NCBI GenBank assembly: GCA_003567775.1
Contig: PWYR01000073.1
Location: forward strand, 1-51,638
DNA length: 51,638 nt
Direction: 5' to 3'
Source: Ignavibacteriales bacterium
GTDB lineage: Bacteria > Bacteroidota > Ignavibacteria > T3Sed10-11
The position numbers and the translations under genes are program-made. Positions 1 to 51,638 of the stretch are shown here, one piece after another. Numbering within the stretch: the first letter of the stretch is position 1; every line of letters starts with the position of its first letter. The notes under the pieces were generated by a model that worked only from the letters and a program-made list of their open reading frames with translations, was not told where the DNA came from and made no database searches.

Positions 1-740
1 ACACTCTCGGTCGTTTTTCTGCTCTGGCAGTAAACTATACCGCTTTCATCTCTTCGTTGATCGAGAAATGTTAAAAGTTGTTGATACGCATCGGATTTAG
101 GAAGAACACGGTAACTAAGATTGGGCCTATTAAAACTTGCGATATAACTTTTTGCATTCCGCAGTTGTAAATGTTTGTGTATATCGGCGCGTACACGTTC
201 GGTTGCGGTAGCGGTCAACGCCATCATCGGAACGTCAGGCATTAGCGTACGCAACTTTACGAGCTGCCGGTACTCGGGACGAAAGTCGTGGCCCCATTCG
301 CTGATGCAATGTGCTTCATCGACCGCTATAAGTTCGATGTTCCAATTTACAACGCCATCCAGGAAATGAGAAAGCAATGCGCGTTCCGGCGCGACATAGA
401 GTAACCGGTATTCGTTTTTACTCAATCCGATTTGTCTCTTCCGGGCTTCTGTCTGCGTCAGCGATGAATTGATATATGTCGCATCGATTCCGCCTGCAAG
501 CAGCGCGTCGACCTGGTCTTTCATCAATGAAATAAGAGGAGAGATTACTACGGTGAGCCCCGGACGCACAAGAGCGGGCAATTGATAACAGAGCGACTTT
601 CCGCCACCCGTCGGAAGCAAGACGAATACATCCTTACCATCAAGCGAGTCGCGAATGATTTCCTCTTGCAGCGGTCGAAACGATGTAAAACCGAAATACC
701 GTTTCAGTAACGGCAGTAATGACAACTGTTTAGTATGCAC
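1..740 (-). CDS. recQ: ATP-dependent DNA helicase RecQ, N-terminal part (runs off the window edge)
   Basis: Manual translation from GTG at 740 gives ...YFGFTSFRPLQEEII...LLPTGGGKSLCYQLPAL...VISPLISLMKDQV...AVDEAHCISEWGHDFRPEY...ALTATA, i.e. RecQ motifs 0, I, Ia, II and III. Missing from the ORF track because there is no stop in the window. Confidence 0.96.
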   Translation of the reverse strand, partial: MHTKQLSLLPLLKRYFGFTSFRPLQEEIIRDSLDGKDVFVLLPTGGGKSLCYQLPALVRPGLTVVISPLISLMKDQVDALLAGGIDATYINSSLTQTEARKRQIGLSKNEYRLLYVAPERALLSHFLDGVVNWNIELIAVDEAHCISEWGHDFRPEYRQLVKLRTLMPDVPMMALTATATERVRADIHKHLQLRNAKSYIASFNRPNLSYRVLPKSDAYQQLLTFLDQRRDESGIVYCQSRKTTES

Positions 741-832
741 GGGAATTTGTTTTGTTGATGAACAGGAACGCTTAAATATAAAATTTTTAGGGAAAAATGC
801 AAATTTTTAATATAGTAACAAATTAACAAAGC

Positions 833-1123
833 TCAATTATTAATTCCACCGCTTACAGCAGGAATTATATATATTTCATCTACATTATTCAACTGCGTGT
901 GTAATCCTCCTGTATATTTAATGTTTTCCTCTCCGGCAAATATATTGATATGTTGCCGCACTTCTCCCTGCTCGGTCATTATCCTGTCTTTCAATCCGGG
1001 ATACCGTTGCCACAATAAACCCAATGCTTCGCCGACGGTACCCGGCTTCACATTTATAACAACATCGGTCTGTCCATCGGTAAATTCTCTTAACGGACCC
1101 GGAATAACAAATGTTATAGACAT
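833..1123 (-). CDS. MoaD/ThiS-family ubiquitin-like (beta-grasp) protein
   Basis: 96 aa. Starts ITFVIPGPLREFT, has TVGEAL, ends IIPAVSGG followed by an INN extension. Confidence 0.9.
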   Translation of the reverse strand: MSITFVIPGPLREFTDGQTDVVINVKPGTVGEALGLLWQRYPGLKDRIMTEQGEVRQHINIFAGEENIKYTGGLHTQLNNVDEIYIIPAVSGGINN

Positions 1124-2335
1124 TTATTTTCCTTTTCGTGTAGAGCGGGCGGGTTTCTTTTTGGTTTGTTTTTTAACGGCTCTCCTTTTTGTCGTTACTT
1201 TCTTTGCTTGTGTTTCACCATTCACTACCGTTGCTTTTATACACGTAACGGGAGGTAAATCATCAATTATCAATTTCCATGAATTACCGTTATTAGCAGA
1301 ACCGTACACCTTACCGCTGCGTGTCCCGAAATAAACTCCTGCTGGATCGAGTGAATCGGCATCCATGCCGTCTCTGAGGATGGTTTCATAAGCCCCTTTC
1401 TGCGGCAACCCGCGTGTTAGGGGTTTCCAGGTTTTTCCGGCATCTTGCGTTCGGTAGACACGGAGTTTTGCGTCCGGCACACAGCGCATCTCATAATCCA
1501 AAGGAATGATGTAAAACGTATCCGGATCATGCGGATGCGAAATGATGGGAAAACCAAAATCGGAAGGAACGCCGTTTGCCATATCCTCCCATGTCTCCGC
1601 CGCATTAAAGCTGCGAAAGAGCCCGCCGTGATTTTGCAGAAATAATCTGTCGGGTTGCGACGGATGCATTGCAACTTTATGCACACACTGTCCGAACTCC
1701 GGATATTTATCGGGAAGGAATTCCGCGCTCACACCATTGTTTTTCGCTTGCCACGATTTTCCGCCGTCATCGGTGCGATACACGCCGCCGGTGGAGATAG
1801 CAACATGCATTTTATTGTTATCAGTTGGATGAGGCAAAATTGTATGCAGACATAATCCACCGGCGCCCGGCTCCCATCGTGCACGGTGCGGATGATCGTG
1901 TAATCCCCGAACCAGCGACCAAGTCTTACCTGCATCCTTCGATTCAAACAAAGCAGCCGGCTCTACTCCACAATACAACACATCGGGTTCATTATCACGG
2001 CCCGGTACGATCTGCCAGATTTGTTTAAGAGATAATCCGGTGTCTTCCGGAAATTTTAAATTTGCCGCTTCAGGTTTAGTCCAGTTCATCCCGAAATCAT
2101 CACTGGAACAGAGTACCGTCCCGTAAAACGGGCTTTGCGGAGCCGCCCATACATGCTGCCGACCCGCCCGACTGTCATATGCCAGTGCATAAACCACCTC
2201 ACCGGGGAAATGCGGTCCGGATACTTTCCATCGTTGTCGTGCTGCAGTTGATGATAATAAAAATATCCCTTTCATCGTCCCGATCATTAAAAGCACATCG
2301 CCGGGTTTAGGGGAGATGTTTCCGGTGGTTTGCAT
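1124..2335 (-). CDS. BNR/Asp-box beta-propeller protein (sialidase-like fold) with Lys/Arg-rich C-terminal tail
   Basis: Repeated SxDxGxxW Asp-boxes (SDDFGMNW, SKDAGKTW, TDDGGKSW, TQDAGKTW, SANNGNSW), plus GQCVHK and QNHGG motifs. No signal peptide. Confidence 0.85.
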   Translation of the reverse strand: MQTTGNISPKPGDVLLMIGTMKGIFLLSSTAARQRWKVSGPHFPGEVVYALAYDSRAGRQHVWAAPQSPFYGTVLCSSDDFGMNWTKPEAANLKFPEDTGLSLKQIWQIVPGRDNEPDVLYCGVEPAALFESKDAGKTWSLVRGLHDHPHRARWEPGAGGLCLHTILPHPTDNNKMHVAISTGGVYRTDDGGKSWQAKNNGVSAEFLPDKYPEFGQCVHKVAMHPSQPDRLFLQNHGGLFRSFNAAETWEDMANGVPSDFGFPIISHPHDPDTFYIIPLDYEMRCVPDAKLRVYRTQDAGKTWKPLTRGLPQKGAYETILRDGMDADSLDPAGVYFGTRSGKVYGSANNGNSWKLIIDDLPPVTCIKATVVNGETQAKKVTTKRRAVKKQTKKKPARSTRKGK

Positions 2336-2442
2336 GGGATGGCTCCTTTATATGTTAGATGTCTGTATGTACCGGTTGTTAGCGATTGGAAGAAATTTGA
2401 GAAATATTTTTGAGAAGTGCAAGAGATAGGCCGAGAAAAAAT

Positions 2443-2479
2443 AAAAAATCCCCGCGGGCGAAACCCGGCAGGGATTTTT
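2443..2479 (-). terminator. Intrinsic terminator downstream of the MFS transporter
   Basis: Minus strand reads AAAAATCCC-TGCCGGG-TTTCG-CCCGCG-GGGATTTTTT: GC-rich stem followed by a U-tract. Confidence 0.7.
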
Positions 2480-2527
2480 AATACTCCATTACTCCATCAT
2501 TCCACTACTCTATCACTCCGTCATCCC
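2480..2527. repeat. Degenerate 8-bp tandem repeat, 6 units, consensus about ATYACTCC
   Basis: AATACTCC ATTACTCC ATCATTCC ACTACTCT ATCACTCC GTCATCCC, lying between the MFS stop codon and the terminator. Confidence 0.7.
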
Positions 2528-2533
2528 ACGTCC

Positions 2534-3907
2534 CTACTCCTCCTTCCGCTCCGGCACATCCAATCCCGTCTTTGTGGTTATCGTTTCGAGTCCATGTCCA
2601 CCGGGACCTGTTTCAGTACGCCAGAGCATGTACGAGAAAAACAACCCGAGGGATGCAAGTGCAGTGAATATCCACATACCGTAAGCATATCCTTCCGGGT
2701 TATCCGGACTTGCCATAGCCCGATCGTTTGTGAAACCGATTAGCCACGGAACAAACGCCATTCCCACTTGCTGGCAAAGCGTCATCAGTGCATATCCTGT
2801 ACCCAATCTTCGCTGTTCTACAATATATGCAACCGAAGGCCACATTATCGCGGGGATAAGTGAAAATGCCATACCGAGCAACAACATAACTACAAGTAAC
2901 GTTAACGGTATATAGGCGCTCCCAAGGAACGGCAGCACCACGTTGATTTCCGGTCCCGGAGGTGCGTACGTAACTATTAAAAACAGCGGCAACAACACAA
3001 GTGAGCCAACCGCCATAAAGAAGGAACGTTTACCTATCTTATCGACGAGTAATCCGAACAAAGGTGTTGCAATCATTGCAGAAATAGGTAACAGGCTGTT
3101 GAGCAATCCGGCTGCATCCCGTTCCAGACCATGAGCTTGCTGGAAATAATAAATTGCAAATGCACGGAAGGGAAACACCGTCGAATAAAACACGACACAC
3201 AGCGCAACAATATACCAATAGGAAGCACTGAATGAATACAGTCCCTTCTTCTCGATCTTCTCGGTTTCGCCGGCTTCACCCAGACTGTATATGCCTTCCG
3301 CCCGGTTTTCCATAAACCAGTATAACATAGCACCCGCTACCGAAATACCCGCAACACCCATCGCCAGCCAGAGCGGATCCTGCCAGTTTTCGTATAACGG
3401 ACGCGCCCAGGATGTCGACCAATCTGCCGAAGCGGAACCAAGTCTCGATATGGTTAAGTTGATACCGAATGCAAAACTTAACTCTTTTCCCTTAAACCAT
3501 TTTGCAAGCGCCGTCGTCACTGCAACAATCAATGGCTCGGCGCCGATACCGAGAATGAATCTGCCGCTTGCCATCACGCCGAATTTCGGCGAAACTGCAG
3601 TGACAAATGCAGCGACCAAACAAATAATTGCAAACAACGTTATCGATTTCTTTGTACCCCACCGATCGATAATATACCCGCCGATAAGCAAGACAAGTAC
3701 GGCGGCAATACTATACACTGAATACAACAAACCAAGCTGTTGATCGGTAAAACCGAGTTGCGAGGAGAGAAGATCGAAAACCGGAGCTGCTGAATCATAC
3801 ACATAATAATTCCCGAACATTGCAAGACTGATGAATACCAGAACAGTCCATCGGTATAATGGCGTCGGTCTCGGAAGTAAAGATTCTGGATTGGTGGTTT
3901 GTGTCAT
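2534..3907 (-). CDS. MFS transporter (MFSD1-like)
   Basis: About 12 hydrophobic segments. Motif A-like GYIIDRWG and GLLVDKIGKR. N-terminal FGNYYVYD resembles the MFSD1 family. Confidence 0.85.
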   Translation of the reverse strand: MTQTTNPESLLPRPTPLYRWTVLVFISLAMFGNYYVYDSAAPVFDLLSSQLGFTDQQLGLLYSVYSIAAVLVLLIGGYIIDRWGTKKSITLFAIICLVAAFVTAVSPKFGVMASGRFILGIGAEPLIVAVTTALAKWFKGKELSFAFGINLTISRLGSASADWSTSWARPLYENWQDPLWLAMGVAGISVAGAMLYWFMENRAEGIYSLGEAGETEKIEKKGLYSFSASYWYIVALCVVFYSTVFPFRAFAIYYFQQAHGLERDAAGLLNSLLPISAMIATPLFGLLVDKIGKRSFFMAVGSLVLLPLFLIVTYAPPGPEINVVLPFLGSAYIPLTLLVVMLLLGMAFSLIPAIMWPSVAYIVEQRRLGTGYALMTLCQQVGMAFVPWLIGFTNDRAMASPDNPEGYAYGMWIFTALASLGLFFSYMLWRTETGPGGHGLETITTKTGLDVPERKEE

Positions 3908-3957
3908 AGATTACCCTTGATTAATTAATGTTTAAAAAAATATCTATATCGGTTTAA

Positions 3958-4866
3958 TCACTTTCCATTTTTCCGGGAGAGTATTGCCTTGAATATCGTC
4001 CCTGCCATCTTCGGATTTTCTTTCAAACGCCGCACCGAATATTGATACCAGAATGTTCCAAACGGAACATAGATTCTCATGCGGTGACCTTCACGAAGAA
4101 TCCGGTCACGCAACTCGGGGCGCACGCCGAGGAGCATTTGAAATTCATACTGATCGGGTTTCATATCATATTTTTCGATAAGCCGGTACGAACCTTCTAT
4201 TAACTCATCATCGTGTGTGGCGATGCCGACATAACTTCCCGCTTCAAAGATAATTTCTATAAGACGAAGGAGACATTTATTAATTTCATCGCGTTTCTTA
4301 AATGCGATCTTTTCAGGTTCAACATAGATACCTTTGCAGACACGAAAGTTTGAAGGTTCTTTTACCAGATCCTGTACATCTTTTTCGGTTCGACGGAGAT
4401 AAGATTGAACTGCTACTCCTACATTTCGAAATTCTTTTCGGAGGGTTTTATATATATTAATCGTTTTATCGGTCGTAGGCGAATCTTCCATATCGATACG
4501 AACAAAATTGTCGAGTGCGTGCGCATGTTCGACAATTTCACGAACATTGGTAAGTGTAAAATCGTAATCAATATCAAGACCGAGTTGCGTAAGTTTGATC
4601 GAAAGGTTTGAGTCGAGTTTTTCTTCTGTAATTTTTGTGAGAACCTCTTTACATTCTCCCATCATATCGGTTGCAAGTTCTTTTTCGGTAACAGACTCAC
4701 CGAGAACGTCCATCGTCGCCATAAAACCTTTTTGATTTAGCTCATGAACAGCTTTTACGGCTTCGGGTAAATGCTCTCCGGCAATATATCGCTTTGAAAA
4801 ATAGCGAACAACCGGCTTTGGTACAAGAGGCAGCGTTTTAACAACAAATTTATCAAGTAGACTCAT
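3958..4866 (-). CDS. Monofunctional proline dehydrogenase
   Basis: RYIAGE, SIKLTQLG, RIDMEDS, RVCKGIY, IATHD, EFQMLLG, RIYVPFG and RRLKE motifs. Confidence 0.93.
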   Translation of the reverse strand: MSLLDKFVVKTLPLVPKPVVRYFSKRYIAGEHLPEAVKAVHELNQKGFMATMDVLGESVTEKELATDMMGECKEVLTKITEEKLDSNLSIKLTQLGLDIDYDFTLTNVREIVEHAHALDNFVRIDMEDSPTTDKTINIYKTLRKEFRNVGVAVQSYLRRTEKDVQDLVKEPSNFRVCKGIYVEPEKIAFKKRDEINKCLLRLIEIIFEAGSYVGIATHDDELIEGSYRLIEKYDMKPDQYEFQMLLGVRPELRDRILREGHRMRIYVPFGTFWYQYSVRRLKENPKMAGTIFKAILSRKNGK

Positions 4867-5015
4867 AGGTGAGACTCATAGACTGGTTATGTAAAAAAAT
4901 GGGATGTACCTACAAATGATTTACGGGTACATCGTACAGGTTATTGAAATATAATGAGGATTATAAAAACTTGCAACATTTTGGCGAATACAAATCTCCT
5001 CTCGAATTGAAAGCA

Positions 5016-5621
5016 TTACCGTTTTATGGCAATATTTCCCGAAGTTACATCCCGCAGGTGACTTCCGACTGTATTGATCAGCGATGGCTGCACACCAAGA
5101 TAAATCGTTACATCCTCGCCATATTCCGTATCGTTTATTTTCAGATCAAATTGGGAGATTACACGCATGACTCCATTCGTATAATCGTATGGAAAAGTGA
5201 TGCGAAGATTATCCAAAATCGGAATGCTGATGACCGATGTCTTACTTAGAACATCCTGCGCCGTTTCAGTATACGCGCGAACAAGTCCGCCCGTACCTAA
5301 TTTTGTGCCGCCAAAAAACCTTATAACAATCAATAAAGTGTTCGTAATGTCGTTATATTCAAGGATAGATAAGATCGGCTTTCCCGCAGTACCGGACGGC
5401 TCACCGTCGTCCGAAAAGCGGCTGATGCTGCCATCGATACCCAGACGAAATGCATAGCAACGATGCGTTGCATCATGGTATTGTTTGCGACAGCGATCAA
5501 TTATTTCCCCGGCACCTGATATCGACTCAACGGGGTACAACTTTCCGATAAACCGGGATCCCTTGACTTTAAGCTCAGTTTCTGCGTATGATGCTATGGT
5601 CTTGTATTCATCAATCTCCAT
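5016..5621 (-). CDS. YigZ/IMPACT family protein
   Basis: VKGSRFIG, ATHRCYAFR, SDDGEPSGTAGKPIL and RFFGGTKLGTGGLVRAY. ATG at 5621 is preferred over the ORF-track start at 5666. Confidence 0.92.
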   Translation of the reverse strand: MEIDEYKTIASYAETELKVKGSRFIGKLYPVESISGAGEIIDRCRKQYHDATHRCYAFRLGIDGSISRFSDDGEPSGTAGKPILSILEYNDITNTLLIVIRFFGGTKLGTGGLVRAYTETAQDVLSKTSVISIPILDNLRITFPYDYTNGVMRVISQFDLKINDTEYGEDVTIYLGVQPSLINTVGSHLRDVTSGNIAIKR

Positions 5622-5686
5622 AGATAATAAGATAGGTTTTCCCCATCCGAAAATCAAAATATACATAAAACCTACACAAATAGTTG

Positions 5687-5715
5687 TTGAGATTCACCCC
5701 TTTTTACACTATCTT
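5687..5715 (+). promoter_or_regulatory. Putative housekeeping promoter of bshA
   Basis: TTGAGA-N17-TATCTT upstream of an AAGGAG RBS. Confidence 0.5.
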
Positions 5716-5743
5716 TTTATACTGGAAAGGAGCATTACATTAT

Positions 5744-6871
5744 ATGAAAATAGGTATAACTTGTTATCCGACGTACGGAGGAAGCGGCATTGTAGCAACG
5801 GAATTGGGTAAAGCCCTTGCCAAACGCGGACATCAGGTGCATTTTATAAGTTATACATTACCGACCAGATTAGACGGATTTATAGAGAATGTTTTTTTTC
5901 ACGAAGTAGAAATGAGCAGCTATCCGCTATTCGATTTTCCACTGTATACCATTGCGCTCACGAGTAAAATGGTCGATGTCGTCAAATATGAAAATCTCGA
6001 TATACTGCACGTACATTACGCCATTCCCCATGCAACGAGTGCGTATCTCGCAAAACAAATATTGGGCAATAAGGGTGTTCCGTTTACAACAACATTGCAT
6101 GGCACCGATATTACACTCGTGGGACTCGAGCCGAGCTATCTGTATGCGGTCAAGTTCAGTATAGAAGAAAGCGATGGGGTGACGGCTGTTTCACGACACC
6201 TAAAAGAAAAGACACTTTCGAATTACGGAATTACAAAAGATATCGAGGTAATTCCTAATTTTGTCGACACCGAAAAATACAAGAAATCCGAGGCATGCAA
6301 ATTTCGGGAACAGATATCGCCGAACAATGAAAAGATACTTGTTCATGTCAGCAACTTCCGGAAAGTGAAACGTGTCCCCGATACCGTCCGCATATTCAAT
6401 GAAGTACGGAAAGAAATCCCCAGCCGGCTTGTTCTTGTCGGCGACGGACCCGATCGATCTAACACCGAGCAATTATGCCGGGAACTCGGTATCTGCAAAG
6501 ATGTTATCTTCCTCGGCAAACAATCGGAGCTGGTTGAGATTTATTCCGCTTCGGATATCTTTTTAATGCCGAGTCAGTCGGAGAGTTTCGGTCTTTCTGC
6601 ACTTGAGGCAATGTCGTGCGGGTTGCCGGTTATTTCATCCAGCGTCGGTGGTTTGCCTGAACTCCAGGTACACGGCGAGACGGGATTCATCGCAGAAATC
6701 GGTGATATCAACCGGATGGCTCGGTACACCGTCGATCTGCTTCGCGATGAGAACCGGTATCGAATTTTCTCAGAAGCCGCGCGCCGCAGGGCTGTAGAAA
6801 ATTTCGAATTGAATACTATCGTTCCCCAGTATGAGCAGCATTATGAACATATACTTACCAAAGCAAAGTAA
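5744..6871 (+). CDS. bshA: N-acetyl-alpha-D-glucosaminyl L-malate synthase (bacillithiol biosynthesis, GT4)
   Basis: [47 protein letters not shown] and [20 protein letters not shown] before ATG 5744. Confidence 0.95.
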
Positions 6872-6879
6872 ATAAGTCG

Positions 6880-7563
6880 ATGGAATCATTAACAGAATTA
6901 GGAACAATACTTCCCGAATCACTTATTAAAGTTCTCGCCGCGATTATTTGCGGGGGTGTTATCGGATATGAACGTGAAAAGAAAGGCAAACCTGCCGGAT
7001 TGCGAACCAATATCCTCATATGCCTCGGTGCAACATTGTATATGATCATTTCAGAGTACATTGCATTGAAACACGTTACCCAATTCAGCGATCCGGGACG
7101 AATCGCTGCACAGGTCGTGGTCGGGATAGGATTTCTGGGAGCGGGGACAATCATTCAGGCGCGCGGCACGGTTGCAGGACTTACAACTGCCGCTACGATA
7201 TGGGTGGTTGCAGCAATCGGACTCGTTATCGGCGCCGGATTTCCGATCATGGCGCTCATCTTCACCGCCATCGTGCTGTCGATGCTCGCTCCAATCAGAT
7301 ATATCGGAAAATTTCTGCTGGGTAAATGTGAATACATCGACATAGAGATAATGTTCCCGGCAGATGAAAAAATAAAATCGCAGCTATTATCGGTATTGAA
7401 CGACCACGATGTCGATCCACAACAGATCGGATTGAGTGAAAAAGATCAAAAGATGTTTATGAAGTTATCGTATTGTCATAAACATCCGTCGCACTATCGA
7501 TTTCTTCCGGAAATATGGACAATAGAAGGATTGACTGCCGTTCGCAAATCATCTTCCGAATAG
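6880..7563 (+). CDS. MgtC/SapB family membrane protein
   Basis: IGYERE...AGLRT, DPGRIAAQVVVGIGFLGAG and GLTTAATIW. Confidence 0.93.
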   Translation: MESLTELGTILPESLIKVLAAIICGGVIGYEREKKGKPAGLRTNILICLGATLYMIISEYIALKHVTQFSDPGRIAAQVVVGIGFLGAGTIIQARGTVAGLTTAATIWVVAAIGLVIGAGFPIMALIFTAIVLSMLAPIRYIGKFLLGKCEYIDIEIMFPADEKIKSQLLSVLNDHDVDPQQIGLSEKDQKMFMKLSYCHKHPSHYRFLPEIWTIEGLTAVRKSSSE

Positions 7564-7573
7564 ACCTGTTCTC

Positions 7574-8131
7574 TCACCCGCGACGCAGCAACGGTGAAAG
7601 AAGCCATTTATCAAGCACTGCGACAATAAGTAATATCAATACTGTAAAAATTAAAATCGGGAAGGTTTCAACGCCGAACACACGATCATAAGCATCTGCG
7701 ACGGTTCCGCCGATTAAAGTAAGCTGCTCCTGCATGCTTTTATAATACTCCCAGAAAATTCCTGTCGCTTCTGCCGCAGGGATTTGTATCACTTCAAAGT
7801 CGATGATATTAAATTGGTAAAATATAATCCCGACGATTCCAAGCACAAGCGTCAGGGCGACAACATAGGCAAATCGCTGCAGGAAATGAACCAGCATTGA
7901 ATCCGCTCCCCCTGATCGGACCCGTGTCATAATTCTCTCTACCTGTACTTCATCAGCCGGTTCAACTTGTTGCTTTCTCAATGTATTATGGATTAATTCA
8001 ACGCTCTGGAATCGTTGCTTGCACACCGGACATGACTCAACACGTGCAAACGATTCATCATTTCGTCGATCCTCTTCTGAAAGATCGATCAGTTGCTGTA
8101 ATTCTTTTTCCGAAAGATGTTGATGTGTCAC
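7574..8131 (-). CDS. Probable membrane-anchored anti-sigma factor
   Basis: GTGA overlap with the sigma stop codon. N-terminal HLS...CPVC (ZAS-like) followed by two TM helices. Confidence 0.7.
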   Translation of the reverse strand: MTHQHLSEKELQQLIDLSEEDRRNDESFARVESCPVCKQRFQSVELIHNTLRKQQVEPADEVQVERIMTRVRSGGADSMLVHFLQRFAYVVALTLVLGIVGIIFYQFNIIDFEVIQIPAAEATGIFWEYYKSMQEQLTLIGGTVADAYDRVFGVETFPILIFTVLILLIVAVLDKWLLSPLLRRG

Positions 8132-8712
8132 TTTATTATCTCCTCACCGTATCGCTTAACAACTATATCCCGCAGGAGAGCACGTCCGCGGTATAGCCGT
8201 ACTTTAACGCTATTCCGGCTTATTTTCATAATTCGTGCAATTTTCTCAACGGTAAAATCTTCAATATAATATAAATGCATAACTGTCTTATATCGTTCGG
8301 ATAATTCAAGTAAAGCTTCTGCTACCTTTTCGATGATATCTTTATCCTCAAGAATTTTCATATCGGCAGCGCATCCGGCTGAATTCAATAATCTGTCTTC
8401 ATACCGGTCCTCGACTACCGAGATATCGACAAATGTTTTCTTCTTTCGCAACCGGGTATAGCACAAATTGTACAGAATTTTATACAACCACGTCGAGAAC
8501 TTAGCATCTCCCCGAAACGAATCAATGTTTGCATGTACTCTTATAAATGCATCCTGCACCGCTTCCTCTGCTTCTTCCCTGTTGTTCAATATCCCCAACG
8601 CAAGCCGCATACATCGGGGATGATATCGCCGCACCAACGCCTCAAATCCACTAACAATACCATCCTGTGCTTGTTTTACAAGTTCTTCATCGCTAAGCGA
8701 CCGTATATTCAT
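8128..8712 (-). CDS. ECF (sigma-70 group IV) RNA polymerase sigma factor
   Basis: Region 2 AEEAVQDAF and FRGDAKFSTWLYKI; region 4 IARIMKISRNSVKVRLYRGR. Confidence 0.95.
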   Translation of the reverse strand: MNIRSLSDEELVKQAQDGIVSGFEALVRRYHPRCMRLALGILNNREEAEEAVQDAFIRVHANIDSFRGDAKFSTWLYKILYNLCYTRLRKKKTFVDISVVEDRYEDRLLNSAGCAADMKILEDKDIIEKVAEALLELSERYKTVMHLYYIEDFTVEKIARIMKISRNSVKVRLYRGRALLRDIVVKRYGEEIIK

Positions 8713-8724
8713 TTCTATCGATTA

Positions 8725-9396
8725 TCATAGTGTGCTTTCGCTTTCGTCGACTTTCGGCTGCATTGCGGCTGCAAAATAAAACACAAAGGGCAAGGACAAA
8801 ATAAAAACGGTCGCCATAAGCGTTAACGCCGGCAGCGGAATACCGAATACAATCATAGCAATAGTAATCTGCGTAAGTCCGATCGATCCAATCACCGGTA
8901 AGACTCCCACACCGCCGATGATGAACGACCACACTGCGCCGGAAATACGAAGCGACACGAGAAAAAGCAGCATCGGGGCAGTAAAGTAATAAGCAATATC
9001 AATACCAAAAAATGCGACCGAAACAATTGTGTAAAACAATAATATCAGAATCGCCCAGTATTTTAATTGCTTCTCTCCCGGATCGAGATTCATTAAATTT
9101 GCAATTTGGAAAATGAAAAATAACCCGACCAATCCGGAGGCAATGCCCATACCGATATACAAAACCGGATTTCCGATCCACGGGTAAAAAGTTCGCTCTA
9201 TAATCATCCCGCCAAACACGGGTAAAAAAATAAACACAACCTGGATAATCGTTAAGAACAAAATCTTTAAGAAAACGATCATAAATCCGAACGGATTGAT
9301 TTGTTTTATATCATGCCGTTCCGAAACACCGAAATATAATAATGCAATTAACGACAAGCCCAGCAGAAAAAACAAATACAAATCCGCTACGAACAC
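8725..9396 (-). CDS. Hypothetical multi-pass membrane protein in the ECF operon
   Basis: 223 aa, almost entirely hydrophobic (about 6-7 TM). AGAGG RBS before the GTG start. Confidence 0.7.
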   Translation of the reverse strand: MFVADLYLFFLLGLSLIALLYFGVSERHDIKQINPFGFMIVFLKILFLTIIQVVFIFLPVFGGMIIERTFYPWIGNPVLYIGMGIASGLVGLFFIFQIANLMNLDPGEKQLKYWAILILLFYTIVSVAFFGIDIAYYFTAPMLLFLVSLRISGAVWSFIIGGVGVLPVIGSIGLTQITIAMIVFGIPLPALTLMATVFILSLPFVFYFAAAMQPKVDESESTL

Positions 9397-9463
9397 GAAG
9401 TAATAACCTCTGTTTGGTTGAATGATTTATTCGATACCGGACATTTTCCATTATCCGGTATTT

Positions 9464-9817
9464 TTAAACGATTTCCCCTTCCTTCTGCTTTTTCAGCGCA
9501 AAGCGGTAAAAAATCAACAATGCTATGCCAACACTTATCGGAATAAGTCCGATACCATATGGGGGCTCCACATCGAGAAAGAGTTCAAATAATAATGGAA
9601 GCGATATCCCGATACCCGCAAAAATAAGAATAAGTCCCCATTTTAAATAACCGTATGGTCTTAATTCTGATGATGCTGGATATAAATATTTTACGTCCTC
9701 TGTTACGAGACCCTTTTCTATCAATGCCATTCTTTCCAGATGCCGCGATCGAATCCGAGTATAAATCGGGATGACAATAGCTGAAAAAATTGCAATTATG
9801 ATTACTACATCTTCCAT
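9464..9817 (-). CDS. DUF6249-like small membrane protein
   Basis: RHLERMALIEKG and LKWGLILIFAGIG pattern typical of DUF6249 proteins found beside ECF sigmas. AAGGAG RBS. Confidence 0.7.
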   Translation of the reverse strand: MEDVVIIIAIFSAIVIPIYTRIRSRHLERMALIEKGLVTEDVKYLYPASSELRPYGYLKWGLILIFAGIGISLPLLFELFLDVEPPYGIGLIPISVGIALLIFYRFALKKQKEGEIV

Positions 9818-9853
9818 AACTTTTCTCCTTTCTGTTGACGAGTTATTTTACTA

Positions 9854-9883
9854 TTAGACTACAGAAAGAAGCTTAAGGTTACA
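9854..9883 (-). promoter_or_regulatory. Putative ECF-sigma-dependent promoter
   Basis: TGTAAC-N17-AGTCTAA directly upstream of the ECF operon. Confidence 0.6.
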
Positions 9884-12122
9884 AAATTTTCAACCGGGCA
9901 AATTTGAGCATTAAACTTTTCTTCCCGGCTGAATCAAACATTACCACGGCCTTCATCAAATCGCCTCTTCCGCTGAGTGATAATACTTTTCCCCTGCCGA
10001 ATTCTTCATGTTCCACAAGAGAGCCGGTATGCAACTGCGGAACAACCTGAGATTCATCTTCATAGGAAAAATGTGATTCGGGGCGTTGGCTTTTCTTCCG
10101 TTTATTTTTTATCTGATCGACAGAAGAGGCTCCTAAGAATGCACGACGTTTTTCGTCTGTGGCTGCTCCATTGTTCCATCCGGCTGTTGCAGGTTGTTTT
10201 TGGTGAATAAATAATTCCGGTTCAATTTCATCGAGAAATCTGGAGGGTGTCGGATAGTAACCTTCACCGAACCGGTATCTGAACCGCGTATAGGTCATAA
10301 ATAATTTCTCTTTTGCACGGGTCATACCCACATAACACAATCTTCGTTCTTCTTCCAGCTCATCGTTTTCGGGATTTCCGTTGTACAACGGAAAGAGTCC
10401 ATCCTCCATCCCTACCATAATCACAACCGGAAATTCCAGTCCCTTTGCGCTGTGAAATGTCATAAGCGTAACACTATTACGGGAATCATTCCATTTGTCG
10501 ACATCGGCAATTAACGAGACTGTTTCAAGGAAATCCGCCAAATTTTTGCCGGGGTTTTCCTGGCAATACTCGGTTATTGCGGAGAGAAGTTCCTGTACGT
10601 TCTCCCATCGCGCGATCGATTCCGGCAATGCTTCTTGTTTGAAAAGCGTTAGTATTCCGGTTTCCTCTATAAATGAACGAGCAAGCTCGCTTGCCGACAT
10701 CTGCTCTTTCTCATATAAATTCCGGTATTTTTGAATCAATGAAATTAGTTCCTGTATACCCCGCCGGGCTTTACGATTAACACGCGGTATTTCATCTATC
10801 TGTTTGAGCGCATCGAATAAAGTAATTTGCGTATCCCGTGCAATGGTTCGTAATCGCTGAATTGTAGTATTACCGATGCCGCGCGGCGGGAAATTGACGA
10901 TCCGGATAAGACTCTCATCATCGACCGGGTTCACAATTACTCGCAAATAGGCAATGACATCCTTAATTTCTTTTCTCTTGTAAAATTCTACTCCCCCGAC
11001 AATTGTATAAGGAATACCTGCCTTTCGCAATCCATCCTCTATCGAACGGGATTGTGCATTTGTCCGGTACAATATAACAAAATGATTGAAATCGCGTTTC
11101 GATCTTTGAAGCTCATCCTGTATTAACCGGGCAACGCGTGCTCCCTCTTCATGTTCGTTTATACATCCAAGGATTTGCAACGGTTCTCCCTCTCTGTTAT
11201 CGGTCCAGAGAGTTTTCGGTATACGTTGGTGATTGTTTTTAATGACGCTGTCGGCTGCGCGAAGTATTAACCGGGTCGAACGGTAATTTTGTTCGAGTCG
11301 GAAAATCCGGCAATCCGGATAATCCCGTTCAAAGTCGAGTATATTTCTGATGTCTGCTCCCCTGAACGCATATATACTTTGCGCATCGTCGCCGACCACA
11401 CAAATGTTCTTTCGTTTCTTTGCGAGCAGGTTCAACAACCGATATTGTGCATGATTGGTATCCTGGTATTCATCCACCAGAATGTATTCAAAATATGACT
11501 GCCACTTCTCAAGAACATCCGGATATTTCTGAAACAATATAATCGGTTTAACTATCAAATCATCGAAATCCATCGCGTTGTTTTGTTGCAGCCGATTGAT
11601 GTATTCGGAATAAACAGCCGCTGTTTTTTCATCAAATATAGATCGCGCTTCTTTTTTAAGTTGATCCGGTGTGAGTAATTTATTTTTCGCACTACTAATA
11701 GTATTTAATATTGCCTTAGGATGGAATTGCTGCTGCGAAATATTAAGATCGTTCATAATAGTGCGCACTAACGATAAAGCATCGTCGGTATCATAGATGG
11801 AATAGGAACGATCATAGCCGAGCACCTGCGCTTCCTGTCGGAGGATCCTTGCAAAGATGGAATGGAACGTTCCCATCCATGGTATTGCCTTCGGGGTCTG
11901 AACGAGCGAGTTAATACGCTCTTTCATTTCATTCGCCGCTTTGTTCGTGAAGGTAAGAGCAAGAATTCTTGCCGGAGGAATACCAAGTTGCAACAGATAT
12001 GCAATCCTGTATGTCAATACACGTGTTTTACCGCTTCCGGCGCCGGCGACCACCATTACCGGGCCGGTAGTTGCCTGAACCGCATCCTGTTGTGAAACAT
12101 TTAATTGCTGTAGCAAATTCAT
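9879..12122 (-). CDS. pcrA: UvrD/PcrA SF1 DNA helicase
   Basis: AGAGSGKTRVLT, TFTNKAA, VDEYQDTN, VGDDAQSIY, LEQNYRST, HSAKGLEF, EEERRLCYVGMTRA and a C-terminal Tudor-like domain. ATG 12122 preferred. Confidence 0.95.
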   Translation of the reverse strand: MNLLQQLNVSQQDAVQATTGPVMVVAGAGSGKTRVLTYRIAYLLQLGIPPARILALTFTNKAANEMKERINSLVQTPKAIPWMGTFHSIFARILRQEAQVLGYDRSYSIYDTDDALSLVRTIMNDLNISQQQFHPKAILNTISSAKNKLLTPDQLKKEARSIFDEKTAAVYSEYINRLQQNNAMDFDDLIVKPIILFQKYPDVLEKWQSYFEYILVDEYQDTNHAQYRLLNLLAKKRKNICVVGDDAQSIYAFRGADIRNILDFERDYPDCRIFRLEQNYRSTRLILRAADSVIKNNHQRIPKTLWTDNREGEPLQILGCINEHEEGARVARLIQDELQRSKRDFNHFVILYRTNAQSRSIEDGLRKAGIPYTIVGGVEFYKRKEIKDVIAYLRVIVNPVDDESLIRIVNFPPRGIGNTTIQRLRTIARDTQITLFDALKQIDEIPRVNRKARRGIQELISLIQKYRNLYEKEQMSASELARSFIEETGILTLFKQEALPESIARWENVQELLSAITEYCQENPGKNLADFLETVSLIADVDKWNDSRNSVTLMTFHSAKGLEFPVVIMVGMEDGLFPLYNGNPENDELEEERRLCYVGMTRAKEKLFMTYTRFRYRFGEGYYPTPSRFLDEIEPELFIHQKQPATAGWNNGAATDEKRRAFLGASSVDQIKNKRKKSQRPESHFSYEDESQVVPQLHTGSLVEHEEFGRGKVLSLSGRGDLMKAVVMFDSAGKKSLMLKFARLKIL

Positions 12123-12178
12123 AATCAAAAAATTTGAAGAGACTCTAAACAACGGAATTTATCATCGCAAGGGATAAT

Positions 12179-12207
12179 AAGGTAGGGAAAATCTCCGATG
12201 AAATCAA
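12179..12207 (-). promoter_or_regulatory. Putative promoter of uvrD/pcrA
   Basis: TTGATT-N17-TACCTT. Confidence 0.55.
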
Positions 12208-12224
12208 TATCAAAAAATTACATA

Positions 12225-13187
12225 TTAAAAATCTGTTGCAATCAGTGTGCCATCCTCATCAAACGTAATCCGGAGTACAAAGGGCGCTCTCGATGGGGCA
12301 TTGAATCGCTTCGCAAGGCGGGGGTTGAACACAAATTGAAGATCGTAGTATTCAACGACATGATTCCCGTCATCGTATTGATAATAATCATATACCGGCA
12401 GCCGGGCAAACCATTTGAAAAATTCGACTTCCCCGGTATTTCTTGCAGTATATATAAATTTGTTCGGCTCTATAAGCGGATAATCGAGAACGAAATACTC
12501 GTCCGGAGACTGGAAGGTATTTGTAAAAATTTGATAAGCGGCATCTTCGGTTTCTACCGCAACCATCCAGTTTGTTATTGCAAGCGGTTGGGGCAATACG
12601 ATCATTCGCTCGTATTCTATGCCGCGACCGGTAAAATAATCATCGGCTTTCGAGCGTACTATTTCCCGATTTGTAAAAGCGAGTAAAAAATATACAGCAA
12701 TAAAGGCGATGGCTCCCCACATTATTTTCCGCCGGTGATTTTTAAACTTTCGTCCGAGTATGAGGAATACAATCATCGAGCCGGTTAGCCACGGATCGAT
12801 AATAAAAATTAAATCAAGCGTATATCGAGCATCGGTAATCGGATAGAAAATCATTGTACCGAATGAAGTAATGAGATCGAAAAAGATATGTATCACGATA
12901 CCGATAAATGTATAGGTAAAAACCAACCTGAAATCAACACCTTTTACGGACAGCTTGAGAATCAATGCAACAAATGCTGCAAAAAACGGTGCGAACAAAA
13001 ATGAGTGGCTCAAACCCCGGTGGTGCTCCATATAGAATATCCGGTCGCCGAAAAACTGGAGTAGAAAATCGATATCAGGCAGATTCGCGGCAACAAGCAG
13101 TATCCAAAAAACTAACCGTGTATGATGCCGCTCGGGTCCTGCTTTCGATGCAAGCGCTCCCGTTAAGGTATGAGTGATATTATCCAT
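12225..13187 (-). CDS. Membrane-bound metal-dependent hydrolase (YdjM/YfhP-like)
   Basis: MDNITHTL, ANLPDID, HRGLSHS, HIFFDLITSFGT and FIIDP. Confidence 0.88.
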   Translation of the reverse strand: MDNITHTLTGALASKAGPERHHTRLVFWILLVAANLPDIDFLLQFFGDRIFYMEHHRGLSHSFLFAPFFAAFVALILKLSVKGVDFRLVFTYTFIGIVIHIFFDLITSFGTMIFYPITDARYTLDLIFIIDPWLTGSMIVFLILGRKFKNHRRKIMWGAIAFIAVYFLLAFTNREIVRSKADDYFTGRGIEYERMIVLPQPLAITNWMVAVETEDAAYQIFTNTFQSPDEYFVLDYPLIEPNKFIYTARNTGEVEFFKWFARLPVYDYYQYDDGNHVVEYYDLQFVFNPRLAKRFNAPSRAPFVLRITFDEDGTLIATDF

Positions 13188-13190
13188 AAA

Positions 13191-14366
13191 TTATGACGTT
13201 GTGTTCGGATTCCTCATTGTAAAAGCCAGTAATAATCCCGTACCGCCAACAGCAGTAAGAAACAGGATCGCTGTCGTAAACCCGTAGGGCAACAGCAAGC
13301 CGACCATCACTGCTCCGACAAATGAACCGGAGAATTGAATTGTACTGTAAACACCCATTGCGGTCCCAACCACCTGCGATTGAGCTATTTTTCCAACAAA
13401 AATAGGTAAGATTGGTTCCATTATGTTCGATCCTGCAAATGCAATAATTGCTGCACCGGCAAACCACCATATATCACCCCCCAATATCATTCCTATTGAT
13501 CCGGCAAGAATAAGCACAAAGCTGAACATAATGCTCTCACGGGTGTATCCTTTGTCGGCAATCTTTGAAAAAGCAATCATGAGCACAATCGCCACAAGAA
13601 TCATCGGAAAGTAAACGTATGTGAATTCATTCATCTCCAACCCGAACCGGTCCGCAAGCATAAGCGGAAGGAGATAAAATAGTGCATTGATGGATGAATA
13701 CATCAACAAACCGGCGACATCGATTTTTAAAAGCTCCTTGTTTTTAAAGACGGAACCAATCTGAACCCGTGTGATGGTATTCCTACCCGTTGACGGCGAT
13801 TCCTCGTGAATGAAAAAAATTAAATAAACGGTAATAATGAAACCCAAAGCACCGCTCAGGAAAAATAGCAGATCAATACCGTAAGCGTGGGCAAGAATCG
13901 GTCCGGCGATTACTCCGATACTGAAAAAAATACCGATCGGTGCCCCGATCAATGCGGTGACAAAATTCCGATGCCGGACATCGATGGTGTCATTAATAAA
14001 TGCGAACACCGTCGCGGTGACGGCGCCTCCTCCCTGAAGAATTCTTGCGGCAATGAGCGATTCGATCGTCTGGGCAAAACCTCCAAAAATTGAGCCGGCG
14101 CTGAATATCAGCATACCGGTAACAATCATTCGTTTGCGACCGAACCTATCCGAAGCGATGCCGTAAGGTATCTGGAATAATGCCTGCGTTGCGCCGTAAC
14201 CGCCGACTACAATGCCTATAAGGATTGTCGATTCGGTAAGCGTTTGACCATGTATTGCGATAACCGGAATCAGCAGCGATAAACCGAGGATGCGAAACGA
14301 CACAACGAGAGCCATTCCGGTAATAAAACGGATGTGATAAGCTGATAAGCGCGGAATGTTTTTCAC
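13191..14366 (-). CDS. MFS transporter (YajR-like)
   Basis: FRILGL, YGATQALFQIPYGIASDRFGRK and RILQGGGA. Confidence 0.88.
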   Translation of the reverse strand: MKNIPRLSAYHIRFITGMALVVSFRILGLSLLIPVIAIHGQTLTESTILIGIVVGGYGATQALFQIPYGIASDRFGRKRMIVTGMLIFSAGSIFGGFAQTIESLIAARILQGGGAVTATVFAFINDTIDVRHRNFVTALIGAPIGIFFSIGVIAGPILAHAYGIDLLFFLSGALGFIITVYLIFFIHEESPSTGRNTITRVQIGSVFKNKELLKIDVAGLLMYSSINALFYLLPLMLADRFGLEMNEFTYVYFPMILVAIVLMIAFSKIADKGYTRESIMFSFVLILAGSIGMILGGDIWWFAGAAIIAFAGSNIMEPILPIFVGKIAQSQVVGTAMGVYSTIQFSGSFVGAVMVGLLLPYGFTTAILFLTAVGGTGLLLAFTMRNPNTTS

Positions 14367-14371
14367 AGTAA

Positions 14372-14881
14372 CTAAATTATTATTGCTCCCTCAAGCCCCA
14401 GAAGAAATTCTTTTGTCTTTACACCGGCACTATATCCGACAAGCGCGCCGTTAGCGCCGATTACCCTATGGCAGGGTATAATAATCGGAATAGGATTCGC
14501 CGCATTTGCGCGAGCAACCGCCTGGTACGCTCTCGGGTTCCCCGATTTAATGGCAATATCTTTGTAGGTCATTGTTGTACCGTAATTTATCCGGCGAACA
14601 TTTCGCCACACTTTTTTTTGAAAGGGGGTGCCTAATTGATGTAATGCACAGTTAAACTTCGTCAGACGGCGGTTAAAATACCGATTAATTTCATCAATAA
14701 CCTGTTTATTTCGTGAACGATTCTCCGCTACTTCATCTTCGTCAAAGTGTTTATGCAACCACTGAAAAAAATCTTTCTTGGTTTCTTTGGGAATACTTAT
14801 TTTACAAACTCCGCGTTCTGTTGATGCGACATAAATGATACCGATTTTTGATTCGAAGGAGGTGCAGTATACTCTTGTCAT
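14372..14881 (-). CDS. ogt: Methylated-DNA-protein-cysteine methyltransferase
   Basis: GTPFQKKVW and the NPIPIIIPCHRVIG active-site motif. Confidence 0.93.
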   Translation of the reverse strand: MTRVYCTSFESKIGIIYVASTERGVCKISIPKETKKDFFQWLHKHFDEDEVAENRSRNKQVIDEINRYFNRRLTKFNCALHQLGTPFQKKVWRNVRRINYGTTMTYKDIAIKSGNPRAYQAVARANAANPIPIIIPCHRVIGANGALVGYSAGVKTKEFLLGLEGAIII

Positions 14882-14929
14882 GGTTTATTTAACCGAAGCT
14901 TCAAAAAATATTGCGCGTAAAGGGAAAAT

Positions 14930-14958
14930 AATATACGAAAGATATCGGATTACTGCAA
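14930..14958 (-). promoter_or_regulatory. Putative promoter of the ogt operon
   Basis: TTGCAG-N17-TATATT. Confidence 0.5.
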
Positions 14959-14981
14959 ATATATTTTTATAAATTATTCCT

Positions 14982-15794
14982 TCATTCTCTAAACTGGTGG
15001 TGCTCCGTAAAAAATTGTTTATATCCACGCTGCACGATTAAAACAGATGATATCATAACACTCGCAGCAATCATGTACATAACAACAATTTGATATTTTA
15101 CTGCTATAATCGGGCTGGCGCCGGACAATATTTGTCCAGTCATCATACCGGGTAGACTGACTATACCCACCGTCATCAAACTATTAATGGTCGGAATCAT
15201 AGCTGCACGAACCGCAGATGCAACAATATCGGAAACCGCTTCACGCGAAGTGGCGCCGAGGGACAAACGGGCTTCAATGAGCGCCCGTTTACTTCGAATT
15301 TCCGATGATAATCGCTCGGCAGCAAGCGCTACCCGCTGTTTTTCACCTACCGATAAGTCTACTGCATTACGGTTGAGAATATTATCGGATACATTTAGAT
15401 ACCGGAGAAGTTCCCTGCATTTATCCCCGAAGTAGGGAGTATCACTCATATTATTTTTCATGTGCTGCACTGCATATTGAAAATTCGACAAAACCGTGCC
15501 ATCGAACATAATCGGGATCTGGGATACATAGCCGACACGAGTACGAAGCGAACGTACATCGTATGTTGCAATATCTTTGCCGTGAAAGAGAATATCTCCG
15601 TCATCGGGATCGGTAAGCCGGTTAAATAACCGCAATAATGTCGTTTTCCCCGACCCGGACGGACCTAAGATGAGCTGCGGTTCTTTTCCGTTGATACCAA
15701 AATTGATATCGCGTAATACCGGTTCCCCGGACATGGAACTATCGGCGGTTTGTACCGGTTTTCTCTTTGTAACATGTTTAAATTCAAAAAGCAT
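14982..15794 (-). pseudogene. In-frame chimera of an ABC ATPase N-terminus (FetA/YbbL-like) and a permease C-terminus (FetB/YbbM-like)
   Basis: Walker A GPSGSGKTT and signature LSVGEKQRVALA are present, but Walker B, D-loop and H-loop are absent. The protein continues into FetB-type IEARLSLGAT...AMIPTINSLMTVGIVSLPGMMTGQILSG...AVKYQI. Confidence 0.75.
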
Positions 15795-15835
15795 AAATAA
15801 AAATACCTAACATATTCCTATAACGCAATAACAAA

Positions 15836-16435
15836 ATGAGGTTTATTATGCGATATTCTTACTTTCCGATAATTGTAATGTTACTATCACTTTTCACCGG
15901 CTGTTCGACTGATGACGCTCCCGGGGAAACAGACCCGCCGGCTGAGCTACACGACACTGCAGTAAATTCGGTTGCAGGCCTTACCTGGGAGGTCTCTGCG
16001 ATTTGGCGAGCTGAAAGACAACGACCGATGCGTGTTGCAACATACTCAACCCCATCTGCCGAGGGGGAACAGGATATGGGAGAAGTTGCAATTTTCTATT
16101 TCGGACCCGGTGAGGGTGGAAGCGTCGAAGCAAATATAGAGCGCTGGTTCGGTCAATTTGAACATCCCGATTTGACGCCGCAGGAATCTGCACCGCTGGA
16201 GTCAATGATCATAAACGGCATCCCCGTTACAATTGTGCGAACCTCGGGGACATACACGGCTGCCGCAGGACCAATGGCGCCGCAACAAGATGTCCGACCG
16301 GGATACATGTTAATCGGTGCAATAGCTGAAGGACCGCAAGGTGCAGTATTTTTTAAATTTACCGGCCCCGAGACAACGGTTCAGGAAGCTGAATCTGATT
16401 TTATGCGATTAGTAGAATCAATCCGCCGGCAATAG
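15836..16435 (+). CDS. Hypothetical lipoprotein
   Basis: Lipobox-like FTGC after a hydrophobic stretch. Contains GGSVEANIERWFGQF and FFKFTGP. Confidence 0.75.
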   Translation: MRFIMRYSYFPIIVMLLSLFTGCSTDDAPGETDPPAELHDTAVNSVAGLTWEVSAIWRAERQRPMRVATYSTPSAEGEQDMGEVAIFYFGPGEGGSVEANIERWFGQFEHPDLTPQESAPLESMIINGIPVTIVRTSGTYTAAAGPMAPQQDVRPGYMLIGAIAEGPQGAVFFKFTGPETTVQEAESDFMRLVESIRRQ

Positions 16436-16455
16436 AAAAACGAGAAGGTGAAGAG

Positions 16456-16920
16456 TTAGTTCATCTCTTCTCCTTCGTTTAATGCGTCTACCCGTAGCGT
16501 CGCTACATATCTAAATTTTGATTCGGCATGATCCGATAATGGGTATGGATCTAATTGAAGCAATGTGATTCTATAACCCCAGAATTCCTTTTGCCGATGT
16601 CTTTGCTTACTGTAACGATCAACAAGACCGGGAATAGGAACCTCAACCAGGTCTCCTAATCGGTCTTCACGCTCAAGAGCAACGAGTATGACTGCTTCAC
16701 CGTCGTAAGCACAGAGAGCGTCTTCCGGACAGCGTGTATCTTTTTTCAGGTCAAGGAATCTAACCTCCGTACCATCCTCCAAGCTTACCGTGTGATCATA
16801 TACAACCCTGAATTCCTGCCCGAATGGTATGCCGGCGTCCGGGTCACCCGGAGTGCAAGAATACAACTGGAGTATGTACAAACTTAAAACAAGCGCTATT
16901 GCATATACATTAATTTTCAT
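16456..16920 (-). CDS. Hypothetical lipoprotein with DxRCP-x4-C motif
   Basis: Signal peptide ending LYSC, then DTRCPEDALCAYDGEA. Confidence 0.7.
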   Translation of the reverse strand: MKINVYAIALVLSLYILQLYSCTPGDPDAGIPFGQEFRVVYDHTVSLEDGTEVRFLDLKKDTRCPEDALCAYDGEAVILVALEREDRLGDLVEVPIPGLVDRYSKQRHRQKEFWGYRITLLQLDPYPLSDHAESKFRYVATLRVDALNEGEEMN

Positions 16921-16923
16921 AAT

Positions 16924-17262
16924 CTACTGTAAAGCCGAAATTGCCTCGTCTATCGTATCATAATGCTTAAATACTTTAATAAGCTGTGTAATCATAAATA
17001 AACTTTTGACTTTTTTTGTCACATTGGTAATCACCATATCGCCATCGTGATTTTTAACAGACGTAAACGTCGAGATAAGAGCACCCAAACCCAAACTGTT
17101 CATCCACTTCACACCTGAAAGGTCGAGAATAATCTTGTTCGTACCTTTTTCAAGCGTTTCTTTGATTTTCTCACGAAAAACACCGGTATCCGGGTCACCC
17201 ATCATATCACCTTTAAGTGTTAGGATCACTATATCACCGCGAAGTTCTTCCTGGATTCGCAT
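16924..17262 (-). CDS. STAS-domain anti-sigma-factor antagonist
   Basis: IILDLSGVKWMNSLGLGALI (phospho-Ser loop). AGGAGG RBS before ATG 17262. Confidence 0.9.
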   Translation of the reverse strand: MRIQEELRGDIVILTLKGDMMGDPDTGVFREKIKETLEKGTNKIILDLSGVKWMNSLGLGALISTFTSVKNHDGDMVITNVTKKVKSLFMITQLIKVFKHYDTIDEAISALQ

Positions 17263-17389
17263 TATATTCCTCCTGAAGTGAATTTTCATTAAATGTTAGA
17301 GTAGTATAAGTGTAAATAATACAACTTTTTCTGCATTTCAGCAAATATAAAAATAATATGTTCTCATTTTATCCTGATGAAAATATCCG

Positions 17390-17418
17390 TTGATTTTCAA
17401 AGTAAATCTTTATACCTT
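17390..17418 (+). promoter_or_regulatory. Putative promoter of tRNA-Ser
   Basis: TTGATT-N17-TACCTT, 12 nt upstream of the tRNA. Confidence 0.55.
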
Positions 17419-17430
17419 GTTATTATAAAC

Positions 17431-17515
17431 GGAAAGGTGCAGGAGTGGTTGAACTGGCGCGCCTGGAGAGCGCGTGTACCTCCGGGTACCGTGGGTTCGA
17501 ATCCCACCCTTTCCG
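17431..17515 (+). tRNA. tRNA-Ser(GGA)
   Basis: Acceptor stem GGAAAGG/CCTTTCC, anticodon loop CT-GGA-GA, long variable arm, GGTTCGAATCC T-arm. CCA is not encoded. Confidence 0.95.
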
Positions 17516-17548
17516 CAAGCTAAATAATCGGAAAATGAGGCATCAACA

Positions 17549-18838
17549 ATGAAAAGAGCTCTGCTTTCAGGTATTTTTATAGCAATAATTTCGGCGCAGG
17601 TTGCGTATTCAACCGAGCGTTCAAAAGTGCACGTGATGAAAATCGACGGCTCAATTAATCCCGCTGTCGCATCAATGATATCCTCAAGTATTGAAACTGC
17701 CAGAGATGAACGATCGGAACTTTTAATTATACAAATTAACACGCCGGGAGGATTATTGGCTTCCACGCGGGCAATTGTGAGCGACATTCTTGAAAGCGAG
17801 ATCCCTGTTGCAGTTTATGTTTCTCCGAGCGGGTCGTCGTCAACATCAGCAGGTGTTTTTATTACGCTTGCCGGACATATAGCAGCAATGTCACCCGGAA
17901 CAAACATGGGTGCGGCGCATCCCGTCGGGATGGGCGGTGATGCAGACACGGTGATGATCGAAAAGGCCCTATCCGATGCTGCCGCTTTTATACGAACCAT
18001 TGCGGAACATCGAGACAGAAATGTCGAGTGGGCGGAAAAAGCAGTACGGCAATCACTTTCGGTCACGGAATCGGAAGCGCTCCGGGATAACATTATAGAC
18101 CTGATTGCAAATGACATAGACGATCTCCTCACAACGATAGATGGCTGGGAAATTGAAACCAAGCGCGAGACACGAGTTCTTTCGACGGAAAATGCTGAGA
18201 TAATCATACTTGAAATGAACTGGCAGCAACGCTTCCTTAATCTAATCAGCGACCCGAATATCGTATATATATTGATGATGGTCGGATTTGCCGGTATAAT
18301 GTTTGAGATATATAATCCCGGCGCAATATTTCCCGGTGTAATCGGTGTCATCTCCCTTATACTTGCATTCTATTCATTGCACACGCTGCCGGTTAATTAT
18401 GCCGGCATCGCGCTCATTGCTTTTGCTATAATCTTATTCCTGCTGGAGATTAAGGTGCCAAGTTACGGCATACTTACTATCGGAGGAATCGTATCTTTAC
18501 TTCTCGGGTCGATAATGCTCGTCGATCCGGATTCTGCACTTGAGTACGCACGAATATCCTGGACAGTCATTATTCCGGTCACGTTTTTTATAACCGCCTT
18601 TTTCCTCTTCGCGATAAGTCTTGGAATACGCGCTCAACTACGGAAACCCGCAACCGGCAATGAGGGAATTATCGGATCATACGGCGAAGCACTTGAGGTG
18701 CTCGATCCCACCGGGGAAATCAGAGTTTGGGGCGAACGCTGGATTGCTGAATCTTTTAGCGGAATAATTAAAAAAGGAGAACGGGTGAAAGTTGTGGGAG
18801 TTGATAATATGAAACTGAAGGTTGAAAAAACCGAATAA
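17549..18838 (+). CDS. nfeD: NfeD-family membrane-bound serine protease (ClpP-like, TM and OB domains)
   Basis: [32 protein letters not shown] and C-terminal GERWIA. Confidence 0.93.
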
Positions 18839-18855
18839 TTCGAAAGGAGATTTAC

Positions 18856-19650
18856 ATGGAGATTCTTCCGACTATCATGGGTATCGGCGTTGCGTTTGCC
18901 GTTATCTTATTAGCAAATGCGATACGTATTCTTCGAGAATACGAACGGGGTGTTATCTTTCGACTTGGCCGTCTCATTCAGGTCAAGGGTCCCGGTCTTA
19001 TCCTCTTAATCCCCATAATCGATAAGATGGTCCGCGTCAGCTTACGAACAATCGTCATGGATGTTCCGACACAGGATATCATCACGCGGGATAACGTATC
19101 GGTCAAAGTAAATGCAGTTTTATATTTCCGGGTTATTCAGCCCGATAAAGCGGTGGTCTCGGTTGAAAACTATCTAATGGCTACCTCACAACTGTCTCAA
19201 ACCACGTTACGAAGCATACTCGGTCAATCCGAGCTTGATGAATTGCTTGCCGAGCGCGACAAAATAAATCGCGCTCTTCAACAAATCATCGACCATCAAA
19301 CCGAACCATGGGGTATAAAAGTAACTGCCGTCGAAGTTAAGCATGTGGACCTCCCGGTTGAAATGCAGCGCGCAATGGCGCGTCAGGCAGAGGCGGAGCG
19401 TGAACGACGGTCGAAAATCATTCGAGCCGAAGGTGAGTATCAAGCAGCTCAGCGTTTATATGATGCGGCAAAAATTATTAGTGTATATCCGGTCGCATTT
19501 CAATTACGCTATCTGCAGACTCTCGGTGATATAGCAAGTGAGAATAATTCGACCACACTGTTCCCTATCCCCATCGATCTGTTCAAACCGTTTATCGAGT
19601 CATACGAAAAAAAGGGTTCTTCGTCTTCAACACGTAGCCGAAAGAAATAA
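18856..19650 (+). CDS. SPFH/stomatin-like (slipin) protein
   Basis: [41 protein letters not shown] and QLRYLQTL. Confidence 0.95.
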
Positions 19651-19746
19651 TCGCAACATCGTAATGTTCATACTACCCCTGTTTCTCGTCTCAAATCGCG
19701 CATATCGACGGTATACAGGGGATTTTTATATTTTTTAAAAATCCCC

Positions 19747-19775
19747 TTGATTTTCGGCAAATCGAATTGTATATT
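19747..19775 (+). promoter_or_regulatory. Putative promoter of the cold-shock gene
   Basis: TTGATT-N17-TATATT. Confidence 0.6.
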
Positions 19776-19851
19776 CGCCTGTAAACTCACAACCCCCTAT
19801 ACCCGTAACCGGGAGGGTATTTCTGTAAATATTTATGAGGTACATTGTATT

Positions 19852-20067
19852 ATGGAGCGTGGTACTGTAAAATGGTTCAACAATGCCAAGGGATACGGTT
19901 TCATAAAGAAATCGTCGGGGGAAGATGTTTTCGTCCATTATAAAACGATTAATGGAGAAGGGTATCGAACCCTGCATGAAGGCGAAACGGTAGAGTTTGA
20001 TTTTGAGGAAGGACCAAAAGGGCTTCACGCAACAAATGTTGTCAAGGTCACACAAGCAGCAAGTTGA
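19852..20067 (+). CDS. Cold-shock protein (CspA family)
   Basis: [15 protein letters not shown] (RNP1) and DVFVHY (RNP2). 71 aa from ATG 19852. Confidence 0.95.
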
Positions 20068-20081
20068 ACCATTCGTCACAG

Positions 20082-20115
20082 AAAAGCCCTCAGTGTATGG
20101 TGAGGGCTTTTTTTT
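20082..20115. terminator. Bidirectional intrinsic terminator
   Basis: AAAAGCCCTCA-gtgtatgg-TGAGGGCTTTTTTTT between convergent genes. Confidence 0.85.
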
Positions 20116-20518
20116 AATTTCTGTGTTGTTGCACCCAATTTTTTACATAATCTACAATGATAAGCGTCGAAGCGCCAGGTGTAAATATCTCACCCACCCC
20201 CACCTCTTTAAGTCTCTTCACATCCTTATCCGGTATAATTCCACCACCAAATAATAAAACATCGTTCATATTATTTTTTTTCATCAACTCTAACACTTTT
20301 GTAAACACCGTCATATGGGCGCCGCTCAGTATGCTGAGGCCGATCGCATCGACATCCTCCTGCAATGCAGCTTCGACAATCATTTCCGGTGTTTTACGGA
20401 TACCGGTGTAAATCACTTCCATACCTGCATCTCGCAATGCTGCGGCGACTACTTTTGCACCGCGATCGTGTCCGTCAAGACCCGCTTTTCCAACAAGCAC
20501 CCGTATTTTTCTATCCAT
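20114..20518 (-). CDS. Cobalamin-binding small subunit of an acyl-CoA mutase (methylmalonyl-CoA mutase C-terminal domain)
   Basis: [10 protein letters not shown] (DxHxxG), [16 protein letters not shown] and IFTPG. Confidence 0.93.
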
Positions 20519-20542
20519 AAGATTTTATCCCGTTCTAAGTTT

Positions 20543-21130
20543 CTATTGAATATTTTTTATACATCGTTTCAGATCCTGATAAACCTTAGCGAGCGGCAAT
20601 CCAACCACGTTATAATAACATCCTTCTATTCTGTTTACAAACACAGCGCCGAAATCGTCTTGTATGCCATAAGATCCGGCTTTATCCAATGGAGAACCGG
20701 ATACAACATACACATCGATTTCTTCCGGGTCGAGGTCGCGAAACCAAACCCGCGTCATTTCATAATCGGTTATTTCCCGATCCGATGGTCGATCAAAAAT
20801 TGTATATCCTGTGATTACCTCGTGCATCCGCCCGCTCAAAATTTTAAGCATATCGGCTGCCTGACCTGCATTTTTTGGTTTCCCCAATATTTGCTTATCA
20901 AGCAATACTATAGTATCTGCCGCTAATATAATTGCATTATCCATCGATACTGCCACGACATTTGCCTTTTTAGAAGACATCTCCATAGCAAATGTAACAG
21001 GTTCACGCCCATTGTATTGCTCATCGACATCGGCGGTTTTTAATTGAAACGGCAATCCTACCTGCCGTAAGAGATGTGCTCGTCGAGGCGATGTCGACGC
21101 AAGTATGAGAGTTTTCGGCAAATGCACCAT
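20543..21130 (-). CDS. maf: Maf-family nucleoside triphosphate pyrophosphatase
   Basis: LILASTSPRR, ADTIV, GKP, DKAGSYGIQ and NVVGLP. Confidence 0.95.
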   Translation of the reverse strand: MVHLPKTLILASTSPRRAHLLRQVGLPFQLKTADVDEQYNGREPVTFAMEMSSKKANVVAVSMDNAIILAADTIVLLDKQILGKPKNAGQAADMLKILSGRMHEVITGYTIFDRPSDREITDYEMTRVWFRDLDPEEIDVYVVSGSPLDKAGSYGIQDDFGAVFVNRIEGCYYNVVGLPLAKVYQDLKRCIKNIQ

Positions 21131-21144
21131 ATACTACATATCAT

Positions 21145-21180
21145 AAAAAAAGCGATACACAGACATCCGGGTATCGCTTT
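21145..21180 (-). terminator. Intrinsic terminator
   Basis: AAAGCGATAC...GTATCGCTTT, followed by a U-tract on the minus strand. Confidence 0.7.
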
Positions 21181-21215
21181 ATGGTATAAAAAATATATCT
21201 ATACTATCATAGAAA

Positions 21216-21623
21216 TTAACGAAACATAGATTTAATACTTCCCCAGGTCCGTCGAACACTGCTGATCTTACCGAGAGGAACGGAATCGGAATAGTACACA
21301 CTTCCATTTTCTTCAACGATCGCAATCCGATAAAACACAACCGCATTTTCCTGTTTGTATACTGTTCTGTCGATGAACTCGTAGTGTCGAGATTCCTCCA
21401 CAGCTATAGGCCGATCGTTAATTCGCGTGTAGTTTTCCTGATCTATCGCTCTTCGTTCAACATTAAAATGCTGTACACCGGTTTGCTCAATCATTTCCCA
21501 CGAAATTCTGATATCCCTTCCTTCGGTGGAAATCGATAAATTAGTTAATCGTGAACCCGCGATCGTGACTATAATAATAAGTAATGTGGTTAATAATACT
21601 GTAATGGGTCTCATTAATTTCAC
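21216..21623 (-). CDS. Small exported protein, Ig/FN3-like beta-sandwich, with C-terminal TWGSIK motif
   Basis: N-terminal signal peptide, ISW...FNVERR...YEFID...FYRI pattern, ends SVRRTWGSIKSMFR. Confidence 0.7.
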   Translation of the reverse strand: MKLMRPITVLLTTLLIIIVTIAGSRLTNLSISTEGRDIRISWEMIEQTGVQHFNVERRAIDQENYTRINDRPIAVEESRHYEFIDRTVYKQENAVVFYRIAIVEENGSVYYSDSVPLGKISSVRRTWGSIKSMFR

Positions 21624-21733
21624 AATATCTGATACATAATCGGTAGTGACTACAATCTTGCCATTTATAGTCCTTTAAATATAGACACATATTTTATAAA
21701 AATCAACAACCGGACCGGTTCGAGAGATAATAT

Positions 21734-21768
21734 AAAAACCCCATCTTCTATTTCTGAAAATGGGGTCT
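21734..21768 (-). terminator. Intrinsic terminator after the TPR gene
   Basis: ACCCCAT...ATGGGGT stem followed by TTTT on the minus strand. Confidence 0.6.
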
Positions 21769-21806
21769 AATTTATAACAACGTAAAAACATAGCCGAAAA
21801 TAAGAA

Positions 21807-22790
21807 TTATCTTCTCAATTCTTCCAGCTCATATTCGGCATTTCGCCTATATCTTGGATCTTTGGCTGCTTCCTCAAAAGCCCTGATTGCCTCCCGTGTT
21901 CTGCCCTGATTACGAAGAGCTACGCCGAGTTCGAAATACTCGCCGCCTTTCTGTCCTCTCTGCTTATATTCAATAGCGCTTCGAGCATGTTCTTCGGCTC
22001 GTTGATATTCACCGAGCCGGTTAAGGGAAAGCGCAAGTAACAGATGCGCCTGGCTGTGCCGGGGGCTCACTTCGATAGCATTTTCTAAAAGTGAAACTGC
22101 ATCACGAGCTCTACCGCGGTTAATTGCTTCGTTGCCCTGGGCGGTATAGGCTGACGCCAGCCCGACACGCGCCTGCTGCATATTCGGTTCAAGCTCAAGG
22201 GCTTTTTGATATACTTCGATGGCATTATCATATTGCTGTAAACTTACATACGTTCCTCCCAATCCTGCATAAGCCACGGCATAGTCGGGATCGAGTTCAA
22301 TCGCGCTCTGAAAAGCTCCAACAGCTTCCGTTTCCTGATTATCACGTCGTAAAGCAATCGCAAGACGGTTATAATACCGTGGATCAGGACTTACCTCAAT
22401 CGCATTTCTATATTGGGTAATCGCACCGGAATAGTTTCCAGCACCAAATAATTGCTCACCCTGCCCCATATATGCACCGGCTAACCCGATATGCACTCTT
22501 TCCATATCAGCTCCGTGGTCAAGCGCATAATTAAATGCCCGGATAGAGTCCTCGAAACGCTGCATACGTAAAAGTGCAATCGCTTTTTGAAAGTAATAGC
22601 GATGATCTCGGACAATCTCCAGCGCTTCGTTGTATTTACTTACCGCTTCTGCTAAATTACCGGCACGTAAAAACGAATTCCCTTCATTGAAGAGTAGATC
22701 TGCCTGTACTTGTGGGTCGTCGTGTTCCTGTGCAAATCCTATTATGCTTATAGACAGCAAGAGCACCAGCAGTGTTGCTATTCTCTTCAT
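21807..22790 (-). CDS. Exported tetratricopeptide-repeat protein
   Basis: Signal peptide ending GFA-Q, then about 8 TPRs (e.g. AIEVYQKALELEP). GGAGG RBS before ATG 22790. Confidence 0.88.
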   Translation of the reverse strand: MKRIATLLVLLLSISIIGFAQEHDDPQVQADLLFNEGNSFLRAGNLAEAVSKYNEALEIVRDHRYYFQKAIALLRMQRFEDSIRAFNYALDHGADMERVHIGLAGAYMGQGEQLFGAGNYSGAITQYRNAIEVSPDPRYYNRLAIALRRDNQETEAVGAFQSAIELDPDYAVAYAGLGGTYVSLQQYDNAIEVYQKALELEPNMQQARVGLASAYTAQGNEAINRGRARDAVSLLENAIEVSPRHSQAHLLLALSLNRLGEYQRAEEHARSAIEYKQRGQKGGEYFELGVALRNQGRTREAIRAFEEAAKDPRYRRNAEYELEELRR

Positions 22791-22833
22791 TGGTATCACC
22801 CTCCATTTTATTGTTTTTGAGTATATTTAATTT

Positions 22834-22920
22834 TGGTGCGGAAGGGGGGACTTGAACCCCCATGCCCTTTCGAGCGCCACCCCCTCAAGATGGTGTGTCT
22901 ACCAATTCCACCACTTCCGC
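22834..22920 (-). tRNA. tRNA-Leu(GAG)
   Basis: Reverse complement GCGGAAG...CCATC-TT-GAG-GG-GGTGG, long variable arm, GGTTCAAGTCC, ends CTTCCGC-A-CCA. Confidence 0.95.
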
Positions 22921-22933
22921 AGGGATTACGTAG

Positions 22934-23006
22934 TGAGGCTGGATGGACTCGAACCATCGACCACCTGCTTAAAAGGCAGATGCTCTACCGACTGAGCTAC
23001 AGCCTC
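22934..23006 (-). tRNA. tRNA-Lys(TTT)
   Basis: Reverse complement GAGGCTG TAGCTCAGTCGGTAGAGC...CT-TTT-AA...GGTTCGAGTCC...CAGCCTC-A. CCA is not encoded. Confidence 0.95.
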
Positions 23007-23033
23007 ATTGTAGCGATAGAACATTAATCTTAC

Positions 23034-23062
23034 AAGATAAAAAACATCTGCCGGATTGTCAA
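23034..23062 (-). promoter_or_regulatory. Promoter of the tRNA-Lys/tRNA-Leu pair
   Basis: TTGACA-N17-TATCTT. Confidence 0.65.
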
Positions 23063-23064
23063 CT

Positions 23065-23337
23065 TTATGCTGTTGTATCGCTTTTACTCTTCATTTCTAC
23101 TCTTTGCCTGTATAGCAAAGCTACCGGAATAATTACACAGTATCCGATAACCAGCAATATGGGTGCAATTACTATCGGCATAGCTCCGTCGACCGATCCT
23201 TCTAACATAAACAAATAACCGATTATAATTATTCCTACACCAACAAGTAAAAGTATATAATTAACTTTTGTTAACGGGAGCGTTCGATCTCCCATCCGTC
23301 TACGTCTTGAGCTTTTCTTTTTAACGGGTCGCGCCAT
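23065..23337 (-). CDS. Small membrane protein, DUF3098-like
   Basis: NYILLLVG...IGYLFM...IAPILLVIGY; two TM helices after a basic N-terminus. Confidence 0.7.
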   Translation of the reverse strand: MARPVKKKSSRRRRMGDRTLPLTKVNYILLLVGVGIIIIGYLFMLEGSVDGAMPIVIAPILLVIGYCVIIPVALLYRQRVEMKSKSDTTA

Positions 23338-23378
23338 TGAATTGTTTCACCTTGTCAAATTTTATTACCCCTTAACAA

Positions 23379-23460
23379 TAAAAAGCCCAGCGTTGGGGGG
23401 GACGCCAGGCTTGACCTTGGTATTACAACAGTCAGGGGAGAAACTGTCGTAATGGTCAAC
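23379..23460 (-). ncRNA. Candidate ~80-nt small RNA (two hairpins with C-rich loops, then a U-tail)
   Basis: Two 11-bp stems that pair fully (using G-U) only on the minus strand, an upstream TTGACA-N16-TATATT, and a downstream U-tract. Confidence 0.65.
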
Positions 23461-23464
23461 TATA

Positions 23465-23492
23465 AATATATGTTTTTTCGAGAGAATGTCAA
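23465..23492 (-). promoter_or_regulatory. Promoter of the candidate sRNA
   Basis: TTGACA-N16-TATATT ending about 5 nt before the first stem. Confidence 0.6.
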
Positions 23493-23513
23493 TACATGGA
23501 GAAAAATATTTTA

Positions 23514-24215
23514 TTAATTTTTATCGTCGGAATTAGCGATTTTTCCATCAAGAAGGCGAATAATGCGATCCGCTTTTTTTGCTAATTCCAAATTATGTGT
23601 TACTATAAATAATGTAATCCCTATTTCGCCATTCAATTTCCAGAGTAAATTGTGTAATTGCTCTCCCCCGCTTCGATCAAGATTACCCGATGGTTCATCG
23701 GCAAATAAGATTTTCGGGTCATTAAGTAATGCTCTTGCAACCGCTACACGTTGCTGTTCACCACCGGATAACTCAGATGGAAAATGAGACATTCGCTCCG
23801 ACAGAGCCACCATATCGAGCAATTCCTTCGCTTTTTGCTCACTTTTTGAAAACGATTGTTTGTTAATCAAACCGGGAAGCAGAACATTTTCAAGCGCCGT
23901 AAATTCAGGCAAAAGGTGATGAAACTGGAAAACAAATCCAATTTCCCTGCTACGAAAACGAGCTAAGCGTTCATCGGAGAATGAAAAAATATTTTCTTCA
24001 CCATAGTATACTTCACCTTCATCCGGTCTGTCAAGCCCTCCCAGTATGTGAAGTAAAGTACTTTTTCCCGCACCGGAGGGACCGATAATAGCAATTGTTT
24101 CACTTTTTATTATATCGATAGATATACCTTTTAATACTTCGAGTGCGTCCCGCTTCGCCATTGCATAGCGTTTTTTTATATCGTGTGCCTGTAAAATATA
24201 TTCATTTTTTTTCAT
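23514..24215 (-). CDS. lolD: Lipoprotein-releasing ABC transporter ATPase
   Basis: GPSGAGKST, GFVFQFHHLLPEFTALENV, LSGGEQQRVAVARAL and ADEPSGNLD. AAGGA RBS favours ATG 24215 (alternative 24233). Confidence 0.92.
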   Translation of the reverse strand: MKKNEYILQAHDIKKRYAMAKRDALEVLKGISIDIIKSETIAIIGPSGAGKSTLLHILGGLDRPDEGEVYYGEENIFSFSDERLARFRSREIGFVFQFHHLLPEFTALENVLLPGLINKQSFSKSEQKAKELLDMVALSERMSHFPSELSGGEQQRVAVARALLNDPKILFADEPSGNLDRSGGEQLHNLLWKLNGEIGITLFIVTHNLELAKKADRIIRLLDGKIANSDDKN

Positions 24216-24236
24216 TACAATCCTTTGATACATTCA

Positions 24237-25514
24237 TTATTCCCATCGTACCGCTTGCGCCGGCAGAATCTCCGATGCACGTTTCGCCGGGTATAACGCG
24301 GCAAGCGAAGATAATAGCAGCGCAGCTCCGCCGACGGCAAAAAAATCAAGCATCCGTATTTCAACCGGTAATGCGGGTATGATATAAACTGTCGGGTCGA
24401 GCGAAAAAAGATGATATCGAATTTGCAAATAACATACGATGTATCCAATGATGCTGCCAAGGATCGATCCGATTAACCCCACGAATACTCCTTCGAATAA
24501 GTAGATACGAACTACCTCGCGTTTGGTAGCACCCATTGCTTTCAATACACCAATATCTCGTGTCTTTTCAATAACCGACATCGTCAACGATCCGAGAATG
24601 TTAAAGGTTGCAACCGCGATAATTAGCGACAAAATAATATATGCCGCCCATCGTTCGATTTCCATAACCGAATAAAGATCGCGGTGCAGATCGTACCAGG
24701 TATTGACCTTGTATTCATCTCCAAGCTTACTTTGAAGATCATATTTTACACTATCGGATTGTCTGAAATTATGTAATCTAACCTCGACCCCGTTTATCTG
24801 TCCCCTTAAATTATACAAACTATTTGCACTCTGTAATGAAACAAACGCATAATTCGCATCATAATCCTGATTCATCGATTCATAAATCCCTGTTACAATA
24901 TACCGTCGAAGAATCGGCTGACCGAACCGTAAAAGCGCTGCTTCCATTCCCTGCGGACTGATAACAGTTACCGTATCGTCCATTACGACATTTAATCGAT
25001 CGGCAAGCCCTATTCCCACAACAATACCATCGGAACCGTCGGGAAGTTCAAGCTGTAAGGAGCCGAGAACTATCGATTCTTCGACGCCGGACACGTCTGC
25101 AATTTTTTCTGGATCCATACCACGGATGTTTATTATCCTATTTATATTTTGAACAATAATCATTGCCCTGCCCCCGATAACAGGTGAGTATGCCTCGACG
25201 CGTTCGTCAACTTCTACTGCCGCAGTAACCCGATCATAATCCTGTAAAGCGATTCCTCTTTCCGGTTCGATGCGGAGATGGGGATCAAAACCGACCAGAA
25301 TATCGGTTACAAGACTATTAAAGCCGTTGAACACCGAAAGTACAATTATAAGCGCCGCGACACCAACAGTGATACCGATGATCGAAATAAGCGAAATAAT
25401 TGTGATGAATCGAATTCTTCTTTTAAAAATACCGATCCCGAGATCGATGCCTTCCGACCTGCCGGACCGGTGAGAAAATAGATATCGACTCGCTATGAAA
25501 CGTTCAAATTTCAT
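24237..25514 (-). CDS. LolC/E-family lipoprotein-releasing ABC permease
   Basis: FIASRYL, GVAALIIVLSVFNGF, EKTRDIGVLKAMGA and YPAKRAS. Confidence 0.9.
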   Translation of the reverse strand: MKFERFIASRYLFSHRSGRSEGIDLGIGIFKRRIRFITIISLISIIGITVGVAALIIVLSVFNGFNSLVTDILVGFDPHLRIEPERGIALQDYDRVTAAVEVDERVEAYSPVIGGRAMIIVQNINRIINIRGMDPEKIADVSGVEESIVLGSLQLELPDGSDGIVVGIGLADRLNVVMDDTVTVISPQGMEAALLRFGQPILRRYIVTGIYESMNQDYDANYAFVSLQSANSLYNLRGQINGVEVRLHNFRQSDSVKYDLQSKLGDEYKVNTWYDLHRDLYSVMEIERWAAYIILSLIIAVATFNILGSLTMSVIEKTRDIGVLKAMGATKREVVRIYLFEGVFVGLIGSILGSIIGYIVCYLQIRYHLFSLDPTVYIIPALPVEIRMLDFFAVGGAALLLSSLAALYPAKRASEILPAQAVRWE

Positions 25515-26734
25515 TATGCAAACCTTATCGCCTTAACAGGATCAAGCCGACTTGCAAGATGTGCCGGGACGAATGTACAGATAAAACACATTAAAAGAGC
25601 AACTACCGATACAATCAAATAATGCAACGGCTCAAGTGCAATTGGCACATAGTTCATATAATAAATCTCGCCGGGAAGAGATATAATTTTGAAACTATAT
25701 TGTATATAGCAAAGCATAAATCCGAACAGATTGCCGATAATGATTCCAATTCCTCCGATGATCATACCATCAATTATAAATATTTTTCCGATGCTTCCGT
25801 GAGTCATGCCGAGAGCTTTCAAAGTACCTATCTGCCTTGTTTTCTCCATAACCAGCATCAACATAGTACCGATGATATTAACCGAAGCAACCAGTATGAT
25901 CAGGCCCAGTATCAATGGGATGGGTTTTTTTTGCAGTTCAATCCAGGTAAATAAATGGCGGTACATCTGATACATCGTCCGTGGATAGTGCGGGTAACGA
26001 AGCACATCGAGAAGCCCCTCAGAAATATCATTAATACGTCCAACATCATATACCATAATATCATAGCCGGTTACTGCCATATCCATTCGTAGCATTCGTT
26101 GTGCTGCTGATAGACTAACAAATACATAGATATCGTCATATTCAGCCATACCGGTTTCATATATACCCGTAACAATAAACTGTGCCGCCCGGGCAAAACC
26201 GATTACGGTCCCTTCAGCCTGTTCAAGCGCAAAGATTGTCACCCGGTCGCCGGGTTCGACAACGAGTAACCGAGCGAGCTTCTCACCGATTATTATTCCT
26301 CCCCGGTTCGGTTCCTGTTCGGAAAGTTCGAATGAGCCGGCAATGATATAATCTTTTATCAACGTTTTATCGCTGTCGGCTTCTAAACCTTTCATCAATA
26401 TACCCTCGAAACCCTCCTGCGAACGAATCATTCCTTCACGCTGAATAAAAGGAGTAACCGCCTTTATCCCCACTGTTGCACGGAGGGTATTGAACGTGTG
26501 TTCATAATCTCGCAATGGCTGATTCTGGAATCCCGTTACCTGAATATGTGATGAGAATCCGACCAGTGTTCCCTCCAGTTTGTTTTCAAAACCGGTAATA
26601 ATCGAAAGAGAAACTATGAGTACGGTCGTTCCGATCGCAACACCGAGTATTGCGATGAATGTTATAAACGAAATGAAACCCGTCCGGTGCCGGGATGATA
26701 AATAGCGACGGGCTATAAAAAATTCATACGCCAT
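25514..26734 (-). CDS. LolC/E-family lipoprotein-releasing ABC permease
   Basis: FIARRYL, SIITGFE, EKTRQIGTLKALG and PAHLASRLDPVKAIR. Confidence 0.9.
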   Translation of the reverse strand: MAYEFFIARRYLSSRHRTGFISFITFIAILGVAIGTTVLIVSLSIITGFENKLEGTLVGFSSHIQVTGFQNQPLRDYEHTFNTLRATVGIKAVTPFIQREGMIRSQEGFEGILMKGLEADSDKTLIKDYIIAGSFELSEQEPNRGGIIIGEKLARLLVVEPGDRVTIFALEQAEGTVIGFARAAQFIVTGIYETGMAEYDDIYVFVSLSAAQRMLRMDMAVTGYDIMVYDVGRINDISEGLLDVLRYPHYPRTMYQMYRHLFTWIELQKKPIPLILGLIILVASVNIIGTMLMLVMEKTRQIGTLKALGMTHGSIGKIFIIDGMIIGGIGIIIGNLFGFMLCYIQYSFKIISLPGEIYYMNYVPIALEPLHYLIVSVVALLMCFICTFVPAHLASRLDPVKAIRFA

Positions 26735-26743
26735 AATTGTACA

Positions 26744-27394
26744 TCAATGAGAATGGCCGAGCATAAGAATAATACCGGCCGTTAATGCAATAATTAATCC
26801 CGCGATTGAGTGTGTATACCGTTCGAGCGACTTAAGATTAACGAATGATGCGCCCATCCAGGCAAAATACACAAGCACCATCATAACAATTACGGTTACC
26901 AATGAAAAAATCGCACCGATAACGACAACACCTAACCAGCTCTCGCCTACCGCTAAAAACATTAACGGAATAAGCGGCTCGCACGGACCGAGAAAAAATA
27001 CGGCAAAAACCGTCCAGATGGTAACTGTTTTCTTTGCACTCAGCTTTTCGTCAATATCGTGCGAGTGACTATGGGGTTTTCGGGCATGTTTTAATCCCCA
27101 AAGTGCATATGCAACTCCAAAACCGATTAACAGCCAAATAGCCATATGATGCCGCCAATGTTCGAAACCTTCGATCATCGTTGCCACACCGAGCGCTATT
27201 CCGATAGCGCCGAGCAGTAAGGAAGAACCGACATGTCCGAGTGCACCGGCAAATGTTATCAACATCAATCTGCCCTTTGTCCAATTTCGCGCTCTGCCCA
27301 GCATTACGAACGGCATCCAGTGATCGGGAGCTAATGCATGAAAAAATGCGATCGAGAAAGAAGCCCCCATTAATGCAATAAAACTTTCACTCAT
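26744..27394 (-). CDS. His-rich membrane protein, Ni/Co transporter (UreH/RcnA-like) superfamily
   Basis: HALAPDHW, GH in TM2, an HSHSHD loop and GPCEP. Confidence 0.75.
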   Translation of the reverse strand: MSESFIALMGASFSIAFFHALAPDHWMPFVMLGRARNWTKGRLMLITFAGALGHVGSSLLLGAIGIALGVATMIEGFEHWRHHMAIWLLIGFGVAYALWGLKHARKPHSHSHDIDEKLSAKKTVTIWTVFAVFFLGPCEPLIPLMFLAVGESWLGVVVIGAIFSLVTVIVMMVLVYFAWMGASFVNLKSLERYTHSIAGLIIALTAGIILMLGHSH

Positions 27395-27398
27395 AATT

Positions 27399-28521
27399 TT
27401 ATACCGATTTTATAACCGATTGTGATCCGTATTCAATGAGAAACGCCTTAATAAATTTATCTATGTCGCCATCCATGACGCCGCGCGTATCGCTCGTCTC
27501 GACATTTGTGCGGTGATCTTTTACCATATTATAGGGATGAAAAACATAAGATCTTATTTGGCTTCCCCATTCGATCTTCTTTTTTGTTCCTTCGATAGCG
27601 TCGCGTTTTGCTTCTTCTTCTTCCCGCATCTTTTGATACAGCCGCGCTTTTAACATCATCATAGCTCGCTCACGATTTTGATGCTGCGACCGTTCCTGCT
27701 GACACGATACGACAATACCCGACGGTAGGTGCCTGATACGAACGGCTGTTTCAACTTTGTTCACATTCTGTCCGCCCTTGCCGCCCGCTCGAAAGGTATC
27801 CATTTCAATATCGGCAGGGTTGATTTCGATATCGACGTCACTTTCGTTTTCAATTTCGGGATATACAAACACGGAAGCAAATGAAGTATGACGCCGCGCA
27901 TTAGAATCGAATGGTGAAATGCGCACTAATCGATGTACGCCATTTTCAGCTTTTAGATAGCCGTAGGCATAATTTCCCTTGACCTCGATGGTTGCGCTCT
28001 TAATACCCGCGCCGTCGCCTTCGAGCATATCAAATAAAGTAGCGGTCAAACCTTTCCGCTCTACCCACCGCATATACATTCGCATAAGCATTTGCGCCCA
28101 ATCCTGAGCTTCGGTGCCCCCAGCACCCGCGTGAATCGTCAGCAATGCGTTGCGTGTATCGTCTTCGTGACTTAACATACTATGGAACTCAAGGTTGGCA
28201 ACTCCTTCTTTCACTCTTTCGAGTTCATCATCGATTTCAGCTTGCAACGAATCGTCTCCCGATTCTTCGGCAAGTTCAATCAGAGTGGCAAGGTCTTCGA
28301 TTTGTTTATTCAGATCAGTCCACGTATCGACCCACTCTTTTCGCGTGTTAATTTCACGCATTACTTTTTGTGCGGTAATGTTGTCATCCCAAAAGCCGGG
28401 TTCCTGCGTCTTTTCCTGGAATTCGGCTATTTCATGTTCCTTCCCTTCAATGTCAAAGATACCTCCGCAGGTATAGAATTTTCGATCGAATATCCCGGAC
28501 TTCAGATTTAATGTCTTGCAT
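27399..28521 (-). CDS. prfB: Peptide chain release factor 2 with programmed +1 frameshift
   Basis: ATG 28521 opens [22 protein letters not shown], ending at CTT TGA C (28458-28452). The +1 frame continues to [11 protein letters not shown] (SPF) and GGQNVNK. Confidence 0.96.
28452..28467 (-). promoter_or_regulatory. RF2 frameshift site (internal SD plus CTT TGA C)
   Basis: CGGAGG-TAT-CTT-TGA-C on the minus strand. Confidence 0.92.
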
Positions 28522-28538
28522 TTTTCCTCACCTCTCGA

Positions 28539-28862
28539 TTAAACTGTTTCTTCTATTTCAAATTCCATGCGCAATAATGCTGCTGCATACGTTTTGCCCT
28601 GTGCATCGATCATAAGAGATTTTGTGCCTCCGCCGCCGAGCGCGCCGTGTAATAAAAAATTTAATGCTCCTAAGTTCGGCAGTTCAAACCGCTCCACCTC
28701 ACCTTTTACCATCTCTCCGAAAAAAGATTTAACTTTTTCGGCGGTAACGTATTTCTTCAAAATCGGATAATGAATTTCCTCACGCGCAATTAAACCGATA
28801 TTAGCAGTATCACCCTTATCCCCGGACCGCGCGTGCGCAATATCAATTAATCGTATTTTCAT
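28539..28862 (-). CDS. AtuA-related small ferredoxin-fold protein
   Basis: IAHARSGDKGD...ALGGGGTKSLMIDAQGK. Confidence 0.85.
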   Translation of the reverse strand: MKIRLIDIAHARSGDKGDTANIGLIAREEIHYPILKKYVTAEKVKSFFGEMVKGEVERFELPNLGALNFLLHGALGGGGTKSLMIDAQGKTYAAALLRMEFEIEETV

Positions 28863-28863
28863 A

Positions 28864-30225
28864 TTATAGTTGCTCTATCGTTATTGACGGTTGCACTGCA
28901 TCTTTAGGGATCAAAGCAGGCCAGAACGCGATCACCTCACTTGGTTTCGGTCGACCACCGGCAAACCCAGTTACACTCGGCGGACCGGTAAGTATCAACG
29001 GTGCAATTTCTTTACCGAAACGCTCGACCGATTCAAAGTCATTTCCCCGAACACCGAACCGTAGCGCCACCTCATTTATTGGATTAGGTATTGCCGTAAG
29101 GTGACCATGACATGCGTTGACGCCGATAAACTCAGTGCGGATTTCATCAAATTGGAGTCCCAAATTTTGAAGACGTTTCCTCAAAATTTTATCTGCCGCC
29201 TGTGCTTTCTCCAGCGCATCGGGCCATGTATACGTCAAAGTACTTACCGCAGTATACCCATCGGTATAGGACATTGAAACTTTATACGTATCGGTACAGG
29301 GTTCGCCCTTTACCCCGGACATTTTAACACGATCTGGTCCGTCATCCGACAGTTGTATAGTCGTAAAATCGGCAACCGTTTCGGGTGTTATATAATTATT
29401 AGGATTACCGATCTCATACAACAGTTGCTCTTTTACCGTTTGTTGAGATACTAAACCGCCGGTGTCTTTGTGTTTCGTAATCACTATACTTCCATCGGCG
29501 TATGCCTCGGCGATAGGGAAACCTATATTTTCAAGATCGGGGACATTTTTCCAATCGGCGGAAAAATTGCCGCCGGTAGCTTGTCCGCCGCATTCCATAA
29601 TATGACCGGCTATTGTACCGGCTGCCAGCTTATCCCAATCGTCTTCGTTCCATCCATATTCATAGATCATCGGTGCAAGAGTAAGTCCGGTATCGGTAGT
29701 GCGCCCGGTAATAACAATATCCGCGCCCATTTGTAATGCTTCAACGATCGGGAATGCGCCGAAATACACATTTGCACTTGAAATCCTGTCGGCAATGGTT
29801 GAAACGACTTCACCTGTTTCCATGTTCCGGAAGTCGATACCATTGGAGCGAAATTCGTCGATCCGTCCTAAAATATCATCGCCCGTTACAACACCGATTT
29901 TCAATCCCTTTACCCCAAGTTTGCGGGCATTATCAAGAATCGCCTCTGCACACGCTTGCGGATTGACGCCTCCCCCATTGGTTATGATCTTTATATTGTG
30001 TTCAACACAATCCGGTAATATATCCGCTATCAGCGGTACCAGATCTTTAGCATAACCGAGTTTCGGATCGCGTCGCTTCTGTTTTTGCATAATGGACATT
30101 GTCACTTCTGCAAGATAGTCCATCACAAGGTAATCAATCGGTCCTTTCGTAACCTGTGCCCTGGGGGCTGTCAGCAGATCGCCCCAGAATCCCTGTCCGC
30201 TCGCTATCCGTATTGGTTCTTTCAT
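28864..30225 (-). CDS. Acyclic terpene utilization AtuA family protein (DUF1446)
   Basis: GFWGD, DYLAEVTM, NGGGVNP, SANVYFG, GHIMECGGQATGGN and EQLLYEI. Confidence 0.9.
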   Translation of the reverse strand: MKEPIRIASGQGFWGDLLTAPRAQVTKGPIDYLVMDYLAEVTMSIMQKQKRRDPKLGYAKDLVPLIADILPDCVEHNIKIITNGGGVNPQACAEAILDNARKLGVKGLKIGVVTGDDILGRIDEFRSNGIDFRNMETGEVVSTIADRISSANVYFGAFPIVEALQMGADIVITGRTTDTGLTLAPMIYEYGWNEDDWDKLAAGTIAGHIMECGGQATGGNFSADWKNVPDLENIGFPIAEAYADGSIVITKHKDTGGLVSQQTVKEQLLYEIGNPNNYITPETVADFTTIQLSDDGPDRVKMSGVKGEPCTDTYKVSMSYTDGYTAVSTLTYTWPDALEKAQAADKILRKRLQNLGLQFDEIRTEFIGVNACHGHLTAIPNPINEVALRFGVRGNDFESVERFGKEIAPLILTGPPSVTGFAGGRPKPSEVIAFWPALIPKDAVQPSITIEQL

Positions 30226-30228
30226 TAT

Positions 30229-32019
30229 TTATGACCGTATTTTTAAATGTAATTCTTTTAATTGTTCATCGGATACTTCCGACGGTGAACCATCCATAAG
30301 CGACAAACCGCTGCTTGTTTTCGGAAACGCTATCACATCGCGGATCGATTTCATACCTGCAAACAACATCACCATACGATCAAATCCGAAAGCAATACCA
30401 CCGTGCGGCGGCGCACCGTATTTAAATGCATTCAATAAAAATCCGAATTTTTCATCAGCTTCCTTCCGTCCGATGCCGAGTTTTTCGAATACCAACGATT
30501 GCAGTTCGGGAGTATGTATTCTTATGCTTCCTCCAGCAATCTCATTCCCGTTCATAACGAGATCGTAGGCGCGCGCTTTCACCCCTTCAACACTATCCTT
30601 TAACTTTTCAATATCTTCTTCACGGGGTGAAGTGAACGGATGGTGCATTGCATAATAACGTTTATCTTCTTCATTCCACTCAAACAACGGAAATTCCGTT
30701 ACCCACAACAAATCGATTTTATTACTTTGCATTCGATCCAGCCGTTTACCGAACTCAAGCCGTAAATCACCCAATACTTCGTAGCACTTCTTCCATGTAT
30801 CCGCGACTATTAAAATTAAATCGCCTGCAACGGCGCCGACTGCTTCCGTTATGGCGCTTAAATCATCCTGCGAGAGAAATTTCTGAACGGGAGTTTCAAA
30901 TCCGTTCTCCGTTACCTTGACATAAACCAATCCCCTTGCGCCCAGCGATTTTGTCAGATCGACAAGATTATCGAGTTGATTGCGGGTGTATGATGCACAT
31001 CCGGGTGCAACAAAGCCGGCAACCGCACCGCCGTTGTTGACCGTGTCGCTAAATACTTTAAATGAAACATTCTTGACAATATCCGACAATGTAACTATCT
31101 CAAGTCCAAAACGCCGATCCGGTTTATCGCTTCCATAACGCTCCATCGCTTCCTTGAAAGTTAATTGATCGAAGGGAGCAGCAACTTCAACATCAAGCAC
31201 CTCTTTTAACAATCGCACCATTAATCCTTCGGACATTGCGAAAATATTTTCTTCCTCAACAAAAGACATCTCGACGTCGATCTGTGTAAATTCCGGCTGC
31301 CTGTCTGCCCGCAAATCCTCGTCACGGAAGCATTTTACGATCTGAAAGTAACGATCGAATCCGGAAACCATTAATATCTGTTTATACGTTTGCGGCGATT
31401 GTGGAAGCGCATAAAATTTTCCTTTATTGATCCGACTCGGAACAAGAAAATCCCGCGCACCTTCGGGAGTACTCTTCATCAAAACCGGCGTTTCTATTTC
31501 GATGAAATTATGTTCATTAAAGTATCTGCGCGCCGCTTGCGCCATTTTATGACGCATGAGTAAATTGTTTCTCATTACCGGTCGACGAAGATCGATATAA
31601 CGATACCTCAACCGGTGATCCTCGTTTACATCCACCCGATCTTGAATATGAAACGGCGGGGTTTCCGCTTTGTTCAATATTTCAAGTTCCTGAACAATAA
31701 CATCGACTTCCCCCGTCGGAATATTGGGATTATATGTACCTTCCGGACGATGCTCGACTACACCTTTAACGGCAATTACATATTCTGCCCGTAGTGTCTG
31801 AGCGCGCCGGTAGATTTCTTCGTGATGCTGCGGCGCAAATACAATCTGTGAGATACCATACCGGTCGCGGAGATCGATAAATATAACACCGCCCAGATCG
31901 CGTCGCGTATCGACCCAGCCGTTGAGAACAACGGTTTCCCCGATGTGCTCTTTGCGTAATTCTCCGCAGGTATGTGTACGCTTAAGAAATGCGTTTCTCG
32001 TTTTTTTCACTATTTCCAC
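30229..32019 (-). CDS. aspS: Aspartate--tRNA ligase
   Basis: RTHTCGELR, STPEGARDF, ALPQSPQ, FRDEDLRADRQPEFTQID and GAPPHGGIAFGFDR. Confidence 0.98.
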   Translation of the reverse strand: MEIVKKTRNAFLKRTHTCGELRKEHIGETVVLNGWVDTRRDLGGVIFIDLRDRYGISQIVFAPQHHEEIYRRAQTLRAEYVIAVKGVVEHRPEGTYNPNIPTGEVDVIVQELEILNKAETPPFHIQDRVDVNEDHRLRYRYIDLRRPVMRNNLLMRHKMAQAARRYFNEHNFIEIETPVLMKSTPEGARDFLVPSRINKGKFYALPQSPQTYKQILMVSGFDRYFQIVKCFRDEDLRADRQPEFTQIDVEMSFVEEENIFAMSEGLMVRLLKEVLDVEVAAPFDQLTFKEAMERYGSDKPDRRFGLEIVTLSDIVKNVSFKVFSDTVNNGGAVAGFVAPGCASYTRNQLDNLVDLTKSLGARGLVYVKVTENGFETPVQKFLSQDDLSAITEAVGAVAGDLILIVADTWKKCYEVLGDLRLEFGKRLDRMQSNKIDLLWVTEFPLFEWNEEDKRYYAMHHPFTSPREEDIEKLKDSVEGVKARAYDLVMNGNEIAGGSIRIHTPELQSLVFEKLGIGRKEADEKFGFLLNAFKYGAPPHGGIAFGFDRMVMLFAGMKSIRDVIAFPKTSSGLSLMDGSPSEVSDEQLKELHLKIRS

Positions 32020-32084
32020 TGACTTAAATTACTTCCGGTTACTTATATCGGTAATGTGGTAATGTAAAAACACCGTAAATTTTT

Positions 32085-32113
32085 AATATACAAAAAGTTA
32101 GGCAAGGGAGCAA
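32085..32113 (-). promoter_or_regulatory. Putative promoter of the aspS operon
   Basis: TTGCTC-N17-TATATT. Confidence 0.5.
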
Positions 32114-32132
32114 TTAATTTAAGGGAATGGGT

Positions 32133-32160
32133 AAAAAGGGCACCGGAAGGATGCCCTTTT
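32133..32160 (-). terminator. Intrinsic terminator after trxA
   Basis: AAAAGGGCA-N9-TGCCCTTTT. Confidence 0.8.
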
Positions 32161-32166
32161 CAACCA

Positions 32167-32496
32167 TTATGCTGTTACAACGTGCTTTTCTACTTTCTCG
32201 ATGAGATGCCGCTTCGGTACGGCGCCGATTATCTGATCGACCACCTGTCCGTCTTTAAATACAAGTAATGTCGGAATACTTCTTACGCCGAATTTACCTG
32301 CCGATTGCGGGTTCGAATCGACGTCAAGCTTAGCCACTTTTATCTTGCCTTCATACTCTCTTGCGATCTCTTCCACAACCGGTGCAATCATTTTACACGG
32401 ACCGCACCATTCCGCCCAAAAATCGACCAGAACAGGTGTTTCGGATTTTATCACCTCATTTTCAAAGCTTGAATCTGTTACTTCAATTGGTTTCAT
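32167..32496 (-). CDS. trxA: Thioredoxin
   Basis: [12 protein letters not shown] and SIPTL. Confidence 0.97.
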
Positions 32497-32527
32497 GCAT
32501 TCCTCCTTCTTCTAATTTGTAATTTTG

Positions 32528-35500
32528 CTAATTAACGTGTACTGAATTTTCTCCAAGTAATTGATTTACTTCCTGAATAAACGTGTCGTTGGGATTAACC
32601 AGGTAGCGGCGGCTGTACCATTTCTTGGGAGTAGAAACTTCCACCCCTTCAACGATAAATGTACAGGAGCAGTTCCCTTCGTTTTGCTCAATAATGAGTC
32701 TTAATTTTTTTATAGTCTCCTCCTTTATCTTGTTTACATCAATCGATATGATGACATGTTTTGCATAATGGGTATGCGCTTCACTCAATGGATAGATTAC
32801 AGACGGTAATATTTTCAGCGTATCATCGGTTGGCTGTGCTTTTCCTTCTACAATAACTAATGAATCGGGATAGAGAATGTCCTTATGATTTTTATACGGA
32901 TCGGAGAACACTATTAACTCACCTTTGCCCGTAAAATCTTCCATAGTTACAAATGCCATAGTGTTACCTTTTCGATCTATTTTAGTCCGGACGGCGGTAA
33001 CGATACCGCACACACGCACATTCGACTCGAATTTAACAAGCTCGGTTTCGCCGAATTTCGCCGTGGAAAACGCCTCTGCTTCTTTTTCATATTTTTTTAA
33101 CGGGTGACCGGATACGTAAAAACCGAGCAGGGATTTTTCCCGGGACAATTTTTCCGCCTCATTCCACGGTTCTACGTCCGGCAACGCGGGATACTGCGTC
33201 CCTGCATTCCCCTCATTACCGCCAAGTTCAAACAGGTTCTCCTGTCCCGCAAGTTCATATTTCTTCTGAGATTGACCATACGTCATTGCGCGATCAACTA
33301 CAGCCAGAAGTTGTGCTCTGTTCATTTCGATGGTATCGAATGCACCCGCCTGAATCAGACTTTCTATGGTTTTCTTATTTACCGTACGTAGATCAACACG
33401 CGCACAGAATTCAAAAATATTTTTAAACAAGCCGCCTTCGTTTCTTATCCTGACAATCTCCTGCACAGCGCCGGTCCCGACATTTTTTATTGCCGCAAGA
33501 CCGAATCTCACCCCATCATCGGATACGACAAAATTCCAGTCGCTTTCGTTCACATCGGGAGGTAATACATTCAGCCCGAGCTTCCGGCACTCATCAATAA
33601 ACAACACAATCTTATCGGTGTTATTGATCTCGCTTGTCATTGTTGCAGCCATAAACTCCGCCGGGTAATGCGCCTTGAGATATGCAGTCTGATAGGCAAG
33701 CACCGAATACGCGACACTGTGTGATTTATTAAATCCATAAGAAGCAAACTTATCGATGAGATCGAAAATTTCTATAGCGGTGCGTTTTGGCGTGCCTTTT
33801 TCAGCCGCCCCCGCAACAAACGCTTTCTTCTGTTCCGCCATCAATGCTTTATCCTTTTTGCCCATCGCACGACGCATTATATCCGCAGCCGCCAGCGTAA
33901 ATCCCGCAATTTGACTTGCGATCTTCATCACCTGCTCTTGATACACAATTATACCGTATGTTTCCTTTAAAATCGGTTCGAGGTCGGGATGTATATATTG
34001 AATCTCTTTCCTGCCGAATTTCCGGTTAATAAAATCGTCTATCATACTCATCGGACCGGGACGGTACAGAGCATTCATCGCGACGAGATCGTTGATGGAT
34101 TCAGGTTTGAGCTTTTTGAGATATTCCTGCATTCCGCGTGATTCGAATTGAAAAACGGCGACGGTCAAGCCCTTCGAAAATAATTCCAAGGTTTTTGCAT
34201 CGTCCTTGGGGATATCGTCCGGGTCGATTTGTTTCCCATATCTTTCCTTGATCATATCAATGGTGTCTTCGATCACGGTAAGAGTACGCAAACCGAGAAA
34301 ATCCATTTTCAACATGCCGGCATCTTCGAGATCCTTCATATTGTATTGAGTCATCAGCTCGGTTTGAGGAGTCTTATATAACGGGACATAATCGCTAACC
34401 GGACCCGGGGCAATGACAACTCCGGCCGCGTGGGTGCTTACGTTCCTGTTCATTCCCTCGATCACGGTTGAAATTTTGATGAGATCTCTAATCTTAGGAT
34501 CGTTGCTCGTTTTAAGCCATTTTAGTTCGGGGATTGTGTTTATAGCTTCTTTGATCGGCGTTACCCGTCCCTGAAAAACAGGAATTTGTTTTGTAATGGA
34601 CTCGACGGTGCTTAGAGGGATGCCGAGTACTCTGCCGACATCTTTGATCACAGCGCGCGAAGATAACGTACCGAACGTTATGATCTGCGATACGGATTCC
34701 TGTCCGAACTTATCACGCACATATTGAATAACTTTCTCACGCTTACGATCGGAAAAGTCGACGTCAATATCCGGCATGCTGACGCGATCCGGATTGAGAA
34801 ATCGCTCGAACAGCAAGCCATACTCAAGAGGATCGACATTAGTGATGCCGAGCGCATACGCAACAATGCTGCCGGCAGCGCTCCCCCGCCCGGGACCCAC
34901 GAGCACGTCCATTTCTCTGGCAGCTCGAATGAAATCATATACGATGAGAAAATAACCGGAATATCCCATCTTCTTGACAATATCGAGTTCTCTACGCACC
35001 CGCTGCTCTATTTCAGGGGTGATTTCCGCATATCGTTTTCGAAGACCTTCCAGCGTGAGCTTCTCAAAATAATCGTCAAGTGTATTGACGCCTGCATCAT
35101 TCGGGATAGGAAACATCGGCATGTGATTGGTTTTGAGATCAAGCTCCACGTTGCATTTTTCCGCTACTTCAAGAGTGGATTCTATTGCTTCGGGCCACTC
35201 TTTGAACACCTCGTGCATCTCTTCGGCGCTTTTAAAATAGATCTGGTCCGTACCGTACCGCAGCATATCTATATCCTGAGCATTCGTGCTGTTTGCATCG
35301 GGAATCTTCAGCAATACATTGTGTGGAATGGCGTGGTCTTTTTCAATATAGTGAATATCGTTCGTGCCGATAAGCTTTAAACCAAGCTCCGATGCTATGC
35401 GGGGCATACCTTCGAGTACATATTTTTCGGGCGCATACTCATGATTTTGTATTTCGAGATAAAAATCGTCGCCGAAAATCTCTTTGTATATAATTGCAGC

Positions 35501-35995
35501 TTGCTTTGCCGCGTCATAGTTGCCATCGACAAGATGTGCGGCAACCACCCCGCCGGCGCATGCCGAAAGACAGAGAATACCTTCGGAATACTCCTTCAGC
35601 AGCTCCACGTCAATGCGGGGTTTATAGTAGAAACCTTCAATGTGTCCGAGGGTACAGAGTTTAATTAGATTTTTATAACCGGTATTATTTTTTGCAAGGA
35701 GAACAATATGATGGTACACATTTCGCTTTCCGCTTCTACCGTTGCCGTTTTGCTCCGACTTGTCAAACCGGCTTCCTCTTGTCACGATATAAAATTCACA
35801 GCCAAGTATCGGTTTAATCCCGGCTTTCACTGCTTTTTTATAGAATTCGATTATACCAAACATAACGCCGTGATCGGTTAATGCGAGCGCTTTCATATCG
35901 TGACGCTTTGCAGCGTTGATCAGATCATCGGTCGTGGCTGCACCGTCGAGCAAACTGTAGTGTGAATGGTTATGTAAGTGGACAAATTCAGCCAT
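32528..35995 (-). CDS. dnaE: DNA polymerase III subunit alpha
   Basis: PHP-domain HLHNHSHYSLLDG, GPGRGSAAGS, MPDIDVDF, KMDFLGL and YGFNKSHS. Confidence 0.98.
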   Translation of the reverse strand: MAEFVHLHNHSHYSLLDGAATTDDLINAAKRHDMKALALTDHGVMFGIIEFYKKAVKAGIKPILGCEFYIVTRGSRFDKSEQNGNGRSGKRNVYHHIVLLAKNNTGYKNLIKLCTLGHIEGFYYKPRIDVELLKEYSEGILCLSACAGGVVAAHLVDGNYDAAKQAAIIYKEIFGDDFYLEIQNHEYAPEKYVLEGMPRIASELGLKLIGTNDIHYIEKDHAIPHNVLLKIPDANSTNAQDIDMLRYGTDQIYFKSAEEMHEVFKEWPEAIESTLEVAEKCNVELDLKTNHMPMFPIPNDAGVNTLDDYFEKLTLEGLRKRYAEITPEIEQRVRRELDIVKKMGYSGYFLIVYDFIRAAREMDVLVGPGRGSAAGSIVAYALGITNVDPLEYGLLFERFLNPDRVSMPDIDVDFSDRKREKVIQYVRDKFGQESVSQIITFGTLSSRAVIKDVGRVLGIPLSTVESITKQIPVFQGRVTPIKEAINTIPELKWLKTSNDPKIRDLIKISTVIEGMNRNVSTHAAGVVIAPGPVSDYVPLYKTPQTELMTQYNMKDLEDAGMLKMDFLGLRTLTVIEDTIDMIKERYGKQIDPDDIPKDDAKTLELFSKGLTVAVFQFESRGMQEYLKKLKPESINDLVAMNALYRPGPMSMIDDFINRKFGRKEIQYIHPDLEPILKETYGIIVYQEQVMKIASQIAGFTLAAADIMRRAMGKKDKALMAEQKKAFVAGAAEKGTPKRTAIEIFDLIDKFASYGFNKSHSVAYSVLAYQTAYLKAHYPAEFMAATMTSEINNTDKIVLFIDECRKLGLNVLPPDVNESDWNFVVSDDGVRFGLAAIKNVGTGAVQEIVRIRNEGGLFKNIFEFCARVDLRTVNKKTIESLIQAGAFDTIEMNRAQLLAVVDRAMTYGQSQKKYELAGQENLFELGGNEGNAGTQYPALPDVEPWNEAEKLSREKSLLGFYVSGHPLKKYEKEAEAFSTAKFGETELVKFESNVRVCGIVTAVRTKIDRKGNTMAFVTMEDFTGKGELIVFSDPYKNHKDILYPDSLVIVEGKAQPTDDTLKILPSVIYPLSEAHTHYAKHVIISIDVNKIKEETIKKLRLIIEQNEGNCSCTFIVEGVEVSTPKKWYSRRYLVNPNDTFIQEVNQLLGENSVHVN

Positions 35996-36122
35996 TTAAA
36001 AACACAAAATTATTTTTAGCAAATTTTTAGATATTATTTATTTCATTTATATGGTTACTAAGGTAATAAGGTTCATAATCTTTTACATTATAGTACCTGT
36101 TGAGATCCTCATATTCTTAATA

Positions 36123-37547
36123 TCACACAAAATTAAACACCATTATTTTCGGTTCCGTCATGGCCTCGATTGCGTAACGTATCCCTTCTCTGCCGAATCC
36201 GGAATCCTTCACGCCGCCATAGGGCATAGTATCGATCCGGTACGTCGGGAAGTCGTTAACAATCACTCCGCCTACATGTATCTGATCATAGGCATAGAAA
36301 ATATTCCGGAAATCGTTTGAGAATATTCCGGCTTGGAGTCCGTACTTGCTGTCGTTGACGCCGTCAATTGCTTCCTGAATATCGCGATAGCGGTGGATAG
36401 TTGCTACGGGACCAAACACTTCCTCGCTGTATACTCTCATTGACGGCAGCGTATTCGATATCAGCGTCGGTTCGATAATCGATTCTTTTCGATTACCGCC
36501 GAGCAGTGCAGTCGCTCCGCCCTGTTTTGCCTCCGCAATCCATGATTCAACACGATCTGCCGCGGGCTTATCAATCAGGGGACCGACGGTAGTTTCCTCA
36601 TCTAACGGATCACCCAGTTTTAATTCTTTAACGGCTTCTTTGAAACGGAGCAAATAGTCATCATATATGTCTTCGTGTATGAACATCCGCTGGACCTTAA
36701 TGCATATCTGTCCGCCGTATGCATACGCGCCGAATACTATTCTTTTAACGGCGTAATCAAGATTCGAGGTACGATCGACAATGACGCCGGCATTCCCGCC
36801 TAATTCCAGCAACACCTTCTTTTTACCGGCTTTATTTTTCAATTCCCAACCTACCTCCGGACTGCCGGTAAAGCTGAGCATATTAAACCTCTCATCCGTA
36901 ACGAGCTGCTCTGCAACTTCGATGCTGCACGGCAGCACATTAAATGCGCCTGCAGGCGCTCCGGCATCGAGAACAATTTGCGCCAGCCGCAAGCCGGTTA
37001 TCGGCGCTTGCGGAGGAGGTTTTAATACCATTGTATTGCCTGCGGCAAAAGCCGGAGCAAATTTATGTGCTATTAGATTTATCGGATAATTAAACGGGGA
37101 AAAGCCGCTAATGGGTCCGATTGGAAAACGCCTTGTCAACGACCACCGCCGCTCCGAATGTGAGGCGAGATCAAGCGGCATAGTTTCGCCGTATATTCGT
37201 TTTGCTTCCTCCGCAGCAGTTGTAAATGTAAAGATCGATCGATCGACTTCAACATACGCCTGCGAGATCGGTTTTCCCGATTCTTCAGCTATAGCCATCG
37301 CTATTTCTTTACGATCTTTCTTTATTCGATCTGCGATACCCAACAATATCCCGGCGCGTTTGTACGACGGCATTTTCTTTGTCTGTTCAAAAGCTTCGAC
37401 GGAACAGGCGATTGCATCTTCCATATCCTGTGATTGCGCCTGACAAATGTCCGCTATAACTTTCCCGGTGTACGGATTGCGGTTCGGCTCTTTCACGGAT
37501 GATGATCGCCATTCATTTCCGACGAGAAATTTTTGTTCCTGTGCCAT
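36123..37547 (-). CDS. Aldehyde dehydrogenase family protein
   Basis: PFNYP, FTGS, LELGGN, GQICI (catalytic Cys), EEVFGP and YGGVKDSG. Confidence 0.93.
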   Translation of the reverse strand: MAQEQKFLVGNEWRSSSVKEPNRNPYTGKVIADICQAQSQDMEDAIACSVEAFEQTKKMPSYKRAGILLGIADRIKKDRKEIAMAIAEESGKPISQAYVEVDRSIFTFTTAAEEAKRIYGETMPLDLASHSERRWSLTRRFPIGPISGFSPFNYPINLIAHKFAPAFAAGNTMVLKPPPQAPITGLRLAQIVLDAGAPAGAFNVLPCSIEVAEQLVTDERFNMLSFTGSPEVGWELKNKAGKKKVLLELGGNAGVIVDRTSNLDYAVKRIVFGAYAYGGQICIKVQRMFIHEDIYDDYLLRFKEAVKELKLGDPLDEETTVGPLIDKPAADRVESWIAEAKQGGATALLGGNRKESIIEPTLISNTLPSMRVYSEEVFGPVATIHRYRDIQEAIDGVNDSKYGLQAGIFSNDFRNIFYAYDQIHVGGVIVNDFPTYRIDTMPYGGVKDSGFGREGIRYAIEAMTEPKIMVFNFV

Positions 37548-37559
37548 TACATAATTCCG

Positions 37560-39254
37560 TTAGTGGAGGAGTTTTTCCAATTTATTGATTATATCATCAA
37601 TAGCTACTACCGAACGCTTACCCGTCCGGCGAACCTTAACCTCAACATTACCATCCTTCAAATTCTTCTCACCGATTATTATTTGAACCGGCATACCGAG
37701 CAGATCGGCGTCCTTGAATTTAAAACCGGCAGTCACATCATTGCGGTCATCGAATACAACCTCATAGTTGTTATCGAGCAGGATCTGATAAATATTTTCC
37801 GATGCTTCGCGTACATTCTCATTCTTCATATTCAAACCGATTATATGGATGTGGAAAGGCGCTATCGATTCATCCCAGATAAGACCGTTCTCATCGTGAT
37901 TCTGTTCGATATGGCTTGCAATAATTCGTTCAACACCGATGCCGTAGCTTCCCATAATGATCGGCTTTTCCTCGCCTTTTTCATTAAGGAAATATGCTTT
38001 TAGATCCTCGGCATATTTTGTCCCGAGCTTAAAAATATGACCGACCTCTATCGCGTTTACGACACGAAGTGGTTGACCGCACTGAACGCACGGTTCATTT
38101 TCTTTTACTTCACGCAGGTCATAATAGCCGTCTAATTTCACATCACGAACAAAGTCGACATTACCAATGTGATAATCGTCTTTATTTGCACCGCTGATTA
38201 AGCCGTTCGCATCTTTCACTCTGTTATCGGCTATGGTCTTAAAATTCTTTAATCCGATAGGACCGAGCGAACCCGAATGTGCGCCTGTAAACTGCACAAT
38301 CTCATCGGGGCGCATCGGGCGGATGTTGGGTCCGAGTGCACTTGAGAGTTTCGTCTCATTTAACTGGTCATTTCCGACCATCAATACAAGTATCGGCGTT
38401 TTATTATCCTGCATGTAGACGAGCGATTTCGCCAATTTTTCGGCAGGTACATTTAAAAACTCAACAAGCTCGTCAATTGTACGTACATTAGGCGTATGAA
38501 TTTCTTCAAGCCGGAGGTCGCCCTCCGCCCGTGGCAGAGGAGGAACATTCGAAACCGCGACTTCAACATTTGCTGCATAACCGCAATCCGGACAGACAGC
38601 ACACGTATCTTCACCGGATTCCGATTCGACCATAAATTCCTGCGAACCGGAACCACCCATAGCGCCGCTCGACGCACCGACGATAAAGAATTTCAATCCG
38701 CAACGAGAGAATATCTTTTTGTATGCTTCGGCATGTTTATCATAGCTCTTATCCAATCCTTCCCATGAGAAATCCATGCTATAGGAATCTTTCATTAAGA
38801 ATTGTCTTCCGCGAAGCACACCCGACCGGGGGCGGGGTTCATTTCGAAATTTTGTCTGGATTTGATACCATATTTGCGGCAAATCACGGTATGACCTGAG
38901 GAAGTTCTTTGCGATCGAACAGATCACTTCTTCGTGCGTCGGCGCAAGAACCATCGGGCGGTTTTTTACATGAAACATAATATCGCCAAAATCATCTACA
39001 CGCCCGGTTTCCTGCCACAATTCGATTGGATTCAACGCCGGTAGAAAAACCTCCTGCCCGCCGATTGCATTCATCTCTTCTCGAATAATCTGCATAACCT
39101 TATGCATAATACGTTGACCGACAGGCAAATGCGAGTACACACCGGCAGCGAGAGGACGAATGAGTCCTGCACGCAGCATAAGTATATGACTTGGGATCGT
39201 AGCATCTACGGGAACTTCTTTTTGCGTGGGGAAAAATGATGTGCTGAATTTCAC
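37560..39254 (-). CDS. proS: Proline--tRNA ligase (bacterial type with editing domain)
   Basis: PTHEE, QIQTKFRNEPRPRSG, MKDSYS, EVGHIFKLG and MGSYGIG; 564 aa. Confidence 0.97.
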   Translation of the reverse strand: MKFSTSFFPTQKEVPVDATIPSHILMLRAGLIRPLAAGVYSHLPVGQRIMHKVMQIIREEMNAIGGQEVFLPALNPIELWQETGRVDDFGDIMFHVKNRPMVLAPTHEEVICSIAKNFLRSYRDLPQIWYQIQTKFRNEPRPRSGVLRGRQFLMKDSYSMDFSWEGLDKSYDKHAEAYKKIFSRCGLKFFIVGASSGAMGGSGSQEFMVESESGEDTCAVCPDCGYAANVEVAVSNVPPLPRAEGDLRLEEIHTPNVRTIDELVEFLNVPAEKLAKSLVYMQDNKTPILVLMVGNDQLNETKLSSALGPNIRPMRPDEIVQFTGAHSGSLGPIGLKNFKTIADNRVKDANGLISGANKDDYHIGNVDFVRDVKLDGYYDLREVKENEPCVQCGQPLRVVNAIEVGHIFKLGTKYAEDLKAYFLNEKGEEKPIIMGSYGIGVERIIASHIEQNHDENGLIWDESIAPFHIHIIGLNMKNENVREASENIYQILLDNNYEVVFDDRNDVTAGFKFKDADLLGMPVQIIIGEKNLKDGNVEVKVRRTGKRSVVAIDDIINKLEKLLH

Positions 39255-39392
39255 GTTCTATCTATTTCTCCTATTTGGTTAAACTCCACATTATTGTAAT
39301 ACTATTAAATGCAATACAATTTAGGGCAAGACTATTCTTACTATATGTTTTTAATTGTTTTGCCTAATATATTCTATTGCGGCTTTGCTGCA

Positions 39393-40601
39393 TTAGGTGC
39401 TATTTAGATTAATAAGCGTTGCGCTTATGACTTCATCTGAACGTTTGCGTATTTCTTCCAACATTTCATCGGACGGGCTGGCGTCAAGCTGAATGGTACA
39501 ACAAGCGGCGATCTTACCATCAAATATAACATTTTCCATTTCTTCGGCATTAATATCACCCTGCTTTAATACTGCCAATACATTCGCAAGTACACCCGGC
39601 TTATCATAATGCCGGACGATAAGCTGCCACTGAGCTTCGGTCGCCTTGCATCGGTTAACCCAATTCCGTACCCGCCCTTCCTGTACATACTCCCTAACGA
39701 TCGAGACTGCGTCATCGGCAACTGCGTTTTGAGCTTGTTCTGTCGAAGCACCGATATGATGTGTCACATAAATGTTTTTTACGTGTTGCAGCTTGCTTGA
39801 GAATTCACCCTCTTTTTGTTCCGGCTCGTCGTTAAAGACATCTATACCTGCTTTAATTTTTCCCGCTTCGGCTGCCTCAATCAAAGCGTCTTCATCAACA
39901 ACCTCGGCGCGCGCCGTGTTAATAAAAATCGTACCGGGTTTCATACGCCCGATAATATCTCTGGAAATGATGCCTTTCGTCTCCGGTTTCAATGCGAGAT
40001 GTACGGAAACAATATCACATAATTCCACCAGATCTCCAATAGATTTACAGAATTGAACACCTATTTTCTCGGCATACTGTGGAGTTAATGATCGCGACCA
40101 GGCATACACATCGATTCCACACGATTGTGCCCGTTTGATTAACTCCAGACCGATTTTCCCGGTACCCACAACACCAAGTTTTTTCCCGAATAAACCGTCG
40201 GCTTTTGAATACAACGCTTTATTCCACTTACCATTTCTGAAATCGATAACATTATCGGGTATCTTCCGGTCGATGGCAAGAATTAATCCCATTGCAAGCT
40301 CGGCTACGGCGATGGAATTCTTGCCGGGGCAATTGGCAATGTATATGCCTTTCGCGCTTGCGGCTTTGAGATCGATATTGTTAACTCCCGCACCGGCGCG
40401 AATGATTAAGCTTAACTCGCTGCTATTAGATATACATTTTTCATTTACAACAGTTGAACGAACTATAACAATGGTTGCATCGTTGATTGCCTCTACAAGA
40501 TCGTCTGCCCCCAATTTGGGATTATAATCGACATCAACATTCAGGGATTTCAGCTTATCAATATATTGTTCCGGGAATTTATCAGCCACCACTATTTTCA
40601 T
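39393..40601 (-). CDS. D-3-phosphoglycerate dehydrogenase-like 2-hydroxyacid dehydrogenase with C-terminal ACT domain
   Basis: RAGAGVNNID, GTGKIG, INTAR, HIGASTEQAQ and ACT-like DKPGVLA. Confidence 0.85.
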   Translation of the reverse strand: MKIVVADKFPEQYIDKLKSLNVDVDYNPKLGADDLVEAINDATIVIVRSTVVNEKCISNSSELSLIIRAGAGVNNIDLKAASAKGIYIANCPGKNSIAVAELAMGLILAIDRKIPDNVIDFRNGKWNKALYSKADGLFGKKLGVVGTGKIGLELIKRAQSCGIDVYAWSRSLTPQYAEKIGVQFCKSIGDLVELCDIVSVHLALKPETKGIISRDIIGRMKPGTIFINTARAEVVDEDALIEAAEAGKIKAGIDVFNDEPEQKEGEFSSKLQHVKNIYVTHHIGASTEQAQNAVADDAVSIVREYVQEGRVRNWVNRCKATEAQWQLIVRHYDKPGVLANVLAVLKQGDINAEEMENVIFDGKIAACCTIQLDASPSDEMLEEIRKRSDEVISATLINLNST

Positions 40602-40691
40602 GGCCGTTCTCCTTTCTTGTCGTTATACTTTTCGGGATGGTCGATGTAGAAGTTACATTATCCTGTAATATACGATAAAAAGAGAAAAATG

Positions 40692-41939
40692 TCACCTCAC
40701 ATCAAACTCGAGCACTTCGTATGCTTTTCGCAATGATTGTTCTACTATAAATGGGTCTTTTGCACGAGCAAAGATAAAGCCGGGATATTTACTCCTCTCC
40801 GGCAGCGGCACAAGCTCTTGACCGATATGAGCAGAAATGATCAAATCGGAAATTTCCGGTATTTTTTTTGCCGCTTCAACCCCACGAACACCCTGTAAAG
40901 TTCCCCGACGCGGAGCCGGAATCATCATCACGCCCGATGCATCGGATTCGCGATGTATTGAGTCTATCGAATTATTCAGTGCGTTTCGAATAATCAACTC
41001 TTCAAGTGAAACAATCCGGTCAGGCCGGTTGGCATCCTGAAATCGCAGCGCTTGCGAACAATAGCCGCCTATCGAGCGTGCGGCTATTTCTATTATATAA
41101 TTACCCGACTCATTAAATCGGATCTCGGCATGAAAAGGACCCCGGCTGAGTCCTATTGCGTGCACTGCTTGCTTGGTTAATTCGATTATATCTGTCAGCG
41201 TATCGGGATTATGACGTGACGGCGTCGTATAAATTGTTTCCTCAAAATAAGGACCGGTTAACCGATCGGGTTTGTCGAAGATAGCAAGGATTTTACAGTC
41301 ATTGTCGGTAATCAATCCCTCGACGGCTATTTCATCTCCCTCTATAAATTCCTCGATAAGAACAAACCGGGAATCATGTGTTAATTCCTTCTTGTTAATC
41401 GTATCAAGAATTTTTCTAACTCTATAAAAAGCATTCTGAAGCTCGTTTTTATCATTTACTTTTATCACACCGCGACTGCCCGATAACGCGACTGGCTTGA
41501 GTACAGCCGGAAACGATATATTTCCCGGAAGATATTCAGAATTTTCATCAATCGAAACTCTTATATACGATGGTTGCGGTACAGCATGCTGAGATAAAAA
41601 CTCCCGCATAATATATTTGTTGCGGGTAGCAGATACGGAAATAATTGTATTGTGGGGCAAACCTAATTCCTCGGCTATCGCTGATGCAGCGACAACCGAT
41701 TGATCATCGACACCGATAACCGCGTCAATTCGGTATGACTGTGAAAATGTACTTGCCGATTCAACAGCACGGGCGATATCATAAATATCTATTGACAATA
41801 ATCCTGCAGGGTTCATTTCAGCAAGAGTGCTCCTGTGATCCGAACCGACAGTGACTTCGACATTTATTGAACGAGCTGCTTCAATAAACGCGGTCGTCCG
41901 GTATGACGTAGCGGGTATTAATAACAGGATCCTGTACAT
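40692..41939 (-). CDS. ATP-grasp domain protein (amino-acid/peptide ligase-like)
   Basis: RNKYIMR, FPAVLKP, SGSRGV, LIEEFIEG, FHAEIR and IEIAAR. Confidence 0.88.
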   Translation of the reverse strand: MYRILLLIPATSYRTTAFIEAARSINVEVTVGSDHRSTLAEMNPAGLLSIDIYDIARAVESASTFSQSYRIDAVIGVDDQSVVAASAIAEELGLPHNTIISVSATRNKYIMREFLSQHAVPQPSYIRVSIDENSEYLPGNISFPAVLKPVALSGSRGVIKVNDKNELQNAFYRVRKILDTINKKELTHDSRFVLIEEFIEGDEIAVEGLITDNDCKILAIFDKPDRLTGPYFEETIYTTPSRHNPDTLTDIIELTKQAVHAIGLSRGPFHAEIRFNESGNYIIEIAARSIGGYCSQALRFQDANRPDRIVSLEELIIRNALNNSIDSIHRESDASGVMMIPAPRRGTLQGVRGVEAAKKIPEISDLIISAHIGQELVPLPERSKYPGFIFARAKDPFIVEQSLRKAYEVLEFDVR

Positions 41940-41966
41940 ACGGGTTGGTTATTTATCCGATATCGA

Positions 41967-42980
41967 TTACGAATCGATACGCAAAACCAGCTTCCCGAAT
42001 TGTGCTGTATCTTCCATTCGGGAATGCGCTTTGAATGCTTCCTCAAGAGGTAGAATTGAATCTACTACCGGTTTAAGATCATTGTTCGAGTACAAGCGCA
42101 GCATATTTTCGAAATCACCCGGCGATCCCATTGTAGAGCCGAATATATTGAGCTGTTTCCAGAAAATCCGGCGGACGGTTACATTATCGGAAGGACCGAG
42201 CGTCGCGCCGTACATTACAATCGCTCCTCCCGGTTTAACAACATCGAGAATCGCATCGAAATTTTCGCCGCCGGCGCTATCCACCACAACATCTATTCCA
42301 CTGTTGCCGGTCATTTCCTTTAATTCATTTATCCATTGATCGTGTTTATAATTAACGCCCCCCTCGGCGCCGATCTTTTTTGCGCGGTCAAGTTTTTCAT
42401 CACTGTGTGACGTAACAAAGACACGGGCGCCTAATATTTTCGCAATTTGAAGCGCAAAACACGCTACTCCACCACCGATACCTGTTATCAACACCGTCTG
42501 TCCTTTTTGAATATTCGCCCGTGAAACAACCGCACGATATGCCGTCAACCCCGCAAGCGGAATTGCGGCTGCCTCTTCCCGGGTAAGATTATTCGGCTTA
42601 TCGTAAACATTTTCAACGGGAATCGCAACATATTCTGCATAGGTCCCGTTATCGGGTAAGCCGAGTATTCGAAAATCGTCCCGTTGCACCCGTTCGCTGT
42701 CTCCCCAATTCAAACAAGGATTAATAACTACTTCTTTTCCAACCAGCGATGAATCAACGCCAGCACCCGTTTCGGCGACTATGCCGGCTCCGTCGGATCC
42801 GATTATGACGGGTAATTTAATTCCTGCATACCTTCCTCTCCGAATCCACACATCGCGGCGGTTGAGTGCGGCCGCTTTCAATTGAACGACAACCTCACCC
42901 TCTTTCGGGGCGGGGTCGGCAAACTCCTCAACTTTCAGTTGATCGGGTTCACCAAGCTCATGAAGGACAACAGCTTTCAT
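41967..42980 (-). CDS. MDR-superfamily NAD(P)H quinone oxidoreductase-like protein
   Basis: ALNRRD, GSDGAG, AAAIPLAGLTAYRA, GIGGGVA and FGKLVL. GGAG RBS favours ATG 42980 (alternative GTG 42986). Confidence 0.88.
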   Translation of the reverse strand: MKAVVLHELGEPDQLKVEEFADPAPKEGEVVVQLKAAALNRRDVWIRRGRYAGIKLPVIIGSDGAGIVAETGAGVDSSLVGKEVVINPCLNWGDSERVQRDDFRILGLPDNGTYAEYVAIPVENVYDKPNNLTREEAAAIPLAGLTAYRAVVSRANIQKGQTVLITGIGGGVACFALQIAKILGARVFVTSHSDEKLDRAKKIGAEGGVNYKHDQWINELKEMTGNSGIDVVVDSAGGENFDAILDVVKPGGAIVMYGATLGPSDNVTVRRIFWKQLNIFGSTMGSPGDFENMLRLYSNNDLKPVVDSILPLEEAFKAHSRMEDTAQFGKLVLRIDS

Positions 42981-43009
42981 TCTCACTCCGTAACTTTATA
43001 TTCTTCTGT

Positions 43010-43606
43010 TTATTTATTAGATGGAGCGTAATACGGATTTGCACCGGATGCGTGATCGGTCACGTCAAGAATGCTTCCTACCTGCGGGATAAATTGGCGG
43101 ATCATTTTTTCAATGCCCTGGCGCAATGTAACATTAGCCATTCCACATCCCTGACATCCTCCTCCAAGTTGCAGATACACATTATTCTTCTTCACGTCGA
43201 TTAAATCAACAAAACCGCCGTGTGAAGCGACGGCAGGATTTATCTGAGTTTCGAGAAGCTCTTTCACTTTGTTTCGTATCTCTTCCTCGGAGGGAAGATT
43301 TTTCTCGACATCCGCCGATATCGCCGGTGTGCCGGACTGCAATTGTGTCCGGATCATTGCACCGACCTGTTTTGCAAGCGGCATCCAGTCCTCGTTGTCG
43401 GCTTTTGTAACCTTAACGATATTGTCATGCACCAAGACCGAAGATATGTTCGGTAAGTCAAAGATTTTTTCGGCAAGCGGCGATCCTTCTGCTTCTTTCT
43501 TGGCGGCAAAATATACCGCACCGTTTTCGTAAACAGGTCTGTCGACGGTGAATTGACACACTTCCTGTGATGCTACTTGAGCTTGAATTTTAATTTCATC
43601 TGCCAT
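43010..43606 (-). CDS. NfuA/NifU-type Fe-S carrier (Nfu N-terminal scaffold plus NifU-C domain)
   Basis: SPLAEKIF in the N-terminal domain; INPAVASHGG and GGCQGC (CxxC). Confidence 0.9.
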   Translation of the reverse strand: MADEIKIQAQVASQEVCQFTVDRPVYENGAVYFAAKKEAEGSPLAEKIFDLPNISSVLVHDNIVKVTKADNEDWMPLAKQVGAMIRTQLQSGTPAISADVEKNLPSEEEIRNKVKELLETQINPAVASHGGFVDLIDVKKNNVYLQLGGGCQGCGMANVTLRQGIEKMIRQFIPQVGSILDVTDHASGANPYYAPSNK

Positions 43607-43626
43607 AATGTATTCATCCTTTTTAG

Positions 43627-45051
43627 TTATATACTAATTTGATTTTTCATTGGTTCTGCACAACAAAACCACGGTTCCGTTAATCGCGGTGCCTTTTCGC
43701 GATCTTCAAACTCTGGATAAACAAACTGTCCCGGCGGTCGTTGATCACGGGCTTCGTATGCCGCCTCCCGTATTAACTTGAACGTAATCGCTGTATCACG
43801 TCGAGGACACGCAGCGTCCTCAACAATCTGTGACACACGTTTATGTAATTCATCCATTCTCGGATCGGGGTGTTTCCACTTAAAATACAACGATGCTTTA
43901 TCAAGTTCGCCCAGATAGGGCTGAATTTCCTTCTGTTCCAACAATCGGGAATCCGGTGGAATAAGCAAACGTATGGATAATTGAACCGGGTCAACATTAT
44001 CAATTAAATATTCTTTGTAGACAAATTCAACCATTTCTATATAATCGTCGAGCGTTGTCCAGGGGGTAAATGCTACCCATGTCGGTCTCAAAGCTATTTC
44101 TGCACTTCTCACGATATCAAGCGCCCGGAATACATCTTCGCGTGTGTGTCCTTTGGCGAGATATTTCAAAACCGTATTGTTCAAAGACTCAACAGCCGAA
44201 ATAATGAAAATACAGCCGGTTTTTTGAAATTCAGGTATTAACCCGGCATGCTTGATCAGATGCTCCACCTTTGCTGTAAAATCGAATGTCAGATGCGGAA
44301 ATTCATCACTCATCCTGCGTACTATTCTTAACGAGTGAGTAGGTCCATTTAGAAAATCCGGATCCCCGAAAGTTATGTGTTTCGCTCCCATTTCGACTTG
44401 CTGACGGATATCGTCTATGATAACATCTATTGGAACAGCAAAAAACCTACCATGATATACAGCAGGGATTGGACAATGCAAACAGTGATGTAAACAACCG
44501 CGGGTGGTTTCAACATATCCGACTAATTTTTCGGCGCCATTCCATTCAAGCTTTGCGTATTTTTCAAGCGGTGGGAGTGCTTTTCTGTTTGTGGATGGAA
44601 ATGATAGACGCTTTAAATATGGTGCGCGTTTCAATTTCACCGAGTCCGCAACGGGTCGGGACATTACCGAACGTGATTCCACCTGCTGAACAATCTGAAC
44701 GAGTTCGTTTTCGTATTCGCCGCCTATTACCGAGTCAGCCACAGTTTCAAGCAAATAGTCTGCGTTAAGGGTTGCGTACATACCATAAAAGCAGATATGA
44801 CAATTCTGATTAAGCCGACGAATCTTCTCTGCGGCAGAGATACCGATACGCATTGCCGTGTGCATAGGCGTTGAGATTCCAACAAATAGTGCACGACGGA
44901 TAACCTCTTCATCCAATTTATCAATACCGATATCGAGTGCTACCGGCGAAAATCCTTCCTGTTCAAGAAATCCCATCGGCATCGCGAGACCGACCGGTTG
45001 ATGACCAAGCTCATAACACGATATCAATACAATAGCACCTGGTTCACGCAT
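43627..45051 (-). CDS. Radical SAM enzyme with B12-binding-like N-terminal domain and CCAEP C-terminal tail
   Basis: ETTRGCLHHCLHCP (CxxxCxxC), ITFGDPDF, N-terminal ISCYELGHQP and C-terminal TEPWFCCAEP (TGT TGT). ATG 45051 avoids overlap with the upstream A-type carrier gene. Confidence 0.88.
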   Translation of the reverse strand: MREPGAIVLISCYELGHQPVGLAMPMGFLEQEGFSPVALDIGIDKLDEEVIRRALFVGISTPMHTAMRIGISAAEKIRRLNQNCHICFYGMYATLNADYLLETVADSVIGGEYENELVQIVQQVESRSVMSRPVADSVKLKRAPYLKRLSFPSTNRKALPPLEKYAKLEWNGAEKLVGYVETTRGCLHHCLHCPIPAVYHGRFFAVPIDVIIDDIRQQVEMGAKHITFGDPDFLNGPTHSLRIVRRMSDEFPHLTFDFTAKVEHLIKHAGLIPEFQKTGCIFIISAVESLNNTVLKYLAKGHTREDVFRALDIVRSAEIALRPTWVAFTPWTTLDDYIEMVEFVYKEYLIDNVDPVQLSIRLLIPPDSRLLEQKEIQPYLGELDKASLYFKWKHPDPRMDELHKRVSQIVEDAACPRRDTAITFKLIREAAYEARDQRPPGQFVYPEFEDREKAPRLTEPWFCCAEPMKNQISI

Positions 45052-45088
45052 ACTTTTTGTTGGCGCCGGGCAAGTTTTTATAATGTGA

Positions 45089-45475
45089 TCAAACTCCGAA
45101 CGAACTTCCGCACCCGCAGGATTTGGTTGCCGTTGGATTATTGAATACAAACCCCCGTCCGTTTAATCCATCGGTATAATCAAGCACCGTGCCGCGCAAG
45201 TACATCAGACTTCGTTCATCGACAAGGACTTTTACACCTTGTTCTTCAATGACAATATCACCCTCGCGCGCTCCTTCTTCAAAGGCCAGCATATACGACA
45301 ATCCCGAGCAGCCGCCCCCTTTTACACCTACCCGAAGAGCATGTTCCTCAGGTATATTATTCTCTTTCTTAATTTTTCCTATTTCCTCGGCTGCTTTTTC
45401 GGTTAATTCAATATCTTTCTGCACCTCCATACCCGGTACAGTAATAGGGTTGTTAGCATTTGGTGTATCAGACAT
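45089..45475 (-). CDS. A-type Fe-S carrier (IscA/SufA/HesB)
   Basis: LRVGVKGGGCSGLSY and NPTATKSCGCGSSF. Confidence 0.95.
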   Translation of the reverse strand: MSDTPNANNPITVPGMEVQKDIELTEKAAEEIGKIKKENNIPEEHALRVGVKGGGCSGLSYMLAFEEGAREGDIVIEEQGVKVLVDERSLMYLRGTVLDYTDGLNGRGFVFNNPTATKSCGCGSSFGV

Positions 45476-45503
45476 AATAAATCCTCCCTTTAAAAATCGT
45501 TAA

Positions 45504-45815
45504 TTATAATCCAAGTTCGAGTCGTGCTTCTTCACTCATCATTTCCGGATTCCATGGCGGATCCCACACAACATCCACTTTTACCTCATTCACACCCTCT
45601 ACGTTTTTAACTCTTTGTTCAACATCCTTAGGCAATGTACCGGCAACCGGACATGCCGGGGACGTCAGGGTCATACGAACGTTTACATTGAAATCGCCGT
45701 CAATATGGACATCATAAATCAGTCCAAGCTCATAAATGTTTACCGGTATTTCAGGATCATAACATGTCCTGATCATATCGATTATCTGTTTTTTTAATAA
45801 TTCTCTGTCAGCCAT
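45504..45815 (-). CDS. sufT: DUF59/SufT Fe-S maturation protein
   Basis: YDPEIPVNIYELGLIY, MTLTSPACP and WDPPW. Confidence 0.9.
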   Translation of the reverse strand: MADRELLKKQIIDMIRTCYDPEIPVNIYELGLIYDVHIDGDFNVNVRMTLTSPACPVAGTLPKDVEQRVKNVEGVNEVKVDVVWDPPWNPEMMSEEARLELGL

Positions 45816-45820
45816 AACTG

Positions 45821-46276
45821 TTATTTTTCAGTAGATACAACATGTTCTTTATTTTCGAGCGCAGCACGTAATGTGTGCCACGCAAGACTTGCGCACTTGA
45901 CTCTCGCCGGGAATTCACTGACACCCGAAAATACAGCAAGCTTACCGATCCGGTCAAGCTCTTCAATCGGGTCGGATTCACCCATTACCAGTTTATGAAA
46001 AAGTTTTCCTAACTCTTCCGCCTCTTCCTTTGTTTTGCCCTTGAGCAGAGAACTCATAACCGAAGCAGAAGCTTTCGATATTGCACAACCCGCACCTTCA
46101 AAAGCCACTTCTTGAATGATGTCATCTTCGACGCGCAAATAAATATTATAATGATCGCCGCACAGGGGATTATATCCCTCGGCGTGGCGGTTAGCGTTTT
46201 CAAGCTTCTTGAAATTACGCGGGTTTTTGTTATGATCCAGGATAATTTCCTGGTACAACGATTTTAATTCAGACAT
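45821..46276 (-). CDS. sufU: SUF system NifU-family protein SufU
   Basis: LYQEIILDH, NPLCGD, GCAISKASAS and RVKCA. ATG 46276 overlaps the sufS stop (TAATG). Confidence 0.94.
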   Translation of the reverse strand: MSELKSLYQEIILDHNKNPRNFKKLENANRHAEGYNPLCGDHYNIYLRVEDDIIQEVAFEGAGCAISKASASVMSSLLKGKTKEEAEELGKLFHKLVMGESDPIEELDRIGKLAVFSGVSEFPARVKCASLAWHTLRAALENKEHVVSTEK

Positions 46277-47538
46277 TATCGAAAGATTTTTTTCGCCTTT
46301 TCGATGCTCCGAATAAGCGCATCTACTTCGTCTTTTGTATTGTACATAGCAAACGATGCACGTGCAGTTGCCGGGATTCCAAACCGCTGCATTACCGGCT
46401 GCGTACAATGATGACCTGTCCTTATTGCAACACCTTCGGAGTCGATAATTGTTCCAATATCGTGCGGGTGCACGTCTTCAAGCATAAACGATATAACCGC
46501 CGATTTATTTTTTGCAGCGCCTATCATTCTCAGTCCATCGACGGATAACAACGCTTGTGTAGCGTATGCAAGCAGGTCTTGCTCGTAGGCATAAATATTA
46601 TCAATCCCAATTTTATTAATGTAATCAGATGCGGCGCCGAGTGCAGTAGCGCCCGCGATATTCGGTGTACCCGCCTCAAACTTATATGGAAGATCGTTAT
46701 ATATTGTTTTCTCAAAAGTAACCGACTTGATCATATCGCCGCCTCCTTGATACGGCGACATATTTTCGAGATACTCACTTTTCCCGTATAAAACACCGAT
46801 ACCCGTCGGTCCGAACATCTTGTGCCCTGAAAAAACATAGAAATCACAATTTAAATCCTGCACGTCGAGCTTCATATGAGAAACAGTCTGCGCGCCATCG
46901 ATCAATACCGGTATATCGTGTGCGTGCGCCATTTCGATCATTTGCTTTACCGGGTTCACCGTACCGAGTGAATTCGATATATGTACAAGCGACACAAACT
47001 TTACTTTCGGAGAGAGCATTTTCTCGTACTCTTCCAGAATGATCTCCCCCTTATCATTGATCGGCGCCACGCGAAGAATTGCACCTGTTTCCTGACACAC
47101 TATCTGCCACGGCACAATGTTCGAGTGATGCTCCATTCCGGTAATGAGAATCTCTTCACCCGCATTTATCCTCTTCTTCACAAAGCTATTCGCAACAAGA
47201 TTGATCCCCTCGGTTGTTCCCCGGACAAAAATAATCTCCTGAGTTTGCTGCGCATTAATAAATCCACATAAATTTTTCCGGCTATTTTCATACCCCTCGG
47301 TTGCTTTCTGGCTCAGGTAGTGGACACCGCGGTGTATATTCGAATTATCTTCGAGATAATAACGCCGTAAAGAATCAACTACACACATCGGTTTCTGGGT
47401 GGTGGCGGCATTATCGAGATATACGAGGGGCTTCCCGTTGACTTTCCGGTTCAGTATCGGAAAATCAGACCGTATACTCCATACATCGAATGGATCTTTC
47501 GATCTTAGGGGAGTCAGTGTTTCAACCGCTGCTTTCAT
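46276..47538 (-). CDS. sufS: Cysteine desulfurase SufS
   Basis: YLDNAATTQKP, EHHSN, SGHK (PLP Lys) and RTGHHC. Confidence 0.96.
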   Translation of the reverse strand: MKAAVETLTPLRSKDPFDVWSIRSDFPILNRKVNGKPLVYLDNAATTQKPMCVVDSLRRYYLEDNSNIHRGVHYLSQKATEGYENSRKNLCGFINAQQTQEIIFVRGTTEGINLVANSFVKKRINAGEEILITGMEHHSNIVPWQIVCQETGAILRVAPINDKGEIILEEYEKMLSPKVKFVSLVHISNSLGTVNPVKQMIEMAHAHDIPVLIDGAQTVSHMKLDVQDLNCDFYVFSGHKMFGPTGIGVLYGKSEYLENMSPYQGGGDMIKSVTFEKTIYNDLPYKFEAGTPNIAGATALGAASDYINKIGIDNIYAYEQDLLAYATQALLSVDGLRMIGAAKNKSAVISFMLEDVHPHDIGTIIDSEGVAIRTGHHCTQPVMQRFGIPATARASFAMYNTKDEVDALIRSIEKAKKIFR

Positions 47539-47553
47539 AAATAAACACCCGAA

Positions 47554-48906
47554 TTATTCTTTATCTATACCTTCAAGTCTATCTTGTTGTAATTTCACAA
47601 GCACACGTTGATGGCAATAATCGCGCAACTCTTTTATTTTAATTCGATCGATAACATCGCTTGCAAAGGCATACGTGAGAATATCGCGCGCCATATCTCT
47701 CTGAATACCGCGCGTTTGCAGATAAAACAATGCCTCCTCATCAAGCTGACCGATCGTTGCGCCGTGCGTACACTTAACATCATCGGCAAAGATCTCGAGC
47801 TGCGGCTTCGTATCTATACTTGCGCCATCGGACAGTAAAAGTGCTTGATTCGTTTGTTTTGCATCGGTTTTTTGTGCATCGAGACGGACAAAAATCTTCC
47901 CGTTAAAAACGCCCCTCGCACTACCGTCAAGCACTCCTTTATACAACTCATGACTGTTACAATGCGGTTTCGCATGATCGATAGTCGTGTGATTGTCAAT
48001 GAGTTGACTGCCAGTACCAAGATACAATCCATTTAGCGTAGATTCAACCCCTTCGGCATCGAGAGTCGCCCGCGGATTATTCCTGACAATCAAACCGCCG
48101 AAATCTATCGCATTGGACACAAAATTACTGTTTGCCATTTGATAGGTCTGTATCGTCGACACATGATATGCCTCACTACTCTCTTCTTGCACCTTATGGT
48201 GCTCAATGTGCGCATTTTCGTCAACAAATACTTCTGTGACGGCATTGGTGAAATAACGGTTATTTTTAATTCCGGTATAGGTTTCAATGATCGTTGCTTT
48301 ACTGTGCTTCCCTGCAATGAATAAATTCCGCGGGTAACTAACAAACGGCTCGCTTTTGCCTGATGCCAGGAAAAGCAGATGTATCGGTTTCTCTATCAAA
48401 GCATTATCAGAAAGATAAATATAAGCGCCATCGTTAATGAATGCTGTATTCAACGCCGTAAAGGCATCATCATCATACCGTGCATATTTAGTGAGATGTT
48501 GTTTCACGGCTGCAGCATCTGCCCGCAATGCTTCGGCAAGACTTCCGATTTTAACCCCGTCGGGCAGGTCACGCACGGATGAATGTTTCCCGGAAAAATG
48601 ACCGTCGATAAACACAAGCAGGTGTACAGCAAGTCCGTTGTAATCGTATCGTAATATATCATTTGTTGATACAAGATCGAAATCGGGCTGGATAATGTGT
48701 TTAAAATTTTCTTTCGCGATGGATGCAACGTTTGTATATTTCCACTCCTCATTCCGTGTGGTCGGGAAACCGAGTTCATCAAACTTTCTGAGCGCATCAC
48801 GCCGAACGTCATGACACCAACTACCGGCTTCACCATTCAGGTTTTTTTCGAACGTCTCGAAATTTGATAAATACAACTGATTATTTTCTTTTATTGCCAA
48901 TGCCAT
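47554..48906 (-). CDS. sufD: Fe-S cluster assembly protein SufD
   Basis: EEWKYT, VFNGKI, KPQLEIFADDVKCTHGAT and LFYLQTRGI. Confidence 0.96.
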   Translation of the reverse strand: MALAIKENNQLYLSNFETFEKNLNGEAGSWCHDVRRDALRKFDELGFPTTRNEEWKYTNVASIAKENFKHIIQPDFDLVSTNDILRYDYNGLAVHLLVFIDGHFSGKHSSVRDLPDGVKIGSLAEALRADAAAVKQHLTKYARYDDDAFTALNTAFINDGAYIYLSDNALIEKPIHLLFLASGKSEPFVSYPRNLFIAGKHSKATIIETYTGIKNNRYFTNAVTEVFVDENAHIEHHKVQEESSEAYHVSTIQTYQMANSNFVSNAIDFGGLIVRNNPRATLDAEGVESTLNGLYLGTGSQLIDNHTTIDHAKPHCNSHELYKGVLDGSARGVFNGKIFVRLDAQKTDAKQTNQALLLSDGASIDTKPQLEIFADDVKCTHGATIGQLDEEALFYLQTRGIQRDMARDILTYAFASDVIDRIKIKELRDYCHQRVLVKLQQDRLEGIDKE

Positions 48907-48908
48907 TG

Positions 48909-49688
48909 TTACACTGTCTCCTCAAGTTTTGCTTTGACATCCGAATATTCTGCTCTGATTTGATCGTACCCCTTTTCTTCAAGTTCAATCGCAAGGTTTT
49001 TATCGCCGGACTTGACAATTTTTCCATTCAAGAGAATATGTACGTAATCCGGGACGATGTAATTGAGCAGCCGCTGATAGTGTGTGACGACGATAATAGC
49101 GCGATCTTTGGTGCGCAATCTGTTGACACCGTCGGAAACGATACGCAAAGCATCTATATCCAAGCCCGAATCGGTCTCATCCATAATAGCGAGCTTCGGT
49201 TCGAGTACCGCCATCTGAAGTATCTCATTTCGCTTCTTCTCACCGCCCGAGAATCCCTCGTTAACTGAGCGATTCAACATATCGGTGCTGATATCCAGTA
49301 TCTTTGCCTTTTCTTTGATGTGCTTCAGGAAATCCATTGCATCGAGTGGTTCGAGTCCCTGATGCTTTCTTATCTCGTTTAGGCCTGTTTTCAGAAAGTA
49401 TGAATTCGTCACACCCGGTATCTCAACGGGATACTGGAAGGCCATGAATAATCCTTCGCGTGCCCGCTCATCCGGTTCCATATCGAGCATATCTTTCCCG
49501 AGATAGGTAATTTCACCGCCCGTTACGTCATAGGTATCGCGTCCGCTGATAACCTGCGCAAGCGTACTTTTTCCCGAACCGTTCGGTCCCATGATGGCAT
49601 GAACTTCGCCCGGTTTTACGGATAAATCAATCCCCTTGAGGATCTGAGTTCCTTCAATCTCTACATGTAAATTTTTTACGTCCAGCAT
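48909..49688 (-). CDS. sufC: Fe-S cluster assembly ATPase SufC
   Basis: MGPNGSGKST, FQYPVEIPGV, GFSGGEKKR and DETDSGLDIDAL. Confidence 0.97.
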   Translation of the reverse strand: MLDVKNLHVEIEGTQILKGIDLSVKPGEVHAIMGPNGSGKSTLAQVISGRDTYDVTGGEITYLGKDMLDMEPDERAREGLFMAFQYPVEIPGVTNSYFLKTGLNEIRKHQGLEPLDAMDFLKHIKEKAKILDISTDMLNRSVNEGFSGGEKKRNEILQMAVLEPKLAIMDETDSGLDIDALRIVSDGVNRLRTKDRAIIVVTHYQRLLNYIVPDYVHILLNGKIVKSGDKNLAIELEEKGYDQIRAEYSDVKAKLEETV

Positions 49689-49742
49689 TCGTGCTTATCT
49701 CCGAATTATTAATGTAACATTATTTTAATTTTGAAAATATTA

Positions 49743-51269
49743 TTATCCGACACTTCCTTCAAGACTGACACCGAGAAGCTTCTGCGCTTCGACGGCGAAC
49801 TCCATCGGCAATTCCTTGAATACCTCTTTCGCAAATCCATTCACAATGATTGAAACGGCATCTTCGGTCGATATACCGCGCTGATTGCAGTAAAAGATCT
49901 GATCTTCACCGATCTTTGAAGTCGTCGCTTCGTGTTCAATCTGTGACGATGTATTCTTGGCTTCAATATACGGGAATGTATGCGCACCGCACCGGTCTCC
50001 GAGCAATAACGAATCGCACTGTGAGAAGTTGCGTGCGTTCTCTGCATTCTTCATCACCCTGACGAGTCCGCGGTACGAATTCTGGCTCACACCACCCGCA
50101 ATACCTTTGGCAACGATATTGCTCCTGGTGTTCTTTCCGATGTGTATCATCTTCGTTCCGGTATCCGCCTGCTGGTGATTCATAGTAAGCGCTACGGAAT
50201 AGAACTCACCCATCGAGTTATCACCCTGCAAAATAACGCTCGGATATTTCCACGTAATAGCAGAACCTGTTTCTACCTGCGTCCATGAAATCTTTGAGTT
50301 GACGCCTGCACATTTACCGCGCTTGGTCACAAAGTTGTAAATACCGCCCTTTCCGTCTTTATCACCGGGGTACCAGTTTTGAACGGTTGAGTACTTTATT
50401 TGTGCATCATCGAGAGCGATCAGCTCAACCACCGCGGCATGAAGCTGATGTGTATCACGCTTCGGGGCTGTACAACCTTCAAGATAGCTGACATAAGCGC
50501 TTTCTTCTGCAACGATAAGCGTTCTCTCGAACTGTCCGGTATTCTCGCTATTGATACGAAAGTAGGTTGACAATTCCATCGGACAGCGGACACCTTTCGG
50601 TATATAGACAAACGAACCGTCACTGAATACAGCGGAGTTCAAAGCCGCAAAGTAATTATCGTTATACGGAACAACCGATCCGATATACTTCCTAACGAGA
50701 TCGGGATGGTTCTGTACGGCTTCGGACATCGAACAGAAGATAATTCCTTCTTCGGCAAGCTTCTCCTTAAACGTTGTCGCCACCGACACGCTATCGAACA
50801 CCGCGTCGACCGCAACGCCGGCAAGCATCTTTTGCTCCTCAAGCGGGATACCGAGCTTTTTGTATGTTTCCAGCAACTCGGGATCGACTTCATCGAGACT
50901 CTTCGGTGCGTCATCTTTTGACTTTGGCGCCGCATAGTACCGCTGGCTCTGATAATCGATCGGCGGATACTTCACATTCACCCATGTCGGTTCCGTCATC
51001 TTTTGCCAGTTCCTGAACGCTTTCAAACGCCATGCAAGCATCCACTCCGGTTCTTTTTTCTTCAGAGATATAAACCGAACCACATCCTCATTCAACCCGG
51101 GAGAGGCATATTCTTGCTCAATGTCGGTAAAAAATCCCCACTTATATTCGCGATTACCGAGAGCTTCGAGAGTATCTTTCTCGGTTACTTTCTTCTTCGC
51201 TTTATGTATCTTTTTTTCTTCCGGAATAGTTTCTACCTGTGGTTGATCCTTCTCAAGCATATCACTCAT
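49743..51269 (-). CDS. sufB: Fe-S cluster assembly protein SufB
   Basis: [33 protein letters not shown] and HEATTSKI. Confidence 0.98.
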
Positions 51270-51310
51270 AAATAAAACTCCATTGTGAATTAGTTCCTGC
51301 GATTGTTAAG

Positions 51311-51352
51311 ATTATAATTTTCAATGACTTAGAAAACAAGACTAATTTAGTC
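51311..51352 (-). promoter_or_regulatory. Proximal suf promoter with adjacent IscR/Rrf2-like palindromic operator
   Basis: GACTA-AAT-TAGTC palindrome (51340-51352) abutting TTGTTT-N17-TATAAT. Confidence 0.6.
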
Positions 51353-51408
51353 CTATTTGCACACAAAAAACAAGCGGCGTTAATTGCCGCAACCTTAAAT
51401 AATAATAC

Positions 51409-51437
51409 AAGTTATAAAAAATTTATGTCGAAATCAA
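51409..51437 (-). promoter_or_regulatory. Putative distal suf promoter
   Basis: TTGATT-N17-TAACTT. Confidence 0.45.
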
Positions 51438-51510
51438 ATGTTAAAATTTCATCCGTATCTAATTAAAAAACGAATGATTTCAGAACAAGGTTCCATTTGA
51501 TTAGTATTGT

Positions 51511-51636
51511 CTACTCCGCTGATTCGTGAGAACGAAGTCGTGAAAATTCAAGATTCCAGGCATCCGGATTTCGCACTTTAAGTGTTAATTCGCGCTGCAT
51601 CCGGGCACACTGACAACGTACAAAAATATTTCGATC
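51511..51636 (-). CDS. Possible 3' end of a CDS entering from beyond the window
   Basis: One open frame, DRNIFVRCQCARMQRELTLKVRNPDAWNLEFSRLRSHESAE*. No recognisable motif. Confidence 0.3.
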   Translation of the reverse strand, partial: DRNIFVRCQCARMQRELTLKVRNPDAWNLEFSRLRSHESAE

Positions 51637-51638
51637 AT

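Follow-up and report, generated by a model that had tools for sequence, protein, structure and literature searches.

A CCAEP-tail radical SAM protein and an L-amino-acid-ligase-type ATP-grasp enzyme in the suf operon of an Ignavibacteriales bacterium

Two reports on ArsL, from the arsinothricin genes arsQML, describe an enzyme that splits SAM into MTA and an aminocarboxypropyl (ACP) radical, with the cysteines of its tail binding the acceptor (10.1101/2024.02.01.577332; 10.64898/2026.04.29.721666). According to a review (PMC13598754), of the ArsL tail variants the one cut down to ‘MCCA’ handles methylarsenite most efficiently, and this acceptor has one valence fewer to bind; a tail with only the CC pair can thus support ACP transfer. 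The CUAEP/CCAEP-tail radical SAM family NF040546 is named but has no known function (Haft preprint, 10.1101/2022.07.06.499078). Among L-amino-acid ligases, BL00235 forms Met-Gly and Met-Met, as summarized in a second review (PMC6920838). Here we describe a locus in which genes resembling both kinds of enzyme are part of a suf operon, within a 51,638-nt stretch of Ignavibacteriales DNA (contig PWYR01000073.1, hereafter the window).

Layout of the operon and its resident genes

The sufBCDSUT genes and an A-type carrier gene read on into genes for a radical SAM protein, an Nfu-type carrier, an MDR-family oxidoreductase and an ATP-grasp enzyme, all on the minus strand:

49743-51269, minus strand: sufB, first in transcription order
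48909-49688, minus strand: sufC, second
47554-48906, minus strand: sufD, third
46276-47538, minus strand: sufS, fourth
45821-46276, minus strand: sufU, fifth (NCBIfam SufU over cut-off)
45504-45815, minus strand: sufT-type gene, sixth (NCBIfam SufT-type over cut-off)
45089-45475, minus strand: A-type carrier, seventh (NCBIfam A-type carrier over cut-off)
45089-51269, minus strand: the whole sufB to A-type carrier block, the sole SUF system found in the genome
43627-45051, minus strand: CCAEP-tail radical SAM protein, 474 aa (NF040546)
43010-43606, minus strand: Nfu-type Fe-S carrier (Nfu_N and NifU C-terminal domain)
41967-42986, minus strand: MDR-family NAD(P)H oxidoreductase (TIGR02824 below cut-off)
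40692-41939, minus strand: L-amino-acid-ligase-type ATP-grasp enzyme, 415 aa (Pfam domains, profile match, Foldseek)
40695-40667, minus strand: promoter-like site ahead of serA (consensus scan), just past the ATP-grasp stop
39393-40601, minus strand: serA-like gene, 3′ of the ATP-grasp gene

Gene order and strand agree with the original prediction that the suf genes continue into these four genes, and the gaps, which it put at about 20–40 nt, measure 20–37 nt from the carrier to the ATP-grasp gene (carrier to radical SAM 37 nt, radical SAM to Nfu 20, Nfu to MDR 23, MDR to ATP-grasp 27), with 90 nt between the ATP-grasp gene and serA. As it had also supposed, the intergenic gaps of the minus strand from sufB to the ATP-grasp gene are free of terminator-like sites in a consensus scan; the minus-strand terminator-like sites in this interval all fall within coding sequence. 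The promoter-like site at 40667-40695 probably marks the end of the suf-to-ligase unit, and TTTTATCGTATATTA is kept 5′ of serA in three genomes (G000, G004 and G005). The cut-off of the sufB model TIGR01980 was exceeded by one copy in G000 and one in G005.

Single contigs from runs X4 and X1 cover 39400-46400 and 39400-45230, respectively, and two contigs from run X6 bridge the ATP-grasp/MDR/Nfu/radical SAM and the radical SAM/carrier/sufT junctions; these contigs come from three studies, one of which is possibly the window's own source. An assembly chimera as the origin of the arrangement was rejected on the basis of these contigs.

The Nfu-type carrier matches the Pfam families NifU (79.6 bits) and Nfu_N (55 bits) and scores only 89.6 against the NfuA model TIGR03341 (cut-off 269), while the MDR protein reaches 217 bits against TIGR02824 (cut-off 296.8). 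Three relatives that lack both the radical SAM gene and the ligase gene (G002, G004 and G006) keep the series sufBCDSUT, carrier, Nfu, MDR and serA, with Nfu directly 3′ of the A-type carrier and MDR 3′ of Nfu, and no MDR homologue lies within 5 kb of the family radical SAM gene in any of 80 related loci. These observations contradict the idea that Nfu and MDR were appended as pathway genes: Nfu is a resident operon gene in this bacterial family rather than an insert, and MDR is a resident backbone gene outside the conserved module.

The radical SAM protein and the ligase

The radical SAM protein scores 677.7 bits against NF040546 (cut-off 500), upholding the original family assignment, with the ArsL model NF040542 second among NCBIfam models (332.2 bits, cut-off 450) and Pfam Radical_SAM at 51.4 bits; on these scores we class it as an ordinary full-length Cys-form member of NF040546. 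With 7998 of 8000 scored candidates at E ≤ 1e-30, this is a very large family, and it extends over many phyla. Tails were readable in 72 of the 80 related loci, 53 with Cys-Sec (Sec read from TGA) and 19 with Cys-Cys, and selD over cut-off was found in 0/5 genomes of the genus, which fits a Cys form needing no selenium.

In the protein, a Rossmann domain of the B12-binding-like kind at the N terminus is followed by the radical SAM core and then by a C-terminal domain that bears a flexible tail. Its AF2 model (pLDDT 88.7) has AprD4, OxsB, TsrM, MgmA and MiaB as top Foldseek matches, and the most similar of these, AprD4, OxsB and TsrM, have a B12-binding domain; the B12-binding-like domain called earlier is thus only partly borne out, as its Pfam score of 29.9 bits is under the cut-off of 32.1. 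The two motifs called earlier, CxxxCxxC and PWFCCAEP, were both located:

44473-44496, minus strand: CLHHCLHC, the CxxxCxxC motif (C186, C190, C193), predicted site of the SAM-cleaving [4Fe-4S] cluster
43651-43671, minus strand: WFCCAEP tail with vicinal Cys-Cys

CxxxCxxC is invariant in 22/22 sequences of one alignment and in 9/9 of another that includes ArsL-family proteins. The tail CC aligns with the first two cysteines of ArsL's As(III)-binding RCCLKC tail, and the protein aligns end to end with three plasmid RCCLKC proteins at 33–36% identity, the CC dipeptides falling in the same columns. Together with the second-best model match, this substantiates the suspected kinship, and by sequence comparison the uncharacterised NF040546 family is the closest relative of ArsL, for which the PDB copy searched held no structure. 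Conserved residues specific to CUAEP proteins lie in the N-terminal domain (C12, H17, H64, C84 and C87), with Ala at the C84 position in Thermomicrobium roseum.

The ATP-grasp protein carries ATP-grasp_4 (119.7 bits), LAL_C2 (46.7) and ATPgrasp_N (35.6). Its family profile matches BL00235 (PDB 3vot) over the full length at E 3e-65, and Foldseek aligns it with 3vot at TM 0.83; the LysX model gives only E 2e-9. We predict it to be an L-amino-acid ligase whose nearest characterised relative is the Met-specific BL00235.

The two enzymes are gained and lost together

Both enzymes occur in 4 of 41 relatives, neither occurs in 37, and none has a single one. Within the genus, both are present in G000, G001, G003 and G005, at separate slots, and neither was found in G002 or G004. 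Among 151 Planctomycetota genomes, 6 encode both, 1 only the radical SAM protein and 0 only the ligase; the corresponding counts for 151 Chloroflexota genomes are 32, 2 and 11 (2 of these 11 being weak matches). In all three samples, related genomes do not count as independent observations. When we considered the 42 of the 80 related loci in which the radical SAM gene is flanked by 3 kb or more on each side, 23 had the ligase within 5 kb and 13 had none of the partner genes nearby; a non-adjacent ligase was encoded elsewhere in the genome in 4/5 genomes. The co-occurrence anticipated in the original prediction is therefore real, and the radical SAM protein and the ligase are gained and lost jointly and co-located in many phyla. 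The unit is made up of these two enzymes, not of four.

The other recurrent neighbours are Fe-S proteins, with Nfu in 23/42 loci, DUF169 in 11/42 and CDGSH in 7/42, and Nfu or DUF169 is present in all 23 ligase-bearing loci. In the Planctomycetota, Nfu lies beside both enzymes on the same contig in 6/6 genomes with both, and five ligase-only Chloroflexota genomes searched again at E 1e-15 had no family radical SAM gene, with the ligase adjoining a NifU-domain gene in all five. Since the ligase stays by Nfu where the radical SAM gene is missing, the alternative of SUF-linked accessory factors, raised from the outset, gains some weight; here both enzymes would act on or with Nfu or a SUF carrier and make no free secondary metabolite. 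Possible tasks would be modifying such a protein after translation, repairing clusters, or making a ligand for the carrier. The Chloroflexota and Planctomycetota adjacencies, the CDGSH neighbours, and the position of the module inside the sole suf operon of the genus and 3′ of sufBCDUT in one Planctomycetota lineage all favour it. We nevertheless consider it decidedly unlikely: the ligase is full-length kin of free-amino-acid ligases, not of RimK/LysX-type protein ligases; 28 Planctomycetota genomes have Nfu homologues but no radical SAM gene; linkage to suf is limited to two lineages in the loci examined; and G002, G004 and G006 retain SUF and Nfu without either enzyme, so that neither is required for Fe-S assembly as such.

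The suf setting is a trait of two lineages and not of the family, being confined to a close relative (L004), the genus itself, and one Planctomycetota lineage (L068, G176) with the module downstream of sufBCDUT, against 78 other loci. This rarity would fit a placement that is an accident of genome history and functionally meaningless, the pair doing what it does in other phyla. In G005 and G002, moreover, the A-type carrier gene is followed by a terminator-like hairpin and T-run, so the suf unit may stop before the radical SAM gene in relatives. We find an accident somewhat doubtful, as this linkage appeared in two phyla that are only distantly related, the window lacks this hairpin in its 37-nt gap, and the radical SAM gene sits exactly upstream of Nfu, its usual neighbour elsewhere.

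Possible chemistry and comparison with known systems

By analogy with ArsL and BL00235, the radical SAM protein and the ligase may make a methionine-like compound. We tentatively propose, with less than even confidence, an ArsL-like reaction in which SAM gives up its ACP group to a soft atom held on the CC/CU tail, followed by ligation. Because the tail lacks the third Cys of ArsL and no arsenic genes surround it, As(III) would not be the acceptor. Two ligands would instead hold another atom, in the likeliest case sulfane sulfur, supplied as a persulfide by SufS/SufU or the Fe-S pool, or else selenium where the host uses Sec. Resolution of the adduct would then fall to the second tail residue and leave an amino acid shaped like methionine or homocysteine (2-amino-4-X-butanoate), which the ligase would activate and join to a second amino acid or an amine. 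Nfu, or DUF169 in other lineages, might load the radical SAM cluster or take up the product, and location in the only suf operon with no intervening terminator could couple expression to Fe-S and sulfur supply. Against ACP transfer, a homocysteine-like product from SAM would be metabolically circular unless the product is special, and the pairing of ligase and Nfu without the radical SAM protein suggests an Fe-S-related role; it also implies that loading of the radical SAM cluster is not the whole story for Nfu, and that the ligase has another substrate source in those Chloroflexota.

Cys/Sec pairs are typical redox motifs, as in thioredoxin reductase. This would fit a reversed order, with the ligase making a dipeptide that the radical SAM protein then modifies by canonical 5′-deoxyadenosyl chemistry, a reading we think unlikely. 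The modification could be C-H functionalisation or thioether formation, for example, with the Cys-Cys/Cys-Sec tail serving as a hydrogen-atom donor or redox pair instead of holding an acceptor. The canonical CxxxCxxC and TIM-barrel fold are compatible with it, the structural matches AprD4, OxsB and MiaB are ordinary 5′-deoxyadenosyl enzymes, and a ligase occurring without the radical SAM protein is expected if the latter is an optional tailoring step. However, no other family comes nearly as close as ArsL, whose members combine this motif and fold with formation of an ACP radical, and the tail CC is in register with ArsL's acceptor-binding CC.

The metalloid chemistry first proposed fares worst, and we regard it as very improbable that the CC tail holds a trivalent metalloid, methylarsenite or another, for the synthesis of arsinothricin or an analogue, which the ligase would turn into a dipeptide antibiotic. 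ArsM-like genes lie near the family radical SAM gene in at most 1/80 loci, and ArsN1, ACR3, ArsR, aquaporin, CobW, CMD, ArsQ, ArsH and ArsC in 0/80 each, with none in the window, whereas each of the 5/5 inspected ArsL-family loci carries several arsenic genes; the neighbours here are Fe-S proteins instead, and the size and many-phyla spread of the family are unlike a niche arsenic trait. In its favour are a LAL-like ATP-grasp gene in 4/5 inspected ArsL-family loci, an Atg22-like MFS exporter near the module in 7/80 loci, near-identical DNA from soda-lake and salt-lake metagenomes, and the CC-only ArsL tail variant, the best methylarsenite catalyst according to the review (PMC13598754).

Compared with ArsL, the radical SAM protein has the same three-part architecture, length, CxxxCxxC and vicinal CC in the tail, but it falls below the ArsL cut-off (332 vs 450), its tail continues with AEP in place of a third Cys (with Sec as the second residue in most relatives), its family-specific N-domain Cys/His residues are absent from ArsL, and it is flanked by Fe-S carrier genes without arsenic genes or an ArsM-type methyltransferase partner. 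Relative to NF040546 at large, the full-length match and tail are the same and the suf-operon setting is unusual. The ligase shares the ATPgrasp_N, ATP-grasp_4 and LAL_C2 set with BL00235, BacD/YwfE and RizA, but is about 24% identical to them, reaches no NCBIfam equivalog, and has invariant C294 and D78 that are specific to the radical-SAM-linked group.

In E. coli, NfuA works together with two radical SAM enzymes that insert sulfur, LipA and MiaB. Unlike that system, there is no evidence of an auxiliary cluster here, Nfu pairs with the ligase alone too, and the window Nfu has Nfu_N in place of NfuA's A-type domain and scores far under the NfuA cut-off. The likeness lies in a dedicated Nfu-type carrier encoded beside a radical SAM gene, consistent with reloading of a cluster consumed or damaged during turnover.

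A radical SAM gene and an ATP-grasp gene in a suf operon

The minus strand of the window carries, in order, sufB, sufC, sufD, sufS, sufU, a SufT-type gene and an A-type carrier gene, followed by genes for a radical SAM protein, an Nfu protein, an MDR oxidoreductase and an ATP-grasp ligase, and then by a serA-like gene, proS and an aldehyde dehydrogenase gene.

Features between the A-type carrier gene and serA
43627-45051, minus strand, radical SAM gene
43651-43671, minus strand, WFCCAEP tail (C-[C/U]-A-E-P) of the radical SAM protein, from the translation
43010-43606, minus strand, Nfu gene
41967-42986, minus strand, MDR oxidoreductase gene
40692-41939, minus strand, ATP-grasp (ligase) gene

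From the carrier to the ATP-grasp gene the gaps are in turn 37, 20, 23 and 27 nt, and a simple scan found no terminator-like site in any minus-strand intergenic gap of the suf-to-ligase run, which bears out the original prediction that these genes continue the suf operon on one strand; a simple scan also placed a promoter-like site directly past the ATP-grasp stop, upstream of serA. The block is a SUF operon, with sufB, C, D and S, SufU (157 bits, cut-off 92.5) and a SufT-type gene (SUF_assoc, 149 bits, cut-off 143.4) together on the same strand, and with the A-type carrier scoring 121.5 bits (cut-off 58.8); the names of sufC, sufD and sufS rest on the translated sequences and on a gene order shared with relatives, not on family-model scans. 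Every junction from serA to sufT is bridged by contigs from three other runs of three studies, so the gene order is not an assembly artefact. Since sufB occurs once in the window's genome (over cut-off) and once in its relative G005, no SUF system other than this operon was seen; the window's genome is 68% complete. DNA near-identical to window positions 39400-46400 is present in 16 public runs from soda lake, salt lake, sediment and microbial mat, spanning five named studies, and none of the runs listed is an RNA run.

Outside this block the window carries housekeeping genes (dnaE, thioredoxin, aspS, prfB, uvrD and lol-type ABC genes). Its release-factor ORF (27399-28361, minus strand) has its start at PCRF domain model position 29 and is probably prfB with the usual programmed +1 frameshift upstream, and a single ORF at 14982-15794 (minus strand) that matches both the ABC_tran ATPase and the UPF0014 membrane domain represents either a FetA/FetB-like fusion gene or a merger made in ORF calling.

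The genus provides a natural experiment, in that some relatives have the radical SAM and ligase genes and others lack them, the operon being otherwise identical. G005 has the same full gene order as the window; G004, of the same genus, and G006, of the same family, read sufBCDSUT-carrier-Nfu-MDR-serA-proS with both junctions seen; and the nearest relative, G002, reads carrier-Nfu-MDR on a contig that begins inside the MDR gene. Because G002, G004 and G006 lack the radical SAM and ligase genes and still keep Nfu and MDR after the carrier, Nfu and MDR are backbone genes. The radical SAM gene thus has its own slot between carrier and Nfu, and the ligase gene another between MDR and serA. This contrast removes Nfu and MDR from the appended set, where the original prediction had placed them, and points to the ligase alone as the real partner of the radical SAM protein.

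A tree of eight locus proteins (2219 columns, rooted on G006) has the topology (G004,(G005,(G000,G002) 99) 87), where G000 is the window's genome; together with the gene distribution it implies that both genes were gained and lost at least once each, the loss being in G002, where the ligase's absence rests on a search of the whole genome, 85% complete. Searches for remnants of either gene at the vacant positions in G002, G004 and G006 (tblastn at E up to 10, blastn-short) returned chance-level matches only, so loss and gain are not separable in that way. The joint gain or loss of two genes in separate slots argues for their functional dependence. A terminator-like hairpin (GGGAC....GTCCC) with a T-run lies 3′ of the A-type carrier gene in G005 (locus L089, about 10817-10945) and G002 (L090, 1483-1680), and is absent from the window, where this gap is only 37 nt.

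Of the two backbone proteins, the one first named NfuA is not of that exact family. The Nfu protein scores 89.6 bits against the NfuA models (TIGR03341 / NF008392; cut-off 269.35), matching through its C-terminal NifU domain only, and whereas NfuA has a degenerate A-type N-domain, the window protein has Pfam Nfu_N ahead of the NifU domain; it is an Nfu-type carrier, not NfuA proper. Full-length Nfu occurs in 7/7 genomes of the bacterial family and 0/34 other relatives, and in 34/151 Planctomycetota genomes, 28 of them without the radical SAM gene; its presence throughout the family and in these Planctomycetota marks it as a general carrier. The MDR protein belongs to its superfamily by Pfam and falls under every equivalog cut-off, including that of PIG3-type quinone oxidoreductases (TIGR02824; 217.2 bits, cut-off 296.8).

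The radical SAM protein and its family

As the original prediction had proposed, the radical SAM protein belongs to the CUAEP/CCAEP-tail radical SAM (seleno)protein family NF040546, scoring 677.7 bits (cut-off 500) with residues 7-472 aligned to model positions 1-466 of 468. Its CxxxCxxC motif is CLHHCLHC (Pfam Radical_SAM, 51.4 bits), and its C-terminus is WFCCAEPMKNQISI. The B12-binding-like N-terminal domain proposed for it is borne out in part: the Pfam B12-binding match reaches 29.9 bits, just under the 32.1 cut-off, and the AF2 model (pLDDT 88.7) resembles AprD4, OxsB, TsrM, MgmA and MiaB, with a Rossmann domain followed by the radical SAM barrel. OxsB and TsrM are B12-dependent members of the cobalamin-dependent class B radical SAM enzymes; the window protein is like both these and AprD4 in fold, and AprD4 has a B12-binding-type domain that is not known to bind cobalamin.

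The family is very large, at least 7998 homologues being found at E<=1e-30 among 8000 scored candidates. In many of its database entries the sequence stops at WFC, the following codon being TGA; among 80 related loci (L004-L083) taken from species genomes, 72 tails could be read, of which 53 are Cys-Sec and 19 Cys-Cys. The window's Cys form can be expressed without selenocysteine machinery. Cys tails occur with DUF169 in 13/19 cases and Sec tails with Nfu in 30/53, an association that is probably confounded by lineage (Nitrospirota vs others). Within the literature searched, only a 2022 preprint by Haft (10.1101/2022.07.06.499078) names the family or its accession, and the available portion of that text terms it uncharacterised.

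A member from a cultured organism, 51% identical, is encoded on the megaplasmid of Thermomicrobium roseum DSM 5159 (NC_011961.1; L093, 7953-9389); its annotated sequence stops at WFC, suggestive of a Sec form truncated at the TGA codon, and it is flanked by a divergent PLP aminotransferase gene and an MFS transporter gene, with no ligase on that megaplasmid record. In an alignment with three RCCLKC-tailed proteins, C12, H17, H64, C84 and C87 are conserved in the CUAEP group alone. We considered C12, C84 and C87 as ligands of a MiaB-like auxiliary cluster and dropped this assignment, as the T. roseum protein has Ala in place of C84; it is also disfavoured by the AF2 model, in which C12 follows strand 1, C84 starts strand 4 and C87 lies within that strand. 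A RiPP pathway was rejected on the 20-37 nt gaps, the lack of a small ORF and the type of the ligase.

Partnership with an L-amino-acid ligase and Nfu carriers

The ligase contains ATPgrasp_N, ATP-grasp_4 and LAL_C2 domains and resembles solved L-amino-acid ligases (LALs) over its full length: a profile of 25 orthologues matches LAL BL00235 (PDB 3vot) over its full length at E 3e-65, and the structure model superposes with a TM of 0.83. The products of BL00235 are Met-Gly and Met-Met according to one table of a review (PMC6920838).

Neighbours in the 80 loci were counted by blastp, with the window proteins as queries and every ORF of 70 aa or longer as a target; hits needed E<=1e-6, a query cover of 40% or more and a position no further than 5 kb away. 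Ligase homologues (43-48% identity) occur in 35, Nfu in 34, DUF169 in 20, CDGSH in 9 and an Atg22-like MFS protein in 7, with an MDR homologue in 0/80. When the count is limited to loci flanked by 3 kb or more on each side (42 in all), the ligase occurs in 23, Nfu in 23, DUF169 in 11, any of these three in 29 and none in 13, and each of the 23 with the ligase has Nfu or DUF169 as well. Where the locus lacks the ligase, an orthologue (42-47% identity) was found elsewhere in the genome in 4/5 cases. Genome samples give the same picture, with ratios of both genes to a single gene of 4/0, 6/1 and 32/13, and the partnership first proposed from the window therefore extends to other phyla. These counts include kin and are not independent, hence no statistics are given.

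Occurrence of the radical SAM and ligase genes in three genome samples
Relatives of the window, 41 genomes: both 4 (G000, G001, G003, G005), radical SAM only 0, ligase only 0, neither 37; family over cut-off in G000, G001 and G005, cut by the contig end in G003
Planctomycetota, 151 genomes: both 6, radical SAM only 1, ligase only 0, neither 144
Chloroflexota, 151 genomes: both 32 (including G233, flagged unpublished; 31/150 without it), radical SAM only 2, ligase only 11 (2/11 matches weak), neither 106

Outside the genus and its close relative L004 (a short contig), suf linkage was seen in one Planctomycetota lineage (L068, G176), with the order sufBCD-U-T-radical SAM-Nfu-DUF169-ligase; three other Planctomycetota positives have sufB on different contigs.

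Five Chloroflexota genomes have a strong ligase orthologue and no family radical SAM protein even at E 1e-15, and in 5/5 of them the ligase gene adjoins a NifU-domain gene.

Ligase loci in genomes without the radical SAM gene
L100-L104, Chloroflexota G240, G212, G316, G285 and G319: ligase beside a NifU-domain gene

An NDH2-like pyridine-nucleotide-disulfide oxidoreductase gene lies just downstream in L101 and L102. The Nfu link is hence a property of the ligase at least as much as of the radical SAM protein, which makes it more likely that the product, or the ligase itself, concerns Fe-S carriers. These loci favour a protein-directed accessory role of the pair in Fe-S handling, which we nonetheless hold to be decidedly unlikely.

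Possible chemistry and comparison with ArsL

The nearest family to NF040546 is that of the arsinothricin enzyme ArsL, to our knowledge the sole canonical-motif radical SAM enzyme so far shown to generate an aminocarboxypropyl (ACP) radical; tailoring by the window protein through canonical 5′-deoxyadenosine chemistry is an alternative that we consider unlikely. ArsL converts SAM to MTA and an ACP radical, and its three tail cysteines hold As(III) (10.1101/2024.02.01.577332 and the available portion of 10.64898/2026.04.29.721666). The kinship proposed at the outset is supported by end-to-end identity of 33-36% to three plasmid-borne RCCLKC proteins, with the CC of WFCCAEP in register with that of RCCLKC in our alignment; the protein scores 332.2 bits against the ArsL model NF040542, under its cut-off of 450. 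The tails differ in that ArsL has three cysteines, RCCLKC, and the window protein has CC only, with no counterpart of the third; a 2026 review (PMC13598754) states, in the part available, that the variant ‘MCCA’ is the best ArsL catalyst with methylarsenite.

By analogy, the radical SAM protein may, like ArsL, transfer ACP to a soft acceptor held by two ligands on the CC/CU tail, and the ligase would couple the resulting Met-shaped amino acid; we regard this as possible, though short of probable. The acceptor would be sulfur here, or selenium elsewhere, and Nfu would serve the cluster of the radical SAM protein, a role that does not explain the ligase-Nfu pairing in genomes without it. We found no paper joining ‘3-amino-3-carboxypropyl’, ‘radical SAM’ and ‘ATP-grasp’ within the literature searched. 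For this genus, a route to selenium through selenophosphate is unlikely, because selD is over cut-off in 0/5 of its genomes (the best 94% complete); DUF169 is likewise found in none of the five, and the literature searched mentions it only in passing.

The carbon-metalloid product first envisaged found no support. With queries taken from plasmid ArsL-family loci, an ArsM-like gene was near the family in 1/80 loci, and ArsN1, ACR3, ArsR, aquaporin, CobW, CMD, ArsQ, ArsH and ArsC each in 0/80; none of the ten is in the window, which thus lacks the arsM, arsQ, arsN and arsR context of ArsL. An organo-metalloid product is, on these counts, highly improbable.

More speculatively, and in our judgement improbably, NF040546 could be a second, far larger ACP-radical family that forms a C-S or C-Se bond on the atom that a swinging Cys-Cys or Cys-Sec tail bears, with its dedicated ligase making a thiol- or selenol-bearing dipeptide that would act with Nfu carriers in Fe-S delivery; more than ten phyla would then share a new low-molecular-weight thiol system. 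If true, this would account both for the ligase keeping its Nfu neighbour without the radical SAM protein and for the pair entering suf operons twice. Linkage to a sole SUF system and the ligase-Nfu pairing make the function of the family a testable question of sulfur or selenium chemistry and Fe-S handling.

All five ArsL-family loci inspected are arsenic islands, and four encode a LAL-like ATP-grasp protein which, being only 22-26% identical to the window ligase, is not its orthologue.

Positions noted in four plasmid ArsL-family loci with an LAL-like ATP-grasp gene in the arsenic island
L094, 438-1661 and 4995-6269
L096, 2430-3662 and 5995-7266
L097, 2680-3903 and 5995-7269
L098, 5995-8768

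These four are from Bacillus cereus, Alicyclobacillus acidocaldarius, Priestia sp. and Pantoea agglomerans, each with an accompanying small CMD-family gene; in Pantoea the ATP-grasp/CMD pair immediately follows the radical SAM gene. No LAL-like ATP-grasp gene lies in the classical arsQ-arsL-arsM locus of Pseudomonas amygdali (L099). That ArsL-family loci often have their own amino-acid ligase suggests that peptide-linked relatives of arsinothricin may exist, and within the literature searched no paper was found linking ‘arsinothricin’ with ‘ATP-grasp’ in this sense. Compared with ArsL, NF040546 is much larger, spans many environmental phyla and mostly has Sec at the presumed acceptor site. The pairing of an ACP-type radical SAM protein with an amino-acid ligase recurs in its sister family.
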